NCBI GenBank assembly: GCA_038817835.1
Contig: JAWAZI010000004.1
Location: forward strand, 2,542-66,541
Direction: 5' to 3'
Length of the DNA stretch: 64,000 nucleotides
Source: Candidatus Pacearchaeota archaeon
GTDB lineage: Archaea; Nanobdellota; Nanobdellia; Pacearchaeales; JAPDKA01
Shown: positions 1 to 64,000 of the stretch, piece by piece
Layout of the letters: each line of letters opens with the position of its first letter
Numbering within the stretch: the stretch's first letter is position 1
Made by a program: the position numbers and the translations under genes
Notes under the pieces: model-generated
The model's input: the letters and a program-made list of their open reading frames with translations, nothing else
Told to the model about the DNA's origin: nothing
The model's database searches: none

Positions 1-895
1 CTAAATCATCAATACCTTTTTGACATAAAACAACATTTGCTCCTGATGCAATTATTTTTTCTGCCATATCTTCTAACATTTTTTCTTCTTGCTCTATAAA
101 TGCTTGAAGTTGTTCAGGACTAGTAATAGATATTTTAGTATCTGTTTCTGGAGTTTTTATTTCTAATGCACAATCTATCAATGCAATTTTTGCATTTTTA
201 ATATAAGTTGGCATATTTTCGCTTACTCTTTCCTTATCTAATACAATACCTTTAATTAATTCTGTATCCTCAATACCATAACCTTTCTTCTTTTCTAATT
301 TAATGGAATCTATATCAATAAACAATTTTCCATCTTTCTTTTCTATAACACTAGTAATGGCATCAACTATTATATTTGCTAATTTTTCTCTTGCAGTTTC
401 TGCTCCTTTTCCTGTCATTGCTGTAGTTGCTATTTTTTTCAAAATTTCTCTATCTTTTTCTGTAATTTTTACACTTAATTGCTTCTCCAAAATCTCTTCT
501 GCTTTCTCTTGAGCTTTTTGATAACCCCTAACTATAACAGATGGGTGTATTTTTTCATCAAGTAATTTTTCTGCATTCTCAAGAAGTTTTCCTGCAAGTA
601 CAACAGCTGTTGTTGTACCATCTCCTACTTCTGCTTCTTGTGTTTTTGCTATTTCAACCATCATCTTTGCTGCAGGATGCTCAACTTGCATTTCTTCAAG
701 AATTGTTACCCCATCATTAGTAACAATAATATCTCCTAAATTATCAACTAACATTTTATCCATCCCTTTTGGTCCTAATGTTGATTTAACCATATCTGCA
801 ACTATTCTTGCGGCCATAATATTATTTCTTTGTGCATCTTTACCAATCAACCTATAAACATTCTCTGGAAGGATATATATTGGTTGCTTCTCCAT
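1..895 (-). CDS. ths: Thermosome (group II chaperonin) subunit, N-terminal ~298 codons; the rest lies outside the window
   Basis: Not in the ORF track because there is no stop in the window. My reverse-strand translation from the ATG at 895-893 reads [102 protein letters not shown]. It contains the GPxGxDKM and GDGTTT chaperonin signatures. Confidence 0.9.
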
Positions 896-1030
896 TTTAA
901 TTAATTAAAAATTTAATTTAATTTCGAGATTATAATATTTAGCAATATGTTTTAAAAATTTTTCTTAAATTTTAAATATTTATATAAAGTGGTAACTAAA
1001 ATTTTAAAAGAAAAAAAATTTTATAATTTT

Positions 1031-1516
1031 ATGAAAACTGGAATTAAAGTTGGAGATATAATGACTAGAAATTTTGTTTCATGTAGCCCAGAAACAAGTT
1101 TAATTGATGCTGTAGAAAAAATGGTTAAAATGAAAGTAGGTTCTATAGTAGTAAAAACAGATGATAAGCTTGAAGGAATTCTAACTGAGAGAGATATATT
1201 GAATGTTGTATCAAAAAAACATAGTATAAAGGGATTAAAAGTTAAAGATGTAATGGAAAAAAGAGTTATTACAATAAGTCCATCTAAAGATATTTATGAT
1301 GCAATTTTATTAATGAAGAAAAAATATATAAGAAGGCTTCCTGTAGTTGAAAAAAATAAGCTCGTTGGATTTATAACTATTAGAGATATAATAAAAATAT
1401 TTCCATCATTATTTGATGTTTGGGCAGAAGCAATAAGAATTAAAGAAGAAAGTGAAAAACTGAAGAAGATACAAAGAAGTGAAGAAGAGGAATATTATGA
1501 GGAATATTTAAAATAA
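1031..1516 (+). CDS. CBS-domain pair protein
   Basis: ORF 989..1516 starts at GTG; the ATG at 1031 is more likely. Two CBS repeats are visible (VGDIMTRNFVSCSPETSLIDAVEKMVKMKVGSIVV and VKDVMEKRVITISPSKDIYDAILLMKKKYIRRLPVV...GFITIRDI), followed by an acidic tail. Confidence 0.8.
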   Translation: MKTGIKVGDIMTRNFVSCSPETSLIDAVEKMVKMKVGSIVVKTDDKLEGILTERDILNVVSKKHSIKGLKVKDVMEKRVITISPSKDIYDAILLMKKKYIRRLPVVEKNKLVGFITIRDIIKIFPSLFDVWAEAIRIKEESEKLKKIQRSEEEEYYEEYLK

Positions 1517-1520
1517 AAAA

Positions 1521-2789
1521 TTATATAATCTTTATTGATAAATTTTTTATTTTGTAATTTTCATTTTTTGCTATATTTTTAATTATTTTTTTAATATCTT
1601 TTGGTTTTTCTTTAGCATAAATAAACTTTCCTTTAATAAAAACTATTTTATGAGCTTTCTCGAAAGCTTTAACTGCACCATATAAATTTAAAGGTGGACC
1701 TTTAATTATTATTTCTTTTTTTTCTTTTATTATAAAAAAAATTTTTGCTTTATTTATATCATCAAACTCAAAAAAAGAATTAAAAATTAAATAATTTTCA
1801 TTCAAATTTTTTTCAACTTCTTTATAAAATTTTAATGCCTTGGCTCCTGCTACATCTGCTTTAGCATTTATCTCAATATTTATATTCAAAAATTTTGCTT
1901 TTTTTATTTTTGCCTTTTTTATTAATTTGTTTTCGTCCAAAATTTTTTTCTTGAAAAATTTCTTACTAGGATTAGACAAAAAAGATTTAGAGAAATTTAT
2001 AAATTTATTAAAATTCTCATTACTCAATGCTGCTAATACATTTCTATCTGGCTTTATAGGATCAACAAGTAAAATTGGACCTAACTTTGAAGGATTAAAT
2101 TTTTTTAATGCATCATTTTTATTTTTGTAGTATTTCTCTATATCAATATAAACAACAGGCTTCCATTTTACAGCATTCTTTAATAAATTTATAAAACTTC
2201 TATATTTTAAAATAAGTAATTCTAAACCATATCCGCTAAATCCTCTAATATAACTTTCTGCCCCATAACAATTTGCTGCTTTAGTAAATGCTTTTAAAAT
2301 TTTTACTTCTCTCTTTAGTTTATCATTAAATTTATTTTTTATATATTTAACATGTAAAGGAGAAAAATCCATTATGTTTTTTGCTTCATTTGGATTATCT
2401 ATTTTTAATACTGGTATCATTTCTAAATTTATTTTTTTATCCTTATAAAAAAATTGAAAAATAAAATAATCTCTAGAAGCATGAACTTTAAAAAATTTAA
2501 ATTTATATTTTTCTCCATTAATTTCTAAAAATTTTATCTTATTCAAGCATTTCTCAAGTTTTTTAGAAAGATCTTCTTCTTTTTTATTAAATAAAAAGAA
2601 TAAATCAATATCATATTTATCTGATTTTATTGTTGTTCCTTTTGCAACACTCCCACCAACAATAATTTCACCATATTTAAAATAATTTTTCATTTGTTGA
2701 ATTATATGATTTGCAACTTCAATCAATTCTTTCTCTTCAATTGTAATTTCTTCTAGAACTTTATCCAAAATTTTTTTTATTTTTCCCAT
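1521..2789 (-). CDS. cca: Archaeal-type (class I) CCA-adding tRNA nucleotidyltransferase
   Basis: N-terminal GGSVAKGTTIKSDKYDIDLFFLF matches the Gly-Ser...DxD polymerase-beta-type nucleotidyltransferase motif. The 422-aa size and layout fit archaeal CCA enzymes, and none of the four tRNA genes in the window encodes CCA. Confidence 0.75.
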   Translation of the reverse strand: MGKIKKILDKVLEEITIEEKELIEVANHIIQQMKNYFKYGEIIVGGSVAKGTTIKSDKYDIDLFFLFNKKEEDLSKKLEKCLNKIKFLEINGEKYKFKFFKVHASRDYFIFQFFYKDKKINLEMIPVLKIDNPNEAKNIMDFSPLHVKYIKNKFNDKLKREVKILKAFTKAANCYGAESYIRGFSGYGLELLILKYRSFINLLKNAVKWKPVVYIDIEKYYKNKNDALKKFNPSKLGPILLVDPIKPDRNVLAALSNENFNKFINFSKSFLSNPSKKFFKKKILDENKLIKKAKIKKAKFLNINIEINAKADVAGAKALKFYKEVEKNLNENYLIFNSFFEFDDINKAKIFFIIKEKKEIIIKGPPLNLYGAVKAFEKAHKIVFIKGKFIYAKEKPKDIKKIIKNIAKNENYKIKNLSIKII

Positions 2790-3217
2790 ATATATAAAAT
2801 AAATTTTTTTGTTTCTATTTTATCATTAGTATCATTAATATAAGAAATCAATATACTTTCTGAATAAATATTCTTTTTTATTTCTGCCACATTATATGGA
2901 TAAAAATCACTGCATGTTGAATATGGCTTAGTTATACAAAAAGAAAAATTATAATTACTAGATATAGAATAAAGCTTATTTGATATATAAGAATTTATTA
3001 ATTCATTATTATCATTAATATTATTATTAATAATATAATTTCTGATTGTATAATTTTTTTCTATTCCATCTAAAATAACTCTTAAAATTTCTTTAGCTTT
3101 ATCATCTTTTCCATAATTTTTCATTTGTTGAGAAACAAAAAATATCAAAGCTGAAAGAATTATTAAAACACCAATAATTGATTCTACAATTCTCCACCAA
3201 GCTTTTTTATTTTTCAT
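2777..3217 (-). CDS. Putative minor pilin-like protein (N-terminal hydrophobic helix)
   Basis: MKNKKAWWRIVESIIGVLIILSALIFFV has a short basic segment, then a ~20-residue hydrophobic helix with a Glu near its start. The C-terminus ...FILYIWEK resembles the end of the upstream 217-aa protein. It is the last gene of the pilus operon. Confidence 0.4.
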   Translation of the reverse strand: MKNKKAWWRIVESIIGVLIILSALIFFVSQQMKNYGKDDKAKEILRVILDGIEKNYTIRNYIINNNINDNNELINSYISNKLYSISSNYNFSFCITKPYSTCSDFYPYNVAEIKKNIYSESILISYINDTNDKIETKKFILYIWEK

Positions 3218-3218
3218 T

Positions 3219-3872
3219 TTACCATATATAAAATATAACTTTCACAAATTTTATTTGGTTATTTTCTAATTTTTTATATATTTTTTGTTTTGCAAATATA
3301 TTAGTTTTAGGTATAGGCATTCCCAAACTTCCAACCATTTTTCCATCAAAATCATAAATAGATATATTGAAATCATTCTTAAGTCCAGGAATAAGAATAT
3401 TTTTTAAATTTTCATAATCGTAATCGCTTATATCTAAAATAAATTTCTCTGAAATTGGTGGAGAATAATAAATTTCAACATCATAAGCATTATCACATTG
3501 TGGATTAGTATTATAATTTATTGTTTCATTAGAAACAAGTAAAAAAAATTCATTTTCATTATAATTTAAAATAATTTTATTATTATTAAAATCATAATTT
3601 AAATTTTCCCAATTTTTATTAAATAATAAAATATTACTAAAATCAAAATTTTTATAAGTTTTAAATTTTATACATCCAGTTTGATTAACAACTGCCTTAA
3701 TTATAAAAATTTCTTTTGCAAAATTTCTATCAAAATTTTTTTCAATAATGTTTAATGATGTTAAATACTCTGGTCTAAAATATGGAGAAAATATAAAAAA
3801 TAATATAGAAATCCCAAATAAAAAAATTGAGAAAGCAATAAGTACTTCAACATAACTTACTGCTTTCTTCAT
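3219..3872 (-). CDS. Prepilin-like protein (class III signal peptide-like, Glu at +5)
   Basis: MKKA|VSYVEVLIAFSIFLFGISILF has K-A at -2/-1, Glu at +5 and a hydrophobic helix. The C-terminus is ...VKVIFYIW. Confidence 0.5.
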   Translation of the reverse strand: MKKAVSYVEVLIAFSIFLFGISILFFIFSPYFRPEYLTSLNIIEKNFDRNFAKEIFIIKAVVNQTGCIKFKTYKNFDFSNILLFNKNWENLNYDFNNNKIILNYNENEFFLLVSNETINYNTNPQCDNAYDVEIYYSPPISEKFILDISDYDYENLKNILIPGLKNDFNISIYDFDGKMVGSLGMPIPKTNIFAKQKIYKKLENNQIKFVKVIFYIW

Positions 3873-3901
3873 TTTTAAATAATTTTTTTAATTTTATAAA
3901 T

Positions 3902-4735
3902 TTATTTTAAAAATAATCTAACACCTTGAAATATTAAAAATGATATAGCAACTAGAATAAATGAATGTTTTAACCCAGATAATATTTTACCTTCTGATAA
4001 TTTTCCTATAACTATTCCTGCAAAAAAACCTTGAATTAAAATTAAGAAAAAAATTAAATTATTAAGAAACTCAACATTTATATTACTTATAAATTGGTAC
4101 TCTTGTTGTTGTGGGATTATTTTAAACATTTCAGGAATAAATTTTAGTTGAAGTATTATCATTATAATCAAAAAAATAAAAAATATAATATATCCTTGCA
4201 CAATCATAGAATGAACAACCATAGCTCTTTTTTTATTTATCTCTTGGATTTCTCTAACACTTTTTACTGTAGATTCTAAAATACTTTCTATTTTTCCTCC
4301 TGCAGTTTCTGCTTGCCTTATTAATTCTATAGCTCTAGAAATAACTTTATTTTCTGTTTCTTTAGCAAATATTAAAAGAGCTTTATTTAAGGGTATACCT
4401 AAAGTAATCTGATTTGCTAATTTTTTTATATTATAATCTAAACTTTTATAATCTCTTTTTGATATATTTATTATAGATTTTGATATTGGTATTCCTGTAG
4501 CTACAGATTCAGATAAACTCAATAAAAATTCTAAAAACATTTCTTCTTTTTCTTTCTCTTTCTCTACTTTATAAATTATATCAAAAATAAAAGGTAAACA
4601 TAAAATCAATAAACTTAATCCTGTAATAAAATAAAATATTTTCATATTATCCTCATTGAAAAAAAAGATAAAATTTAATACTAAAATAATTAAAGTAAAA
4701 ATAATTGCAATGTGGTGATATCTCTTCAGTTTCAT
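3902..4735 (-). CDS. Type II secretion system F / FlaJ-TadC-like polytopic membrane protein
   Basis: N-terminal TM helices are followed by a cytoplasmic helical domain (GIPISKSIINISKRDYKSLDYNIKKLANQITLGIPLNKALLIFAKETENKVISRAIELIRQAETAGGKIESIL) and then C-terminal TM helices. This is the T2SS-F domain pattern. Confidence 0.75.
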   Translation of the reverse strand: MKLKRYHHIAIIFTLIILVLNFIFFFNEDNMKIFYFITGLSLLILCLPFIFDIIYKVEKEKEKEEMFLEFLLSLSESVATGIPISKSIINISKRDYKSLDYNIKKLANQITLGIPLNKALLIFAKETENKVISRAIELIRQAETAGGKIESILESTVKSVREIQEINKKRAMVVHSMIVQGYIIFFIFLIIMIILQLKFIPEMFKIIPQQQEYQFISNINVEFLNNLIFFLILIQGFFAGIVIGKLSEGKILSGLKHSFILVAISFLIFQGVRLFLK

Positions 4736-4736
4736 T

Positions 4737-5717
4737 TTAAGATGGTGGTGTAACTATTTGAAGATATATTATAAATATTATATTCAAAATAATAATTACT
4801 ATTAAACCTAAAATTGATAGTTGTGTTACAGATAATCCACCAATAGTTGCATTAGGAATTAAACCTATAAAAAATAAAAGTAACATAAAAATCATTGGAG
4901 CAGTAATTAATAAACCAGTATAAATATCTGAATAAACTCCTGCAGAAATTGAAAATTTTTCTCTTGAAACTTTATAATTTGTTAAAAATTTCTTTGACTC
5001 TTCATTAAAATATTCATTTAAATCTCCACCAGTAATAATATTTGTAGCAACACCATTAAGCATTTCCACTAAGTTTTTATTTGGTATTAATTTTATTGAT
5101 TCTCTTATTGCAGTAACTAAATCCATACCTAAAAAATTTATTTTATTTGTAATTTTTCTTATTTGTTTTGAAATTTCTTTAAATTCATTTGATTCTGAAA
5201 TTAAGTTGAAAATTTTAACTGGAGGAACTCCACTTCCTGCTATAGTTGCCATATATAAAGCTGCAAAAGGAAGTTCTGCCTCTATTTTTCTTTCAATATT
5301 TTTTATTTCTATTTTAGGATAAAAAAACAAAATTAAAAAAACTAAAAATGTAAATAAAAAACTAAAAAATATATTTCTAATAATTATAAAAATTGGGGAA
5401 CCAATTGAAATGAAAATTGCAAATAAAAGTGAAGCTATAAAAAAAATTAAAGTTACAAAAAAGATTAAACTTAAGTAACTTGACAACAATAAAGATATAT
5501 TTGCTTTTTTCAGATCTAGATTATAATTTTTTAAAAAATTTTTTCTTGCTAAAGAGATAGAAAAATTTCCAAAAATAGAATTAGCTAAAGAAACAAAAAA
5601 ATTTGGTTTTTCTATTTCTTCTAATTTTTCTTTTTTTTCTTTTTGTTTTAAAATTTTTTTTAATTTTTTTACATCTTCTTCCCTTATTTTTAACTCTTTA
5701 TATATTTCTTCTCTCAT
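4737..5717 (-). CDS. Type II secretion system F / FlaJ-TadB-like polytopic membrane protein
   Basis: ELPFAALYMATIAGSGVPPVKIFNLISESNEFKEISKQIRKITNKINFLGMDLVTAIRESI...GGDLNEYF is flanked by TM helices. Its start overlaps the ATPase stop. Confidence 0.75.
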   Translation of the reverse strand: MREEIYKELKIREEDVKKLKKILKQKEKKEKLEEIEKPNFFVSLANSIFGNFSISLARKNFLKNYNLDLKKANISLLLSSYLSLIFFVTLIFFIASLLFAIFISIGSPIFIIIRNIFFSFLFTFLVFLILFFYPKIEIKNIERKIEAELPFAALYMATIAGSGVPPVKIFNLISESNEFKEISKQIRKITNKINFLGMDLVTAIRESIKLIPNKNLVEMLNGVATNIITGGDLNEYFNEESKKFLTNYKVSREKFSISAGVYSDIYTGLLITAPMIFMLLLFFIGLIPNATIGGLSVTQLSILGLIVIIILNIIFIIYLQIVTPPS

Positions 5718-7288
5718 AGATATCCTGCTAATTGAGAAGGATTTTTATAGTAAAGATTAATAATTCTTTGAACTTCATAAAAATCAAAAATTTTTCTTGT
5801 AACTAAATTATAAAGCAATCTTGTTCTTATATTAAATTCTTTCTTCAGTTCTTCAATTTTTATTCCATATCTTTCACTTATTTTTTCAAAACATTTTATT
5901 TCTGTTCTATAATAAAATTTGTCATCACTAGGATTCCATAGATAAGGAACATTTACAGTTGCTGTTCCATCTTCACTTATATTAATTATCTCAACTATCT
6001 TTGCAAGTTTTCTAGTTTCTTGTCCTCTAACTAAAGCATGTTGCATAATTGCAACAACATCCAAAACATTCATTAAAGTTGGACTTAAGCTTATTGGTGG
6101 AGTTTGAAGTCTTTTTATTACTGCTTCAACAGAATCTGCATGAATAGTACTTAATGAAGCATGACCACTAGCCATTCCTTGAAATAAAACATAAGCTTCC
6201 TTACCTCTAACTTCTCCAACTATAACATAATCAGGCCTCTGTCTAAAACTTTCTTTTAATAGTGTAAACAAATCTATTTCACCAACTCCTCCAATTCCTG
6301 ATCTTGTGACACTAGGAAGCCAATTTTCTCTAGCCAAATTAATTTCTCTTGTATCTTCAATACTAACAACTCTTGCTTCAGGAGGGATAAAAAATGCTAG
6401 AGCATTTAGTAAAGTTGTTTTTCCACTTCCTGTTCCACCAGTAACTAAAATATTCATTTTATATTGTAATAGTATCCAAAAATAAGCCATCATCTCAGGA
6501 CTAACTGTTCTGAAATTTATAAGATGGACTGGTGTCCATGGAATTTTTGTAAATTTTCTAATTGTAAATGTTGGCCCTTTACTTGTAACTTCTGTTGTAT
6601 AAGTAGCATTAACTCTACTTCCATCTGGTAATGTACCATCTAATAGAGGATTAGCATAACTTATATATTTTCCACATCTTTGAGCAAGTTTCTCAACAAA
6701 ACTAGCAAGATATTCCATATCTCTATAAATAATATTTGTCCTTATATTTCTATAAATTCTATGAACAATATATACTGGTGTATTAATACCATTACACCCT
6801 ATATCCTCAATAAAATAATCTCTCAACAAGGGTTCTATCTCATTAAATCCTATAAAATCTCTATAAATATAATAAAATATTTTTGAATAAGTTTGCTGAG
6901 AAATTCTTATTGATAATTCTTCTATAATAAGTTTAATTATTTTATCTAAATAATCTAAAATTTCTGATTGAGATTTTTCAGTTAAATAACTTATATTTAT
7001 TATTTCTTGTAAAGCTTGTTTTATTATTTCTAATATTCTTTTCTCATTTTGATTAAGCAATGGTTCCTCAATTTCATAAATAACTTCCCCCAATGAAGAA
7101 TTCCAATATATATGAGCATAAGCATATGGAAATATTAAAGGATATCTAACATTTATTTTAGTTTTATCTTCTATTTTTTTTAGATTTGGAAGTGGTGGAT
7201 TTAAATCAATAAAAGGATATGTATATTTTGGTTTTAAAGTATATAATGGTACTTCAGGTTCTTTTTTATTTTCTTTTTCCATTTTCAC
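5714..7288 (-). CDS. FlaI/PilB/VirB11-family secretion (type IV pilus assembly) ATPase
   Basis: Walker A VTGGTGSGKTTLLNAL, Asp box RVVSIEDTREI, Walker B-like PDYVIVGEVRGKEA and His box STIHA are all present. Confidence 0.9.
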   Translation of the reverse strand: MKMEKENKKEPEVPLYTLKPKYTYPFIDLNPPLPNLKKIEDKTKINVRYPLIFPYAYAHIYWNSSLGEVIYEIEEPLLNQNEKRILEIIKQALQEIINISYLTEKSQSEILDYLDKIIKLIIEELSIRISQQTYSKIFYYIYRDFIGFNEIEPLLRDYFIEDIGCNGINTPVYIVHRIYRNIRTNIIYRDMEYLASFVEKLAQRCGKYISYANPLLDGTLPDGSRVNATYTTEVTSKGPTFTIRKFTKIPWTPVHLINFRTVSPEMMAYFWILLQYKMNILVTGGTGSGKTTLLNALAFFIPPEARVVSIEDTREINLARENWLPSVTRSGIGGVGEIDLFTLLKESFRQRPDYVIVGEVRGKEAYVLFQGMASGHASLSTIHADSVEAVIKRLQTPPISLSPTLMNVLDVVAIMQHALVRGQETRKLAKIVEIINISEDGTATVNVPYLWNPSDDKFYYRTEIKCFEKISERYGIKIEELKKEFNIRTRLLYNLVTRKIFDFYEVQRIINLYYKNPSQLAGYL

Positions 7289-7327
7289 CTCTTTTAAAAA
7301 ATAAAAAAAATTAAGTATTTAAGCTTT

Positions 7328-7858
7328 TTATAATAAAGAAATATAAATTGTATTATTAGGATTATCAGTAGATGGAGGACCTAAATTTTCTATAAATAAT
7401 GTATAAGGGGTAGTCGATTGAGTTAGTGAAATATTTTTTCCTTCTTCATTTGGAGATGTTGTTATATTTATTGGCTCAGAATATGTTATCCATAGCATTG
7501 TTTCAATTTTCCCTCTAGTTTTATTAGTAATTAAATTTATCTTGCCAATATTTATCAATGTTCCTGGCTGTGAAAATTCAAAATTTGTTGTTATAGTGTA
7601 AATAATTTGATCTCTCTCTGGGATTATTTTTAGTTCTCCTTTATTAATTTTTATTTCAAAACTTCTTTTTGTTCCAATTACATCATTAACTTCATATATC
7701 GTAGAATCAAGACTATTCATAACATTAATCATATAATTAATAACAAATCTATCTCTAGCTTCATCTATTTTAGGTTTGGCTGCAATAATTAATGTTGAAA
7801 TTATTGTTAGACCTATAAGTATATAAATTATTGTAGATACCCAAACTTGTGATTTCAT
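7328..7858 (-). CDS. Pilin-like protein (N-terminal hydrophobic helix, atypical cleavage motif)
   Basis: MKSQVWVSTIIYILIGLTIISTLIIAA is followed by a beta-rich Thr/Asn-rich body. It sits between the pilin genes and the ATPase gene. It has no canonical K/R-G/A cleavage motif. Confidence 0.4.
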   Translation of the reverse strand: MKSQVWVSTIIYILIGLTIISTLIIAAKPKIDEARDRFVINYMINVMNSLDSTIYEVNDVIGTKRSFEIKINKGELKIIPERDQIIYTITTNFEFSQPGTLINIGKINLITNKTRGKIETMLWITYSEPINITTSPNEEGKNISLTQSTTPYTLFIENLGPPSTDNPNNTIYISLL

Positions 7859-7861
7859 TTT

Positions 7862-8365
7862 TTAACATTCTTCTAAGCTCTCTGTAACAAAATTTGAACA
7901 TATTTCTTCTCTAGTTCCAACCTTAACTATTGGTGCAGCTCCAACTTCGGTAGCAATAAAGTCAACTATTATTTTATAGGTTCTTGCTTCTCCTTTAGAT
8001 GGAAGTTCTATATTTCTTGTCCATGTAGTTCCATTCCACATAAAAATATCAGTGGAAATTTTTGGGATTATCTTATAAACTCTCTTTGTTCCTTCTCCTG
8101 AAACTTGTAAATTAATGCCAACTAAATCAAAATCTTCTAAAGGTCTTTCTATCATCACTATAACACTTTTTTCATTCCTATTAAAGCATGTCCATCCCTG
8201 TGTTTTCTCTATTATTAGTCTTGTATTTAAACCACACGCTTTTCCATGCCATAAACCCTTTTGAACTAATGGTAATATTGCTCCCCAAATTATTCCAACT
8301 GCTGCAATAGTTATCAAAACAAGTAAAACTGTTGCAATCAAAGCTGATATACCTCTTTTTTCCAT
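7862..8365 (-). CDS. Archaeal type IV pilin (class III signal peptide)
   Basis: MEKRG|ISALIATVLLVLITIAAVGIIW is the canonical archaeal prepilin/preflagellin N-terminus. Confidence 0.75.
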   Translation of the reverse strand: MEKRGISALIATVLLVLITIAAVGIIWGAILPLVQKGLWHGKACGLNTRLIIEKTQGWTCFNRNEKSVIVMIERPLEDFDLVGINLQVSGEGTKRVYKIIPKISTDIFMWNGTTWTRNIELPSKGEARTYKIIVDFIATEVGAAPIVKVGTREEICSNFVTESLEEC

Positions 8366-8408
8366 TTCAAATAATTTATTTAAATATTATTTAAATTTTT
8401 TGAAAATA

Positions 8409-8861
8409 TTATTGTAAAATTTTTACTTTTACTTGTGTTTCACAAATAAATTCTAATGGTTTATTGCTTTTTTCTCCTACTCCAAGTAATACTGGATATA
8501 TCTCAACTTTTTTTACATTACTTAAATCTGAAATATCAAAACTAGCATATTTACCAGCACTTAATGCTTCATCTGGTTTACCACTAGCAAAATAAAATTC
8601 AGAACTTTTTTTACCATCTTCATATTTAACTAAAAGTATTTTCCAAATATTTACATTCCCTATATTATTAATTCTAATTTCATCTCCTTGGATATCTACT
8701 TCAAAGTTTACATCTTCACATAATTTCTCAATAGGGTTACCAAATTTCAAAACTTTTTCTCCTATGAAGCCGCGAGTCCATAAAAAAATTATAATAAACA
8801 ATGCAAAAGCTATTGCAATCAAGCCAACAGTAGCTATAACTGGGCTTAAAGCTTTTTTCAT
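8409..8861 (-). CDS. Archaeal type IV pilin (class III signal peptide)
   Basis: MKKA|LSPVIATVGLIAIAFALFIIIF is a canonical archaeal pilin N-terminus. It is the first gene of the operon, so it is a candidate major pilin. Confidence 0.75.
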   Translation of the reverse strand: MKKALSPVIATVGLIAIAFALFIIIFLWTRGFIGEKVLKFGNPIEKLCEDVNFEVDIQGDEIRINNIGNVNIWKILLVKYEDGKKSSEFYFASGKPDEALSAGKYASFDISDLSNVKKVEIYPVLLGVGEKSNKPLEFICETQVKVKILQ

Positions 8862-8930
8862 TAAATTTAGAAATTATTAAGTTTTATAAATTTTTTTAAA
8901 TTTTTAAAGTTAAAAAATTTATTTTTTTAA

Positions 8931-10739
8931 ATGAAAAGAGGTGAAAAAAAAGCACAACTAGCTTTAGTTTTTATAATTGCAATAATTATTGTTACAGCAG
9001 GAATTTTAGCTTATTTTCTATTAAAACCTAAAGAAAAACCAAAATATCCTGAAGAAATATTAAAAGTAGAGGAAAGTTATATAAAATGTTTAACAGATAT
9101 TGGAGAAAGGGCTAAAAATATATTAATGCAAAAGGGTGGCTATATCTATGATAAATCATCTGAAGCTGAAGGATTATATTTAGGAAATAATTTAAATTTT
9201 ATGGGAGAAAATATAGCTTATTGGATTTATTACGATAGTAGCGGCATAATAAAAACACAAAATCCTAGTTTAGAGGATATGGAAAATGAAATTTCTAAAT
9301 TTATAGAAGATAATTTAGATATTTGTGATAGTGTTTTTGATGAATATAATGTTAGCTATATAAAAAATGTAAAAAAAATTGAAGTAAAAATAAGAAGTAA
9401 TAAAATTGAAGTAACAGCATATATAGATTTAGTAATTAAGAAAGAAAATAAAGCTAATTTAATAAGAGAACACAAATTTTTTATTAAAAGTAATTTGAAG
9501 CAATTATATGAAAATGCTATAAGGATATATGAATATGAAAAAAGTAAAAGATTTCTCGAAAATTACACAATAGATATAATATCTTTATATGGAAAAACTA
9601 CTGGTTTTGAAATTCAATGTTATCCACTAATATTTGATAAAGAAGAATTAAAGAGAAATATAACTGATGGTTTAATTGTAAATATTGAAAGAATAAAATT
9701 TAATGGAAATTATTTTAAATTTAGAGAAGGACATAAATATTTTATAAATAGAATTGATATAGATGATGGTATTTCTGTTAATTTATTGTATTCTAAATTA
9801 TTTCCAACAAAGATAGATATTTATGCTGAAGAAAAAAATAATTTACTAAAATTTGATCCTATAGGCAATCAAGAAGGATTAAATTTAATCAATTTTTGTT
9901 ATGTTCCATACCATATTGTTTATGATGTAAAGTTCCCTGTTCTATTTATATTAAGAAAAGATGATGAAATATTCAAATTTCCTTTAGTTGTAGTAATAGA
10001 AAGAAATGGGATAAAAGAAATATTAATGGAGAATGGGTCTATAAAAACAAAAGGTATTTGCAATGCTGCAATAAAAAATGCTGAAATTTATGTTTATGAT
10101 AGTGAAAATAAAAAAATTGATGGTGCTGATGTTTATATAAAATGTTTAGATGCAAATTGCTATTTAGGAAAAACAAAAAATGGATATTTAAAAGCAAAAG
10201 TTCCACAATGTATTAATGCATTTATTTTAGTAAATGCAGAAAATTATGAAGAAAATAAAATTCCTATAAATACAAATTATGATGTAAATGTAAATATATT
10301 TTTAGATAAATTATATGAAAAAGAAATAAAATTAAATTTAAATGAAAAAGAAACTGTAATAATACTATTTGAAGGAAAAAGAAATGATGTTATAAATTAT
10401 CCTGAAAGAAATAAATTATATCTAAGTAGAGGCAATTATAATATAACTTTATATGTTTTCAAGGATAAAGAAATAATAATTAATGAAAAAAGTGAGATAT
10501 GTTATGATACTCCATTATTTCTATGGATAAAAAGAAAAAAATGTGAGGAAATTGACCAAATTACATTTGATAAAGTTTTAATTGGTGGTGGTAAAAGTGA
10601 AATCTATTTTGATGAAGATTTTTTAGAAGATTACAAGCCTATAGAAATAATTTTTGATAGATTTGATGAACCAAAGAATATAGAGGACATACAAAAAAAT
10701 TATGAATTTTTAAAATTTAGTAAAATAGAAATAAAATGA
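8931..10739 (+). CDS. Large exported protein with class III-like signal peptide; function unknown
   Basis: MKRGEKKA|QLALVFIIAIIIVTAGILAYF fits the K-A-Q-L prepilin pattern. A C-terminal segment (AEIYVYDSENKKIDGADVYIKC...GKTKNGYLKAKVP) looks like a carboxypeptidase-regulatory/Ig-like beta domain. Its stop overlaps the start of the giant ORF (ATGA). Confidence 0.5.
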   Translation: MKRGEKKAQLALVFIIAIIIVTAGILAYFLLKPKEKPKYPEEILKVEESYIKCLTDIGERAKNILMQKGGYIYDKSSEAEGLYLGNNLNFMGENIAYWIYYDSSGIIKTQNPSLEDMENEISKFIEDNLDICDSVFDEYNVSYIKNVKKIEVKIRSNKIEVTAYIDLVIKKENKANLIREHKFFIKSNLKQLYENAIRIYEYEKSKRFLENYTIDIISLYGKTTGFEIQCYPLIFDKEELKRNITDGLIVNIERIKFNGNYFKFREGHKYFINRIDIDDGISVNLLYSKLFPTKIDIYAEEKNNLLKFDPIGNQEGLNLINFCYVPYHIVYDVKFPVLFILRKDDEIFKFPLVVVIERNGIKEILMENGSIKTKGICNAAIKNAEIYVYDSENKKIDGADVYIKCLDANCYLGKTKNGYLKAKVPQCINAFILVNAENYEENKIPINTNYDVNVNIFLDKLYEKEIKLNLNEKETVIILFEGKRNDVINYPERNKLYLSRGNYNITLYVFKDKEIIINEKSEICYDTPLFLWIKRKKCEEIDQITFDKVLIGGGKSEIYFDEDFLEDYKPIEIIFDRFDEPKNIEDIQKNYEFLKFSKIEIK

Positions 10740-13700
10740 AAAAAATAATTATTTTAATTTTATTTATTTTTTTAATTAATTTTTGCTATGCACAGAATTA
10801 TTATTATTTTACACCTTCAAATATATATAAAGAAGATTATGAAAAATTTTTTAGTCAACAAGCTTTAAGTTTTGCTTGTAATCAAACAAAAAATTTTATT
10901 GTTTATATAGACCCTCTAGAAGGTTGCCAACCCAATATAATAAGAAGTGATTTACTTGAGGATCAACCTGTACTTGTATTTTGTAAAATTAAAGCAATAA
11001 ACCTAAATCCATTATTGGATAATATTTATATAAAAAGTATTAGTATAGCTACTCCTTATAAAAGTAGTAATATTGTTGGAGGAGTAATATATCATTCTCC
11101 ATATATGGGTGAAAAATTATTATCAAGGTATTTATGGGATGAGTATGGATATAAAAGAGGGATCGCTTCATTCGATAATTTGGGTTATGCTGTAGTTATG
11201 TTAAATCCTGTACCAGAATCTAAAATGCCTGAAAGAATAGATATAAACGCAACTGCAAGAATATTATATAGTGCTGGTTTTATTTATGGCATAGATAGAA
11301 ATAGTTTTTTAATTCCTGAATTAAGTGAAGAAGAATGGAAAGCAAGATTTGATGAATTTTCTTTTTTTAATGGTAAAGGTTTTATAAAAGTGAATAAAAT
11401 AAAAAAAGATTTTGTAGATGTAGAAATTTATAAAGAAACAATAAATGATCCAACTCCTATAAGAGTTACTTTAACAAAAGATAAACCAGTAAAAGTAAAT
11501 TTTTGGGGATTTTTTTGTGATAATCAAGAATTTGATATAATTTTAGAGGATATTTTATATCCACAAAGTTATGCAAGATTAATTATAAATGGAAAAGAAT
11601 ATTTATTGGCTGAAGGTGATGAAGCTGAAGGATGTAAAATTATTAATATAGAAAAAGGAATAGTAAGTGGAAGTGGTGAAGTAACTATTAATTGTGATGG
11701 AAAAACTTCAGTATTAAAAATAGAACCCTTAAAAGTTGTAATAGATTTTGATAATAAAATTTATGAATTAACTTTAGGGGAAGGAATAAAAATAGATGAC
11801 AAGAATTACTATTATTTAGTTTGTGTTAAAGATAATTATGCTTATTTCTATGAAGGAGATTCAACTAAAAAACAAGAAGTTAAAAAATTAATAAGTAAAT
11901 ATTTTCCATCTTGTGAATTTGATAAAGAAAAAGGAATAAAATCTGTAAAAGTAAAAAATTCAATCAAAATTGATAGTAAAAATTTAACTTTAAAAGAGAT
12001 TTTTATATTAAAGGATAGTTTATTGCCTGAAAATGTTGAAAAAGCTTATTCAGAAGCAAAAGAAAAATATATGGATATTTTTTTCACATATAAATATGAA
12101 AAAGATGAAAGTGATGGAGAATATATTGGGGCTAAAGCTTTATACGAATTAGCAAATCTAGCAATTGAAATAGGAAAAAGAAGTGAGGCAATAAATATTT
12201 TATCAGAGCTTATTGAAGAGTATGAAGATAAAGATAGTGGAATTGTTCTTGAGGCAAGAAAGAAAAAGATTAGTTTAATTAAATATGAAATTATAGGAAA
12301 AACAACAATAGAAAAAAATGGAAATTTTTGGGATATTGAATTAATAGATATAGAACATCCTTATAGTTTTGATAGTTTTGTTGAGTTAAAAATTAATGAT
12401 AAAAAAGATAGATATTGGATAGGGCAACATATAGGAGAAGGTTGGATAATAGAAGAAATAAAAGAAGATCATATAATTTTGAGAAATCTAAAAGAGGAAA
12501 GAATAGAAAAAATTACTTTAGGAATAGAAAGATGCATAGATGTTAAAAATGATAAATGTATAATGAATGTAAAACTTACTAATATAAATGTAAAAAAAGC
12601 TGCAAAAATAACAGTAAAACCTCCTGAACTTAATTATGTTTCTGAAACAAATTTTACTATACATATTGGAATTGAAAAAAGAGCTATAAAAATTGCTCCT
12701 GAAAAGGCTTTAGAGATGGCAAAAAAACTAAATGAAACTTCAAAAAAAATAGAAGAATTTAATAAAAAATTAGGAAAAGTTGTTGAAAATTGGAAAAAAG
12801 CATGCTATATTGGTGGAACAGCTCTATTTTTAAAAAATTTCATAGAGGGAATGGGTGGTGAAAGTTTAGCAAGAAAAATAGCTATGAGGGGAACTGATGG
12901 AAAAGGAGGATGGACCCAAATTTGTATTGAAAAAGGATATAAAAAATTAGATGAATGTTTTAGAGAAAATGAAGATGAAATAAATAATGATGTTGAGGCA
13001 ATTAAAAGATTAATAGGAGAAGTAAATGAAGAAATAAAAATTGCTGAAGAAGGTTGTAAAAATTTAAAAAATTTTGAAGAAAGAGAGAGATGTTTATATG
13101 AAAAAATTGCTGAGAAAATTGCTGAGAGAGAAAAAATAAAAATTAAAATTGATGGAGAAGAAATTGGTATAGAAAACTTTATTAAAAAATCTCTTCCAAT
13201 ACTTAGTGAAAGAGGTTATTTTGTTAGAGATCAATTAAAAGATTTTCTATTAGAGTTAAAAATAAATCAAAATGAAAATATAAGTGGGGGTATGAAAAAT
13301 TTAATCTCAAATAAAGTTAAAAATTTTGTTATATCAAATAAGAGATTAGCAGATGAGATAGAAACTTATGTTGGAGAATTTCCAATTAATATTTATGAAA
13401 AAAAACAAATTTATGTTCCTTTAAATACAATTGATAAATTAAAAGATAATATCAAAGAAAAATTAAAAGAATATAGATGCGATGGACCTAATATTTATTA
13501 TTTCTTTGCTAATTATAATGGTAATCTTGTATACGTTATAGTTAGTAAAGAAGACAGCACAATTGAGGTTAAATGTGTATTAAAAAAAGATGGATCTGAT
13601 ATTAAAAAAGATGAAAATATTCTAAATAATTTAAAAAATTATATAATATTAGAATCGAAATGTTCTCCAATAGATAGCAAATATATTTATGCAGGTTTCT

Positions 13701-16700
13701 ATGAAAGTGGAAAATATAAAGATAGAATTGGATATATGCCAGTAATAGCTCAAAAAGGATGGTATATTTTCATTGATGATAAAACTGAAAGTTATTATGA
13801 AAGTGGTGCTTTAAAAGAATATTATTTATGTAATGTTGGAAATAATGGTGTTCCTGATTTAGCTTTATATCAAATTACAAATGATGATATATGTATCCAA
13901 GTACCAGCAGATAGATCAATAATATATAATATAAAATTACAAGTTTGTGGTGAAGATATAGAAAATATTCAATTATTAACATCAAAAGCTGAAGAATGTG
14001 TAGCTACAGCCAATACTCAAAAAAGATTGGGAAAACCAATACAAACTAGATGTGGGAATTTCAAAATAAAAAAACAAGTAACTGTTCCAACAGCTCAATG
14101 TGAAGATTTTATGAGCCCTAGCGAATGTAGAATTTTATTCAATTTATGTGATCCTGTGTTATGTCCTCCCTCTAGATGTAATCTTGCTGGAAGATATCCT
14201 GTAGATAATGTTGTACAGACAGGGATAATAGGAAGTTTAGTTTTATGTTTACCAAATTTCGAGGGAGGAAAAGGAGTAATAATGCCTATATGCTTAACAG
14301 GATTGCATGCTGGAATAGAATTTCTTAATAAAATATTAAATGAAACAGTAAAATGTTTAGAGATAAGTGTAGAAACAGGAAAAAATATTGGAATATGTGA
14401 TCAAATAAAAAGCATATATATTTGTGAAATGTTATGGAATCAATTATTACCATTTGTAAGAGCTGGTATACCAAGCATATTAGAAAAAATTGAAAGAAAG
14501 GGTGGTGGAGAATATGCAAAATTCAGATCTACATGGGAGAATACTTTTGAAGGATTAAGATATTTCTATCAAGTATATGGAGTAACTGCTGCTGAAGCAT
14601 TTAAAATAAGAAGTACTCAAGAGGTTGGAACTATGATCTGTAAAAAGTTTTTAGGAGTTAGATATCCTAATGCAGCATCATTACTTGAAGAAATCAGTAA
14701 ACCAGAATTGCCATATCAATTCTTTGCAAAAATTGAAGAAATTCCTTATACAACAATAAATTATCCTCCTCAAAGTCATTATAAAGTTCTTTATATAATT
14801 TATGCTGGAGAACAAGATATTTGGTATAGTATCTATTTAAGAAATCCACCACAATATAGTGGCATAATAATTCAACAACATTATATTATTGATGCAGGAT
14901 TTTTGGCAAGAGGTCAAAGTATATCAAAAAGTCCTGATTTTGTTGCTGTATCTGGATATAAAGAAATCTGTGTAAATATAAATGGTAGAGAATATTGTGG
15001 ATTTGAGGTTAGTAGTACAAGTTATGCTATAAATTTCTTACAAGATAAATATATTGAAGATCAATTGAAAGCAAATATAAAAACAGCAAAAGAATGTAAA
15101 AGTGGGAAACCAAGTTTAATACCAACTTCTAGCTTATTAAATATTCAACAAGGAGTCACAAAAGCTTTAAGTCCTGCGATCTATAAACAAGGTATAACGA
15201 GGATTTGTTCAACATTAAATCCTGGTGTTGGAAGTGATGAAGAAAATTGGAAAGCTGTTGGATATTGTGATGATCCTAACATAAAATGTTGGGTATATTT
15301 GCCAAGTATAAAACAAGCTATAAAAGATCTTGGCCTTGAAAATGAAACAATCCAATCTATTGAAAAAAAATCAAAAGAAATTTTGGAAGAAATTGAAAAA
15401 GTTGGAATCGGTATAGAGGAAGAAGAAATTTACAAAAATACATATAATTATTTGAATGAAAAAATTGAAAATTATGAGAAAATAATAAAAAATAAAAAAA
15501 TTGAAAAAGAGGATATTAAAAGAAAAATTGAAAAAGATATTAAAGATGCAGAAGAAAATATAACTAAAATATTAGACCCTAAAAAATTGAAAATACTTAA
15601 ATTCAAATTAGCAACTTTATATAAATTAAAAACTTTGATATATTATTATTCATATTATAAGCCTGAAGAAGAAAAACCTGAAGAGAAACCTATAGAAAAA
15701 CCTAAAGAAGAAGAAAAACCAGAATTACCAAAATCTATAGAAGTTAAAATTTATACTATAGTAAATGGTAAAGAAAAAGATAGTAATTTTAATGGAATAG
15801 TAAATTATGATGATAATGTAGAACTTTGTGCTAAAATAAAAATAGATAATAAATGGTATAAAGAAACTAGTAATTTACCATATGAAATAAACTTCGATTG
15901 GTATAAAATTATACCTATAGAAAAGAATGGAGGCTATGTAGTTTATGGAGAAGAAGGAAAAATGGATTTAGTAAAATATGAACAAAAAAAAATTGGAAAG
16001 TATAAATGGTGTATAGAACTTCCAAAAGAAGTTGGAACATATTGGTATAGGGTTGAAGTTGAAATTAAGGATAAAAATTTAAATTATTATTTAAAAAATT
16101 CTTCATTAGGTAGGCCTGCAAGTAAGGATGATATTTCCAAATTTGAAGAAATGATAAATAAATGCAAAAAAGAAATAGAAAAACAACCAAACGTTGAAAT
16201 CGAACAAGAAGTTATTAATTCTCTTTTAGATGATATAAAAAATAATTATCAACAATATCTAGAACCAGATGCTTATGAAGGTTGTGTAGGAATAAGCACA
16301 AAAATTACTAGAATAAGTAGAAAAGAAGATGATAGTGTTTGTCCTGATGAAATAAAAAATACAAAAAGATGTGAGTTCATAAAAACAATATATATATTCC
16401 AAACAGTTCCATTTGGTTATGGTGGAGAATTCTATGAAAATGATGTAAACAAAAATCATTATAAAAATTTCATGATAATAGATTGTATAGATCTTGCTCT
16501 TGCAGCAGAAACATACTCAACAAATGTTGATTTATATATAAATTATACAGATAAAACTTCTCCATATAGCGGTAGCGCATTTGCTCAATATATAATCTAT
16601 AATAATATTACGACCTTTAATGGTATAACTCTCCACAATGTAAGGTTAAAAGATATATATAGCTACAATATAAACTTTAATAATGGAAATGGCGTAAAAA

Positions 16701-16954
16701 CTGGTGATGTGCTACTACAAGTTGAAAAATGTAAGGATATAATATGCAATTATACTGATACATTAATTTTACTACGTGATACATATAGTAAATCCAAAAT
16801 ATTAGACGCAGGAGATATAATAATTCAAGCTTCTTCAGATTGTAGTTATGGAACAAAAATTGGAATAAGTTTATGCGCTCGTCAACTATCTATATTTGAC
16901 AGAAATAAAAACTTCACTTTAGTAAAATCATCAATACTAGATAAAATTGCTTAA
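10736..16954 (+). CDS. Giant (2072 aa) secreted protein of unknown family
   Basis: A single uninterrupted 6.2-kb ORF. It has a Sec-type signal (MKKIIILILFIFLINFCYA|Q), a TPR-like stretch, K/E coiled coils and a Cys-dense core (aa ~1122-1230). It also has a P/E/K linker (PEEEKPEEKPIEKPKEEEKPELP) and a C-terminal block with an NlpC/P60-like Cys motif. Confidence 0.7.
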   Translation: MKKIIILILFIFLINFCYAQNYYYFTPSNIYKEDYEKFFSQQALSFACNQTKNFIVYIDPLEGCQPNIIRSDLLEDQPVLVFCKIKAINLNPLLDNIYIKSISIATPYKSSNIVGGVIYHSPYMGEKLLSRYLWDEYGYKRGIASFDNLGYAVVMLNPVPESKMPERIDINATARILYSAGFIYGIDRNSFLIPELSEEEWKARFDEFSFFNGKGFIKVNKIKKDFVDVEIYKETINDPTPIRVTLTKDKPVKVNFWGFFCDNQEFDIILEDILYPQSYARLIINGKEYLLAEGDEAEGCKIINIEKGIVSGSGEVTINCDGKTSVLKIEPLKVVIDFDNKIYELTLGEGIKIDDKNYYYLVCVKDNYAYFYEGDSTKKQEVKKLISKYFPSCEFDKEKGIKSVKVKNSIKIDSKNLTLKEIFILKDSLLPENVEKAYSEAKEKYMDIFFTYKYEKDESDGEYIGAKALYELANLAIEIGKRSEAINILSELIEEYEDKDSGIVLEARKKKISLIKYEIIGKTTIEKNGNFWDIELIDIEHPYSFDSFVELKINDKKDRYWIGQHIGEGWIIEEIKEDHIILRNLKEERIEKITLGIERCIDVKNDKCIMNVKLTNINVKKAAKITVKPPELNYVSETNFTIHIGIEKRAIKIAPEKALEMAKKLNETSKKIEEFNKKLGKVVENWKKACYIGGTALFLKNFIEGMGGESLARKIAMRGTDGKGGWTQICIEKGYKKLDECFRENEDEINNDVEAIKRLIGEVNEEIKIAEEGCKNLKNFEERERCLYEKIAEKIAEREKIKIKIDGEEIGIENFIKKSLPILSERGYFVRDQLKDFLLELKINQNENISGGMKNLISNKVKNFVISNKRLADEIETYVGEFPINIYEKKQIYVPLNTIDKLKDNIKEKLKEYRCDGPNIYYFFANYNGNLVYVIVSKEDSTIEVKCVLKKDGSDIKKDENILNNLKNYIILESKCSPIDSKYIYAGFYESGKYKDRIGYMPVIAQKGWYIFIDDKTESYYESGALKEYYLCNVGNNGVPDLALYQITNDDICIQVPADRSIIYNIKLQVCGEDIENIQLLTSKAEECVATANTQKRLGKPIQTRCGNFKIKKQVTVPTAQCEDFMSPSECRILFNLCDPVLCPPSRCNLAGRYPVDNVVQTGIIGSLVLCLPNFEGGKGVIMPICLTGLHAGIEFLNKILNETVKCLEISVETGKNIGICDQIKSIYICEMLWNQLLPFVRAGIPSILEKIERKGGGEYAKFRSTWENTFEGLRYFYQVYGVTAAEAFKIRSTQEVGTMICKKFLGVRYPNAASLLEEISKPELPYQFFAKIEEIPYTTINYPPQSHYKVLYIIYAGEQDIWYSIYLRNPPQYSGIIIQQHYIIDAGFLARGQSISKSPDFVAVSGYKEICVNINGREYCGFEVSSTSYAINFLQDKYIEDQLKANIKTAKECKSGKPSLIPTSSLLNIQQGVTKALSPAIYKQGITRICSTLNPGVGSDEENWKAVGYCDDPNIKCWVYLPSIKQAIKDLGLENETIQSIEKKSKEILEEIEKVGIGIEEEEIYKNTYNYLNEKIENYEKIIKNKKIEKEDIKRKIEKDIKDAEENITKILDPKKLKILKFKLATLYKLKTLIYYYSYYKPEEEKPEEKPIEKPKEEEKPELPKSIEVKIYTIVNGKEKDSNFNGIVNYDDNVELCAKIKIDNKWYKETSNLPYEINFDWYKIIPIEKNGGYVVYGEEGKMDLVKYEQKKIGKYKWCIELPKEVGTYWYRVEVEIKDKNLNYYLKNSSLGRPASKDDISKFEEMINKCKKEIEKQPNVEIEQEVINSLLDDIKNNYQQYLEPDAYEGCVGISTKITRISRKEDDSVCPDEIKNTKRCEFIKTIYIFQTVPFGYGGEFYENDVNKNHYKNFMIIDCIDLALAAETYSTNVDLYINYTDKTSPYSGSAFAQYIIYNNITTFNGITLHNVRLKDIYSYNINFNNGNGVKTGDVLLQVEKCKDIICNYTDTLILLRDTYSKSKILDAGDIIIQASSDCSYGTKIGISLCARQLSIFDRNKNFTLVKSSILDKIA

Positions 16955-16972
16955 AATTATTAAAAAGTGATG

Positions 16973-17047
16973 TTATCTTTGTTGTCCTCTTTGTGATTGA
17001 GAATGTACTGATGGTGGTTGAGAATTATTTAAAGAATAAAGAAAAAA
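16973..17047 (-). pseudogene. Remnant of the 3' end of a paralog of the 139-aa lipoprotein gene
   Basis: The reverse-strand fragment reads FFLYSLNNSQPPSVHSQSQRGQQR*. It has no start codon and resembles the intact C-terminus ...TYTQPQPRTSTQSQRRR*. Confidence 0.4.
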
Positions 17048-17103
17048 TTATTTAACTTAATTTATCTAAATTGCTTAAATCTATTAAAAGATAGTGTTAT
17101 TTT

Positions 17104-17523
17104 TTATCTTCTCCTTTGTGATTGAGTAGATGTTCTTGGCTGTGGTTGAGTGTATGTTGGCTGTGGTTGAGTGTATGTTTTTCCCTTAAATGAGTTTTGA
17201 TATTCTATGTATTTCTTTTTTATATCTTCTTGTGGTTGGGGCTGTGTTTTTGTTCCTTCTCTTATTTTAATATATACTCTCACTGTCTCTGGTTTATACT
17301 TAATTATTGTATCGTATTTAATTATTGTATCATATACTATATTTTCAATTTTTAATGTATCTACTTTCTCTATATATACTGTATCTACTTTTGTTGGTGT
17401 GTAATATATTGGATAATAATTGTGATTGTAAATTTTGTATGTCTTAGTACAACCTAAAATACCCGCCACTAATAAGCCTTCTATTATTTTCTTTTCAAGA
17501 TTTGATATTTTTTTGATTGTCAT
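17104..17523 (-). CDS. Small repeat-containing putative lipoprotein
   Basis: It has a lipobox-like LVAGILG|C after an N-terminal hydrophobic segment. Internal repeats are YDTIIKYDTIIKY and TYTQPQPTYTQPQP, and the tail is basic (QRRR). Confidence 0.5.
   Translation of the reverse strand: MTIKKISNLEKKIIEGLLVAGILGCTKTYKIYNHNYYPIYYTPTKVDTVYIEKVDTLKIENIVYDTIIKYDTIIKYKPETVRVYIKIREGTKTQPQPQEDIKKKYIEYQNSFKGKTYTQPQPTYTQPQPRTSTQSQRRR
17138..17179. repeat. Perfect 2 x 21-nt tandem repeat inside the 139-aa gene
   Basis: ggctgtggttgagtgtatgtt occurs twice in tandem and encodes TYTQPQP twice on the minus strand. Confidence 0.7.
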
Positions 17524-17593
17524 AATTATATAACAAAAAAGATATTTATAAATTTTTCGGTTTGTAACTACTATAAAGTAAAAATTAAAATTA

Positions 17594-17677
17594 TGCGGGG
17601 GCGAGGATTCGAACCTCGGAAGGCACTAAGCCAGCTGGTCTTGAGCCAGCCCCGTTTGACCACTCCGGCACCCCCGC
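17594..17677 (-). tRNA. tRNA-Leu (anticodon CAA), no encoded CCA, no intron
   Basis: The reverse complement is GCGGGGGTGCCGGAGTGGTCAAACGGGGCTGGCTCAAGACCAGCTGGCTTAGTGCCTTCCGAGGTTCGAATCCTCGCCCCCGCA. It has a 7-bp acceptor stem, anticodon loop CTCAAGA, a long variable arm, a GTTCGAATC T-loop and discriminator A. Confidence 0.9.
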
Positions 17678-17717
17678 TCAAAAAATAAATTTTTAAAAAT
17701 TAAAAAATTTTTTTATA

Positions 17718-18113
17718 ATGGGTGTTTATATCTCAAAAAAAGCATTAAAAAGATCTATAAGGGATTCTTTTATTAGAGGAAAAATAAGTGAATATTTGGA
17801 TGAAATTAGATTAATTGTTTATTCTAAAGGTAAAAGGCCAACAGAAAGAATAAAAGAATTTAATGTTAGTCCTAGAGGTCATAAAAAAATAAGAATAGCA
17901 TGGCATATTGAAGGAGATAATTTCTATATCGATGATTTTTTATATCATGAAACTGATAAATATTATGTTGATAAATGGAACAAAAAAGTTTTGACAGGAG
18001 AAATAACTTTAGAAACATATAGGAAAGAAGGTTATATAGAATTACCATTGAATAAGTTAGATACAATAAATGTAGAAGAATATAATAAACTTTGTTATAG
18101 TATTTTAACTTAA
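17718..18113 (+). CDS. Hypothetical protein
   Basis: ORF only. The segment KIRIAWHIEGDNFYIDDFLYH is faintly reminiscent of RelE/ParE-type toxins, but I cannot support that call. Confidence 0.35.
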   Translation: MGVYISKKALKRSIRDSFIRGKISEYLDEIRLIVYSKGKRPTERIKEFNVSPRGHKKIRIAWHIEGDNFYIDDFLYHETDKYYVDKWNKKVLTGEITLETYRKEGYIELPLNKLDTINVEEYNKLCYSILT

Positions 18114-18536
18114 ATTTTTTATTTTTTCTTCAAATCTTTTAACAAAAAAAATAAAAGCATTTTCTATTTCATTTTCCATTATTTTTTCTCTCAAAAATAA
18201 AGCAGTTTCATAGCCTTTAACTTTTGGTTTTTTTAATTCTTCTCTAACTTTTTTTTCAAAATTTTTTAATGGTTCTAGAAAAAAATATTTTTCTAAATTT
18301 TTTGGATAATTTAAAAATGTATCTTTACCATTTGAAATATAAAATGTTGAATAATAAATAAAATAATTATCTTCTTCTTTTTGAAAATCAACTTTTTCTA
18401 TTTTTTTAGGATAATTTTTAAATAAAGTAATTGCAAGATCTAAACCTAGTTGATTATTTTCTAATTTTATTTCTAAATTTTTTTGATTTTTATATCTAAA
18501 TTTTTTAAAAATATCTTCAAGTATTTCTTTCACCAT
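18105..18536 (-). CDS. Hypothetical protein
   Basis: ORF only. It is convergent with the previous gene and overlaps it by 9 nt. Confidence 0.35.
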   Translation of the reverse strand: MVKEILEDIFKKFRYKNQKNLEIKLENNQLGLDLAITLFKNYPKKIEKVDFQKEEDNYFIYYSTFYISNGKDTFLNYPKNLEKYFFLEPLKNFEKKVREELKKPKVKGYETALFLREKIMENEIENAFIFFVKRFEEKIKNLS

Positions 18537-18590
18537 TTTAAAATAACAAAAAATCTTTTAAAAAATTTTCTATAAATAAATAAGAATTTT

Positions 18591-18824
18591 TTAAACTACA
18601 GGTGAAATGTAAAGTATTGTATCCCCTCTTATAAAAGCAAGACCTAATTTATTCTTTACTTTATCATTTTCTATCTCTTTTGTATCTTCTAAAACTAGAT
18701 TTATATGTATATCAAAAGCTAAAAGTTTTCCTACAATTTTTCTATCGTTTTTTAAATATATTATTATCTCTTTACCTTTTGATTTGTTCAATATATCTAA
18801 TGGTCTATTAATATTATTTTCCAT
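18591..18824 (-). CDS. Sm-like (LSm/SmAP) RNA-binding protein
   Basis: Sm1 motif is PLDILNKSKGKEIIIYLKNDRKIVGKLLAFDIHINLVLEDT. Sm2 motif is AFIRGDTILYISP. Confidence 0.85.
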   Translation of the reverse strand: MENNINRPLDILNKSKGKEIIIYLKNDRKIVGKLLAFDIHINLVLEDTKEIENDKVKNKLGLAFIRGDTILYISPVV

Positions 18825-18898
18825 TTTTAAGAATAAATTAATAGTTTTTAAATATTTTGATCGATAATTTTTTAAAAATTAAATATATTCTAATTTTT

Positions 18899-19258
18899 AT
18901 GTCAAAGAAAAAAATAACAGGAGGAAAACTAAGAAAACATAGAAAGAAAAGAAAAAGAGAGATAAAAAAATTCTTAAAAAAAGTAAAATTAGGAGAAAGA
19001 AAAATAAAAAAATTAAGAGCTTTAGGTGGAAACCAAAAAGTAGTTTTACTTCAAGATAATTATGTAAATGTAAAAGATAAGGATGGAAAAATAAAAAAAG
19101 TTAAAATATTAGATGTATTAGAAACTCCTGCAAATAAATTTTTCACAAGAGCAAAGATATTAACTAAAGGAACAATAATAAAAACTGAAATTGGAAAAGC
19201 AAAAATAACAAATAGGCCAGGTCAAGAAGGAATGATTAATGCAATTTTAATTGAATAG
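18899..19258 (+). CDS. rps8e: 30S ribosomal protein S8e
   Basis: ITGGKLRKHRKKRKRE...LRALGGNQKV...VLETPANKFFTRAKILTKGTIIKTEIGKAKITNRPGQEGMINAILIE. The ATG at 18899 is preferred over the TTG at 18857. Confidence 0.85.
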   Translation: MSKKKITGGKLRKHRKKRKREIKKFLKKVKLGERKIKKLRALGGNQKVVLLQDNYVNVKDKDGKIKKVKILDVLETPANKFFTRAKILTKGTIIKTEIGKAKITNRPGQEGMINAILIE

Positions 19259-19307
19259 AAAAATTTAAAAATAGAAATATTTAAAAAGAAAAATATTTTT
19301 AAATTTT

Positions 19308-20246
19308 ATGGTTAAAAAGAAGAAATGCCCTGAATGTGGTTCTACAAATTTAATATTTGATGAAGCAAGAGGTGAGTTTATCTGTGGTGATTGTGGTTTG
19401 GTTATTGAACAACATTACATAGAAAGGGGAAAAGAGTGGAGAGAGTTTGAAGATGGAAAAAGGCATGGAAGAACAGGTTCTCCTATAAGTTTACAAAAAT
19501 TTGATTTAGGTTTAGGAACAACTGTAGGAAAAAATATAGATTTATATAAGCTTTCTACAGAAACAAAAACAAGAAGATTTTTTAGATTAAAAAAATGGCA
19601 AGAAAGAGTTGGAGCTAGTATAGAAAGAAATTTGAGATTAGCAATTGCAGAATTAACAAGGATAGCTAGCTATTTAAATTTACCTAATTCTATTAGAGAT
19701 GAGGCTGCAAGAATATATAATTTAGTTTTACAAAAAGGATTAATAAGAGGTAGAAATATAGAAAGTATTGTTGCTGCTTGTATTTATGCTGCATGCAGAA
19801 ATTTTGGGAGTCCTAGAACATTAAGTGAAATTGCAGAAGCAACAAATATAGAAAAAAAAGAAATAGGAAGAACTCACAGATTTATAATGAGAAGGATAGA
19901 TATAAAAATAAAGCCATCTGATGCTAAAGATTATATAATAAGGTTCTCTTCACTTCTAAAACTTTCACCAAAAACTCAAAAAGATGCATTGAAAATATTA
20001 AAAAAAGCTGAAAAGGCAGAACTAACAAGTGGAAGAGGACCTAGTGGAATTGCTGCAGCTGCTCTTTATATTAGTTCTTTATTAAATAATGAGAAAAAAA
20101 CTCAAAGAGAAATTGCTGATATAGTTGGAGTAACAGAAGTAACTATAAGAAATAGATATAAAGAATTAGTTAATTTATTAAGCTCTGCAGAAAAGAAAAA
20201 AATAAAAGAACAAGAAAAGCAATTAAGTAAAAAATCTAAATATTAA
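19308..20246 (+). CDS. tfb: Transcription initiation factor IIB (TFB)
   Basis: N-terminal Zn ribbon CPECGSTNLIFDEARGEFICGDCGLV, followed by two cyclin-fold repeats (RGRNIESIVAACIYAACR and SGRGPSGIAAAALYISS). Confidence 0.95.
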   Translation: MVKKKKCPECGSTNLIFDEARGEFICGDCGLVIEQHYIERGKEWREFEDGKRHGRTGSPISLQKFDLGLGTTVGKNIDLYKLSTETKTRRFFRLKKWQERVGASIERNLRLAIAELTRIASYLNLPNSIRDEAARIYNLVLQKGLIRGRNIESIVAACIYAACRNFGSPRTLSEIAEATNIEKKEIGRTHRFIMRRIDIKIKPSDAKDYIIRFSSLLKLSPKTQKDALKILKKAEKAELTSGRGPSGIAAAALYISSLLNNEKKTQREIADIVGVTEVTIRNRYKELVNLLSSAEKKKIKEQEKQLSKKSKY

Positions 20247-21138
20247 TAATTTCTAAATCTTTAGCTAAAAAAACATTTTTAATTTCTTTTTTAATTTCTT
20301 TTAAAAGTTCTTCTTCTTTTCCTTCGTATCTTTCACTTATATGAGTGATAAAATTAATTTTTGTTTTTGATTTTTTTATTATTTCAATAACATCATTGGT
20401 AGTTAAATGAAAATAACTTTCAGCAAGATCTTGAAGTTCAGATTTATAAACACATTCAATAATCAATAAATCGCTATCTTTTGATAAATCAAAAATATTA
20501 TCACATTTTTTTGTATCTAAAATTATTGATATCTTTCTTCCTTTTATTTTATAAGTTGCTTCTTTAGGAGTTATTTTTTTACCTTTAAAAATTATAGATT
20601 TTCCTTGCTTCAATTTTTTAAATAAAATTGATGGCCCAATCATCTTTACATATTTTTCTTTTATTTTTATTTTATCTTTTTCATTAAATGAATATCCATA
20701 AACATCTGTAGTATGAACTAATTTTTTATAATATATAAAAAAATCATCAAATTCTATTTTACCTTCTTTTTTTACTATTTCATTAATTGAAATTTTTATT
20801 TTTTTTATTATAGGAAAAAAACTTGTTATAAAATTTATATAATTTTTTATTCCTCTTGGACCATAAATTTCCAAACATTTCTCATAATTATTTAAAGCCA
20901 TTGTTTGTAATAAACCGGCTAAACCCAAAATATGATCTGCATGTAAATGGGTTATAAATATTTTGTTTATTCTTAAAGGACTTATATTAGCTTTTTTTAA
21001 TTGTCTTTGAGTTCCTTCACCGCAATCAAACATAATATAATTTCCTTTAAAAATAATTAATATTGACGTGTGATTCCTTTCTTTAGTTGGAGCACTTGCA
21101 GATGTTCCCAAAAAAATAACTTTTATTTCTTCCATCAC
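20236..21138 (-). CDS. rnz: Ribonuclease Z (tRNA 3' endonuclease, metallo-beta-lactamase fold)
   Basis: FLGTSASAPTKERNHTSILI...FDCGEGTQRQL...ITHLHADHILGLAGLL is the HxHxDH motif in an RNase Z context. Confidence 0.85.
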   Translation of the reverse strand: MMEEIKVIFLGTSASAPTKERNHTSILIIFKGNYIMFDCGEGTQRQLKKANISPLRINKIFITHLHADHILGLAGLLQTMALNNYEKCLEIYGPRGIKNYINFITSFFPIIKKIKISINEIVKKEGKIEFDDFFIYYKKLVHTTDVYGYSFNEKDKIKIKEKYVKMIGPSILFKKLKQGKSIIFKGKKITPKEATYKIKGRKISIILDTKKCDNIFDLSKDSDLLIIECVYKSELQDLAESYFHLTTNDVIEIIKKSKTKINFITHISERYEGKEEELLKEIKKEIKNVFLAKDLEIINI

Positions 21139-21194
21139 TTTTTAATATTTTTTAATATAAAAAATTTTTTAACTTCTTATTGAAAATATATTCT

Positions 21195-21695
21195 ATGATA
21201 AAAGTTGAGAAAAAAGGAAAGTTATTTATAACTATAGATAAAAACGCATTTCAACTTTACTCAAGATCTTTCTTTGGAGATAAAAAAGATAATTTCATAA
21301 TTTATACGCCTCAAGAAGTTTTATATTTATTAAAAAAAAATAAAATAAATCTATTTGAAAAAAATAAAAAAATATCTTTTAATCAGCTTTTAAAAAAATT
21401 AAATGAAAAAGAAATTGATGAATATATAGTTTTTGAAGATTTAAGAAATAGAGGTTATATATTAAAATCTGGTTTAAAATTTGGTGGAGATTTTATTATT
21501 TATGATAAAGGTAAAAAACCTAACAAGGATCATTCAGATTGGGTATTGATAATATTTAAAAGAAATAAAAACATAAATATTAAAGATTTTGTATCGAAAA
21601 TTAGAGTGGCAACATCAACAAATAAAAAATTATTAATAGCATTAGTAGAAGAAAAGAAAATAGTTTATTATGAAGTAAAATGGAAAAAGATGTAA
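21195..21695 (+). CDS. endA: tRNA-splicing endonuclease
   Basis: YIVFEDLRNRGYILKSGLKFGGDFIIYDKG...HSDWVLI is the EndA catalytic-domain pattern. The ATG at 21195 is preferred over the TTG at 21180. Confidence 0.8.
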   Translation: MIKVEKKGKLFITIDKNAFQLYSRSFFGDKKDNFIIYTPQEVLYLLKKNKINLFEKNKKISFNQLLKKLNEKEIDEYIVFEDLRNRGYILKSGLKFGGDFIIYDKGKKPNKDHSDWVLIIFKRNKNINIKDFVSKIRVATSTNKKLLIALVEEKKIVYYEVKWKKM

Positions 21696-22537
21696 AATTT
21701 ATAGGTATAAGTATAAAGGATGAAATAATAAATTTTATAAAAATAAATGGACCTAGTTTAGCTAGTGAAATAGCGAAAAGAATAAATAAACCAACTTATA
21801 TAACATCTGCTATACTTTCAGAAATGGTTGATAACAATTTAATAAGAAGTACAAACATAAAAATTGGTAGTTCTCCAATATATTTTCTTGATTCACAACT
21901 TCCTCAATTAGAAAGATTTCAAGAATATTTAAATGAGAAAGAAAAAGAAGTTTTAGATATTTTAAAAAAGAATAAAATATTGTATAACGAAAAAATTGAT
22001 ATCGAAACAAGATTAATATTAAATAAATTAAAAGATTTTGCAATTCCTTTAAAAATAAAAATAAATGATGAAGAAATTATAATTTGGAAATATTTTTTAG
22101 TTGAAAATTCTGAAATTGAAAACATAATAAGTAAACTTGAGAAACCAGAAAGAAAAGAAATTGAGGAAATAAAAGAGATAAAAGAAAAAGAAATGCAAAA
22201 AAAACTTGAAGTAAAAATTAAGAAAAAAATCAAAAGGGAAAAAAGAAAAAAATCAAATGAAGAATTTGTTAGTTATATAGAAAAAAACTTTGAAAATATA
22301 GAAAAAATTTCTGAAGAAATTTATATAGGAATAAAAAATATAATAGATAATGAAATTAAGTTTTTGTTAATTATAAAGAACAAAAAAAGAATAGACGATG
22401 TTGATATTTTGAGATGTTTAAGAGAAGTTGAAGAAAGAAAAATGCCAGCAATTCTATTAACTAAAGCAAAAATAACAAAAAAAGCAAAAGAATTAATTGA
22501 TAAAAGTGGAAGTTTATTAATTATTAAAAATTTATAA
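21680..22537 (+). CDS. Winged-helix (probably tandem wHTH) protein, function unknown
   Basis: FIKINGPSLASEIAKRINKPTYITSAILSEMVDNNLIRSTNIKIGSSPIYFL is wHTH-like. It is followed by a second similar segment, a K/E-rich linker and a C-terminal globular domain. Confidence 0.4.
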   Translation: MEKDVKFIGISIKDEIINFIKINGPSLASEIAKRINKPTYITSAILSEMVDNNLIRSTNIKIGSSPIYFLDSQLPQLERFQEYLNEKEKEVLDILKKNKILYNEKIDIETRLILNKLKDFAIPLKIKINDEEIIIWKYFLVENSEIENIISKLEKPERKEIEEIKEIKEKEMQKKLEVKIKKKIKREKRKKSNEEFVSYIEKNFENIEKISEEIYIGIKNIIDNEIKFLLIIKNKKRIDDVDILRCLREVEERKMPAILLTKAKITKKAKELIDKSGSLLIIKNL

Positions 22538-23002
22538 AACAAAACTTTCTTTTATATTTTTTATTTTCTTTTTGGATAACATAAATAAAATTTCCTCCAA
22601 TTTATTTTCATCTTTAATTTTATTTCTTAATTTATTTATTATTGGATTAATTCTTTTATAAGCATAAATTGCTGATGCTAAAGCATCAAGCTCATGTTTA
22701 TTATTAATACTGAGATCTGTATATCCTCTAATTAATTTCCTCTTTTTCTCTATTTTTAAATCTTCATCAGGATTTATTATATTAATTTTTAATCTTCTCG
22801 ATATTTTTTTAATTGATGAACTTATATTTTTTTTATCGAATCCTAAATAAATTGGTGTACCATACTGAAAAATTTTTTTAATAATAAAATCTATATTTTT
22901 ATTTTTATCTGAGTAAAGTAAAATTATTTTTCCAGAGATTGCATCTATCAAACATAAACTAAAAGTTTTTCCGGGATCGAAACCTACAATGAGTAATGTC
23001 AT
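22532..23002 (-). CDS. RNase H-fold protein resembling the N-terminal domain of archaeal DUF460 proteins
   Basis: LLIVGFDPGKTFSLCLIDAISGK is the first strand with an acidic residue. NKHELDALASAIYAYK is the C-terminal helix. This is much shorter than the full-length DUF460 proteins I recall. Confidence 0.45.
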   Translation of the reverse strand: MTLLIVGFDPGKTFSLCLIDAISGKIILLYSDKNKNIDFIIKKIFQYGTPIYLGFDKKNISSSIKKISRRLKINIINPDEDLKIEKKRKLIRGYTDLSINNKHELDALASAIYAYKRINPIINKLRNKIKDENKLEEILFMLSKKKIKNIKESFVL

Positions 23003-23010
23003 TTTAAATT

Positions 23011-24372
23011 TTAAGATAGTTTAATAAACCAAAAAAACATTAACAAAAATAAAATAAATATTATTATTGCATTTGTTATATTATATAAAATTGATGCAAT
23101 TTTTTTATTTTTAAAAATTAATAAAAATGTTAAATAAATAGACTTTCCCCCATCAAGAAATCCAAAAGGAAGCATATTAAAAAACGCTACACTTAAACCA
23201 ATAATTGCTATCCAATAAAATAAATCTCTAAAAAAATCAAAAATTTCATTAATAGCTTTTGTTTTTAAATAAGGATTAAACTTATAATATTGAAATAAAA
23301 ATAAATACATAATTTTATTAGTTATAGGTACAAAAGATATTCCTAAAAAACCCTTAGATAAATTTTTAGGATGTGAAGTTAATTCTATTTCATATTCTTT
23401 TATCTCTGTTTTTATTTTTATTTTATCACCAGGCTTCTTATTTTCTAAAATTTTTATTATTTCTCTTATATGCTCAACTTTTTTTCCATCAACCTCGATT
23501 ATTGCTCCAGTCAAATTTGCTTTATAGGCAGGAGAATCTATATATAAAATAATTTTATCACTTTTTCCTTTTATTATCAAATCTTTCTGTGATTCCCATA
23601 ATTCTTTTGTTAAGTAATAAGTATTATTATTTATCTCAAATTTAATAGGAAATGAATAATTTGAATTATTTAAATTAATTCCTAAATTTGATATATTTAC
23701 TTCTTCGATAGCTAGAAAATATCCATGAACCCCTATTGGTTGATAAAATAATAAAAAGAAAATTTGTAAAATTAAAATAAAAATTAAAGCTACTAAAAAA
23801 TTTGCAAATGATCCTGCAGAAAGTATAGCTAATTGATTTTTTATCTTTTTTTTATTCATTTCTTTCTCATCTGGTTCTACAAATGCTAATATAAAAGGAC
23901 CTAAAAAACCAAAACCAGTTGATTTTATTTTTATATCATAAGCTCTTGCAAAAATTCCATGAGCAAATTCATGGGATACTGCAATAATTAAAATTATTAT
24001 AATCCAATAAATAAAATAAAATGGTGGTAAAAATTTTATTTTAAATATTTCTGTTATATAAGGAAATATTGGTATTATTGGTGGAATATTTGGAACTGTT
24101 TTTGCAATATAAAAAATTTTTAATGTAAATAAAAAAAGAAATATAGAAATTATTAAAAATAAATAACCAAAAAATATAGAAAAATAAGAAATTATATAAA
24201 TTAATTTTTTATTTCTTCTTGAGAATTTATCTATAAAATTTAAGCCTTTTTTTGTTCTATATAGAAAAAATATCCCTTCTCTCTTTAATTTTTTTTTATT
24301 TTTGAATAAAAATATTAATAAAAAAATTATAAAGAAAATTAAAAATATTGCATCTAATATATAAAAATTCAT
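23011..24372 (-). CDS. Site-2 protease (peptidase M50) with PDZ-like insert
   Basis: HExxH motif is SHEFAHGIFARAY. The second ligand motif is FNMLPFGFLDGGKSIY. It is polytopic, with a soluble insert (PGDKIKIKTEIKEYEI) that looks PDZ-like. Confidence 0.8.
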   Translation of the reverse strand: MNFYILDAIFLIFFIIFLLIFLFKNKKKLKREGIFFLYRTKKGLNFIDKFSRRNKKLIYIISYFSIFFGYLFLIISIFLFLFTLKIFYIAKTVPNIPPIIPIFPYITEIFKIKFLPPFYFIYWIIIILIIAVSHEFAHGIFARAYDIKIKSTGFGFLGPFILAFVEPDEKEMNKKKIKNQLAILSAGSFANFLVALIFILILQIFFLLFYQPIGVHGYFLAIEEVNISNLGINLNNSNYSFPIKFEINNNTYYLTKELWESQKDLIIKGKSDKIILYIDSPAYKANLTGAIIEVDGKKVEHIREIIKILENKKPGDKIKIKTEIKEYEIELTSHPKNLSKGFLGISFVPITNKIMYLFLFQYYKFNPYLKTKAINEIFDFFRDLFYWIAIIGLSVAFFNMLPFGFLDGGKSIYLTFLLIFKNKKIASILYNITNAIIIFILFLLMFFWFIKLS

Positions 24373-24530
24373 TTTCTCCTAATAGGTCTTAGAGCTTTAC
24401 TTTTACATTTTCTACATTTAGCTTTTCCTGCCATAACTTTACTAGGATGAACTCTAATTTTACTTTTACATTTTCTACAAACAAAAAGATTTTTAAAAAG
24501 CCTATTTTGTGCAGCAGGTATTTTTGCCAT
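24369..24530 (-). CDS. rpl40e: 50S ribosomal protein L40e
   Basis: Not in the ORF track (53 aa). My translation is MAKIPAAQNRLFKNLFVCRKCKSKIRVHPSKVMAGKAKCRKCKSKALRPIRRK. It has a CxxC...CxxC zinc ribbon, and its stop overlaps the M50 start (ATGA). Confidence 0.8.
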   Translation of the reverse strand: MAKIPAAQNRLFKNLFVCRKCKSKIRVHPSKVMAGKAKCRKCKSKALRPIRRK

Positions 24531-24535
24531 TTTGA

Positions 24536-24925
24536 TTATATTCTTCTTTTAACTATTTTTACTCCCTCAACATCCCAATATTCAACATTATCTCCCTCAC
24601 TTATTTTTCCCAATGCTTCTTCATCTATTATCATATCGAATGTCTCAAAACTATCTAAATCCATAACATTAGCTTTTTTTTCAAATATAGATAAAACTTG
24701 TCCTCTCTTTTTTTCTATTAAAGGTACTCCGACTTTCTCGTGACCAGGCATAACAGCAATTCTCTTTTTTCCATCAATTATTCCAATAGCTTCAATTCTA
24801 ACTTTACTAGCACCATGTTTCCCTGTTTTACTTATATCAATTCTTTTTAAAACACATGGAGCATCATCAATAATTAAATAGTTCCCTTCTTTCAAACTTG
24901 TTGCTTCAACAAATTTATAGACCAT
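24536..24925 (-). CDS. eif5a: Translation initiation factor 5A (aIF5A)
   Basis: Hypusine loop is ISKTGKHGASKVRIEAIGI. An OB-fold C-terminal half follows. Confidence 0.9.
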   Translation of the reverse strand: MVYKFVEATSLKEGNYLIIDDAPCVLKRIDISKTGKHGASKVRIEAIGIIDGKKRIAVMPGHEKVGVPLIEKKRGQVLSIFEKKANVMDLDSFETFDMIIDEEALGKISEGDNVEYWDVEGVKIVKRRI

Positions 24926-24974
24926 GAATATTTTAAAATTGAAAGTTTTTTAAATTTTTTTAATTTTATTATTT

Positions 24975-25661
24975 ATGGAAAAAATATATAATGATTTAAT
25001 AAATTTATTTTTAGCATCAGTTATTGCTGCATTTTGTATAGCTTTATTTAAAATTGAAAATTATTTTTACTATTTATTTCCATGTTTACTATTTTTCTTT
25101 TTAACTTATTTTGTCAAAAGAATTGTTTCTCAAAAATTTTTATATTATGATATTGAATCGAAATTTTTATCTATAAAAAGATTTTGGTTCTCAGATCAAT
25201 CTAAAATTCCATTTCCATTTCCAATTGGTATTTTTTTTGCTTTATTTTTTTCATTAATAAGTTATGGTGGAATACAGATTTTAGCTTTATTAGGATATGA
25301 ATATAAAGAAAAGATAGGAAGAATAAGAAAAAAATATAGATTAAGAGAACAAGATTTAACAACTATATCTGTAATTAGTTTACTTTCTGGATATTTATTG
25401 CTATTAATCTTTTATATCTCAAATTTAGATGAATTTGCAAAAGTAATTGCATGGCTTTTATTTTCATGTTCTTTACCATTCGGAAGCTTGGAAGGATCAA
25501 GAATATTTCATGCAAATTGGATATTGTGGATATTTTATTTCTCTCTTTTTTCGCTCTCCTTAATATTAGTTAATATCACACAAAAATTTATGTTAATTAT
25601 CTTAGCTTTAATATTTGCAATTTTAATAGGACTTTACTTTTTATATAAATATATAAAATAA
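24975..25661 (+). CDS. Polytopic membrane protein, possible M50-like pseudo-protease
   Basis: SLPFGSLEGSRIF resembles the M50 NxxPxxxLDG motif of the neighbouring true S2P (MLPFGFLDGGKSIY). No HExxH is present; TYFVKRIVSQKF sits at the equivalent place. Confidence 0.35.
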   Translation: MEKIYNDLINLFLASVIAAFCIALFKIENYFYYLFPCLLFFFLTYFVKRIVSQKFLYYDIESKFLSIKRFWFSDQSKIPFPFPIGIFFALFFSLISYGGIQILALLGYEYKEKIGRIRKKYRLREQDLTTISVISLLSGYLLLLIFYISNLDEFAKVIAWLLFSCSLPFGSLEGSRIFHANWILWIFYFSLFSLSLILVNITQKFMLIILALIFAILIGLYFLYKYIK

Positions 25662-25706
25662 AAAAATTTATAAAACTAAAAAAATTAAAAAATAATTCCT
25701 TTTGCA

Positions 25707-25730
25707 CTACTACATTCTTTAATGTAGTAG
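25707..25730 (+). promoter_or_regulatory. 10-bp perfect hairpin immediately upstream of the L1 start; candidate L1 autoregulatory or translational element
   Basis: The hairpin is ctactacatt-cttt-aatgtagtag. It is followed directly by gaggaaaaaa and the ATG at 25740. Confidence 0.3.
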
Positions 25731-25739
25731 GAGGAAAAA

Positions 25740-26366
25740 ATGGATATAAAAAAAGCAGTAGAAGAATTAATAAAAAATAGTAAAAAAAGAAATTTTATTC
25801 AAACAATTGATTTAATTATAAATTTAAAAAATTTGGATATAAAAAAAGAAAAAATAAATTTTTATTTTGAGATTCCTTATCCAATAAAAGAAAAAAAAGT
25901 TTGTTTGATTTCTGAAAAAAGTGAAGATATTCTTAAAAATATTTTAGATGTTATAGTTTGGAAAGATATAGAAAATTTAAGTTTAAAAGAATTTAAAAAA
26001 ATAGAGAAAAAATATGATTACTTCATCGCTTTATCAAAACTTATACCATCAATTGCAAAAAATTTTGGTAAGATTCTTGGCTCAAGAAAAAAAATGCCAG
26101 ATCCACAAATTGGATGTATAATTAATGAGATTGATGAAAATAAAATTAAAAAATTGGTAGAAAAATTGAAAAAAACTATAAAAATTAAGAATGATGGAAA
26201 TTCTATAAAATTAGCTATAGGAAAAGAGAATATGGAAATAGAAAAAATTGAAGAAAATTTCAATTCTTTTTATAATAAATTAAAACAAAATTTACCTCAG
26301 GGAGAGGGAAATATAAAAGAAATATTATTAAAATTAACAATGTCAAAACCAATAAAATTAAAATGA
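25740..26366 (+). CDS. rpl1: 50S ribosomal protein L1
   Basis: FIQTIDLIINLKNLDIKK...FGKILGSRKKMPDPQIG. It is the first gene of an L1-L10-L12 operon. Confidence 0.85.
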   Translation: MDIKKAVEELIKNSKKRNFIQTIDLIINLKNLDIKKEKINFYFEIPYPIKEKKVCLISEKSEDILKNILDVIVWKDIENLSLKEFKKIEKKYDYFIALSKLIPSIAKNFGKILGSRKKMPDPQIGCIINEIDENKIKKLVEKLKKTIKIKNDGNSIKLAIGKENMEIEKIEENFNSFYNKLKQNLPQGEGNIKEILLKLTMSKPIKLK

Positions 26367-27127
26367 GATCAAAAGAATTAAAAATAAAAAAAGTTAAAGA
26401 AATAACTAATCTATGCAAAGAAAAAAATTTTCTAATAATATCTAATATAGAAAAAATTAATGCAAATAAGTTTAAAGAAATAAAAAGAAAATTGAAAGAT
26501 GATTGTATAATTAAAGTAATAAAAAAATCAATATTATTGAAAGTTCTTGAAAATATAAATTTAGAAAAAAAACAAATTGAAGAAATAGAAAAAGAAATAA
26601 ACAAACCTTTTTGTATAATAATTACTAATATAGACATTTTTAGAATTGCTTCAATTCTTGAGGAAAATAAATTTTTTACATATTTAAAAGCAGGAGAAAT
26701 ATTAAAAGAAGATTTTGTTATAAAAAAAGGTCCAACACATTTATTACCAATGGAAATGGCTGAATTAAATAAAGCTGGTTTACAAGTTGGTGTAGAGAAA
26801 GGTAAAGTAGTAATAAAACAAGATTTTATACTAAAGAAAAATGAAATTTTAACTCAAGAAATGGCTAATATATTACAAAAACTTGATATAAAACCATTAA
26901 AAATAGGTTTGAATGTTGATATAGGAATTGATATAAAAAATAAAAAAATTTATAAAAATATAATAATAGATAAAGAAAAAGAAAGAGAAAAATTAATAAA
27001 AGGAATAAACTTTGGTTTAAATCTTGCATTAGGAATAAATTATATATCAAGATATACAATAAATTCATTAATTCAAAAAGCTTTAATTTATGCTAATCAA
27101 TTAAATAAATTTATAGAAAAAAAATGA
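26363..27127 (+). CDS. rpl10: 50S ribosomal protein L10 (P0)
   Basis: Its position between L1 and L12, ATGA coupling, 254-aa size and stalk-base layout support this call. Confidence 0.75.
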   Translation: MRSKELKIKKVKEITNLCKEKNFLIISNIEKINANKFKEIKRKLKDDCIIKVIKKSILLKVLENINLEKKQIEEIEKEINKPFCIIITNIDIFRIASILEENKFFTYLKAGEILKEDFVIKKGPTHLLPMEMAELNKAGLQVGVEKGKVVIKQDFILKKNEILTQEMANILQKLDIKPLKIGLNVDIGIDIKNKKIYKNIIIDKEKEREKLIKGINFGLNLALGINYISRYTINSLIQKALIYANQLNKFIEKK

Positions 27128-27408
27128 AATACATATATGCTGCATTATTGCTTCATGAAGCTGGAAAAGAAATAAATGAAGAAAATTTGAAGAAGGTAAT
27201 TAGTAGTATAGATGAAGTAGATGAAGCAAAAATAAAAATATTGGTTGAGAGTTTGAGAGGGGTAAATATTGAGGAATTAATAAAGTCTGCTCCAACTACA
27301 GTAACAACAAGCGAAACAAAAGAAAAAGTTGAAGAGAAAAAGGAAGAGAAAAAGGAAGAAAGAATTGAAGAAATATCTATAGAGGGTTTAGCTTCTCTTT
27401 TTGGTTAA
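27124..27408 (+). CDS. rpl12: 50S ribosomal stalk protein L12 (P1)
   Basis: MKYIYAALLLHEAGKEINEENLKKVI is followed by an acidic EEKKEEKKEE linker and the C-terminal GLASLFG. Confidence 0.9.
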   Translation: MKYIYAALLLHEAGKEINEENLKKVISSIDEVDEAKIKILVESLRGVNIEELIKSAPTTVTTSETKEKVEEKKEEKKEERIEEISIEGLASLFG

Positions 27409-27888
27409 ATAAATAATATATTTTACATCAGATACTACAGGGATTTCTTCTATTTTAAATAATTTTATATTTAAAATCCATATTAAAAATACAAAAACTG
27501 TAGATCCAAAATACCAAAAAAATTTATGGTAAAAATTTGTATTTATCCCATTAAACTCAAGAAAAATTAAAAGAAAAAGTCTAGAAAAATTAAAGATAAA
27601 AAATAAAAAAAATAAAAAAAATAAAGATAAAATTCTTTTTTTAAATTTCATTGGTGTAGATAGATTTAATATTAAAAGCAAATAATAAGCACTTCCTCCA
27701 ATACATGCAGGAATAATTTCTATTATTTTAGGTCCAATAATATAATTATTAATAAAAGTTAATGAAAAAAATTTAGATAAAGAAAATTTTAATAAAAAAA
27801 TTGTTGGAAAAGTAAAGATATAAAAAATATCAATAAATATACCAAAAATTATTAAAATAATATACCTAAGAAAAAATAAATATTTCAT
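27388..27888 (-). CDS. Exosortase/archaeosortase-family-like membrane protein
   Basis: It is polytopic. A Cys lies in IIPACIGGSAYY, an Arg 41 residues later in NFSRLFLL, and a His in NFYHKFFWYFG, in that order. The internal Met at 27888 is chosen because the longer ORF (to 28008) runs antisense across the srp54 start. Confidence 0.45.
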   Translation of the reverse strand: MKYLFFLRYIILIIFGIFIDIFYIFTFPTIFLLKFSLSKFFSLTFINNYIIGPKIIEIIPACIGGSAYYLLLILNLSTPMKFKKRILSLFFLFFLFFIFNFSRLFLLIFLEFNGINTNFYHKFFWYFGSTVFVFLIWILNIKLFKIEEIPVVSDVKYIIYLTKKRS

Positions 27889-27955
27889 AAAATTTAAAAG
27901 AAATAATCTTAAAAAATTTTGCAAAATATTATAAAGGGATAAAATAAAGATATTT

Positions 27956-29260
27956 ATGGGTCTGGGTGATGGGATTAAGAAAATATTTACAAAAATAAAG
28001 AATGCCATATTCCTTGATAAGAAAGAATTAGATGAAATTATAAAAGATTTTCAAAAGGTTTTAATTGAAAGTGATGTTGATGTTGAATTAGTTAGTGAAA
28101 TAAGTAAAAACATTAAAAAAAAGTTTCTTGAAACTGAGTTAAAAAATATAGAAAAAAAAGAAATGTTAATAAAGTTAATATATGATGAAATTGTTAATAT
28201 TTTAGGTGAAAAAAAACATGAACTAGAAATAAAGAAAAATGATAAAGTATTATTAATTGGCTTATATGGAAGTGGAAAAACAACAACATCAGTAAAATTA
28301 GCTTATTATTACTCAAAAAAAGGATTAAAAACATGTGTAATAAGTTTAGATGTTCATAGACCTGCTGCACAAGAACAGCTTGAACAATTTGCAGCTAAAG
28401 CAGGAATAAAGGCTTTTATTAACAAAGAAGAAAAAGATCCATTAAAAATATGGAAAAATTTCGAAGATCAATTAAAAAAATTTGATGTTATTTTTATAGA
28501 TTCTGCAGGTAGAGATGCTTTAAATGAAGAATTAATAAAAGAGATAAAAGATATTTGCGAATTAATAAAACCAGAACATATTTTATTAATTATTCCAGCT
28601 GATATAGGACAAGCAGCAAGAAAACAAGCAGAATTTTTCAATAAAGCTATAAAAATAGATGGAGCAATATTAACAAGAATGGATGGAACAGCAAAGGCTG
28701 GTGGAGCACTAGCTAGTTGCAAAGTTGCAAATTGTAAAGTTTATTTTATAGGGGTTGGTGAAAAATTTAATGATATAGAACTTTTTGATCCAAAAAGATA
28801 TGTCTCAAGAATTTTAGGTTTGGGCGATTTAGATAGTTTAATTGAAAAAATAAAACTATCACTAGGAGAAGAAAAAATAGAAATAAAAAAAGAGGATAAA
28901 TTTACTTTAGTAGATTTTTATAATCAAATATTGGCAATACAAAAAATTGGTCCTTTTAAGAAGATAATAGAACTAATACCAGGAATGGGTAATATAAATA
29001 TACCTTCTTCACTATTAGACATTCAGGAGAAAAAAATAAAGCATTGGAAATATGCAATAGATAGCATGACTAAAGAGGAAAGAGAAAATCCTGAAATATT
29101 AGATAGTTCAAGAATAGCAAGAATAAGTAAAGGTAGTCATGTTCCTATAAATGAAATTAAAGAAATGCTAAAAAATTATAAAATTATAAAAGAGTTTATA
29201 GGAAAAGAAATTGACGAGAAAAAAATTACAAAATTAGCTAAGAGATTTAGAATAATATGA
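27956..29260 (+). CDS. srp54: Signal recognition particle protein SRP54
   Basis: GTPase motifs are GLYGSGKTTT, DSAGR and TRMDGTAKAGGALS. The Met-poor M domain (LGLGDLDSLIEKI...) is present. Confidence 0.9.
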   Translation: MGLGDGIKKIFTKIKNAIFLDKKELDEIIKDFQKVLIESDVDVELVSEISKNIKKKFLETELKNIEKKEMLIKLIYDEIVNILGEKKHELEIKKNDKVLLIGLYGSGKTTTSVKLAYYYSKKGLKTCVISLDVHRPAAQEQLEQFAAKAGIKAFINKEEKDPLKIWKNFEDQLKKFDVIFIDSAGRDALNEELIKEIKDICELIKPEHILLIIPADIGQAARKQAEFFNKAIKIDGAILTRMDGTAKAGGALASCKVANCKVYFIGVGEKFNDIELFDPKRYVSRILGLGDLDSLIEKIKLSLGEEKIEIKKEDKFTLVDFYNQILAIQKIGPFKKIIELIPGMGNINIPSSLLDIQEKKIKHWKYAIDSMTKEERENPEILDSSRIARISKGSHVPINEIKEMLKNYKIIKEFIGKEIDEKKITKLAKRFRII

Positions 29261-29706
29261 AAGATATTCCATTAGATGAAATAATTTTAAGGAAGTATGA
29301 GATACCAGAAAGCAAAGATATAAGAGAATTAATAAAAAAATTTTGTTTAAGTATTGGTTTATTACAGGAAGGAGATAGTAGAGATATAATAATTGATATA
29401 ATACTAGTTTTAATAAATAAGAAAAAAGAAAAAAGAAATTTAAATATTAAAGAAATAAAAAATGAAGTAGAAAAAATAAGAAAAAATTATGGATTAGAAA
29501 TAAAAGGATTGTCAGAATCAAATATAAGAAGGCAGCTTAGAAGATTAAAAGATTTAATGATTATAGAAAAAATAAAAAATAGTTATAGGCTATATGAATT
29601 TGAAAATATAGAGAATATATTAGAAAGGATACTAGAAATAAAATTAAATAGTATAATAAAAAGAATTAAAGAATATGCTAAAGCAATAGATGAAAACTCA
29701 AAATGA
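29257..29706 (+). CDS. Hypothetical protein, possible wHTH
   Basis: ORF with ATGA coupling on both sides. SESNIRRQLRRLKDLMIIEKIKNSYRL looks like a recognition helix plus wing. Confidence 0.35.
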   Translation: MKDIPLDEIILRKYEIPESKDIRELIKKFCLSIGLLQEGDSRDIIIDIILVLINKKKEKRNLNIKEIKNEVEKIRKNYGLEIKGLSESNIRRQLRRLKDLMIIEKIKNSYRLYEFENIENILERILEIKLNSIIKRIKEYAKAIDENSK

Positions 29707-31031
29707 AAAATATATTAATAGAAACTTACGGCTGTACAGCAAATCAGAATGATAGTGAAATAATTGGTGGAATATTAGAAAAAGATTTTAATGTAATTTT
29801 TGGAAAAGCAAATAAAAAATTAGATTTAGATCTTGTTATTCTAAATACATGTGTTGTTAAAGGACCAACTTTGAAGAGAATGGAAAGAAGAATAAATGAT
29901 TTATTAAAAGAATATAAGAAAATTATTATTTGTGGTTGCATGGCATCAAGCTATACAAACTTAATTTTAAAAATAAAAGAAAATATAGAAAAAAAATTTG
30001 GAAATAGAAATATAGCAATAATTTCTCCTGATAAAATTTATGAAATAAAAAATATTGTTAAAAAAATTCTTGAAAATGATAGAGATTATATCATTATAAA
30101 TGATAAAAAATTTAAGGAAAAATTATTTTTACCAAAAAAAAGAATTAATAGAATTATTGGAATAACTCAAATAGCATCAGGATGTGTTAGTAATTGCAGT
30201 TTCTGTATTACAAAAATTGCAAAAGGATATTTGAAAAGTTATGATATTGAAAAAATTGTAAAAAATATAAAAAAAGATATAAGAGAAGGTTGCAAAGAAA
30301 TATTACTTACTGCTACTGATATTGGTTGCTATGGATTGGATAAAGGAAAATATATGCTTGTTGATTTATTAAAAAAAATTATAAACATTGATGGAAGATT
30401 TTTAATTAGAGTTGGTATGATGAATCCAGAACATTTAAAAAATTTTATAGATCCTCTTCTCGATGTTTATGAAAATAAAAAAATTTTTAAATTTCTTCAT
30501 GTGCCATTGCAATCAGGAAGTGATAAAGTATTAGAAGAAATGAAAAGGAATTATTCTGTGAAAGATTTTTTAGAAATAGTAAAAGCATATAGAAAAAAAT
30601 TTCCAAATGCAACTCTTGCTACAGATATTATTGTTGGTTTTTATAATGAAAATGAAAATGATTTTAAAGAAACAATAAAAATAATAAAAAAAACAAAACC
30701 AGAAATAGTTAACATAAGTAGATTTTGGCCAATGCCAAAAACATTGGCTTATAAAAAATCTAAAGAAAAAATTGATGAGATAATAAAAATTGGAAAAGAA
30801 AGATCAAAAAAGCTTAGTGAGATAACAAAGAAAATTTCTTATGAGAAAAATAAAAGATTAATTGGAAAAGAATTAATTTGTTTAGTTGATAAAAAAGGTT
30901 ATGGTAAAAGTTTTTTGGCTAGAGATATAAACTATAAATTAATTGCAATAAATGAAAAATTAGATATTGGAAAATTTTATAAAGTCAAAATAACTGGTGC
31001 AAAGTCGAATTTCCTTATTGGGAAAATTTAA
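29703..31031 (+). CDS. Radical SAM methylthiotransferase, MiaB/MtaB/CDKAL1 family
   Basis: The N-terminal domain has ETYGCTANQNDSE, LNTCVV and CGCM cysteines. The radical SAM motif is ASGCVSNCSFCIT. The C-terminal end is TRAM-like (KVKITGAKSNFLIGKI). Confidence 0.8.
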   Translation: MKNILIETYGCTANQNDSEIIGGILEKDFNVIFGKANKKLDLDLVILNTCVVKGPTLKRMERRINDLLKEYKKIIICGCMASSYTNLILKIKENIEKKFGNRNIAIISPDKIYEIKNIVKKILENDRDYIIINDKKFKEKLFLPKKRINRIIGITQIASGCVSNCSFCITKIAKGYLKSYDIEKIVKNIKKDIREGCKEILLTATDIGCYGLDKGKYMLVDLLKKIINIDGRFLIRVGMMNPEHLKNFIDPLLDVYENKKIFKFLHVPLQSGSDKVLEEMKRNYSVKDFLEIVKAYRKKFPNATLATDIIVGFYNENENDFKETIKIIKKTKPEIVNISRFWPMPKTLAYKKSKEKIDEIIKIGKERSKKLSEITKKISYEKNKRLIGKELICLVDKKGYGKSFLARDINYKLIAINEKLDIGKFYKVKITGAKSNFLIGKI

Positions 31032-31836
31032 GTTGCTTCAATGGAGTTGCAGATTCCCATACAGTTTCTACCAATTTCTTCATTGTAGATGAAAAAAACT
31101 CTGAATTTATCCATACTCCTGTATCAAAGTTTGGATGTATTTCTTTATCATTCATTAACATAAACATTAAACTTTTTCCGTCTATTAAAACAATTCTTGA
31201 GTCAAATGGTATGCTCCTAATTTCTGCAATTTTTGATAATTCTTTTGCAACTTTATAATTTTCTGAAGTAATCTTTGCTGCAATTTTTATTTTTACTCCC
31301 TTTTTATTTAATTTCTCTAAAACAGGCTTTAGTACTTCATATTTTCTCTTCAAACCTTCCTCTGTTAAAAACAAATAAATCTCTTTTTGTGCTTTTAATA
31401 AAATAGAGCTTAGATGTGAGTGAATATTATGTCTTCCTCTAACTGCTCCACTTATATCATATACTTCAACGTATTTTATTCCTTTTGAATATATGTTTTC
31501 AAGTTCTTTCATTAATTCTGAATTTTTTATTTCATCCAATATTTTACCACGCTCTTTTGCTTCCTCTATAAAATTTTGTTTTGCTCTCTCTATTACTTCT
31601 TCTGGTTTTATTGCAATAAATTTTATAGGTTTTCCTAGTTTCATCAAAACGAATCCTTTTTTTTCTAGACTTTCCAATATATCATATGTCCTACTTCTAG
31701 GAACACCTGCTATACTACTTAACTCTCCTGCTGTAGAAATTCCTCTTGATAAAAGTGCTGTCCATATCTTTACTTCATATAAATTCAAACCAAAAATTTT
31801 TCTTAGCCTGCTAAGTAAATCTTCTCTTAGTACCAT
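31015..31836 (-). CDS. TrmB-family transcriptional regulator
   Basis: LYEVKIWTALLSRGISTAGELSSIAGVPRSRTYDILESLEKKGFV is followed by a C-terminal effector-like domain. Confidence 0.8.
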   Translation of the reverse strand: MVLREDLLSRLRKIFGLNLYEVKIWTALLSRGISTAGELSSIAGVPRSRTYDILESLEKKGFVLMKLGKPIKFIAIKPEEVIERAKQNFIEEAKERGKILDEIKNSELMKELENIYSKGIKYVEVYDISGAVRGRHNIHSHLSSILLKAQKEIYLFLTEEGLKRKYEVLKPVLEKLNKKGVKIKIAAKITSENYKVAKELSKIAEIRSIPFDSRIVLIDGKSLMFMLMNDKEIHPNFDTGVWINSEFFSSTMKKLVETVWESATPLKQLKFSQ

Positions 31837-31932
31837 TTTATCTATTCAATAGTTATAATTAATTTAAAATTTTTTAAAGTTTAAAAAGTTTTTTATAATC
31901 TATTTTTCTTAATTAGTAATAAATAGTAAAAA

Positions 31933-32646
31933 ATGGAAATAATAGAAGAAATTATAAAAAAAGATGATGCAAATTGGCAATATATAATTTATGAACTTGT
32001 AAAAACAAAACAAATAGATCCTTGGAATATTGATATAATAAATTTAACAACAAAATTTCTAGAAAAAATTGAAGAAATGGATAGAAAAGGACTCTATATT
32101 TCATCAAAATTAATCCTTATAGCTGCTATATTAATAAGACTAAAAACAGAGATTCTTATTCAAAGTTTAATAAAAAAAGAAGAAACTAAAAAAATAGAAA
32201 AAGAAAGAATTATATTAAATGAGGAAATTCCAGATTTAATTCCTAAGATTCCTTTTGATAGAGAAAGAAGGATAACTTTAGAAGAACTTATTAAAGCAAT
32301 AAATGAGGCTATAAAAACTGAAGAAAGAAGAATAAGAAAACAAATTTATCTAAAAAGACATGTTATGGAAATTGATTATTTATTAACAAAAAAAAGGATT
32401 GATTGGAGAATAAAGATAAAAGAGATTTATAAAAAAATTTTAAAACTATTAAATGAAAGAAAAATAAGAAAAATATTATTCGATGAATTAATAGAAAATA
32501 AAGAGGAAAAAATAAATACTTTCATAGCTTTATTATATCTTGACTTTCAGAAAAAAATAAATTTAGAACAAAAAAATTTTTTAGGTGAAATTGAAATAAA
32601 TTTAAATGCGGGGGTGCCGGAGCTTGGTCGAACGGGCAGGACTTAA
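31933..32646 (+). CDS. scpA: Segregation and condensation protein A (kleisin ScpA)
   Basis: IDPWNIDIINLTTKFLEKI...TFIALLYLDFQKKINLEQKNFLGEIEI. The ORF has no stop before it enters tRNA-Leu, and its last 13 codons lie inside the tRNA gene. Confidence 0.7.
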   Translation: MEIIEEIIKKDDANWQYIIYELVKTKQIDPWNIDIINLTTKFLEKIEEMDRKGLYISSKLILIAAILIRLKTEILIQSLIKKEETKKIEKERIILNEEIPDLIPKIPFDRERRITLEELIKAINEAIKTEERRIRKQIYLKRHVMEIDYLLTKKRIDWRIKIKEIYKKILKLLNERKIRKILFDELIENKEEKINTFIALLYLDFQKKINLEQKNFLGEIEINLNAGVPELGRTGRT

Positions 32647-32693
32647 GATCCTGTGCCTTAGTGGCTTCGTGGGTTCGAATCCCACCCCCCGCA
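32608..32693 (+). tRNA. tRNA-Leu (anticodon TAA), no encoded CCA, no intron
   Basis: GCGGGGGTGCCGGAGCTTGGTCGAACGGGCAGGACTTAAGATCCTGTGCCTTAGTGGCTTCGTGGGTTCGAATCCCACCCCCCGCA. It has anticodon loop CTTAAGA and a long variable arm. Confidence 0.9.
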
Positions 32694-32847
32694 TTTTTAA
32701 ATAATCTCTTATCAAACTAAAAAAATTTTACAATATGAAAAAATATTTTATTAGAATTTAGTGCAATGATGTGAAATAAAAAATCAAAGTTGGAGAAGGC
32801 CTTTGTACACAGCGATATCTTTATAAATTCATAGCTTTTCTTGTTGC

Positions 32848-33453
32848 ATGCTAATAAAAAAGGGTGATTTTATTGAACTTGAATTTACTGGAAAATGTGA
32901 AGGAGAAATTTTCGATACAACGAATAATGAAATTGCAAAAAAAATATTTAACAAAGAAGTAAAACCAATAAAAATAATTGTCGGCGAAAAAATGGTTGTA
33001 GATGGATTAGATAAAGCAATAGAAGGAAAAGAAATAAATAAAATATATAAAATAAAATTAAAACCAAAAGAAGCATTTGGAGATAGAAGAAAAGAATTAA
33101 TAAAAACAGTCCCACTAAATGCTTTTAAAGATAAAAATTTAGTAAAAGAAGGAAATCTGTTATTAATTGATGGAATACTAGTAAAAATATTGAAAGTAGC
33201 TAGTGGAAGAGTATTAATAGATATGAATCATCCTCTTGCAGGAAAAGAAATTGAATACGAATTTAAAATTTTAAGAAAAATAGAAAGTGATGATGAAAAA
33301 ATAAAAACTATAGCCGAGTTTTTTGGAATAAAAGATTATGAAATAGAAAAAAATAATGAAAAAATTGAAATAAAATTAAAAAAAATGAATAAAAATTTTG
33401 AAGAATTATTAAAAAAATATATTAAAAATATTGAGATAACTAAGATAGAGTAA
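32848..33453 (+). CDS. FKBP-type peptidyl-prolyl cis-trans isomerase (SlyD-like with insert-in-flap)
   Basis: IKKGDFIELEFTGKCEGEIFDTT...VVDGLDKAIEGKE...EAFGDRRKELI...MNHPLAGKEIEYEFKI. Confidence 0.8.
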   Translation: MLIKKGDFIELEFTGKCEGEIFDTTNNEIAKKIFNKEVKPIKIIVGEKMVVDGLDKAIEGKEINKIYKIKLKPKEAFGDRRKELIKTVPLNAFKDKNLVKEGNLLLIDGILVKILKVASGRVLIDMNHPLAGKEIEYEFKILRKIESDDEKIKTIAEFFGIKDYEIEKNNEKIEIKLKKMNKNFEELLKKYIKNIEITKIE

Positions 33454-33497
33454 AATTTAATAAAAAAATTTAAATAAAATTAAAAATTGGATAAAAT

Positions 33498-34562
33498 ATG
33501 GAAATTGTTGAAGGATCAGAAGTTATAAAAGAAATTGATAAACAGCTTGAAGAAATTTTAGCACAAAGAAAAGCTAGAATAAAAATTTTTGGAGTTGGTG
33601 GAGCAGGAAATAATACTATAGACAGAATGAAAGAAGTTGGTATAGAAGGAGCAGAACTTATAGCAGTAAATACAGATGCGCAACATTTATTATATACAAA
33701 AAGTGATTATAAAATTTTAATTGGAAAAGAATTAACAAAAGGATTAGGAGCAGGAAGTGATCCAAAAATTGGAGAAGAAGCTGCTAAAGAAAGTCAAAGT
33801 GAATTAAAAAAGAAAATTGAGGATAGTGATTTAATATTTATTACTGCTGGTTTAGGTGGAGGGACTGGTACTGGGGCTTCTCCAATAATTGCTGAAATTG
33901 CAAAAAAAATGAATATATTAACAATTGGTGTAGTTACTTTACCATTCACAATAGAAGGAAGTAGAAGATTTGAAAATGCTATGATCGGATTAGAAAAATT
34001 AGAAGAAAATGTAAACACATTAATAATAATCCCAAACGATAAACTTTTAGAACTAGTTCCTGATTTACCTTTACAAACTGCTTTTAAAATATCTGATGAA
34101 ATTTTAACAAATGCTGTAAAAGGAATTATAGAACTTATAACAAAGCCAGGATTAGTAAATTTAGATTTTGCTGATTTAAAAGCTATTATGGGTAAAGGAG
34201 GCATAAGCATGATTGGTGTAGGAGAGAGTGATAGTCAAAATAGGGCATATGAAGCTATAGAAAAAGCATTAAATAATCCTCTTCTTGATGTAGAAGTTAA
34301 AGATATAAAAGGAGCATTGATAAATATTACTGGAGGAACAGATTTAAGATTAGAAGAAGCAAAAACAATAATAAAAGCTGTAAGTGAAAAACTCGGAGAT
34401 GATTCAAATTTAATTTGGGGAGCACAAATTAGTGAGGATATGAAAGGAATAATTAAAGTATTATTAATAGCAACAGGTGTAAAAGTTCCATGGATAAACA
34501 AAAAATCTAAATTAGAGGAAAAAATAATTGAAGAATTTGGAATAAAATTTATTAGAGAATAA
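33498..34562 (+). CDS. ftsZ: Cell division GTPase FtsZ
   Basis: GVGGAGNNTI, the tubulin signature GLGGGTGTGASP, NTDAQ and the T7 loop region are present. Confidence 0.95.
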   Translation: MEIVEGSEVIKEIDKQLEEILAQRKARIKIFGVGGAGNNTIDRMKEVGIEGAELIAVNTDAQHLLYTKSDYKILIGKELTKGLGAGSDPKIGEEAAKESQSELKKKIEDSDLIFITAGLGGGTGTGASPIIAEIAKKMNILTIGVVTLPFTIEGSRRFENAMIGLEKLEENVNTLIIIPNDKLLELVPDLPLQTAFKISDEILTNAVKGIIELITKPGLVNLDFADLKAIMGKGGISMIGVGESDSQNRAYEAIEKALNNPLLDVEVKDIKGALINITGGTDLRLEEAKTIIKAVSEKLGDDSNLIWGAQISEDMKGIIKVLLIATGVKVPWINKKSKLEEKIIEEFGIKFIRE

Positions 34563-34563
34563 A

Positions 34564-34743
34564 ATGTTAAACAAAATAAAAGATTTTTTTATTCAATGTA
34601 AAAGGGTATGGATAGTAACAAGAAAACCTGAAAAACATGAAATAAACTTAATAAGTAAAGTTTCTGCAATAGGAATAATAATAATTGGTATCTTGGGCTT
34701 TATTATATCATTAATAATTGAACTTATATTAAAATTAAAATGA
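34564..34743 (+). CDS. secE: Preprotein translocase subunit SecE (Sec61 gamma)
   Basis: Not in the ORF track (59 aa). My translation is MLNKIKDFFIQCKRVWIVTRKPEKHEINLISKVSAIGIIIIGILGFIISLIIELILKLK. It has a single C-terminal TM helix, lies immediately upstream of spt5/nusG, and its stop overlaps the next start. Confidence 0.7.
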   Translation: MLNKIKDFFIQCKRVWIVTRKPEKHEINLISKVSAIGIIIIGILGFIISLIIELILKLK

Positions 34744-35201
34744 TATTCGTAGTAAGAGTAACATCAAATAAAGAAGAACAAGCAATCGAGCTTATAGAAC
34801 TAAAAGCAAAAAAAATGGAAATAAATATAAGTAGTATAGTTGCTCCTTTTGGTATAAAAGGTTATATATTATTAGAAACAAATTCAAAAGAAAATGCTGA
34901 ACTTGCAACTTATAAAGTTCCTTATGTTAAGGGTATTTTAAATAAAACAGTTAGCTTAGAAGAAATAGAAAATCTATTCAAACCACCAAGTGAGGTTGTA
35001 GAAATTGAAGAAGGAGACATAGTTGAGATTATAGGAAATGTTTTCAAAAATGAGAAAGGTATAGTTAAAAGAATAAATAAACAAAAAAATGAAGCTGTTG
35101 TAGAATTACTTCATGCAGCTGTTCCTATGCCTGTATTTGTAAAATTGGAAAATTTAAGAGTAATTAAAAAGGAAAAGGAAAGTGAAAAAAAAGAAGAATA
35201 A
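34740..35201 (+). CDS. spt5: Transcription elongation factor Spt5 (NusG)
   Basis: NGN domain is IFVVRVTSNKEEQAIELIE...GYILLE. KOW motif is GDIVEIIGNVFKNEKGIVKRI. Confidence 0.85.
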   Translation: MIFVVRVTSNKEEQAIELIELKAKKMEINISSIVAPFGIKGYILLETNSKENAELATYKVPYVKGILNKTVSLEEIENLFKPPSEVVEIEEGDIVEIIGNVFKNEKGIVKRINKQKNEAVVELLHAAVPMPVFVKLENLRVIKKEKESEKKEE

Positions 35202-35202
35202 A

Positions 35203-37005
35203 TTAAAATATAATTTCAAAATCTTTAAATCTTTTTTCTAGTGCTTTTATTATTCTTTCTGTTAAGATTGTTTTTGAAGTTTTTTGCATTGAAGCTTTTA
35301 ATTCAATCTCGTTAGAAGGAACAAAATCATTTTTTTCGTAATTAAATTTTTCAATTTTATTTTCTAATATATTTGGAATTAAGAATATATTATCTCCAAA
35401 TATTAATTCTCCTTCTAAAATTTTATCATTTTCTTTATATTTTATCTTTATTTTATTTTTTATTTTTTGTATTAATTCCTTTCTTTCTTCAAATTCCTTA
35501 ATTTCTTTTATTAATTCAGTTACATCTCTTCTAAGTAACTCAAATTCTCTTGATGAAATTTTCTCTTTTTTTAAACTTAAAAATTTCTTTAAGCTATCTA
35601 AATAATATTTACTTATATAACCTCTATCTATGAAATCTTTCTTGATTAATTTAATATATTCTTTCATAGATTTTTTACCATATATCGAATTTAGCAATTT
35701 TTCTAAATTAATTAAAATTTCTTTTCTATTTCTTTCTATAGACCTTATTTGCAAAGTTTCTGCAAGTTTTTTTAATCTTTCTATATAAGAAGAAATTTGA
35801 TCTAATAAAAAATCAATTTCTTTTCCTTCTATTTCTTTTATTTCTTCATGCTCATATTTTTTATATATTTCTACAATTCTTTTCAAAATATTAATATAAT
35901 TTTCCTCTAATAATTTCTCTTTTTTTACAAATGTTTCTTCCATAAATTTAACTGTTTCTATAGGGGTTGGAGGAGGTATTCCATAAAGCATTAATACTCC
36001 TTGGCTTGGAGTTATAATACCCCAATATATATCTTCTGTAACTAAATTTATCAATTTTCTTTTAACATTTTCTACAACTTTTTCACCTATAGACATAAAC
36101 ATCTCTATAGATTCAGGACTTGGTTTTATTTTTCCCATCTTCAAAAGCAATTTCCAAGGCAAAAATGCTCCTCTATCATATAATGGTACACCATCCCTAA
36201 TAAAAGTAAAAATTACAGGATTTGCTTCTCTAACACCTTCCCAAAATTCTGTTAATAAATAAACTTGTGGGCTAATTTTATTTTGAGTATTTGCTCTCTC
36301 ATTTGCTTCTATAGCATAACTATAAATTATCCCTCTCAACCTTTCTCTTAATTCAAATCTGCTCATTTTTTTAACATCAGTATCATCAATAACAACAAAA
36401 ACATCAACATCACTAGTTTTAGTTGCTTGTCCCCTTACTATAGAACCAGCAAGAACATAACTAACAACATATCTCTTAAATTCTGTTAATATCATCATCT
36501 TAAGTATTGTAGCAACTCTTAATGCTCCTAAAATTCCTGTATCAAATATTGGAATAGACATTGATATTGCTTCAACATAATCAAATCTTGAGTCAAAACA
36601 AAGTTGCCATATATCTTCTGGTGTAAAAAAATGAAGCCAAATTTTTGGTTTCTTATCTTTTACAAAATTTATAGAATCTATTGTAATATTTGGCATTTCT
36701 TTAATTTTTTCAAATGGAATTATCATAATTGCATGAAATATATTTTTTTCTTTTTGTTTCTCTTTTTCAAAAATTGCATATTCTTTTTCGTCCATATTTG
36801 ATTCTATAATATCATTTGCCAATGGTGGAACCAAACCTATAGCAGAAATAAAATTGTATTTTTTCATTATTTCATCTCTAAAAGATTCTAATATAGGTTT
36901 AACTTTCTCTATCTCTGCTTTTAATTTTTCTCCAAATTCCTTCAATTTTAATAATTCTCCATATCTTTCTTCATATTTTTCTTCTTCATTAGATTTTTCT
37001 TCCAT
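35203..37005 (-). CDS. Large (600 aa) polymerase-beta-type nucleotidyltransferase-domain protein, function unknown
   Basis: LAGSIVRGQATKTSDVDVFVVIDD is a GS...DxD minimal NTase motif. It is preceded by a second, degenerate-looking copy and followed by a long helical K/E-rich C-terminal region. Confidence 0.5.
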   Translation of the reverse strand: MEEKSNEEEKYEERYGELLKLKEFGEKLKAEIEKVKPILESFRDEIMKKYNFISAIGLVPPLANDIIESNMDEKEYAIFEKEKQKEKNIFHAIMIIPFEKIKEMPNITIDSINFVKDKKPKIWLHFFTPEDIWQLCFDSRFDYVEAISMSIPIFDTGILGALRVATILKMMILTEFKRYVVSYVLAGSIVRGQATKTSDVDVFVVIDDTDVKKMSRFELRERLRGIIYSYAIEANERANTQNKISPQVYLLTEFWEGVREANPVIFTFIRDGVPLYDRGAFLPWKLLLKMGKIKPSPESIEMFMSIGEKVVENVKRKLINLVTEDIYWGIITPSQGVLMLYGIPPPTPIETVKFMEETFVKKEKLLEENYINILKRIVEIYKKYEHEEIKEIEGKEIDFLLDQISSYIERLKKLAETLQIRSIERNRKEILINLEKLLNSIYGKKSMKEYIKLIKKDFIDRGYISKYYLDSLKKFLSLKKEKISSREFELLRRDVTELIKEIKEFEERKELIQKIKNKIKIKYKENDKILEGELIFGDNIFLIPNILENKIEKFNYEKNDFVPSNEIELKASMQKTSKTILTERIIKALEKRFKDFEIIF

Positions 37006-37056
37006 TTTAAAAAAAAGTAAATTAATTTAAAAAACTTTTTTAAGCTTTATAAACAA

Positions 37057-37926
37057 TTAAGGATAAATTGTCAATTGCTTTACTATAGAATCAAAGTATT
37101 TATATTCTGTTGTTATTCTTATTAGAGATGGGAAATTCTCATCAGTAATTTGTTTTTCACATCTTATTTTTCCTAAATTTGCATATCCATCTAGTCCTTG
37201 CTTAGTTGTAAAATCTTTATCTAATAGCATACATTTAAAGCCCAAACCATTATCATTTATATTTATTTTCACATAATTTTCTTTTATTAATGCTTGTGAT
37301 AGTTTATTTTCTATATCATCACATGTAATATCTGGAGAATAAGTTTTCCCTTTTCCTAAATTTGATATAACAAATTCAATTATTAAATTATTTCCAACAA
37401 CTTGTTGAGTTAAGCTTGTAATTTGAATTGGACCATTAGTATTACTTTTACTATCTATTTTATTTCCTTCAATTTTACATATATTACTAGTTTGCTTTGC
37501 TACACAAATAGTTACATCTGTTATTGTAGTATAATCATAGCAATAATCTAAAACCAAATTAAATTTGAAAGGATTTTGAATAGATAAATCACTATAAGCA
37601 GAATTTGCAAAAACTACTCTATGCTTTGCTGTTATATTATCTTTTCTCTCTTGAATTTCTATATTATTTGTTACTCTATTAGAATAATCTTTCAGATTTT
37701 TTCCAACACCACTCAAATAAAATACTGCTTTATTTGAAGGTATTTTCCACTCTCCAAAATTTTCAACATCAACAATTATTGGAAATCTTTGACCTATAGA
37801 TATATTTGAAGGTGGAGCATTATCAACAAAATTAACTCTTAATCCATAAAAAGTTTCTTTTTTTTCTTGTTTACATCCAAAAAATAAAATTGCTATAAAA
37901 AATAATATTAATATTTTTTTTATCAT
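37057..37926 (-). CDS. Predicted envelope (lipobox-like) protein, function unknown
   Basis: MIKKILILFFIAILFFG|CKQEKK is followed by a beta-rich body with several Cys pairs (YCYDYTTITDVTICVAKQTSNIC). Confidence 0.45.
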   Translation of the reverse strand: MIKKILILFFIAILFFGCKQEKKETFYGLRVNFVDNAPPSNISIGQRFPIIVDVENFGEWKIPSNKAVFYLSGVGKNLKDYSNRVTNNIEIQERKDNITAKHRVVFANSAYSDLSIQNPFKFNLVLDYCYDYTTITDVTICVAKQTSNICKIEGNKIDSKSNTNGPIQITSLTQQVVGNNLIIEFVISNLGKGKTYSPDITCDDIENKLSQALIKENYVKININDNGLGFKCMLLDKDFTTKQGLDGYANLGKIRCEKQITDENFPSLIRITTEYKYFDSIVKQLTIYP

Positions 37927-37929
37927 TCT

Positions 37930-38757
37930 TTACATTTTTTCTACATTTATTTTTATTTTTTTGATTTCATTTATTTTATAGTTTAGCTGTATTATCAAAG
38001 GGATTGATTCCTGATTCATTGAATTTGTTAATATTTCACACCTTATAAAATTTTCTTTTTCTAAATTAATTATCTCAGCTTGTGAAATTTTTCTATTTTT
38101 AGCATTACATGAAATTACTAATGGTTTTGCTTCTATAGAGAAAAATAAAGAATTATTTTTTCCGTCAGAGTTTATATTTACATCTTTTTTCTTATCAATT
38201 TTTATATCAAGTAAAATTTTATAATTTGATGGTAGCTGATGAATGCTTTTCCCTATTTGTAATGATATTATACCGTCAGAAAAACTAAGAGATTCTGTTT
38301 CTGGAGATGGATAATTTAAAGTTCCTAAAAATTGAGTTTGCTGAATATATTGTATCTCTATATATATTTCTGGTTGAATACTAATATTAATTTGTGGTAA
38401 ATTTTTATATGAATAATACCCTTCTTTTGGAAAATATAATTTTGAAATTCCTGGCTTTTTTTCATTATTATAAACTTGAGCAGCTGAAACATAAAAATTA
38501 GAGCAGTCTCTTTCTATTCCACCATAATAAATATTTTGATTATCATAAACACAAACTGTACCAATTTTCTCATTATTATAATAATTAATAAGCTCTAAAC
38601 CTATCCTAAAATTTTCTCCTTCTAAAATTTTTTTTCCTTCATAAATAAATCCAGCACCTTTAATTAAATTTATCTCAAATTTTTCTTCTTGAGTAGATTT
38701 AGGTTGGCAACCAAAAATAAAAATTAATAAAATTAATGACAATATTATTTTTTTCAT
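37930..38757 (-). CDS. Predicted envelope (lipobox-like) protein, function unknown
   Basis: MKKIILSLILLIFIFG|CQPKSTQ is followed by a beta-rich body. Its start overlaps the upstream gene by 4 nt. Confidence 0.45.
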   Translation of the reverse strand: MKKIILSLILLIFIFGCQPKSTQEEKFEINLIKGAGFIYEGKKILEGENFRIGLELINYYNNEKIGTVCVYDNQNIYYGGIERDCSNFYVSAAQVYNNEKKPGISKLYFPKEGYYSYKNLPQINISIQPEIYIEIQYIQQTQFLGTLNYPSPETESLSFSDGIISLQIGKSIHQLPSNYKILLDIKIDKKKDVNINSDGKNNSLFFSIEAKPLVISCNAKNRKISQAEIINLEKENFIRCEILTNSMNQESIPLIIQLNYKINEIKKIKINVEKM

Positions 38758-39890
38758 ATTTTTCTTAAGGTTTTCTTTAATTCTTTATATATAATATAAT
38801 TTGCTTTTATATTTATAATTCTTTGCTCAACTACATCTTTTGGGGCATTTGAAATAAAAAGTTCACAATTAAAAACATACTCTTTTTTATTTTTATTATA
38901 ATATTCTTTCAATTTTTCTTCATCATAATTCTCAAATCTATTTCCAAAGTTTTCGCAACTTATTTGGGTATCTGGAGTAGATGATATCTCAAAAAAGTTT
39001 ATTCTTTTTAAATAAAAATTATAATTTGGATTTTGTCTCAATTTTATGAAAAATTCATATTTTTTGTTTTGTAGTGGCATATCTGAATAAAAATCTATTA
39101 TAATTTCGAAAGGCATTTCAGAAGTTATAATTTTTCCTTTTTTTTCTTCAATTTGTTGAAATGAGGAACTTGTATATATTATCCAAGTTAGATCTGATGT
39201 ATATGGAATATTAAATCCTATAATCAAATCCTCTTTTTGGTATCTTGCTTTTCCATTACATCTAAAACTTGTTGATAGTTTATCTTTAGATTTAGGGAAA
39301 ATAAAGTAATCTTCTTTAGCATATTGTTGCAAATCATAAACTTTTAAAGATATTCTTTGTTTTGTATCTTCAATATCACAATATGGATAAACAATAAGAT
39401 TATCAATTTTTTTATTTATTAATTCAATTATAACAAGTAAATCTATTATATCATCCTTTATATAATCATTCTCATATGAAATACTTAAAGAAAAATCTGG
39501 TGATGTTATATTTTTTTCTTCGAATCCAGCAAAAGCAGGACATTTCTCAGAGCCACTCAAACAATAAAACCAAGACAATAGATTTCCAAAATTTAAAGAA
39601 AATGATGGAAACGAAAAAATATTAAATTTAGAAAAAAATAAAAATACTAAAACAATAAAGATTAAAAATAAAATTAAATATGCAATATTTCTTTGTTCTT
39701 TTGGAAGAAGGGAAATACCATAAAGTATAATACCAAATATTAATCCTATAAAAAATCCTAAAATAAAATAACTAAAACTATTTTTTATTATATAACCCAA
39801 AATACCACAAAGTATTGATGCTATAATCGCATAAAAAAATATTATAAGAAAATTTGTTTTTTCTTCTTTTTTTTCTTGATCTTCATCCAT
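38754..39890 (-). CDS. Membrane-anchored protein with extracytoplasmic domain, function unknown
   Basis: It has an acidic N-terminus, about three TM helices (aa ~13-95), then a ~280-aa soluble domain. Confidence 0.45.
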   Translation of the reverse strand: MDEDQEKKEEKTNFLIIFFYAIIASILCGILGYIIKNSFSYFILGFFIGLIFGIILYGISLLPKEQRNIAYLILFLIFIVLVFLFFSKFNIFSFPSFSLNFGNLLSWFYCLSGSEKCPAFAGFEEKNITSPDFSLSISYENDYIKDDIIDLLVIIELINKKIDNLIVYPYCDIEDTKQRISLKVYDLQQYAKEDYFIFPKSKDKLSTSFRCNGKARYQKEDLIIGFNIPYTSDLTWIIYTSSSFQQIEEKKGKIITSEMPFEIIIDFYSDMPLQNKKYEFFIKLRQNPNYNFYLKRINFFEISSTPDTQISCENFGNRFENYDEEKLKEYYNKNKKEYVFNCELFISNAPKDVVEQRIINIKANYIIYKELKKTLRKI

Positions 39891-40016
39891 AAGAGAATTA
39901 AGATTTTAAATATAAAAAATTTACTAAATTATGGAATATGAAATACCAAGTTATAGAAAAACAAGAAAAGAAAAAAAATTGAAAAGAAAAGTTAGAGTCT
40001 ATAAAAAAGGAGGAAA

Positions 40017-40832
40017 ATGGAGGTCGAAGTAGATTGTGTTGTTTTTTTCATTTTTTTTATATATTTATTGATAGCAACTATATGGGATATAAAAAAAAGG
40101 GAAATTCCAGATTGGATTAGTTATAGTTTACTTTTTTTTGGTATTTCTTATAGAATTTTTCAATCATTTTTTTATTCATCTATAATATTCAATCTAGCTA
40201 TTGTTTATTTTTTATTTTTTATTTTAGCAAATATTTTTTATTACTCAAAATTTTTTGCAGGAGGAGATTATAAACTTTTAATTTCTCTTTCACCAGTATT
40301 TTGTTATCCACCATTAATTTTAAAAAAGGATTTTTTCTTTGTTAAATTTTTAATTTATGTTTTAATAGTTTCTTCTATATATGGATTAATTTGGAGCTTT
40401 TATATTTTAATAAAAAATTATAAAAAATTTAAATTTAAAGAAGAAATAAAAGAATCAAAATTTTTAACAATTGTTTTATTCTCACTTATTTTCTTAATTT
40501 TATCTTTAATATTTTATTTTATATATGACCATATATTTTTTATTTTTTCATTTTTAATTTTCTTAATTTTTCCTTTTTTATATATTATAATAAATTTTGC
40601 AGATAAAATGCTTATCATAGAAAAAAATTATAATGAAATAGTTGAGGGAGATATTTTATATAAAGATATAAAAATAGGAAATAAAATTATAAAAGCTAAG
40701 TGGGAAGGATTAAATAAAGAAGAAATAAAATTAATAAAAAAATTTAAGAAAAAAGTAAAAATAAAAGAAGGTATTCCATTTGTTCCAGTATTTTTTATAG
40801 CTTTTGTTCTTTTATGGTTTCCTTTCTTTTAA
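40017..40832 (+). CDS. Prepilin/preflagellin peptidase (A24 family, FlaK/PibD-like)
   Basis: It is polytopic. The first catalytic Asp context is WDIKKREIPDW. The second is FFAGGDYKLLISL (the GxGD-type motif). Confidence 0.7.
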   Translation: MEVEVDCVVFFIFFIYLLIATIWDIKKREIPDWISYSLLFFGISYRIFQSFFYSSIIFNLAIVYFLFFILANIFYYSKFFAGGDYKLLISLSPVFCYPPLILKKDFFFVKFLIYVLIVSSIYGLIWSFYILIKNYKKFKFKEEIKESKFLTIVLFSLIFLILSLIFYFIYDHIFFIFSFLIFLIFPFLYIIINFADKMLIIEKNYNEIVEGDILYKDIKIGNKIIKAKWEGLNKEEIKLIKKFKKKVKIKEGIPFVPVFFIAFVLLWFPFF

Positions 40833-41417
40833 AAATTTTATTATATCATCAATTTCCTTCTCGATTTTATTTTTATCTTCAATTTTTTTTATTTTATCAA
40901 TTTCATTTTTCATTAAAATAAAAATCTTCTCCAAATCTTCTTTCTTAGCTTCATTTCTTTTCCATTTAATCTCAAAATTATCATTCTCTCTACGAGGAAA
41001 TAAATAACAAGAGAAATGATCGAAATTTTGTCCTGCAACTTTTCCTTCATTTATTATTAAATTATATCCTCTAAAGCCAATTTTATAAAAACAATAAATC
41101 AAAATTTTAATTATATCATAAAAATCTTCAATTTCTTCTTTACTAAAATTAGATAATTGCTTATGATTTCTAGTTATTATTAAAATTTGTCCTAAAACTG
41201 CAGGATATGCATCAAGAAAAGCTAAAAAATTATTATTTTCATAAACTATAAAAGTTTCTATTCTTTTATTAGCAACTTCACAAAAAAAGCAACTTTTTTC
41301 TTGTAAAATATTTGCAAGCTCTTCTTCACTCATAGATTCAATTTTTTCTTTTATTTTCATTCTTTCACTTTCAGGCAATAGCTCTATATGCTTCAAAATT
41401 TCTTCCTTTATACTCAT
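40812..41417 (-). CDS. HIT-domain-like protein with degenerate histidine triad
   Basis: CFFCEV...NFLAFLDAYPAVLGQILIITRNH...GYNLIINEGKVAGQNFDHFSCYLFPRRE. The expected HxHxHxx reads H-F-S-C-Y-L-F. There are extra N- and C-terminal helical extensions. Confidence 0.55.
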   Translation of the reverse strand: MSIKEEILKHIELLPESERMKIKEKIESMSEEELANILQEKSCFFCEVANKRIETFIVYENNNFLAFLDAYPAVLGQILIITRNHKQLSNFSKEEIEDFYDIIKILIYCFYKIGFRGYNLIINEGKVAGQNFDHFSCYLFPRRENDNFEIKWKRNEAKKEDLEKIFILMKNEIDKIKKIEDKNKIEKEIDDIIKFLKERKP

Positions 41418-41418
41418 T

Positions 41419-43557
41419 TTATCCTAAACCTGCAATTGAAAATAATGCAAGTAAGCCTAAAGCAATTATACTTAATAAAGCTGAAACAAAATAAAATATT
41501 ATTGCTCTTCTTAAATTTAATGCAAGTTTATATTTTTCCATAAGTCTATCTTCTCCTCTATCAATAACTATTAATGCTTTAGTTAAAATAAAAACAACTT
41601 CTATAAGATATATGCCAATAATAATTTGTAAAATATATGGAGGGATCATAGATTCAACATTAAATAAATTTAATATTGTATCAGCAGTTAATCCAAATGC
41701 TACCTCTCCTGTTATTTCACCAGCTTTAATTAAAGTAATTAATTGATTTAATATTTGAGTTATCATTCCAGCCAATCCTACAATAATAGCAGAAAGTAAA
41801 GGGGCTAAGAATACCATATTACTCTGCATACCACTTGTAATTTCTGCAAGTAAATCCTTTAATCTTTCATCAATTTTATGAATATTTTTTATATATTGAC
41901 TTATACTTGTCATAGCTTTTGATGCAATTTTTAATCCCTTTTTTGCACTTTCTATTAATATTTCCATACTACTTCTTATTAAATCAGAAGGAAAATATTT
42001 TATTGCTCCTCTTTCTCTACTAAAAATTGCTTCCTCAACACTCATACCAAATTGTTGGATATTATAATTTACATAACTAAAAAATTCTCCAGCAGAAGTT
42101 CCATGTAATGTTGTTGCAACCCTACCAAAAGCTATTTCTGGTGGAATACCATCTGCCAATCTATTACCAAATTGAAAAAGAGCTGATGAAAATTCTTTTT
42201 CTAATTCTTTTGTTTTTTCTCTTGTTTCAATTAATTCTTTTGTTTTTTCTCTATAAGCTATAGAAAAAAATAATGCAATAGATAAAGGAATAAATAAACT
42301 TAAAATTAGAGAAAAAATACTAAATGGTCCATTATAAGTTTTACCAACTTTTTTAAAATCAAATAAATATAATTGAACACTACCGATAGTTATATTATAA
42401 TCTTTCTCTAAACCTAAAGTTTCAGGAAGAGGAGTAAATTGAAACAACAAAGGGATTATACCAATCAAAAAGAAAGGAAAAGAAATTATAAATGCTTTAA
42501 CCCAAACTCCTTTATTTTTATATTTATAATATTTTGGATTTCTTTCTAGTAATTCAGTTTCTCCATAACCTCCTGGTCTCTTAATAAAAACACTAACAAT
42601 CATATAATAAATTAAAAATGGAAGTATTAGATTAAAGATTATTGCTACATGATACCATTTTAAGCTTCCTTGTAATAATGTTGAACCTAAAGGTAATAAA
42701 GCAATACCTAATGTAGGTAAAACAATACCAAGCATGTATATATTTGTTAAAGGACTCTTTATTTCATGAGTATAATGAAGCATTTTTTCAAAAACTCCAT
42801 CTAAAATAACTTGTAATGATCTTTCTAATATAGCAATCCTTCTCTCCTCATTAGGCTCGTAAAGAGAACTCTCAATTAAATGAAATGATTCTATAAATTC
42901 TAAACTAAAATCTCTCCAAGTTTCTAAATATGCTGCTAAACTTTGTTTTATATTACTATATTTTCCAATTTCAACATCATAGAATACTTTTTTTAATTCA
43001 TAACTTAACGGAGGTTGTAAATGATCAGAAGCAAACTTTATTGCTCTTTCTAAATTACTTGTATGCCTCATATAAACAACTATATATAAAATACAAGAAA
43101 CCATTTGGCTAGATGCCTTTAATCTTCTCTCAAAAGCTATATTCTTTGGTTTATAATTGAAATAATAATAAACAAAGAAAGAAAATCCTAACATCAAAAA
43201 TGTTACTAATATAGCATTATTTATATCAAAATTTAAAAAAAATAAAAGAAATGAAAAAATAAAAAAACTAAAAAGAATCAGCAAAATAAATATTGATATA
43301 GCAAATCCATTTGCTTCTTCAGGAGTAATATTAAGATGGGCAATATTGATATATTTTTCTAATTCTTTCCTTGTTTTTTCACTTAATTTAGGTTTAATAA
43401 AAGAAAATTTTTTAGCAGCTTTTTCATAACTACTTAATTCTGGAATTGCTTCTTCCTTAAATTTTATATATTCCTTGCTTTCAAATATATCTGATTTTAT
43501 TTCTTTTTCAAGTAATTTACTATATTTTTCTATTATTTCTTTTTCTCTTTTACCCAT
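41419..43557 (-). CDS. Fused FlaJ/TadBC-like (two T2SS-F-type domains) polytopic membrane protein, 712 aa
   Basis: There are two cytoplasmic helical domains (ERAIKFASDHLQPPLSYELKKVFYDVEIGKYSNIKQSL and LADGIPPEIAFGRVATTLHGTSAGEFFSYVNYNIQQFGMSVEEAIF) separated and flanked by TM helices. It shares nt 43557 with the ATPase gene. Confidence 0.65.
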   Translation of the reverse strand: MGKREKEIIEKYSKLLEKEIKSDIFESKEYIKFKEEAIPELSSYEKAAKKFSFIKPKLSEKTRKELEKYINIAHLNITPEEANGFAISIFILLILFSFFIFSFLLFFLNFDINNAILVTFLMLGFSFFVYYYFNYKPKNIAFERRLKASSQMVSCILYIVVYMRHTSNLERAIKFASDHLQPPLSYELKKVFYDVEIGKYSNIKQSLAAYLETWRDFSLEFIESFHLIESSLYEPNEERRIAILERSLQVILDGVFEKMLHYTHEIKSPLTNIYMLGIVLPTLGIALLPLGSTLLQGSLKWYHVAIIFNLILPFLIYYMIVSVFIKRPGGYGETELLERNPKYYKYKNKGVWVKAFIISFPFFLIGIIPLLFQFTPLPETLGLEKDYNITIGSVQLYLFDFKKVGKTYNGPFSIFSLILSLFIPLSIALFFSIAYREKTKELIETREKTKELEKEFSSALFQFGNRLADGIPPEIAFGRVATTLHGTSAGEFFSYVNYNIQQFGMSVEEAIFSRERGAIKYFPSDLIRSSMEILIESAKKGLKIASKAMTSISQYIKNIHKIDERLKDLLAEITSGMQSNMVFLAPLLSAIIVGLAGMITQILNQLITLIKAGEITGEVAFGLTADTILNLFNVESMIPPYILQIIIGIYLIEVVFILTKALIVIDRGEDRLMEKYKLALNLRRAIIFYFVSALLSIIALGLLALFSIAGLG

Positions 43558-45836
43558 TATATTTTTTTAACCTCTTTTTTTAACCATTCTCTAAATTTTG
43601 GAAAAACATATTTACTTAATGGCAATCCAACCTCTCTTTTAACTTCATCTGAAATATTGTGAAAAGCGTTGTTAGCTTTAACAACAAATTCAGCTTCCAT
43701 AAGTTGTGGATTTTTAATTTTATTAGCAACTTTAACAATTTCCTCTTTTATTTTTGCTCTTAATAAAATATTATCCAAAACAGCGTCCCAATTCCCCGCC
43801 CAACCTTTCACACTTGCTGCAATAGCTTTAATAACTTCGCTTTCTCCATTAATTAATTCTTGTGTAGCTATTAATTCATCTTTATAAACATCATACTTAA
43901 GTAAATCTAAAAATCCTGCTTCACTCAAAGGATCTTCCTTCCAATGCTTTCTAACTTCTGTAAGTTGTAAAACTCTTCTCCATCTATGTAAACCATCAGG
44001 ACTTTTTATAGGATTTGCAATTAATATTAAATCTGTTGCTTTAAAACTTGTTATAGGAACTTTTAAATCATTAACTACTCTATCAAAAACTCCATAAGGT
44101 GAAGCTCCATGAATTGTTCCAGCAACAACATTAGCTAATGCTCCTACTCTCATTGCTTCATATAAAGCTAAAGCTTCTTCGCTTCTTACTTCTCCAACTA
44201 TTAAACAAGAATCTCCTAATCTTAAACTTGTTCTTATTCCATCTGATGCACTTAGCTCTGTTGTTTCTCCAACTAATGCACTTCTTACTTTCATTCTCAA
44301 TATATCATATCCAAGAGCTCTTAAACTATCAACAGGTAATTCAAGAGTATCTTCAATAACTATAATTCTATATTTTGGCATTATTTCCAACATTAAAGAA
44401 GATAATAAACTTGTCTTTCCACTACTTCTTGTTCCAGCTATTAATATCGTTCTTGCTCCATCAATCAAAAAACTTAAAAGACCTGCAGCAAATGAATTAA
44501 GCATTCTATTATTTATAAATAGAGGTAATGTCCAAGGTTTTTCTCTATGTTTTCTAAAAGCAAAAGCTAAACCATAAGGACTTAATGGTTGTTGAATTAT
44601 AGCAACTCTAGCTCTAGCATTCTGAATAAAAAGTTCTGTATCAAGAATTGGATTTGCTTCATCGAGTGGCCTACCTGAAATCATTCTAAATTTTGCTGCC
44701 CAACTTTCTACATCAGAATTACTTAGGAATATATTAGTATCGCATTCGTCATAATCTTGATGTCTAACAAAAATAGGATTTTTAACTGTAGGGGCATTTA
44801 TAACTATGTCCTGAAGCTTATCATCTTGAAGTAAAACTTCTAAAATACCAAAGCCTATTGTATTTCTAACTAAAATATTTGATAATTTCATTAACTGTCT
44901 ATAACTTATTTTTATTCCTCTATCACTAGCCAATTCATTCAATAAATCTCTTGATATATTTGAAAAAATAAATCTTATTCTTTCAGGATCTGTAAATTCT
45001 TCTTTTTTTGGTTGATGCTCTATAAGTACATTTCTAGCTAAATTAAGTAAATTTGCATATGTTTCTTCAATTATATATTCTGAAGGAATTAGATGATATA
45101 AATATTTTGTAGAATATGGTAATTTCATTATAGTTACATGTGCTCTATCATATGAAGGACCAATATCATATTCTTCAATAATTTCGGCTTCTTTTGGATA
45201 AGAAGATATAAGTTTTGTAAATAAAAAATTAGGAACTATTATTGGTTTAAAAAATTCATCATAAAATTTTCTACTTCCAACATTATAACCTTCAACTTTA
45301 TCTTTTATTTTACTTATAATTGTAGTTTTTTCAAACATTTCCAAAATTTTATTAAGTAAAGAAAGATAGTAATTTTCACATATTTCTGTACACCCTGTTT
45401 TTCCTTTATTTATTTTTTCTTGTCTAATTATTCTTTTAAGCTCAACATAACATCCTATAGGATCTCTTTTTAATAATGTTAAAAATAAATATCTCATAGT
45501 ATCTTGTTTTTCTCCTATTCTTGCTTTACAACTAAAAGGAGCTAAAGTTTTTATAGAGAATATTTGCATTTGTCTAATCAAATAATTAAAAATATTAACA
45601 AATTCATTAATTAGAGATATTTGAGAAATATCATAAACATAATTTTTAAATTGAACAAAAACAATCTTTGTAATGTTTGGATTTTCTAGAAGTAAATCAA
45701 AAGTTTTTTCCATTGTTATAGCATCTTTTGCCAAATCAGGAATAGTTATAGAACCAAAATAATTCACATAAACTACATTTTCTGGTCCTTCTTTTACAAT
45801 TTCATAAGCATATGTTTTTTGATTTGGCATAAACAT
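43557..45836 (-). CDS. Secretion-superfamily ATPase (FlaI/VirB11-like) with ~330-aa N-terminal extension, 759 aa
   Basis: Walker A is IAGTRSSGKTSLLSSL, Asp box RIIVIEDTLEL, Walker B-like CLIVGEVRSEEA and His box GTIHG. The N-terminal half has no motif I recognise. Confidence 0.85.
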   Translation of the reverse strand: MFMPNQKTYAYEIVKEGPENVVYVNYFGSITIPDLAKDAITMEKTFDLLLENPNITKIVFVQFKNYVYDISQISLINEFVNIFNYLIRQMQIFSIKTLAPFSCKARIGEKQDTMRYLFLTLLKRDPIGCYVELKRIIRQEKINKGKTGCTEICENYYLSLLNKILEMFEKTTIISKIKDKVEGYNVGSRKFYDEFFKPIIVPNFLFTKLISSYPKEAEIIEEYDIGPSYDRAHVTIMKLPYSTKYLYHLIPSEYIIEETYANLLNLARNVLIEHQPKKEEFTDPERIRFIFSNISRDLLNELASDRGIKISYRQLMKLSNILVRNTIGFGILEVLLQDDKLQDIVINAPTVKNPIFVRHQDYDECDTNIFLSNSDVESWAAKFRMISGRPLDEANPILDTELFIQNARARVAIIQQPLSPYGLAFAFRKHREKPWTLPLFINNRMLNSFAAGLLSFLIDGARTILIAGTRSSGKTSLLSSLMLEIMPKYRIIVIEDTLELPVDSLRALGYDILRMKVRSALVGETTELSASDGIRTSLRLGDSCLIVGEVRSEEALALYEAMRVGALANVVAGTIHGASPYGVFDRVVNDLKVPITSFKATDLILIANPIKSPDGLHRWRRVLQLTEVRKHWKEDPLSEAGFLDLLKYDVYKDELIATQELINGESEVIKAIAASVKGWAGNWDAVLDNILLRAKIKEEIVKVANKIKNPQLMEAEFVVKANNAFHNISDEVKREVGLPLSKYVFPKFREWLKKEVKKI

Positions 45837-45911
45837 TTTAGCAAATTTTAAATATTATATATTCTTTAATTTTTTTATAAATTAAAAATTAAAAAATATA
45901 TAAAAATTTGT

Positions 45912-46271
45912 ATGCCAAAAGAAAAGATAGATTATGAAGCTTTTTTTACTCAGCTCTTACAAAGGATAAATGAAATTGAGGAAAAAAGTAATATAAACAA
46001 AAATAAAATTGATCTACTAAGTAATTCTTTAGCAAAAAAAACTAAAAAAATAAACGAGGAAATTGAATTAATAAGAAATGATTTAGATAATATAAAACAA
46101 GAAATTGAAAAATTAAAGCAAAGGGTAGAATATATAATTTCAGAATTTCCAAATTTAGCAAGAAAAGAGGACCTTATTTCAATTGAAAAATTTATAAATT
46201 TATGGCAACCTTTGAAATTTGCAACATTAGAAGATGTAGAAAAAATGATTGAAAAAAAAATGAAAAAATAA
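45912..46271 (+). CDS. Coiled-coil protein, function unknown
   Basis: Heptad-like K/E/I/L-rich sequence throughout. It is divergent from the 759-aa ATPase gene. Confidence 0.4.
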   Translation: MPKEKIDYEAFFTQLLQRINEIEEKSNINKNKIDLLSNSLAKKTKKINEEIELIRNDLDNIKQEIEKLKQRVEYIISEFPNLARKEDLISIEKFINLWQPLKFATLEDVEKMIEKKMKK

Positions 46272-46272
46272 A

Positions 46273-46926
46273 ATGCCAACACTATTAGATTTAATAAAAG
46301 AAATGAAAAAACTTGGTTATACTGAAGAACAAATAATAAATTACTTACAACAACAAGGTATAGAACCAAAACAAATTCTAGATGCTATAAAACAATCTCA
46401 GATGGGAGAAATGATACCTAGCATAATGGAAAGTGAAGAAATTCCTCCATCTCCAGAAAAAATAGAAATAACTAAACCTACTCCTAAAGTTAAAGTTGAA
46501 ACTGCTGAATCTATTCCTAAACCTCAAGCAGAAATAATTCCAACTGTTCCTTATACAAGAGAAATGCCTGAAGCAACTATAGAAAGAGAATATACTTATG
46601 ATATTGAAACTTTTGAAACTCTTGCCGAAGAAATAGTAAGAGAAAAATTTGAAATAATAAAAAGAAAAATTGAAGAGATGGAAGAATTAAGAAGAAATAT
46701 TAATTTAAAAATAAAAGATATTGAAGAAAGAATAAAAAGAGTTGAATTAAATCTTGATAAAATTTATTTATTAATTTTAAAAAGACAAGAAGAAGAGCAA
46801 AAAGAAATAAAAGCTATAGGAAAAGAAATAGATAGCTTAGAAAAAGCTTTTAGTAAAATTTTAGAGCCATTAAGTGAAAATATAAAAAAGCTTGAAGAAA
46901 TTAGTAAAGAATTAAAGAAAAAATAA
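46273..46926 (+). CDS. Protein with small N-terminal helical domain, Pro/Glu linker and C-terminal coiled coil, function unknown
   Basis: MPTLLDLIKEMKKLGYTEEQIINYLQQQGIEPKQILDAIKQSQ is followed by PSPEKIEITKPTPKVKVETAESIPKPQAE and then a coiled coil. Confidence 0.4.
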   Translation: MPTLLDLIKEMKKLGYTEEQIINYLQQQGIEPKQILDAIKQSQMGEMIPSIMESEEIPPSPEKIEITKPTPKVKVETAESIPKPQAEIIPTVPYTREMPEATIEREYTYDIETFETLAEEIVREKFEIIKRKIEEMEELRRNINLKIKDIEERIKRVELNLDKIYLLILKRQEEEQKEIKAIGKEIDSLEKAFSKILEPLSENIKKLEEISKELKKK

Positions 46927-46934
46927 TTTAATAT

Positions 46935-47474
46935 TTATTTTCCTTTTTTTCTTTCTTCCTCTTCTTCTCTTTTACTTGCAACAACTATAATAATAACTGC
47001 AATCAAAATTATTGCTAAAGGTAAAAGAAGTTGAAGATATGGTAATAGATAATATTCCCAATGAGGAGAAAAAGCTTTAGCTATAACTATTATAGAAGCT
47101 AAACTTGCCAAACCTATAAAAATCTTTTTTTCTCCTGATGATGAGATATCTATATTAAAAATACCAAATAAAATTATTACAGCTAAAAAAACTACTAATG
47201 CAATTGCTAAATTCGAGAATAATCTTTGCATAAAGTAACTTATATAATAATTTGTTAAAGCAAAAAATGCAACTACTAAACTTATTATTACATTTGCTGG
47301 AGGAACTTTCCTGAATACATCAATTCTAAGTAATACAGAATAAACTATAGAAAATATAAGTAAAAATGGTAAAAGAACAGTAAAAAGACCTAATTGATTA
47401 GCTAATCCAAAAAAATAATTGAAATCAAATAAATAGGGGGACATTTTATTTTTATTTTGTAACTTTTGATCCAA
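46935..47474 (-). CDS. Polytopic membrane protein (paralog of the next gene), acidic/basic C-tail
   Basis: LLPFLLIFSIVYSVLLRIDVF...SLVVAFFAL...ALVVFLAVIILFGIF aligns by eye with the 156-aa neighbour. Confidence 0.45.
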   Translation of the reverse strand: MDQKLQNKNKMSPYLFDFNYFFGLANQLGLFTVLLPFLLIFSIVYSVLLRIDVFRKVPPANVIISLVVAFFALTNYYISYFMQRLFSNLAIALVVFLAVIILFGIFNIDISSSGEKKIFIGLASLASIIVIAKAFSPHWEYYLLPYLQLLLPLAIILIAVIIIVVASKREEEEERKKGK

Positions 47475-47922
47475 ATTGAACCATTATCCAAACTACAACT
47501 CCTGTTAAAACAATAAAACCAAAAACAGGAATATACTCTGGATTAATATTTATTTTTTTTGTTATTCCAGTCAAACTCGCTATTACAACTATACCTAAAA
47601 TAGTTAATATAACGGCAATCCAAGCTTTTAAAGAGTGTTTCTTTTCAGGAACATAAAATTCAATTCCGAGAATTCCATAAAGTAACATTAAACAAAATGC
47701 AACTATAACAAGAAAAGCTACAACAGGAACAATTATATGTGTGATATTCAATAATGCTGGAACTCCTATAAAAAAGAAAGATAAACCTAAAGCAACAAGC
47801 AAATGTGCTTGAGCATTTCCGAGTAGATTAATTTTTTGCATTAAAGCATAAAAAAGAACAAAGGTGAAAATAAATGGTAAAATAATATTAACAAAAAATG
47901 GATGCATAAATATATTTTCCAT
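47452..47922 (-). CDS. Polytopic membrane protein (paralog of the previous gene)
   Basis: IILPFIFTFVLFYALMQKINLL...ALGLSFFFI...AFLVIVAFCLMLLYGIL. It overlaps the downstream paralog by 23 nt. Confidence 0.45.
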   Translation of the reverse strand: MENIFMHPFFVNIILPFIFTFVLFYALMQKINLLGNAQAHLLVALGLSFFFIGVPALLNITHIIVPVVAFLVIVAFCLMLLYGILGIEFYVPEKKHSLKAWIAVILTILGIVVIASLTGITKKININPEYIPVFGFIVLTGVVVWIMVQFGSKVTK

Positions 47923-47949
47923 TTTTACTAAAATTTTATTATATTTCTA

Positions 47950-48240
47950 TTATTCAAATTCTATCTCTATTTTCTCTTCTTCTGCTTGTGGAGTAATTGA
48001 TTTACTTATTATTACTATATCTCCTACTGCTCTAATATATTTGTGAGGAATTATTATTCCCTTTGCTCCTCCAACTTGAGGAGTGAGAGTACTATTCTTT
48101 GCTACTTTTATTTTCCATGAATCAATTCTGTTATCGAATATACTCAATTCTTCTACTTCTCCAACAAATTCTCCAGCATCAGTATATACAGGCAATCCGA
48201 TAACATCACTTATTCTTCTTAACTTTAGCATTTTTAACAT
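47950..48240 (-). CDS. PRC-barrel domain protein
   Basis: ISDVIGLPVYTDAGEFVGEVEELSIFDNRIDSWKIKV...IIIPHKYIRAVGDIVII. Confidence 0.7.
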   Translation of the reverse strand: MLKMLKLRRISDVIGLPVYTDAGEFVGEVEELSIFDNRIDSWKIKVAKNSTLTPQVGGAKGIIIPHKYIRAVGDIVIISKSITPQAEEEKIEIEFE

Positions 48241-48376
48241 TATATAATTTAATTTTAATAAAAATTTAAGAATTGAACTATTTAAATATTTTTTGATTGT
48301 TTATAATATTAATAAAACAAAATTTCCGAGAGAAAAATTTTTAAATAATTAAAAAATTTAATAATATGAATAAAAA

Positions 48377-48439
48377 GCTATCATTAGATGAGTGCCTCAA
48401 AATTTATGAGGTATGATGTAGGCACAATCTAGTGATAGC
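48377..48439 (+). other. 63-nt imperfect hairpin followed by T7, 22 nt upstream of 16S; function unknown
   Basis: gctatcattagat (48377-48389) pairs with atctagtgatagc (48427-48439) over 13 bp including one G-U. An inner gtgcct/aggcac stem follows. ttttttt is at 48441-48447. Confidence 0.35.
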
Positions 48440-48461
48440 ATTTTTTTCCTTGCGGCCAATA

Positions 48462-49920
<1,459 letters not shown>

Positions 49921-49978
49921 ACTTTTTATTTTTTATTACCAAAAAATATTTATACTCAAACCTAAATTCATAAAAGAT

Positions 49979-50050
49979 GGGCCCGTAGCTCAATGGTAGA
50001 GCGCTGCCCTTGCAAGGCAGAGGTTACGGGTTCGAGTCCCGTCGGGTCCA
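49979..50050 (+). tRNA. tRNA-Ala (anticodon TGC) in the 16S-23S spacer
   Basis: GGGCCCGTAGCTCAATGGTAGAGCGCTGCCCTTGCAAGGCAGAGGTTACGGGTTCGAGTCCCGTCGGGTCCA. It has the G3:U70 identity pair and anticodon loop CTTGCAA. Confidence 0.95.
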
Positions 50051-50106
50051 TCTTTTAAAAATATGAAACTCACAACTTAAAAGTTGTGGGTGGATGTGGA
50101 TAAAAA

Positions 50107-50130
50107 GATGAGACTGTATAGTAGAGTCTT
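50107..50130 (+). repeat. 5' arm of the 23S processing stem
   Basis: gatgagactgtatagtagagtctt is the exact reverse complement of 52947-52970. Confidence 0.85.
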
Positions 50131-52946
50131 TTAAGGTTGGTAGATGGATGACTCGGCTTAGTAGTAATGGAGGGCGTGGTAAGCTGCGAAAAGCCTAGGG
50201 TAGGCGCATGCAGCCTTTGAGCCTAGGATCCCCTCCAAACCCAGGGAATTGAAACATCTTAGTACCTGGAGGAAAAGAAAACAATATGTGATACCCTTAG
50301 TAGCAGCGAGCGAAAAGGGTGTAGGGCAAACCGAATCTTTATGCGAAAAGCATAAAGAGATGTGGAGTTTTGGTCCAGGGTAGGGCTTATTCTCTTTAGC
50401 CGAAGTTGCCTGGAATGGCACGCCAAAGAAGGTGATAGCCCTGTAGGCGAAAAAGAGAAAGGCCCATTCCTGGTAACCAGAGTAGGGCTTCCTGGATTGG
50501 AAGTCTGAATTCGGCTCAATTAAGAGCCAACCCTAAATATGCTACTAAGTCCGATAGTGCACTAGTAGCGAGAGCGAAAGTTGAAAAGAATCTTTGGTAG
50601 GAAGTGAAAAGACCTGAAATCTACCAACCATAGCTCGTTACGGCAACTTAGGTTGTCGTAACGTACGTTTTGAAAAACGGGCCAGGGAGTTATGGCAAGT
50701 GGCGAGATTAAGCTTAATGCGAAATCAAAGCGAAAGCGAGTTTTAAAAGAGCGTTAGTCACTTGCCATAGACCCGAAACCAGGCGATCTAGTCGTGGGGA
50801 AGGTGAAGACCATCGAATGATGGTTGGAGGCCTGAACCGGTGTTGGGCTCACCACTCGGATCACCTACGACTAGGGGTGAAAAGCCAATCTAGCCTGGCG
50901 ATGGCTGGTTCCCGCCGAAATATACCTCAGTATAGTCCAACTCATTAAGAGCTTATGGTGTAGAGCCACGGAATGAATGCTTGGTGTGAATACATCAAGC
51001 ATTCTATCCAACTCCGAAGCCATAAGCAGTATTGAGTTGGAAACAGGGGTAGGGGGTAAGCTCCTATTCCGAGACGGGAACAACCGAGACCTAAGTTAAG
51101 GTCCCTAAATGCCAGCTAAGTGTGAAGCAAGGGAGTCTATAGCCTAAGACAGTGGGGAGGTAGGCTCAGAAGCAGCCATCCTTTAAAGAAAGCGTAACAG
51201 CTCACCCACCGAGGCTATAGGCACCGAAAATGGACGGGGCTAAGCTGGCTACCGAGACTTAGGACCTATACCTTTTTGGTATAGTGTGGTAGGCGGGTGT
51301 ACTGTTGGGGTAGAAGTTATTGCGTAAGCAATAATGGACCCAACAGTAACAAGAATCCTGGCGTCAGTAGGAGCAAACTCGCTTGAGAAAAGCGAGGGCC
51401 TAAAGAGTAAGGGTTCCTTGGCAATGCAAATCAACCAAGGGTTAGTCGGTCCCTAAGGCATTACTTAGCTGATAATGCCGACGGGGAAGTGGGTTAATAT
51501 TCCCCACCATATATAAGCTGCCGCAAGGCAAAGTCTTGGCATTGCTTCAAGATAGGTGGAGTGTCTCCTCGAAAGAGGACATCCATTTACCGTAAGTCTA
51601 CGGAGAGCTGTAATAGCGAGAAGTAGACAAAGGTAAATGGCGAAAGTCCACCGACTCTTGGAGCTCATAAAAAGTGCCAAGACATATGCTTATATATGAC
51701 CGTACCGAGAACCGGTACAGGTACTCTGGCTGAGAAGGCTAAGGCCTTAGGGGGAAAACAAGGTTAGGGAACTCGGCAAATTGGCCCTGTAACTTCGGAA
51801 GAAAGGGTGCCTATCCTTGTATTCAGAAAGTGCTGAATGCGAGGATAGGTCGCAGTTACAAGGGTGGCCCGACTGTTTATCAAAAACGTAGCCAGCCGCA
51901 AGGCCGAAAGGCTAAGTAGGGCTGGTGAGGCCTGCCCAGTGACGGTGTCTAAAGCCTCTTTTCAAGGAGGTAAAGGCCCGTCAAACGGCGGGGGTAACTC
52001 TGACCCTCTTAAGGTAGCGTAATGCCTTGTCGTCTGAATGGCGACGTGCATGAATGGCTTAACGAGGTTGCCACTGTCCCAACCTTGAGCCCCCTGAACC
52101 CATCATCCTGGTGAAAAGACCAGGGACCCCTACTGGGAAGCGAAGACCTTGTGGACCTTTACTGCAGCCTGCTGTTGCATTCTTTCAAAGATTACATAGT
52201 GTAGGTAGGAGCCAATGAAATAATAGTTTCGGCTATTATCGAGGCAAAAATGTAACACTACCTAATCTTTGAAGGAATGCTAACTCTCGAAAGAGAGGAC
52301 AGCAGTTGGTGGGCAGTTTGGCTGGGGCGGCACCCCTCTGAAAAGATATCGGAGGGGCCCAAAGGTCAGCTCATCCACCTCGGAAAAGTGGAGGAGAGCG
52401 CAAGGGTAAAAGCTGGCCTGACCGGATTTCTCACACGAAATCCGGAGGTGAAAGCCTGGCCTAGCGAACCCTAATGGCCTTTTAATGGGGCCTTAGGATG
52501 ACGGAAAAGGTACCCCAAGGATAACAGGCTCGTCGCGCCTGATAGTTCCCATTGACGGCGCGGCTTGGTACATCGACGTCGGCTCTCCCTATCCTGGCCC
52601 TGCATAAGGGGCCAAGGGTGCCGGAGTTCACGCATTAAAAGGGATCGTGAGCTGGGTTAAGAACGCCGTGAGGCAGTTTGGTTGATATCTAGTAGGGGTG
52701 TTGGTAGCCTGAGTGGAAAGAAGCCCTAGTACGAGAGGAACGGGCTTCTGGGGCCTCTGGTTAAGGGTTGTCATAATATGGCACGCCCTGAAGCTAAGCC
52801 CTAGTGGATAAAGGCTGAACGCATCTAAGCCTGAAGCCATCCGCAAAAATAGGCTACCTCAAGGCCGCCATAGAAGATGGCGTTGATAGGGCTCGAGTGT
52901 AAGCACCAAGGCAACGAGGTGTTCAGCTTCGAGCTACTAAAAGCCT
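50131..52946 (+). rRNA. 23S rRNA (archaeal), ~2.8 kb
   Basis: GGCGTGGTAAGCTGCGAAAAGCC is near the 5' end. GTACCGAGAACCGGTACAGGT, the GGATAACAGGCT region, and the sarcin-ricin loop AGTACGAGAGGAAC are present. Boundaries are inferred from the flanking 24-bp stem. Confidence 0.9.
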
Positions 52947-52970
52947 AAGACTCTACTATACAGTCTCATC
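52947..52970 (+). repeat. 3' arm of the 23S processing stem
   Basis: aagactctactatacagtctcatc is a perfect complement of 50107-50130. Confidence 0.85.
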
Positions 52971-52973
52971 GAA

Positions 52974-52980
52974 TTTTTTT
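52974..52980 (+). terminator. Oligo-T tract after the rRNA operon
   Basis: T7 lies directly after the 3' processing-stem arm. Archaeal RNA polymerase terminates at oligo-T. T runs are common in this genome, so confidence is low. Confidence 0.35.
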
Positions 52981-53026
52981 ATTTAATTTTCTAAAAATTT
53001 ATAAATATTTGAGAAAATCTTCTTTA

Positions 53027-55333
53027 ATGTTAGAAAAATTTAGTAAAGAAAAAGAAAAAGAAATATATGAAAAAATAAATTTTTTTCAAATAGAAAAAAA
53101 TAAAAAAATATTATTAATCGATACTCCTCCACCATATCCTTCAGGTAGGCCATGGCATATTGGAGCTGCTATTGCATATAGTCAAATGGATATGATAGCA
53201 AGAGCTGCTAGAGCATTAGGGTTTAATATTTATTTTCCAATAGGAATTGATAGAAATGGTTTGCCTGTAGAAAGATATGTAGAAAAATTATATAACATTT
53301 CTATTCACGAAATAAATAGAGAAGAATTTCTAGAATTATGTAAAAAAGAGCTTGATAAATTAGAAGAAGAAATGATTGAAATAATGAAAAAAATTGGATT
53401 AAGTTGTGATTTTAAAAATTATTATAGAACTGATAGTCCTGAGTTTAGAGCTTTAACTCAATCAACATTTATAGATTTATGGAATAAAGGACTAATCTAT
53501 GAAGATGAAAGACCTAATAACTTTTGCACTGGTTGTAAAACAACAATTGCTGATTCAGAAATAAAATATAAAAATGAAACAACTTCGCTATATTATATAA
53601 AATTTAAGCTTGATAAAGGAGATATAATTATAGCAACAACAAGACCCGAATATTTAGCAAGTTGTCAAGCAATAATTGTAAATCCTAACGATGAAAGATA
53701 TAAAGATATTATTGGGAAAACTGCTACAATTCCTTTATATAATAGAAAAATACCTATAATCGCACATAGCTTTGCTAATCCCAAATTTGGAAGTGGTGCT
53801 GTGATGGTTTGTAGCTATGGTGATTATTGTGATGTTTTACTTTTCAGAGAATTAAATTTAAATGAAATTAAAATTATAGATGAAAATTTAAAGTTGAATA
53901 AAAATGCTGGATTTTTAGAAGGATTAAGCATTGAAGAAGCAAGAAAAAGAATTATAGAAGAACTTAAGAAAAATAATTTAATATTAAAAGAAGAAAAAAT
54001 AGATCATAAAGTTCCTGTTTGTGAAAGATGTAATAGTAAAATTGAAATTATTCCAATGAAAGAATTCTATTTAAAACAAATAGAATTCAAAGAAAAAATT
54101 TTAGAGATTTCTAAAAAAATTAAATTTTTTCCAGAGTTTCATAGAAATAAATTAATCGAATGGATAAAATCCATAAATCAAGATTGGCCAATATCTAGAA
54201 GAAGATATTATGGAACTGAAATACCTATTTGGTATTGTAAAAATTGTAAAAAACCAAATTTACCAAAAGCTGATTATAAAACATATTATAGGCCATGGAA
54301 AGATAAACCTCCATTCAAAAAATGTAAATTTTGTAAATCTAAAGAGTTTATTGGAGAAGAAAGAATATTTGATACATGGGTAGATTCTAGCATAACTGCA
54401 TTATTTATAAGTAAATATAAAAGGGATAAAAAATTTTTCAAAAATTCTTATCCTGTATGGATTAGGCCTCAAGGTTATGAAATAATAAGAACATGGTTAT
54501 TTTATTCTTTACTTAGATGTTATCAATTAACAAAAAAACCATGCTTTAAATATGTATGGATTCATGGATTAGGAGTTGATAAAAAAGGAAGAAAAATGTC
54601 AAAAAGTTTAGGAAATGTTATAGATCCTATCCCTATACTTAATAAAAATTTTGCAGATGCTTTTAGATTAGCCGGAGTTTTATCTGCTAATTTAGGATAT
54701 GATTTCAGAATTGATATAGAAAAAATTGAATCAGAAGAAAAATTCTTAAATAAATTATTCAATATTGCAAATTTCGTTAGCAATTTTAAAATAGATAAAA
54801 TTGAAATTAATGAAATTGAGGAAATTGATAAATCAATTTTAGAAAAATGGAATAATTATAAGAAAAAAATATTAAAAGCATATAAAAATTTCAATTTCTT
54901 TTATCCGGCAAGATTATTAAAAGATTTTTTATGGAATTATTTTGCAAGTCATTATATAGAAATTGTAAAACAAAAAGCATATAACAATAATAAATCAACT
55001 ATTTATACTTTAAATAAAATAATGAGTGAAGCACTAATATTATTCTATCCTATAATACCATTTATAACTTATTATTTATATGAGAAACTATATGGAAAAA
55101 ATATTTTAAATGAAAAATTTCCTAAAATTGAGAAAATTAAAGGAAAAATAAATTTTGATGATATAGTTAAATTAAATAATAAAATTTGGAAATGGAAAAA
55201 AGAAAAAAATTTATCTCTAAAAGCTGAAATAAAAAAACTAAGAATAAATAAAAAATTTAAGATTATCAAAAATGATATAAAAATTTTTCATAATGTAAAA
55301 TTATTAGAATATGGAAGATTTAGCATAGAATGA
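53027..55333 (+). CDS. valS: Valyl-tRNA synthetase (class I; short form, variant HIGH motif)
   Basis: IDTPPPYPSGRPWHIGAA...FPIGIDRNGLPVE and the KMSKS motif (GRKMSKSLGNVIDP) are present. The pattern is closer to archaeal ValRS than to IleRS or LeuRS. The ATG at 53027 is preferred over the TTG at 53009. Confidence 0.7.
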   Translation: MLEKFSKEKEKEIYEKINFFQIEKNKKILLIDTPPPYPSGRPWHIGAAIAYSQMDMIARAARALGFNIYFPIGIDRNGLPVERYVEKLYNISIHEINREEFLELCKKELDKLEEEMIEIMKKIGLSCDFKNYYRTDSPEFRALTQSTFIDLWNKGLIYEDERPNNFCTGCKTTIADSEIKYKNETTSLYYIKFKLDKGDIIIATTRPEYLASCQAIIVNPNDERYKDIIGKTATIPLYNRKIPIIAHSFANPKFGSGAVMVCSYGDYCDVLLFRELNLNEIKIIDENLKLNKNAGFLEGLSIEEARKRIIEELKKNNLILKEEKIDHKVPVCERCNSKIEIIPMKEFYLKQIEFKEKILEISKKIKFFPEFHRNKLIEWIKSINQDWPISRRRYYGTEIPIWYCKNCKKPNLPKADYKTYYRPWKDKPPFKKCKFCKSKEFIGEERIFDTWVDSSITALFISKYKRDKKFFKNSYPVWIRPQGYEIIRTWLFYSLLRCYQLTKKPCFKYVWIHGLGVDKKGRKMSKSLGNVIDPIPILNKNFADAFRLAGVLSANLGYDFRIDIEKIESEEKFLNKLFNIANFVSNFKIDKIEINEIEEIDKSILEKWNNYKKKILKAYKNFNFFYPARLLKDFLWNYFASHYIEIVKQKAYNNNKSTIYTLNKIMSEALILFYPIIPFITYYLYEKLYGKNILNEKFPKIEKIKGKINFDDIVKLNNKIWKWKKEKNLSLKAEIKKLRINKKFKIIKNDIKIFHNVKLLEYGRFSIE

Positions 55334-56409
55334 ATGAAAAATTTTATGAATTTAAAAAAATAATAGAAGAATTAGAAAAATATAAAGGTAAACATACAGA
55401 GTTAATTTCTTTGTATATTCCGGCTGGACAGAATATTTATTCTATAATTGATATGTTAACTGTAGAAAGAAGTATGGCTGAAAATATAAAAAGTAAAATT
55501 ACAAGAGAAAATGTAATTGATGCAATAGAAACTATAATAAGAGAGTTAAAATCTTATAAAAAAACTCCAGAAAATGGGCTTGTAATTTTTTGTGGTAATG
55601 TTGGAAAAGATAAAAGAGATATAAGAATATGGAAAATAGAACCAATTGAACCATTAAAAATAAAAATATATCATTGCAACCATACATTTCTTTTAGATCC
55701 TTTAAAGGAAATGTTAGAAACAAAAAAAGATGTATTTGGGTTGATTGTTATAGATAGAAAAGAAGCAACAATTGGTTTATTAGAGGGAAAAAATATAAAA
55801 AAATTAAGACATTTAACAAGTGGTGTTCCAGGAAAAATTAGAGCAGGTGGTCAATCTGCATTAAGATTTGAAAGATTAAGGGAAAATGCTGCATTAGAAT
55901 TTTATAGAAGAGTTGGTGAAAGTGTAGTTGAATTATTTTCAAATGACAATAGAATAAAAGGAATACTTATTGGTGGACCTGGACCAACAAAAAATGAATT
56001 TCTCAAAGAAGCAAAATTACCTCAAAATATAATGGAAAAAATAATTGGTATAAAAGATATTGGTTATGCTGATGAACATGGATTAAAATATTTAATAGAA
56101 GAAAGTCAAGATATATTGGCTAATTTAGAAATAATGGAAGAAAAAATAGCTTTAAAAAAATTTTTTGATGCTTTAGCAAAAAATAGGGCTGTTTATGGGT
56201 TAGAAAATGTCAAAAAAGCTTTAACTTATGGGGCAGCAGATAAAGTTTTTATATCTGAAGATATGGAAAAAGAAATTATTGAAGAAATAAAAATACTAGC
56301 AGAAAACAGTGGAAGCGAAATTAAATTTATTTCTTCAGAAACTGAAGAAGGAATTCAATTTAAAAATATTGGTGGCATTGGAGCAATTTTAAGATTTAAA
56401 ATAGAATAA
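55330..56409 (+). CDS. prf1: Peptide chain release factor aRF1
   Basis: NIKS motif (AENIKSKITR) and GGQ motif (RAGGQSALRFERL) are both present. Confidence 0.9.
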   Translation: MNEKFYEFKKIIEELEKYKGKHTELISLYIPAGQNIYSIIDMLTVERSMAENIKSKITRENVIDAIETIIRELKSYKKTPENGLVIFCGNVGKDKRDIRIWKIEPIEPLKIKIYHCNHTFLLDPLKEMLETKKDVFGLIVIDRKEATIGLLEGKNIKKLRHLTSGVPGKIRAGGQSALRFERLRENAALEFYRRVGESVVELFSNDNRIKGILIGGPGPTKNEFLKEAKLPQNIMEKIIGIKDIGYADEHGLKYLIEESQDILANLEIMEEKIALKKFFDALAKNRAVYGLENVKKALTYGAADKVFISEDMEKEIIEEIKILAENSGSEIKFISSETEEGIQFKNIGGIGAILRFKIE

Positions 56410-56410
56410 G

Positions 56411-56875
56411 ATGAATGAAAAATTAAAAAAGATAGAAGCAATTCTTTTTATTAGTGGAAGTTATATTAGTGAAGCTGATATAGTTAGAATTGTTGGTATT
56501 GATCCTTTAAGTTTAAATGAAGCTATAAAAGAATTAAAAGAAAGATATAAAGATTCTGCGATAGAGTTAAGTGAAATAGAAATTGATGGAATAAAATATT
56601 ATAAAATGAGTGTTAAAGATGAATATAAGGATTTAGCTTTAAAATTTGCAACAAAACAAGAATTTAGTAAATCTGAACAAGCAACTCTCGCTTTAATAGC
56701 ATATAAACAACCAATAAAACAAAGCGTAGTTATTAAAATAAGAGGAAATAAAGCTTATGAACATATAAAAAAATTTATTGCTTATGGATTAGTAAATGCA
56801 AAAAAATCTGGACATACATATATTTTAACAACAACTGAAAAATTTAATGAATATTTTGATATAAAGAAAAAATAA
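56411..56875 (+). CDS. scpB: Segregation and condensation protein B (ScpB)
   Basis: KIEAILFISGSYISEADIVRIVG is followed by a second wHTH (EQATLALIAYKQPIKQSVVIKIRG). Confidence 0.75.
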   Translation: MNEKLKKIEAILFISGSYISEADIVRIVGIDPLSLNEAIKELKERYKDSAIELSEIEIDGIKYYKMSVKDEYKDLALKFATKQEFSKSEQATLALIAYKQPIKQSVVIKIRGNKAYEHIKKFIAYGLVNAKKSGHTYILTTTEKFNEYFDIKKK

Positions 56876-56923
56876 TAAAATTTTATAGTAAAATATATAA
56901 ACATTTTTTTCAATAAATTTTTT

Positions 56924-57319
56924 ATGTCATTTGAATGTGAAGAATGTGGAAGAATAAAACCTGATGAAGAAAAAAATGAAGTAATTGATAGTATAAGAGT
57001 AAAATTTGTTTGTAGTGATTGTATAGATACAAATAGGCATGTAATATTAAAAGAAGGAAGAAAAAAAGAAACTCTAAATATAGAAATACCTAAAATAACT
57101 TTTGAAACTCCAAAGATAAATGTTGATGATTTTAAAAGGATGTTAAAGATGGAAAGGATAAAAAGAGGATTAAGCGTAGAAGAATTAGCAAAAATTTTAG
57201 AAATAAATAGTGATGATTTAAAAAATTTTGAGAGAGGATATAAAGATGATGAAAATATAAAACAAAAACTAATTGAATTTTTTAAAATAAAAGAATTTAA
57301 AATAGAAAAAGAAATTTAG
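56924..57319 (+). CDS. Archaeal MBF1-like protein (Zn ribbon + XRE-type HTH)
   Basis: CEECGR...CSDC forms the Zn ribbon. RIKRGLSVEELAKILEINSDDLKNFERG forms the HTH. Confidence 0.65.
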   Translation: MSFECEECGRIKPDEEKNEVIDSIRVKFVCSDCIDTNRHVILKEGRKKETLNIEIPKITFETPKINVDDFKRMLKMERIKRGLSVEELAKILEINSDDLKNFERGYKDDENIKQKLIEFFKIKEFKIEKEI

Positions 57320-57320
57320 A

Positions 57321-57566
57321 ATGAGAATATTAAAAAAAGAAAAAGATTATTTAGAGATAGAAATGAACAATTTAACTTTAGCTGAAATATTAAGAGTTTA
57401 TTTATGGAAAAATAAAAATATTATATATGCTGGTTGGAAAAGAGAACATCCTTCAAAGCCACCAATATTAATTTTAAAAACTAAAAAAGATAGCATAGAA
57501 ATTCTAAAAAGTACTATTGAAGAAATAAAAGAAGAGATAAAAGAAATTAAAAAATTGGTAAAATGA
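57321..57566 (+). CDS. rpoL: DNA-directed RNA polymerase subunit L (Rpo11)
   Basis: LEIEMNNLTLAEILRVYLWKNKNIIYAGWKREHPSKPPILILKTKK matches the Rpo11 pattern. Confidence 0.75.
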   Translation: MRILKKEKDYLEIEMNNLTLAEILRVYLWKNKNIIYAGWKREHPSKPPILILKTKKDSIEILKSTIEEIKEEIKEIKKLVK

Positions 57567-57601
57567 AAAGGTCAAGCAGAAGATGGAAAAAACCAAGAAG
57601 A

Positions 57602-57679
57602 ATGAGATGGAAGTGGAGAAAGAAAAGATTAAGAAAAGAAAAAAGGAGAAGAAAACAAATGAAAGAAAGAGCAAAATAA
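57602..57679 (+). CDS. rpl41e: 50S ribosomal protein L41e (25 aa; possible upstream start at 57563)
   Basis: Not in the ORF track. MRWKWRKKRLRKEKRRRKQMKERAK compares well with eukaryotic/archaeal L41 ([25 protein letters not shown], from memory). An in-frame ATG at 57563 overlapping the rpoL stop would add MKRSSRRWKKPRR. Confidence 0.6.
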   Translation: MRWKWRKKRLRKEKRRRKQMKERAK

Positions 57680-57745
57680 AAATTTTAAAATTTTTCTACT
57701 AATAAGTAACGAAAAATTTAAATAGTTGTATTTATTTATTATTTT

Positions 57746-58525
57746 ATGAAAAACTTACAAAAAATATTATTATGTTTAGCATTTATTTTTCCATTTGCAA
57801 ATGCCAAGAATATTGAAAATATAACTCGGCATACAACAACTAAACAAATTAACCAAATAAATCATAAATGGTTTAGAAAAGGTGATTTATATGAATTACA
57901 TAATAAAAAAGTACCAATAAAAATTATTATTTGTAAAGATAATTTATTTCCTCCATACCTTAAGGAATATGAATTAATAATTTCAAGAGATGATAATATC
58001 TTAGAAGTAAAAAGATTTAAAGATGGAAAAGAATTCTGGCCTCCTTACAAAGTTGATAAAAAATATTTTGAAAGATTTACAGATGAATATCTAAAAGGAT
58101 GGATAGAACAAACAAATTATTGGCTTAAATATTTAAGTGGTAATCAATTTCAGCTTGAGCTTGAAGAAATAGAAAGAATTGATATTGATTATTGGAATGA
58201 TGAAAATTATTTAGATAATATAAAACCTGGAAGAGGATTTACAATGATAGTTCATCCTAATGCAGTCTCTACTGGCTATTATAGTGGTAATGGGATTTTT
58301 TGGATAAATCCTATATATTTATTTTATGATAAAAATAACATCAACAAATATTCAATAACCCCAATACATGAAATATTACATAGTTTTTTTGGAGAAGATC
58401 ACTCAAATGATAGTTTAAGTACAATATATCACTCTCCTAATTTTATATATCTATCTTCTGATGAAGCTGAATTTCTTGGTTGGCCAAAAGTTGAACCAAA
58501 AAAATTAGAGAAAATTAAATTTTAA
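57746..58525 (+). CDS. Secreted protein with zinc-metalloprotease-like HExxH motif
   Basis: Signal peptide is MKNLQKILLCLAFIFPFANA|K. The motif is PIHEILHSFFGEDHSND (HExxH plus a downstream His). Confidence 0.45.
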   Translation: MKNLQKILLCLAFIFPFANAKNIENITRHTTTKQINQINHKWFRKGDLYELHNKKVPIKIIICKDNLFPPYLKEYELIISRDDNILEVKRFKDGKEFWPPYKVDKKYFERFTDEYLKGWIEQTNYWLKYLSGNQFQLELEEIERIDIDYWNDENYLDNIKPGRGFTMIVHPNAVSTGYYSGNGIFWINPIYLFYDKNNINKYSITPIHEILHSFFGEDHSNDSLSTIYHSPNFIYLSSDEAEFLGWPKVEPKKLEKIKF

Positions 58526-58593
58526 ATAAAAATTTTAAATAAAATTAAAAAATTAAAAAAATTTAAATATTATAGTTTTAAGTTAAAAGAAGA

Positions 58594-58667
58594 GGGGCGG
58601 TAGCTCAGCCAGGGAGAGCACTCGGCTGAAGACCGAGGAGTCGTGGGTTCAAATCCCACCCGCCCCA
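58594..58667 (+). tRNA. tRNA-Phe (anticodon GAA)
   Basis: GGGGCGGTAGCTCAGCCAGGGAGAGCACTCGGCTGAAGACCGAGGAGTCGTGGGTTCAAATCCCACCCGCCCCA. It has anticodon loop CTGAAGA. Confidence 0.95.
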
Positions 58668-58730
58668 TTTTTTATAGGAAATTTTTATCTTTATAGGAAA
58701 ATTTTAAAAATTAAAAAAATTAAAATTTAA

Positions 58731-59276
58731 ATGAAAAGAGGTGCATTCGAACTAAGTGTAACAACAATAGTAATTCTTGTAATTGCAATGGTATTATTAA
58801 TTTTGGGTTTATTTTTAGTTAGAAAAATTATGTGTGGAGCGATGGTAATAGCTTCAGAAACTCTCGAAGGAGCAAGAAAGCAAATAAGTAGTGTTTTTTC
58901 AGAGCAAGGAGGAGAAATACAATGTCAAGGAAGAGAAAGTCCTGTTATTGTTGTTCCAGGAAGAGCTAATGGATTTGGTTGTTTATTTACTCCTCAAGAA
59001 AAGAGAACTACATATACTATACAACTAAAAAGTGCTTCCTATGGGAACCAAGATGTTAAAAAATGGTTTATTAGAAGTAAAGATGTAGTAACTGTAAATT
59101 ATGGAGAAAGTAAACCTGGAGCCTTAATAATAAATGTTCCAAAAAATCAGGAGCATGGTTATGTAAATGTTGAGATAGATATAATTAAACAAGTTGGGAC
59201 TGAATCTTCAACAGAAAGTTATACATTGACTCTTGAAGTTAAAAGTTTAGGTTGGTTAAGAGAAAATATTTGTTAA
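58731..59276 (+). CDS. Archaeal type IV pilin-like protein (class III signal peptide), orphan
   Basis: MKRG|AFELSVTTIVILVIAMVLLILGLFLV. Confidence 0.65.
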   Translation: MKRGAFELSVTTIVILVIAMVLLILGLFLVRKIMCGAMVIASETLEGARKQISSVFSEQGGEIQCQGRESPVIVVPGRANGFGCLFTPQEKRTTYTIQLKSASYGNQDVKKWFIRSKDVVTVNYGESKPGALIINVPKNQEHGYVNVEIDIIKQVGTESSTESYTLTLEVKSLGWLRENIC

Positions 59277-59320
59277 TTTTTCTTTCAATAATTTTATAAA
59301 AAAATTTATTTAATAAAAAT

Positions 59321-60760
59321 ATGCTAAAGCTTTATAATACATTAACAAAAAAAATTGAAATTTTTAAACCATTAAAAAATAAAAAAGTTGGTATTTATAG
59401 TTGTGGACCAACAGTTTATGATTATCCTCACATAGGTAATTATAGAGCTTTTGTTTTTGTTGATATATTAAAAAGATATTTAATTTGGAGAGGATATAAA
59501 GTTAAACATATAATGAATATAACTGATGTTGATGATAAAATAATAAAAAAAGTTAATGAAACTGGAAAAAGCTTAAAAGAAATAACAAATCTATATGAAA
59601 AAAAATTTAAAGAAGGTTTAAAAGTTCTTAATTGTATTCCTGCTGATTTTTATCCTAGAGCAACAGAGCATATAGAAGAAATGAAAAATTTAATACAAAA
59701 ATTAATAGATAATGGATATGCTTATCTAAGCCAAGATGGTATTTATTATAGAATTTCAAAATTTAAAGATTATGGAAAGCTTTCTGGATTAAATATAAAA
59801 GAATTAAAAATTGGGGTAAGAGTCAATGTTCAAGAATATAGTAAAGAACAAGCTAGCGATTTTGTATTATGGAAAGCTTGGCATGAAGAAGATGGTAATA
59901 TATTTTGGGAACCTGAATTTAAGATTAATGGAAAAAATATAAAAATGAAAGGAAGACCGGGATGGCATATAGAATGTAGTGCAATGTCAATGAAATATCT
60001 TGGAGAAAGTTTTGATATTCATACTGGTGGTGTTGATTTGATATTTCCCCATCATGAAAATGAAATAGCACAAAGTGAAGCAGCAACTGGAAAAAAATTT
60101 GTAAAATATTGGTTACATAATGAGCATTTAATCGTTGAAGGAAAAAAAATGAGCAAAAGTCTTGGAAATTATTACACATTAGAAGATATTTTAAAAAAAG
60201 GTTATAAGGGTTATGAAATAAGATATGTATTAATTAATTCTCATTATAGAGAACAATTAAATTTTAAATTTTCAGAGCTTGAAGTTGCAAGAAAAACTAT
60301 TAGATATGTTATAGAAACTATAAAAAGACTTAAAAGAATAAAAAATAGAAAATGTAAAGAAAAAGAAATAAAAAGTATTATCAAAAATATTAAAATTAAT
60401 TTCAAAAAATCTTTTGATGATGATCTAAATGTACCAAAAGCATTAAGTGTATTTTTTGAATTTTTAAAAGAAATTAATAAAAAAATAGACGAAGATAAAA
60501 TAAACAAAAAATATGCAAAAACTTTAATTAATTTAATTTATAGTTTTGATAAAGTATTTGGTATTGGTTTTAAAGAAATTTTAAAAGAGGAAAAGAAAAT
60601 TAAAATACCAAAAGAAATATTAAAACTTGTAAAAGAAAGGGAAAAAGCAAGAAAAGAAAAAAATTTTGATTTAGCAGATAAAATTAGAGAAAAAATAAAA
60701 GAAATGGGTTGGTGGATTGATGATACTCCAGAAGGACCAATAATTAAAAAATTAGAATGA
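59321..60760 (+). CDS. cysS: Cysteinyl-tRNA synthetase
   Basis: CGPTVYDYPHIGNYR (HIGN), WHIECS, HHENEIAQ and KMSKSLGN are all present. Confidence 0.95.
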   Translation: MLKLYNTLTKKIEIFKPLKNKKVGIYSCGPTVYDYPHIGNYRAFVFVDILKRYLIWRGYKVKHIMNITDVDDKIIKKVNETGKSLKEITNLYEKKFKEGLKVLNCIPADFYPRATEHIEEMKNLIQKLIDNGYAYLSQDGIYYRISKFKDYGKLSGLNIKELKIGVRVNVQEYSKEQASDFVLWKAWHEEDGNIFWEPEFKINGKNIKMKGRPGWHIECSAMSMKYLGESFDIHTGGVDLIFPHHENEIAQSEAATGKKFVKYWLHNEHLIVEGKKMSKSLGNYYTLEDILKKGYKGYEIRYVLINSHYREQLNFKFSELEVARKTIRYVIETIKRLKRIKNRKCKEKEIKSIIKNIKINFKKSFDDDLNVPKALSVFFEFLKEINKKIDEDKINKKYAKTLINLIYSFDKVFGIGFKEILKEEKKIKIPKEILKLVKEREKARKEKNFDLADKIREKIKEMGWWIDDTPEGPIIKKLE

Positions 60761-61437
60761 TAATTTGCCCTATATGCAAAAGACCTAGCTTAATGTTAGA
60801 TGCTGGTGGAATAACAGGGAAATATATATGTAAAAATTGTAATTATCATGGAAATTTAATAATAGAAATTATTGATGATTATTTAAAGTTTAGATATTTT
60901 TTCACAAGTAAAGGAAATTTAATCCTTATAGGAAAAAATGCTGAAAACAATGAACTTTTAATTAAAAAATATACAAATAAAAATGAATTTGTGTTTCATA
61001 CAAAAGCACAGGGTAGTCCTTTCTGTGTTATAAAGCAGGATTGGAAAAAAATTGATAAAAAAGAAATAAATGAAACTGCAAGAATTTGTGGAGTTTTTAG
61101 TAAAGAATGGAAAAAAGGAAAAAAAATTATCGAGGTTAATTATTTTTTAGGAAAAGATATATATAAATATAAAGATATGCCCATAGGAACTTTTGGTGTT
61201 AAAAAAATAATTGGAAAAATAAAAGTTAAAAGTGAAATATATTTATGTAAAATAAATAGCATAGCCTGTATTCTTCCATATAAGAAAAATTTAATAGCAG
61301 TAATAAAAAATGATAAAAAAGGATTAAAAAAAGAAGAAGCAATAAAAAAAATCTCTGAAAAATTAAAAAAAATAAAAATAACAGATTATATATTAAGTGA
61401 ATTGCCTAGCGAAAAAATAAAAATTGAATGGAAATAA
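60757..61437 (+). CDS. Zn-ribbon + NFACT-R/DUF814-like RNA-binding domain protein
   Basis: CPICK...CKNC forms the Zn ribbon. LILIGKNAENNELLIKKYTNKNEFVFHTKAQGSPFCVIK matches the DUF814 pattern. Confidence 0.55.
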   Translation: MIICPICKRPSLMLDAGGITGKYICKNCNYHGNLIIEIIDDYLKFRYFFTSKGNLILIGKNAENNELLIKKYTNKNEFVFHTKAQGSPFCVIKQDWKKIDKKEINETARICGVFSKEWKKGKKIIEVNYFLGKDIYKYKDMPIGTFGVKKIIGKIKVKSEIYLCKINSIACILPYKKNLIAVIKNDKKGLKKEEAIKKISEKLKKIKITDYILSELPSEKIKIEWK

Positions 61438-61467
61438 ATTTTTAAAATTATATTTTTTAAAAATAAA

Positions 61468-61893
61468 ATGGAAAAAAGAAAAGTTTTAGATGTTGAAGCA
61501 AATAAATTTGTAAATGAATTATCTAAAAGATTAAAAAATATAAAAGAATTTTCTATGCCTGAATGGGCAAAATATGTTAAAACAAGTGCAGGAAATGAAA
61601 GACCACCAGACAATCTTGATTGGTGGTATATTAGAAGTGCTAGCATATTAAGGCAACTATATATTAAAGGTATTATTGGTGTTGAAAGATTAAGTAAAAA
61701 ATATAAAAGAAAAAAAAGAAATAAATCTTATCCTGCATGTGTTTTTAAGGGAAGTAGAAAAATAATAAGAACTATTCTTCAACAAGCAGAAAAAGCTGGT
61801 TTTGTTGAAAAAACAGAAAAACCAAGAAAAGGTAGACAATTAACAAAAAAAGGTAAAAATTTTCTTGAAGAAGTTGCAGCAAGTATAAAATGA
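61468..61893 (+). CDS. rps19e: 30S ribosomal protein S19e
   Basis: PEWAKYVKTSAGNERPPDNLDWWYIRSASILRQLYIKG...GSRKIIRTILQQAEKAGFV. Confidence 0.85.
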   Translation: MEKRKVLDVEANKFVNELSKRLKNIKEFSMPEWAKYVKTSAGNERPPDNLDWWYIRSASILRQLYIKGIIGVERLSKKYKRKKRNKSYPACVFKGSRKIIRTILQQAEKAGFVEKTEKPRKGRQLTKKGKNFLEEVAASIK

Positions 61894-62120
61894 CAAAACA
61901 AAAAGAGTTTGAATTTAAATTGAAATTAATAAAACAAGGTAAAAGAACAAGATGGGCTCCTATATTTGCTATTATTAGAAAATTTGGTTTGGGGAAAAGA
62001 GTTCATCCAAGTGTTATAACAAGAATAAAAAGAAATTGGAGAAGAAGAAAAATTCATCCATCAATAAAAAGAATTGAAAAAAGAAAAATAAAAAGTGGAA
62101 AAAAAGAAAAGAAATATTAA
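61890..62120 (+). CDS. rpl39e: 50S ribosomal protein L39e (with basic C-terminal extension)
   Basis: KLKLIKQGKRTRWAPIFAIIRKFG...RIKRNWRRRKI matches the L39e pattern. It sits in the conserved S19e-L39e-L31e context. Confidence 0.65.
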   Translation: MTKQKEFEFKLKLIKQGKRTRWAPIFAIIRKFGLGKRVHPSVITRIKRNWRRRKIHPSIKRIEKRKIKSGKKEKKY

Positions 62121-62121
62121 A

Positions 62122-62439
62122 ATGGAAAGGATATATACGATAAATCTTTATAAAGAATGGAAAAATGTTCCATATTGGAAAAGAACAAAAAGATGTATTA
62201 ATGCTATTAGAAAATTTTTATCAAGACATATGAGAACTTCTCCTGATAAAGTAAAAATTAGTATCTGGCTAAATATGGAAATATGGAAAAACAGTATAAA
62301 AAATCCTCCAAGAAAAATAAGAGTTAAAGTAATTAAAGATGAAAAAGGTATTGTAAATGTTGAACTTCTAGAAAAACCAAAAAAATTAATAAAATTAGAG
62401 AAAAAATCTAAAAAAGAAGAAAAAAAAGAAAATAAATAA
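62122..62439 (+). CDS. rpl31e: 50S ribosomal protein L31e
   Basis: MERIYTINLYKEWKNVPYWKRTKRCINAIRKFLSRHM...KISIWLNMEIWKNSIKNPPRKIRVKV. The internal ATG (tenth codon of ORF 62095..62439) is preferred. Confidence 0.8.
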   Translation: MERIYTINLYKEWKNVPYWKRTKRCINAIRKFLSRHMRTSPDKVKISIWLNMEIWKNSIKNPPRKIRVKVIKDEKGIVNVELLEKPKKLIKLEKKSKKEEKKENK

Positions 62440-63230
62440 TGGATGGTATTATATTTGTTGATAAACCTAAAGGTATAAAAAGTCATAAAGTTGCAGAAAT
62501 AATAAAAAAAATTCTAAATGAAAAAAAAGCTGGTCATACTGGAACATTAGATCCAAATGCTACAGGGTTACTTATTTTATTAATTGGAAAAGCAACAAGA
62601 TTAGCAAGCATTTTTAATATAGATAAAACATATATAGGAGTAGGAAGACTACATAAAGATGTTAATATAAAAGAATTAAGAAATGTTATTAAAAAAAATT
62701 TTATAGGAAAGATAAAACAATTACCTCCAAAAAGAAGTAATGTAAAAAGAGAATGGCGTGAGAGAGAAATTTATGAATTTAAAATTTTAAAAAAACAAAA
62801 TAGAGATTTTCATTTTAAAGTTAGATGTGAAGCTGGAACTTATATAAGAAAACTTATTCATGATGTTGGTTGTTTAATTGGAGGTGCTCATTTAATTGAG
62901 CTGAGAAGAGTTGCAATAGGAAAATTCAAAGTTACTAATGCATTAAGTATTGATGAGATAAAAAAATTAAAAGAAAAAAGTATAAGCAAAATAGAAGATG
63001 TAATTAAAAAAATTGGGAAAAAAAATATAAATCTAAATAAACAACAAGCAAAGAGATTTTGTAATGGGGCATTTATTAATAAAGAATATTTGAATGAAAA
63101 TGAAAAAAATAAGTTCGAAAAAATTAATGAAAATGAAAAAATTTTTTTATGGCATAAAAAAGATTTTTTAGGTGTTGGTATAAAATTAAATAACAAAATT
63201 AAACCAGAAATTGTTATAAAACAAAATTAA
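62439..63230 (+). CDS. tRNA/rRNA pseudouridine-55 synthase, TruB/Cbf5 family (short)
   Basis: VDKPKGIKSHKVAEIIKKIL...KAGHTGTLDPNATGLLILLIGKATRL contains the catalytic Asp motif. A small PUA-like C-terminus follows. Confidence 0.8.
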   Translation: MDGIIFVDKPKGIKSHKVAEIIKKILNEKKAGHTGTLDPNATGLLILLIGKATRLASIFNIDKTYIGVGRLHKDVNIKELRNVIKKNFIGKIKQLPPKRSNVKREWREREIYEFKILKKQNRDFHFKVRCEAGTYIRKLIHDVGCLIGGAHLIELRRVAIGKFKVTNALSIDEIKKLKEKSISKIEDVIKKIGKKNINLNKQQAKRFCNGAFINKEYLNENEKNKFEKINENEKIFLWHKKDFLGVGIKLNNKIKPEIVIKQN

Positions 63231-63281
63231 TTTAGTTTCAGTAATAAAAAATATTTTTAAAAATTAATAAAAAAATTTTTT

Positions 63282-64000
63282 ATGTTTGTTGTTGCTTTAG
63301 TAACTCCAAAAACATTAAATAGATGGGATAAAAAAGAAATTATTGATTATCAAAGTTTTTATCGTTTAACTGATTATTTAAGTTTATTTTTTGATAATTT
63401 CTTATTTTTAGGTTTTACTGGAGAATTTTATAATTTATCTTTAGAAGAAGCTGAAGGTATAATAAAATTTGCAGAAGAATTTAAGTTTAGAAAAAAAGAT
63501 AAAAAAATAATAATAAATGTAACAAGAAAAAATTTCGAAGAAACAATGAAATTAATTGAGAAAAGTGATTTTTCTGATTTTTTAATGATAATTTTTCCTT
63601 ATAATGATATTAGTTATGAAGATGGAATAAGAATAATAAAAAAAACAAAGAAAAAATTTATATTTTATTACTCAAAATTAATAACAGATTTGACAAATGA
63701 AAAACTTGAAGAAATAATTAAACAAGAAAATGTAATTGGTATAAAAGATTCAATTTTTGATAATTCTTTATATCAAGAAAAAATAAAACTTGTAGAAAAA
63801 TATAATAAAAAATATTTTTGTGGTATAGATAAGATATGGTTAAATGAATTTAAAAATGGAAAGAATCTTGATTTAATATCTGGAACATTAAATTTTATTC
63901 CTCATCTATGGAAAAAAGGAGAATATAGCAAAATAGAAAAAATTGTTAATAAAATTGAAGAAATTGAAAAATATATACCTTTTCCCCATATAGCAAAATA
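63282..64000 (+). CDS. DapA/N-acetylneuraminate lyase-family class I aldolase (5' part; continues beyond the window)
   Basis: Not in the ORF track because there is no stop. My translation is MFVVALVTPKT...FLFLGFTGEFYNLSLEEAEGII...VIGIKDSIF. It shows the TPF-like start, a GxTGE motif and a GIKDS Schiff-base lysine motif. Confidence 0.55.
   Translation, partial: MFVVALVTPKTLNRWDKKEIIDYQSFYRLTDYLSLFFDNFLFLGFTGEFYNLSLEEAEGIIKFAEEFKFRKKDKKIIINVTRKNFEETMKLIEKSDFSDFLMIIFPYNDISYEDGIRIIKKTKKKFIFYYSKLITDLTNEKLEEIIKQENVIGIKDSIFDNSLYQEKIKLVEKYNKKYFCGIDKIWLNEFKNGKNLDLISGTLNFIPHLWKKGEYSKIEKIVNKIEEIEKYIPFPHIAK

What the first reader, a model, noticed from the sequence alone, without database searches (positions are those of the whole stretch)
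8931..16954. Giant 2072-aa secreted protein translationally coupled to a 602-aa class III-signal protein, divergent from the pilus operon
Seen in sequence: only 69 nt (8862-8930) separate the first pilin gene from a divergent 602-aa ORF. That ORF's N-terminus (MKRGEKKA|QLALVFIIAIIIVTAG) also fits the prepilin pattern. Its stop overlaps (ATGA at 10736-10739) the start of a single 6.2-kb ORF, about 10% of the window. The giant protein has a Sec-type signal (MKKIIILILFIFLINFCYA|Q) and no C-terminal anchor. It contains a TPR-like stretch (GAKALYELANLAIEIGKRSEAINILSELIEEY), long K/E coiled coils, a Cys-dense core, a P/E/K linker (PEEEKPEEKPIEKPKEEEKPELP, nt ~15658-15735) and a distinct C-terminal domain. 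I cannot name a family for most of its length. I infer that the pair is a pilus-associated or pilus-exported adhesin or host-interaction factor. Giant surface proteins recur in small-genome episymbiotic archaea, but this pilus-linked two-gene architecture is not one I know as described. This is the best candidate in the window for a novel system.
Basis: partly seen in the sequence, partly recalled or inferred. Interest (0 to 1): 0.72.

Follow-up and report, generated by a model that had tools for sequence, protein, structure and literature searches.

The report
Pilin-like anchor plus giant exoprotein
This is a two-gene unit conserved in hundreds of tiny Pacearchaeota/Woesearchaeota archaea, in which a 600-aa protein with a pilin-type signal is translationally coupled to an anchorless ~2000-aa secreted protein whose relatives often carry enzymes that cut bacterial cell walls, so it is probably a surface device for engaging other cells, although what its conserved core does is unknown.

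Summary
ORFs 8931-10739 (602 aa) and 10736-16954 (2072 aa) overlap by ATGA and lie 69 nt from a divergent archaeal type IV pilus operon. The window is a ~23% GC Pacearchaeota genome.

The giant protein belongs to a large family restricted to this lineage: 536 species-representative genomes and about 1100 clusters at 50% identity. The literature has noted these as "large extracellular lytic-transglycosylase proteins". About 38% of members carry peptidoglycan-hydrolase modules, mostly after a conserved Cys-rich core. This member carries none. It has instead an uncharacterised C-terminal module, which is the hot spot of strain-level variation.

In 69 of 69 informative loci a homologue of the 602-aa protein sits directly upstream. 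Its [KR][GAS]|Q + hydrophobic N-terminus is conserved, and the Gln is at least 97% invariant. No giant has a membrane anchor.

The pilus operon is adjacent only in the nearest relatives (5 loci). Elsewhere the pair sits among housekeeping genes. So "pilus-linked" is a local arrangement, whereas the pair itself is universal.

The best reading is a surface complex, with a pilin-like anchor presenting a modular giant protein for contact with a host or prey envelope. Core, N-terminal and C-terminal domains match no known fold or family. An S-layer-like structural role is the main rival.

The parts
8862..8930 (.). 69-nt AT-rich divergent intergenic region between the 150-aa pilin gene and the partner gene. 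It contains TTTATAAA at about 8884-8891.
   Evidence: Sequence read. A promoter role is inferred, not tested.
8931..10739 (+). Partner gene: 602-aa exported protein with a class III-like N-terminus.
   Evidence: Homologues lie directly upstream of the giant gene in 69/69 informative loci.
8931..9023 (+). Partner residues 1-31: MKRGEKKA|QLALVFIIAIIIVTAGILAYFLL. This is a prepilin-type motif ([KR][GAS]|Q plus about 20 hydrophobic residues) and is the only membrane-embedding segment in the pair.
   Evidence: The motif is present in all 69 full-length orthologues. Q9 is at least 97% invariant in 66 orthologues. The AF2 model has a helix at 5-31. No pilin HMM hit.
9051..10010 (+). Partner residues 41-360: alpha/beta domain, confidently modelled up to about residue 250, with conserved Cys, D215, H328 and Y331. 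No fold or family match.
   Evidence: AF2 pLDDT 80-97 over residues 41-250. Foldseek against PDB and BFVD gives no hit on this part. Conservation.
10068..10610 (+). Partner residues 380-560: string of beta-sandwich domains (transthyretin / carboxypeptidase-regulatory-like), of the kind found in adhesin or pilin stalks.
   Evidence: Examples: 5aq0 TMt 0.67 over 81 aa, Gram-positive pilins, SlaB 8qox_B E 2.4e-4. Global TM scores are low.
10736..10739 (+). ATGA overlap: the partner's stop codon lies within the giant gene's start region, giving translational coupling.
   Evidence: With best-guess starts, the same 4-nt overlap occurs in 24 of 68 loci and most others lie within -17 to +13 nt.
10736..16954 (+). 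Giant gene: 2072-aa Sec-exported protein with no anchor.
   Evidence: Family data.
10736..10792 (+). Giant residues 1-19: Sec-type signal peptide MKKIIILILFIFLINFCYA|Q.
   Evidence: 71 of 74 family members with an intact 5' end have a hydrophobic N-terminus.
10805..11815 (+). Giant residues 24-360: conserved N-terminal block of unknown fold.
   Evidence: No Pfam family apart from weak TPR_6 further downstream.
11816..12574 (+). Giant residues 361-613: variable region containing the weak TPR-like element (aa 468-496, nt 12137-12223). In P0010 this position holds an M23 peptidase.
12575..13135 (+). Giant residues 614-800: conserved middle block (IGIEKRAI motif, three invariant Cys).
13697..15415 (+). 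Giant residues 988-1560: the family-defining core. It includes FNxCDPV[ILV]C, GGGEY and about 24 invariant Cys. Column identity reaches 68% at 1121-1160.
   Evidence: 1119 cluster representatives match the core profile. No Pfam, PDB or Foldseek match. AF2 confidence here is low.
14195..14335 (+). Giant residues 1154-1200: conserved Gly-rich hydrophobic helix-loop-helix. After the signal peptide these are the two most hydrophobic 19-residue windows of the family.
   Evidence: A membrane-interacting role is only an inference.
15416..15727 (+). Giant residues 1561-1664: K/E-rich helical (coiled-coil-like) segment ending in the PEEEKPEEKPIEKPKEEEKPELP linker.
15728..16090 (+). Giant residues 1665-1785: Ig-like beta-sandwich containing GTYWYR.
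   Evidence: AF2 strands with pLDDT 70-85. Only generic beta-sandwich Foldseek hits. Shared with a subset of relatives.
16091..16951 (+). Giant residues 1786-2072: C-terminal module of unknown function. Invariant residues are a Cys ([DE]-C), GD, two Asp and a Ser, with no conserved His. This is the strain-variable region.
   Evidence: 4-5.4% nt divergence against a 0.3% background. 32.5 of 39.5 nonsynonymous differences fall in aa 1641-2072 (Fisher p 5e-17).
2777..8861 (-). Context: divergent type IV filament operon. It has three pilin-like genes (8409-8861, 7862-8365, 7328-7858), a T2SSE ATPase (5714-7288), two T2SSF platform genes (4737-5717, 3902-4735) and two further small proteins with N-terminal hydrophobic segments (3219-3872, 2777-3217).
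   Evidence: It adjoins the pair only in the window and in L001, L007, L008 and L009, plus the near-identical strain L088.

Best explanation
The two genes are a conserved, translationally coupled operon of Pacearchaeota/Woesearchaeota that builds a two-part cell-surface complex.

The 602-aa protein is exported and probably cut by the prepilin peptidase before Gln9. Its N-terminal hydrophobic helix then holds it in the membrane or in a type IV filament, in the manner of a minor or tip pilin. Its beta-sandwich stalk projects outwards.

The 2072-aa protein is exported by Sec and has no anchor of its own, so the partner is the obvious candidate to hold it at the surface, made in about 1:1 amounts through the ATGA coupling. 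It consists of a conserved scaffold (N-terminal block, middle block, disulfide-rich core) and an exchangeable distal module. In relatives the distal module is often a peptidoglycan hydrolase or a protease.

The complex therefore most likely contacts the envelope of another cell (host or prey, often a bacterium) and locally opens it.

In this organism the distal module is a non-canonical, fast-varying Cys-containing domain. It is more likely a specificity or binding determinant, or an unrecognised enzyme, than a murein hydrolase.

Shown: the pairing, export signals, lack of an anchor, modularity, strain variability and lineage distribution. Inferred: physical interaction of the two proteins, prepilin processing, surface retention and the target.
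For: Pairing:
- A partner homologue (E 1e-117 to 1e-274) lies directly upstream on the same strand in 69/69 loci with an intact 5' end.
- With best-guess starts, 24 of 68 loci have the exact 4-nt overlap and most others lie within -17 to +13 nt.

Anchoring logic:
- 71/74 giants have a signal-like N-terminus, 0/83 have a C-terminal hydrophobic tail and none has an internal TM segment.
- Every partner has one N-terminal hydrophobic helix preceded by [KR][GAS]|Q.
- Q9 is as invariant as the structural cysteines.

Stalk-like partner:
- AF2 model with pLDDT 78 and tandem beta-sandwiches that resemble adhesin/pilin stalk domains.

Modular effector end:
- Pfam finds SLT, Amidase_3, DUF1615, glucosaminidase and M23 in named relatives.
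- Of 76 tails, 9 have SLT, 4 Amidase_3, 2 M23, 2 glucosaminidase, 2 trypsin-like and 1 NlpC/P60.
- 56 of 149 full-length representatives carry such modules, mostly after the core.

Surface exposure and selection:
- Between two strains with ~0.3% background divergence, the giant's tail (4-5.4%) and the exposed part of the 150-aa pilin (6%) are the two strongest hot spots.
- 32.5 of 39.5 nonsynonymous changes in the giant lie in its last 432 codons, with pN/pS 0.7-0.9.

Lineage-wide core gene:
- 536 species genomes and 1119 clusters at 50% identity.
- Stable housekeeping neighbourhood.
- No relatives on viral contigs.

Literature:
- Large SLT-domain proteins of these lineages are proposed to bind or degrade bacterial walls (PMC8204110; PMC9723730).
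Against: - This protein has no recognisable hydrolase, and about 60% of family members lack one. Wall degradation therefore cannot be the function of the conserved scaffold.
- The partner's N-terminus matches no curated class III / pilin model. A Pro/Lys linker follows the helix, which would also suit a plain membrane anchor.
- No interaction between the two proteins was tested.
- The conserved core has no fold or family match, and AF2 models it poorly (pLDDT 30-40).
- Universal presence in a housekeeping locus would also fit a structural envelope protein.
- No host of any Pacearchaeota is known.
Confidence: 0.5

Rival explanations
1. Structural cell-envelope pair. The giant protein forms an S-layer-like canopy or envelope scaffold and the 602-aa protein is its membrane stalk, as with SlaA/SlaB of Sulfolobales. 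Hydrolase modules are secondary add-ons.
For: - The pair is universal and probably single-locus, in a conserved housekeeping neighbourhood.
- The large subunit has no anchor and the small subunit carries one TM helix and beta-sandwich domains.
- There is a weak Foldseek hit to SlaB, 8qox_B, E 2.4e-4.
- Translational coupling implies fixed stoichiometry.
- Strain-variable exposed parts are also typical of S-layers under phage pressure.
Against: - The core is far more conserved (up to 68% column identity, about 24 invariant Cys) than S-layer proteins usually are.
- SlaB is anchored at its C-terminus and has no prepilin motif, whereas here the [KR][GAS]|Q motif is invariant.
- Exchangeable enzyme modules are typical of effectors.
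- TM scores to SlaB are 0.13-0.17.
- There is no sequence similarity to any solved S-layer protein.
Confidence: 0.2
2. The pair is a dedicated accessory of the adjacent pilus operon: a tip adhesin exported or presented by that particular machinery and co-regulated from the shared 69-nt region.
For: - The divergent arrangement is conserved in the window, L001, L007, L008, L009 and L088.
- The partner has a prepilin-like N-terminus.
- The pilin and the giant's tail are the two strongest strain-variable spots.
- Archaeal type IV filament loci with large adhesin-like or PilY-like genes are known (bioRxiv 10.64898/2026.04.22.720090).
Against: - None of the other loci fetched, including the ~64 with an intact upstream region, has a T2SSE, T2SSF or pilin gene in the DNA held, roughly 5-10 kb on either side.
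- The giant protein has an ordinary Sec signal.
- There is no similarity to PilY1/PilC.
Confidence: 0.12
3. Nutrient-scavenging surface assembly, analogous to the Sulfolobus bindosome. Class III-signal proteins hold a large multi-enzyme protein that harvests cell-wall debris and peptides from the environment rather than attacking a living partner.
For: - Class III signals occur on non-pilin surface proteins (bindosome; PMC6098224; bioRxiv 10.64898/2026.04.22.720090).
- The modules include amidases, glycosidases and trypsin-like proteases.
- These archaea lack most biosynthesis pathways (PMC8204110).
Against: - Most family members, including this one, have no recognisable enzyme.
- No substrate-binding-protein fold was found.
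- Strain-level diversification of the distal module fits recognition of a variable partner better than recognition of a generic polymer.
Confidence: 0.1
4. Artefact or mobile element: an assembly chimera, a pseudogene fusion, or a viral or plasmid gene such as a tape-measure protein with lysin domains.
For: Giant ORFs with SLT or M23 modules and coiled coils are reminiscent of phage tape-measure or polyvalent proteins (own knowledge). There is a weak PHROG 'internal virion protein' hit, E 0.009.
Against: - Independent assemblies give the same ORF.
- Colinear homologues are present in 536 species genomes at a syntenic chromosomal site next to ribosomal-protein and TFIIB genes.
- No relative was found among 2.9 million viral contigs.
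- No composition break occurs across the gene.
Confidence: 0.01

Closest known systems
[quoted passage not shown] 2021, PMC8204110; also Vigneron et al. 2022, PMC9723730)
   Same: Same lineage, same size class (1600-3800 aa) and secreted. Our protein shares the N-terminal, middle and core blocks with SLT-bearing members such as P0013, P0022 and P0023.
   Different: Our protein has no SLT or other known hydrolase domain. The papers define the family by that domain. In the papers I could search, none describes the conserved Cys-rich core, the obligatory upstream partner or its prepilin-like signal. I could not verify that fam00969 is exactly this family, because the supplement holds no match.
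Bacterial type IV pilus tip complexes: PilY1 with minor pilins, and CofB-CofJ / TcpB-TcpF of type IVb pili (own knowledge; PilY is mentioned for archaeal loci in bioRxiv 10.64898/2026.04.22.720090)
   Same: A large Sec-exported protein without a pilin N-terminus would be presented by a pilin-like protein encoded next to it. The pilin-like partner carries beta-rich domains. The role would be adhesion or engagement.
   Different: There is no sequence or fold similarity to PilY1/PilC, CofB or TcpB. The pair is usually not inside a pilus locus. The giant protein is far larger and has enzyme modules.
SlaA/SlaB two-component S-layer of Sulfolobales
   Same: Adjacent genes encode a large anchorless outer subunit and a smaller membrane-anchored stalk with beta-sandwich domains. 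There is a weak Foldseek hit to SlaB.
   Different: SlaB has a C-terminal anchor, whereas this partner has an N-terminal prepilin-like helix. There is no sequence relationship. The conserved Cys core and exchangeable enzyme modules are unlike S-layer proteins.
Sulfolobus bindosome (class III-signal sugar-binding proteins assembled by BasEF)
   Same: A large globular protein carries a class III signal and is not a filament subunit.
   Different: There is no substrate-binding-protein fold and no Bas genes nearby. The NCBIfam BasC hit is on a small pilin, not on the partner.
SPEARE proteins of Nanohaloarchaeota and giant cell-wall-degrading proteins of predatory Omnitrophota (own knowledge; bioRxiv 10.1101/2023.11.21.568195 by title and abstract)
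   Same: Giant secreted multi-domain proteins of small-celled or predatory microbes, implicated in breaching a partner's envelope.
   Different: The families are unrelated. None of their hallmark domains was found here. Neither is described with a pilin-like partner gene.

Membership tests
Pace/Woesearchaeota giant secreted protein family (conserved-core family; literature 'large lytic transglycosylase proteins') | Shares the conserved core (FNxCDPV[ILV]C, GGGEY, invariant Cys pattern) with the other members | tested here: met
   Core identity to 26 relatives is 29-62% and HSP E-values go down to 0. The core profile retrieves 1119 cluster representatives.
Pace/Woesearchaeota giant secreted protein family (conserved-core family; literature 'large lytic transglycosylase proteins') | SLT / GH23 lytic transglycosylase domain (the feature used in the literature) | tested here: not met
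   No PF01464 or other murein-hydrolase hit on the whole protein or on its tail. SLT is present in only about 30% of full-length representatives.
Pace/Woesearchaeota giant secreted protein family (conserved-core family; literature 'large lytic transglycosylase proteins') | N-terminal secretion signal, no membrane anchor, length above 1600 aa, restricted to this lineage | tested here: met
   All 80 listed genome hits are labelled Pacearchaeota, Woesearchaeota, Nanoarchaeota or 'archaeon'.
Archaeal type IV pilin-like / class III signal peptide proteins (for the 602-aa partner) | Short basic n-region, [KR][GAS] cleavage site, then about 20 hydrophobic residues at the extreme N-terminus | tested here: met
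   The window protein has KKA|QLALVFIIAIIIVTAG. The motif is present in 69/69 orthologues (58 by regex, 11 by eye). Q+1 is at least 97% conserved.
Archaeal type IV pilin-like / class III signal peptide proteins (for the 602-aa partner) | Match to curated N-terminal models (TIGR02537 arch_flag_Nterm, Pfam class III signal / pilin families) | tested here: not met
   No such hit at E <= 0.1 in Pfam or NCBIfam. In the same search the neighbouring 167-aa ORF passes TIGR02537.
Archaeal type IV pilin-like / class III signal peptide proteins (for the 602-aa partner) | Cleavage by a PibD/FlaK/EppA-type prepilin peptidase and incorporation into a filament | not testable with these tools
   Needs biochemistry. 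No multi-TM ORF with a GxGD motif is present in this window, which says nothing about the rest of the genome.
Archaeal type IV pilin-like / class III signal peptide proteins (for the 602-aa partner) | Encoded with a type IV filament ATPase and platform genes | tested here: inconclusive
   Adjacent in the window, L001, L007, L008, L009 and L088. Absent from the flanks of all other loci.
PilY1/PilC-type pilus tip adhesins | C-terminal PilY1/PilC beta-propeller domain | tested here: not met
   No Pfam hit in the giant protein or in 44 N-terminal halves, 76 tails and 10 cores of relatives. No such Foldseek hit for residues 873-2072.
NlpC/P60-CHAP cysteine peptidases (for the C-terminal module) | Conserved Cys-His(-polar) catalytic residues and an HMM match | tested here: not met
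   An invariant Cys is present, but no conserved His occurs in the 7-sequence alignment. No Pfam or PDB-profile hit. Other family members do have weak CHAP/NlpC_P60 hits.
SlaA/SlaB-type S-layer | Sequence or fold relationship to SlaA/SlaB; stalk subunit with a C-terminal TM anchor | tested here: not met
   Only a weak local beta-sandwich match to SlaB, TM 0.13-0.17. The partner's only TM helix is N-terminal. No PDB sequence-profile hit.
Diversity-generating retroelement target | Template repeat near the variable region and adenine-specific substitutions | tested here: not met
   The tail has no repeat elsewhere in the window longer than a 58-nt AT-rich match. Strain differences are mostly A<->G transitions in both directions.

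The most novel reading that the evidence does not exclude
The pair is the conserved business end of the Pacearchaeota/Woesearchaeota host-contact apparatus. A pilin-like protein mounts a giant disulfide-knotted scaffold on a type IV filament or on the membrane. The invariant core of that scaffold, with its Gly-rich hydrophobic hairpin (aa 1154-1200), engages or perforates the partner cell's membrane after optional hydrolase modules have opened the wall. This would be a new class of inter-cellular penetration or bridging machinery. It is also a candidate for the still unidentified protein components of DPANN attachment structures.
Probability: 0.15. Interest if true: 0.85.

Novelty: new variant of a known kind. 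Interest (0 to 1): 0.6.

Why it matters
No host, attachment mechanism or surface architecture is known for Pacearchaeota or Woesearchaeota, which are among the most widespread DPANN archaea. So far the only molecular hint has been 'large SLT-domain proteins' in some genomes.

This work changes that picture in three ways:
- Those proteins are one face of a much larger family that is close to universal in the lineage.
- The conserved part of the family is not the hydrolase but an uncharacterised Cys-rich scaffold.
- The giant gene always follows a partner gene that carries a prepilin-type signal.

This yields a defined two-protein target. It can be followed by antibodies, metaproteomics or cryo-ET labelling. 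Its variable distal module could be used to predict host range. It also provides a testable link between the type IV filament machinery and host engagement in these organisms.

If the function turns out to be structural (an S-layer), the pair would instead identify the envelope proteins of the lineage. That is also unknown at present.

Tried and rejected
- **Family and fold assignment of the giant protein.** Pfam, NCBIfam and PHROGs on the whole protein, its tail, 10 cores, 44 N-terminal halves and 76 tails gave only sub-threshold noise for our protein. HMM profiles of the whole family, the partner family and the tail found nothing against PDB sequences. The AF2 model of residues 873-2072 was poor (mean pLDDT 56, conserved core 30-40). 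Foldseek against PDB gave no hit below E 1e-3, only generic Ig-like sandwiches.
- **Partner fold.** The model was decent (pLDDT 78), but Foldseek against PDB and BFVD matched only the C-terminal beta-sandwich repeats. The N-terminal alpha/beta domain stays unassigned.
- **NlpC/P60 idea for the C-terminal module.** Rejected, because there is no conserved His and no HMM hit.
- **DGR-driven hypervariation of the tail.** Rejected.
- **Viral or mobile origin.** Rejected.
- **Assembly chimera.** Rejected.
- **Third homologue search with the core profile.** It returned mostly short fragments and added nothing.
- **Supplement of PMC8204110.** It holds no entry for fam00969, so equivalence with the published family rests on the description only.
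- **jackhmmer with our tail.** It found only the sister strain. BLAST without masking was needed to see the ~23% identical relatives.

Full report
**1.

The window is archaeal. It contains archaeal 16S and 23S rRNA genes at 48462-52960, and outside the rRNA operon its G+C content is 20-27%.

ORFs 8931..10739 (602 aa) and 10736..16954 (2072 aa) are on the plus strand. They overlap in ATGA at 10736-10739. Only 69 nt separate them from a divergent 150-aa ORF.

That ORF heads a type IV filament operon on the minus strand:
- three pilin-like genes
- a T2SSE ATPase (E 6.5e-35)
- two T2SSF platform genes
- two more small proteins with N-terminal hydrophobic segments

The 167-aa ORF passes the NCBIfam archaellin/pilin N-terminal model, and the 150-aa ORF weakly resembles UpsA.

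A stop-free run of 2072 codons cannot occur by chance in DNA this AT-rich.

The ORF is not a chimera:
- Two independent assemblies encode one identical 2071-aa protein that is 98% identical to ours.
- Proteins at 40-50% identity are colinear over most of the length.

**2. What the giant protein is**

A homologue search returned 27 proteins of 1600-3600 aa. All those with names were Pacearchaeota or Nanoarchaeia, and several carried precomputed peptidoglycan-hydrolase Pfam families.

Local alignments define three conserved blocks in our protein:
- residues ~5-360
- residues ~614-800
- residues ~988-1590

Between and after these blocks the sequence is variable. The region 1120-1520 is the most conserved, with up to 68% column identity. 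It holds about 24 invariant cysteines and motifs such as FNxCDPV[ILV]C and GGGEY.

Pfam places the enzyme modules of relatives as follows:
- Downstream of the core: SLT in P0013, P0022 and P0023; DUF1615 and Amidase_3 in P0023; glucosaminidase in P0020.
- In the variable insert before the middle block: M23 in P0010.

A scan of one genome per GTDB species with the core motif gave 536 confirmed loci. The 80 that were fetched are all labelled Pacearchaeota, Woesearchaeota, Nanoarchaeota or simply "archaeon".

An exhaustive profile search found 1119 cluster representatives (942 at E <= 1e-30). The core always lies at about residues 1100-1700 of 1600-3800-aa proteins. Shorter hits are probably fragments.

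The module counts are:
- Among 76 tails, Pfam finds SLT in 9, Amidase_3 in 4, M23 in 2, glucosaminidase in 2, trypsin-like in 2 and NlpC/P60 in 1.
- Among 149 full-length representatives, in-family seed searches find a murein-hydrolase module in 56, or 38%.
- Another partly overlapping set of 50 has Cys-His modules. Two of the four seeds for these gave sub-threshold CHAP/NlpC_P60 hits.

The family is therefore a conserved scaffold with an exchangeable, often lytic, distal end.

Our member has no recognisable enzyme. After a K/E-rich helical segment and the PEK linker it has two elements:
- an Ig-like sandwich (residues 1665-1785)
- a C-terminal module shared at ~23-29% identity with about ten relatives

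The C-terminal module has an invariant Cys, GD, two Asp and a Ser, but no conserved His. It matches nothing in Pfam or in PDB sequences.

The N-terminal, middle and core blocks also match nothing. This holds for Pfam on 44 N-terminal halves and 10 cores and for the family profile against PDB.

The AF2 model of residues 873-2072 had mean pLDDT 56 and only 30-40 in the conserved core. It gave only generic beta-sandwich Foldseek hits.

**3. The partner and the pairing**

In six loci found through exact-protein look-ups, a 598-638-aa gene always lay directly upstream of the giant gene. It overlapped the giant gene by 4 nt in all of these loci except the closest relative, where a 2-nt gap separates the genes. 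These upstream proteins are homologues of our 602-aa protein at 29-48% identity.

I called ORFs in all 86 loci and searched them with HMMs of both families. Every one of the 69 loci with an intact giant 5' end and at least 1.9 kb of upstream DNA has the partner upstream on the same strand:
- 63 were found directly.
- The other six were explained by over-extended start calls, a split giant gene or, in L082, two small inserted ORFs.

With best-guess starts, 24 of 68 pairs have the exact ATGA-type overlap. Most of the rest lie within -17 to +13 nt.

All 69 full-length partners begin with a short basic stretch, then [KR][GAS], then Gln, then about 20 hydrophobic residues. In a 66-sequence alignment this Gln is at least 97% invariant, on a par with the structural cysteines.

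That pattern resembles an archaeal class III (prepilin) cleavage site of the Gln+1 type processed by EppA-like peptidases (own knowledge). However, no curated pilin model matches it, so the assignment rests on the motif and its conservation.

The AF2 model of the partner (pLDDT 78) shows four parts:
- an N-terminal helix (residues 5-31)
- a short low-confidence linker
- a well-modelled alpha/beta domain
- a string of beta-sandwiches (about residues 380-560)

Foldseek matches only the sandwiches. The matched structures are transthyretin / carboxypeptidase-regulatory-like domains, Gram-positive pilins and adhesins, SlaB and phage fibre proteins. Global TM scores are low.

Across the family the giants have a signal-like N-terminus in 71 of 74 cases. 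None of 83 has a C-terminal hydrophobic tail, and none has an internal TM segment. The partner therefore carries the only membrane-embedding element of the pair.

**4. The pilus link is local**

T2SSE, T2SSF and the three pilin genes are found next to the pair only in:
- the window
- L001, L007, L008 and L009, the closest relatives
- the near-identical strain L088

In all other loci the pair sits among housekeeping genes. Ribosomal protein S3Ae, GINS and SRP54 lie on one side. LSM, S8e, TFIIB and a metallo-beta-lactamase-fold gene lie on the other.

The pair is thus a lineage-wide core-genome unit, and one sub-clade has the pilus operon parked beside it. No relatives occur on 2.9 million viral contigs.

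**5. Strain-level variation**

I compared the window with the near-identical strain L088/L087. Background divergence is about 0.3% per 300-nt window. Two spots stand out:
- 8401-8700, the exposed C-terminal part of the 150-aa pilin, at 6.0%
- 15901-16800, the giant's tail, at 4-5.4%

| Region of the giant | Synonymous differences | Nonsynonymous differences | Indel codons |
|---|---|---|---|
| Residues 1-1640 | 8 | 7 | 0 |
| Residues 1641-2072 | 9.5 | 32.5 | 5 |

In the tail pN/pS is 0.7-0.9. Fisher tests give p = 5e-17 for the nonsynonymous excess and p = 0.001 for the synonymous excess. The partner differs by a single residue.

The raised synonymous rate suggests recombination or a locally relaxed region rather than pure positive selection. 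There is no sign of a diversity-generating retroelement. The distal module behaves like an exposed specificity determinant, as the pilin does.

**6. Mechanism**

The best-supported model is a two-part surface complex.
- The partner is made first. It is exported and probably trimmed before Gln9. Its hydrophobic helix keeps it in the membrane or in a type IV filament as a minor or tip subunit.
- The giant protein is made in coupled amounts and exported by Sec. With no anchor of its own, the partner is the obvious candidate to retain it at the surface.
- Its conserved scaffold carries a variable distal module towards the target.

Where the distal module is a murein hydrolase or protease, the target is evidently a bacterial wall. 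The literature proposes the same for the SLT-bearing members (PMC8204110, PMC9723730).

For our protein the distal activity is unknown.

My sub-claim probabilities:

| Sub-claim | Probability |
|---|---|
| Conserved operon whose products act together | ~0.9 |
| Both products are extracellular or surface-located | ~0.85 |
| Prepilin-type processing of the partner | ~0.6 |
| Role in engaging another cell's envelope | ~0.5 |
| Murein hydrolysis by this particular protein | ~0.2 |

After the signal peptide, the two most hydrophobic windows of the whole family profile are 1154-1172 and 1182-1200. They form a Gly-rich helix-loop-helix inside the most conserved stretch. This could be a buried core or a membrane-interacting hairpin, and I cannot tell which.

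The main rival is a structural envelope role of the S-layer canopy-plus-stalk kind. Universality and the housekeeping context favour it. The conserved prepilin motif, the highly conserved Cys core and the exchangeable enzyme ends count against it.

**7. Comparison with what is known**

The giant protein is a member, by homology of its scaffold, of the family noted as large lytic-transglycosylase proteins of these lineages. It lacks the domain by which that family was described.

Functionally the pair most resembles pilus-tip arrangements such as PilY1 with minor pilins, or CofB-CofJ (own knowledge). It also resembles the adhesin-containing archaeal type IV filament loci catalogued recently (bioRxiv 10.64898/2026.04.22.720090). 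It shares no sequence or fold with them and is usually not in a pilus locus.

In the library I could search, no paper describes the partner gene, its signal, the translational coupling or the conserved core.

The protein components of the attachment organelle seen in cultivated Nanobdellota are explicitly unknown (PMC11420986). Whether this family occurs in those organisms was not determined.

**8. Verdict**

This is a real, lineage-wide two-gene surface module. The giant half belongs to a family that has been noticed but not characterised. The obligatory pilin-like partner and the conserved scaffold appear to be new observations.

Novelty: new variant of a known kind. Interest: about 0.6.

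Noticed in passing
window 8401-8700 (C-terminal part of the 150-aa pilin gene 8409..8861, minus strand); also 7801-8100: This is a strain-level divergence hot spot against the near-identical strain L088: 6.0% (and 2.3% at 7801-8100) against a ~0.3% background. The exposed part of the putative major pilin diversifies as the giant protein's tail does.
   Followed up: partly
L087 7924-16900, compared with window 16955-18590: The sister strain (GCA_038859645.1) carries about 8.7 kb between the giant gene and LSM. It encodes MarR, HMA-domain, DsbA/thioredoxin-like, FtrD-like and hemerythrin proteins and a P-type ATPase. The window has three small ORFs there instead, so this is an indel or island at the 3' flank of the pair.
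   Followed up: no
window 17104..17523 (-): This 139-aa ORF, convergent with the giant gene, has a lipobox-like N-terminus (LLVAGILG|C) and TQPQP repeats. phmmer found no homologue in any of the other loci that had been fetched by then.
   Followed up: no
window 58731..59276 (+): This 181-aa ORF has a class III-like N-terminus (MKRG|AFELSVTTIVILVIAMV) and lies far from the pilus operon. It may be another pilin-like protein.
   Followed up: no
window 3219..3872 and 2777..3217 (-): The two distal small genes of the pilus operon have N-termini with a Glu a few residues after the putative cleavage site (KKA|VSYVEVLIA and KKA|WWRIVESIIG), which is reminiscent of bacterial-type pilins. Homologues were found only in L001.
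   Followed up: no
L082 2964-4090: In one Nanoarchaeota genome two small ORFs (235 and 158 aa) are inserted between the partner and giant genes. This is the only locus seen where the pair is interrupted.
   Followed up: no
L007-L086 giant tails (alignment A3): Two of 76 giant tails carry trypsin-like serine protease domains (Trypsin_2 E 2.5e-18). The distal modules are therefore not only murein hydrolases.
   Followed up: no
window 48462-52960: An rRNA operon (16S, tRNA in the spacer, 23S) has 38-48% GC in a ~23% GC genome, which produces the only strong composition step in the window.
   Followed up: no
L006 4355-7039 and 22769-28148; L004 1-2242: Other large ORFs without any Pfam family (894, 672, over 1279 and over 1520 aa) lie within 10 kb of the pair in some relatives. 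These genomes hold further large uncharacterised proteins.
   Followed up: no
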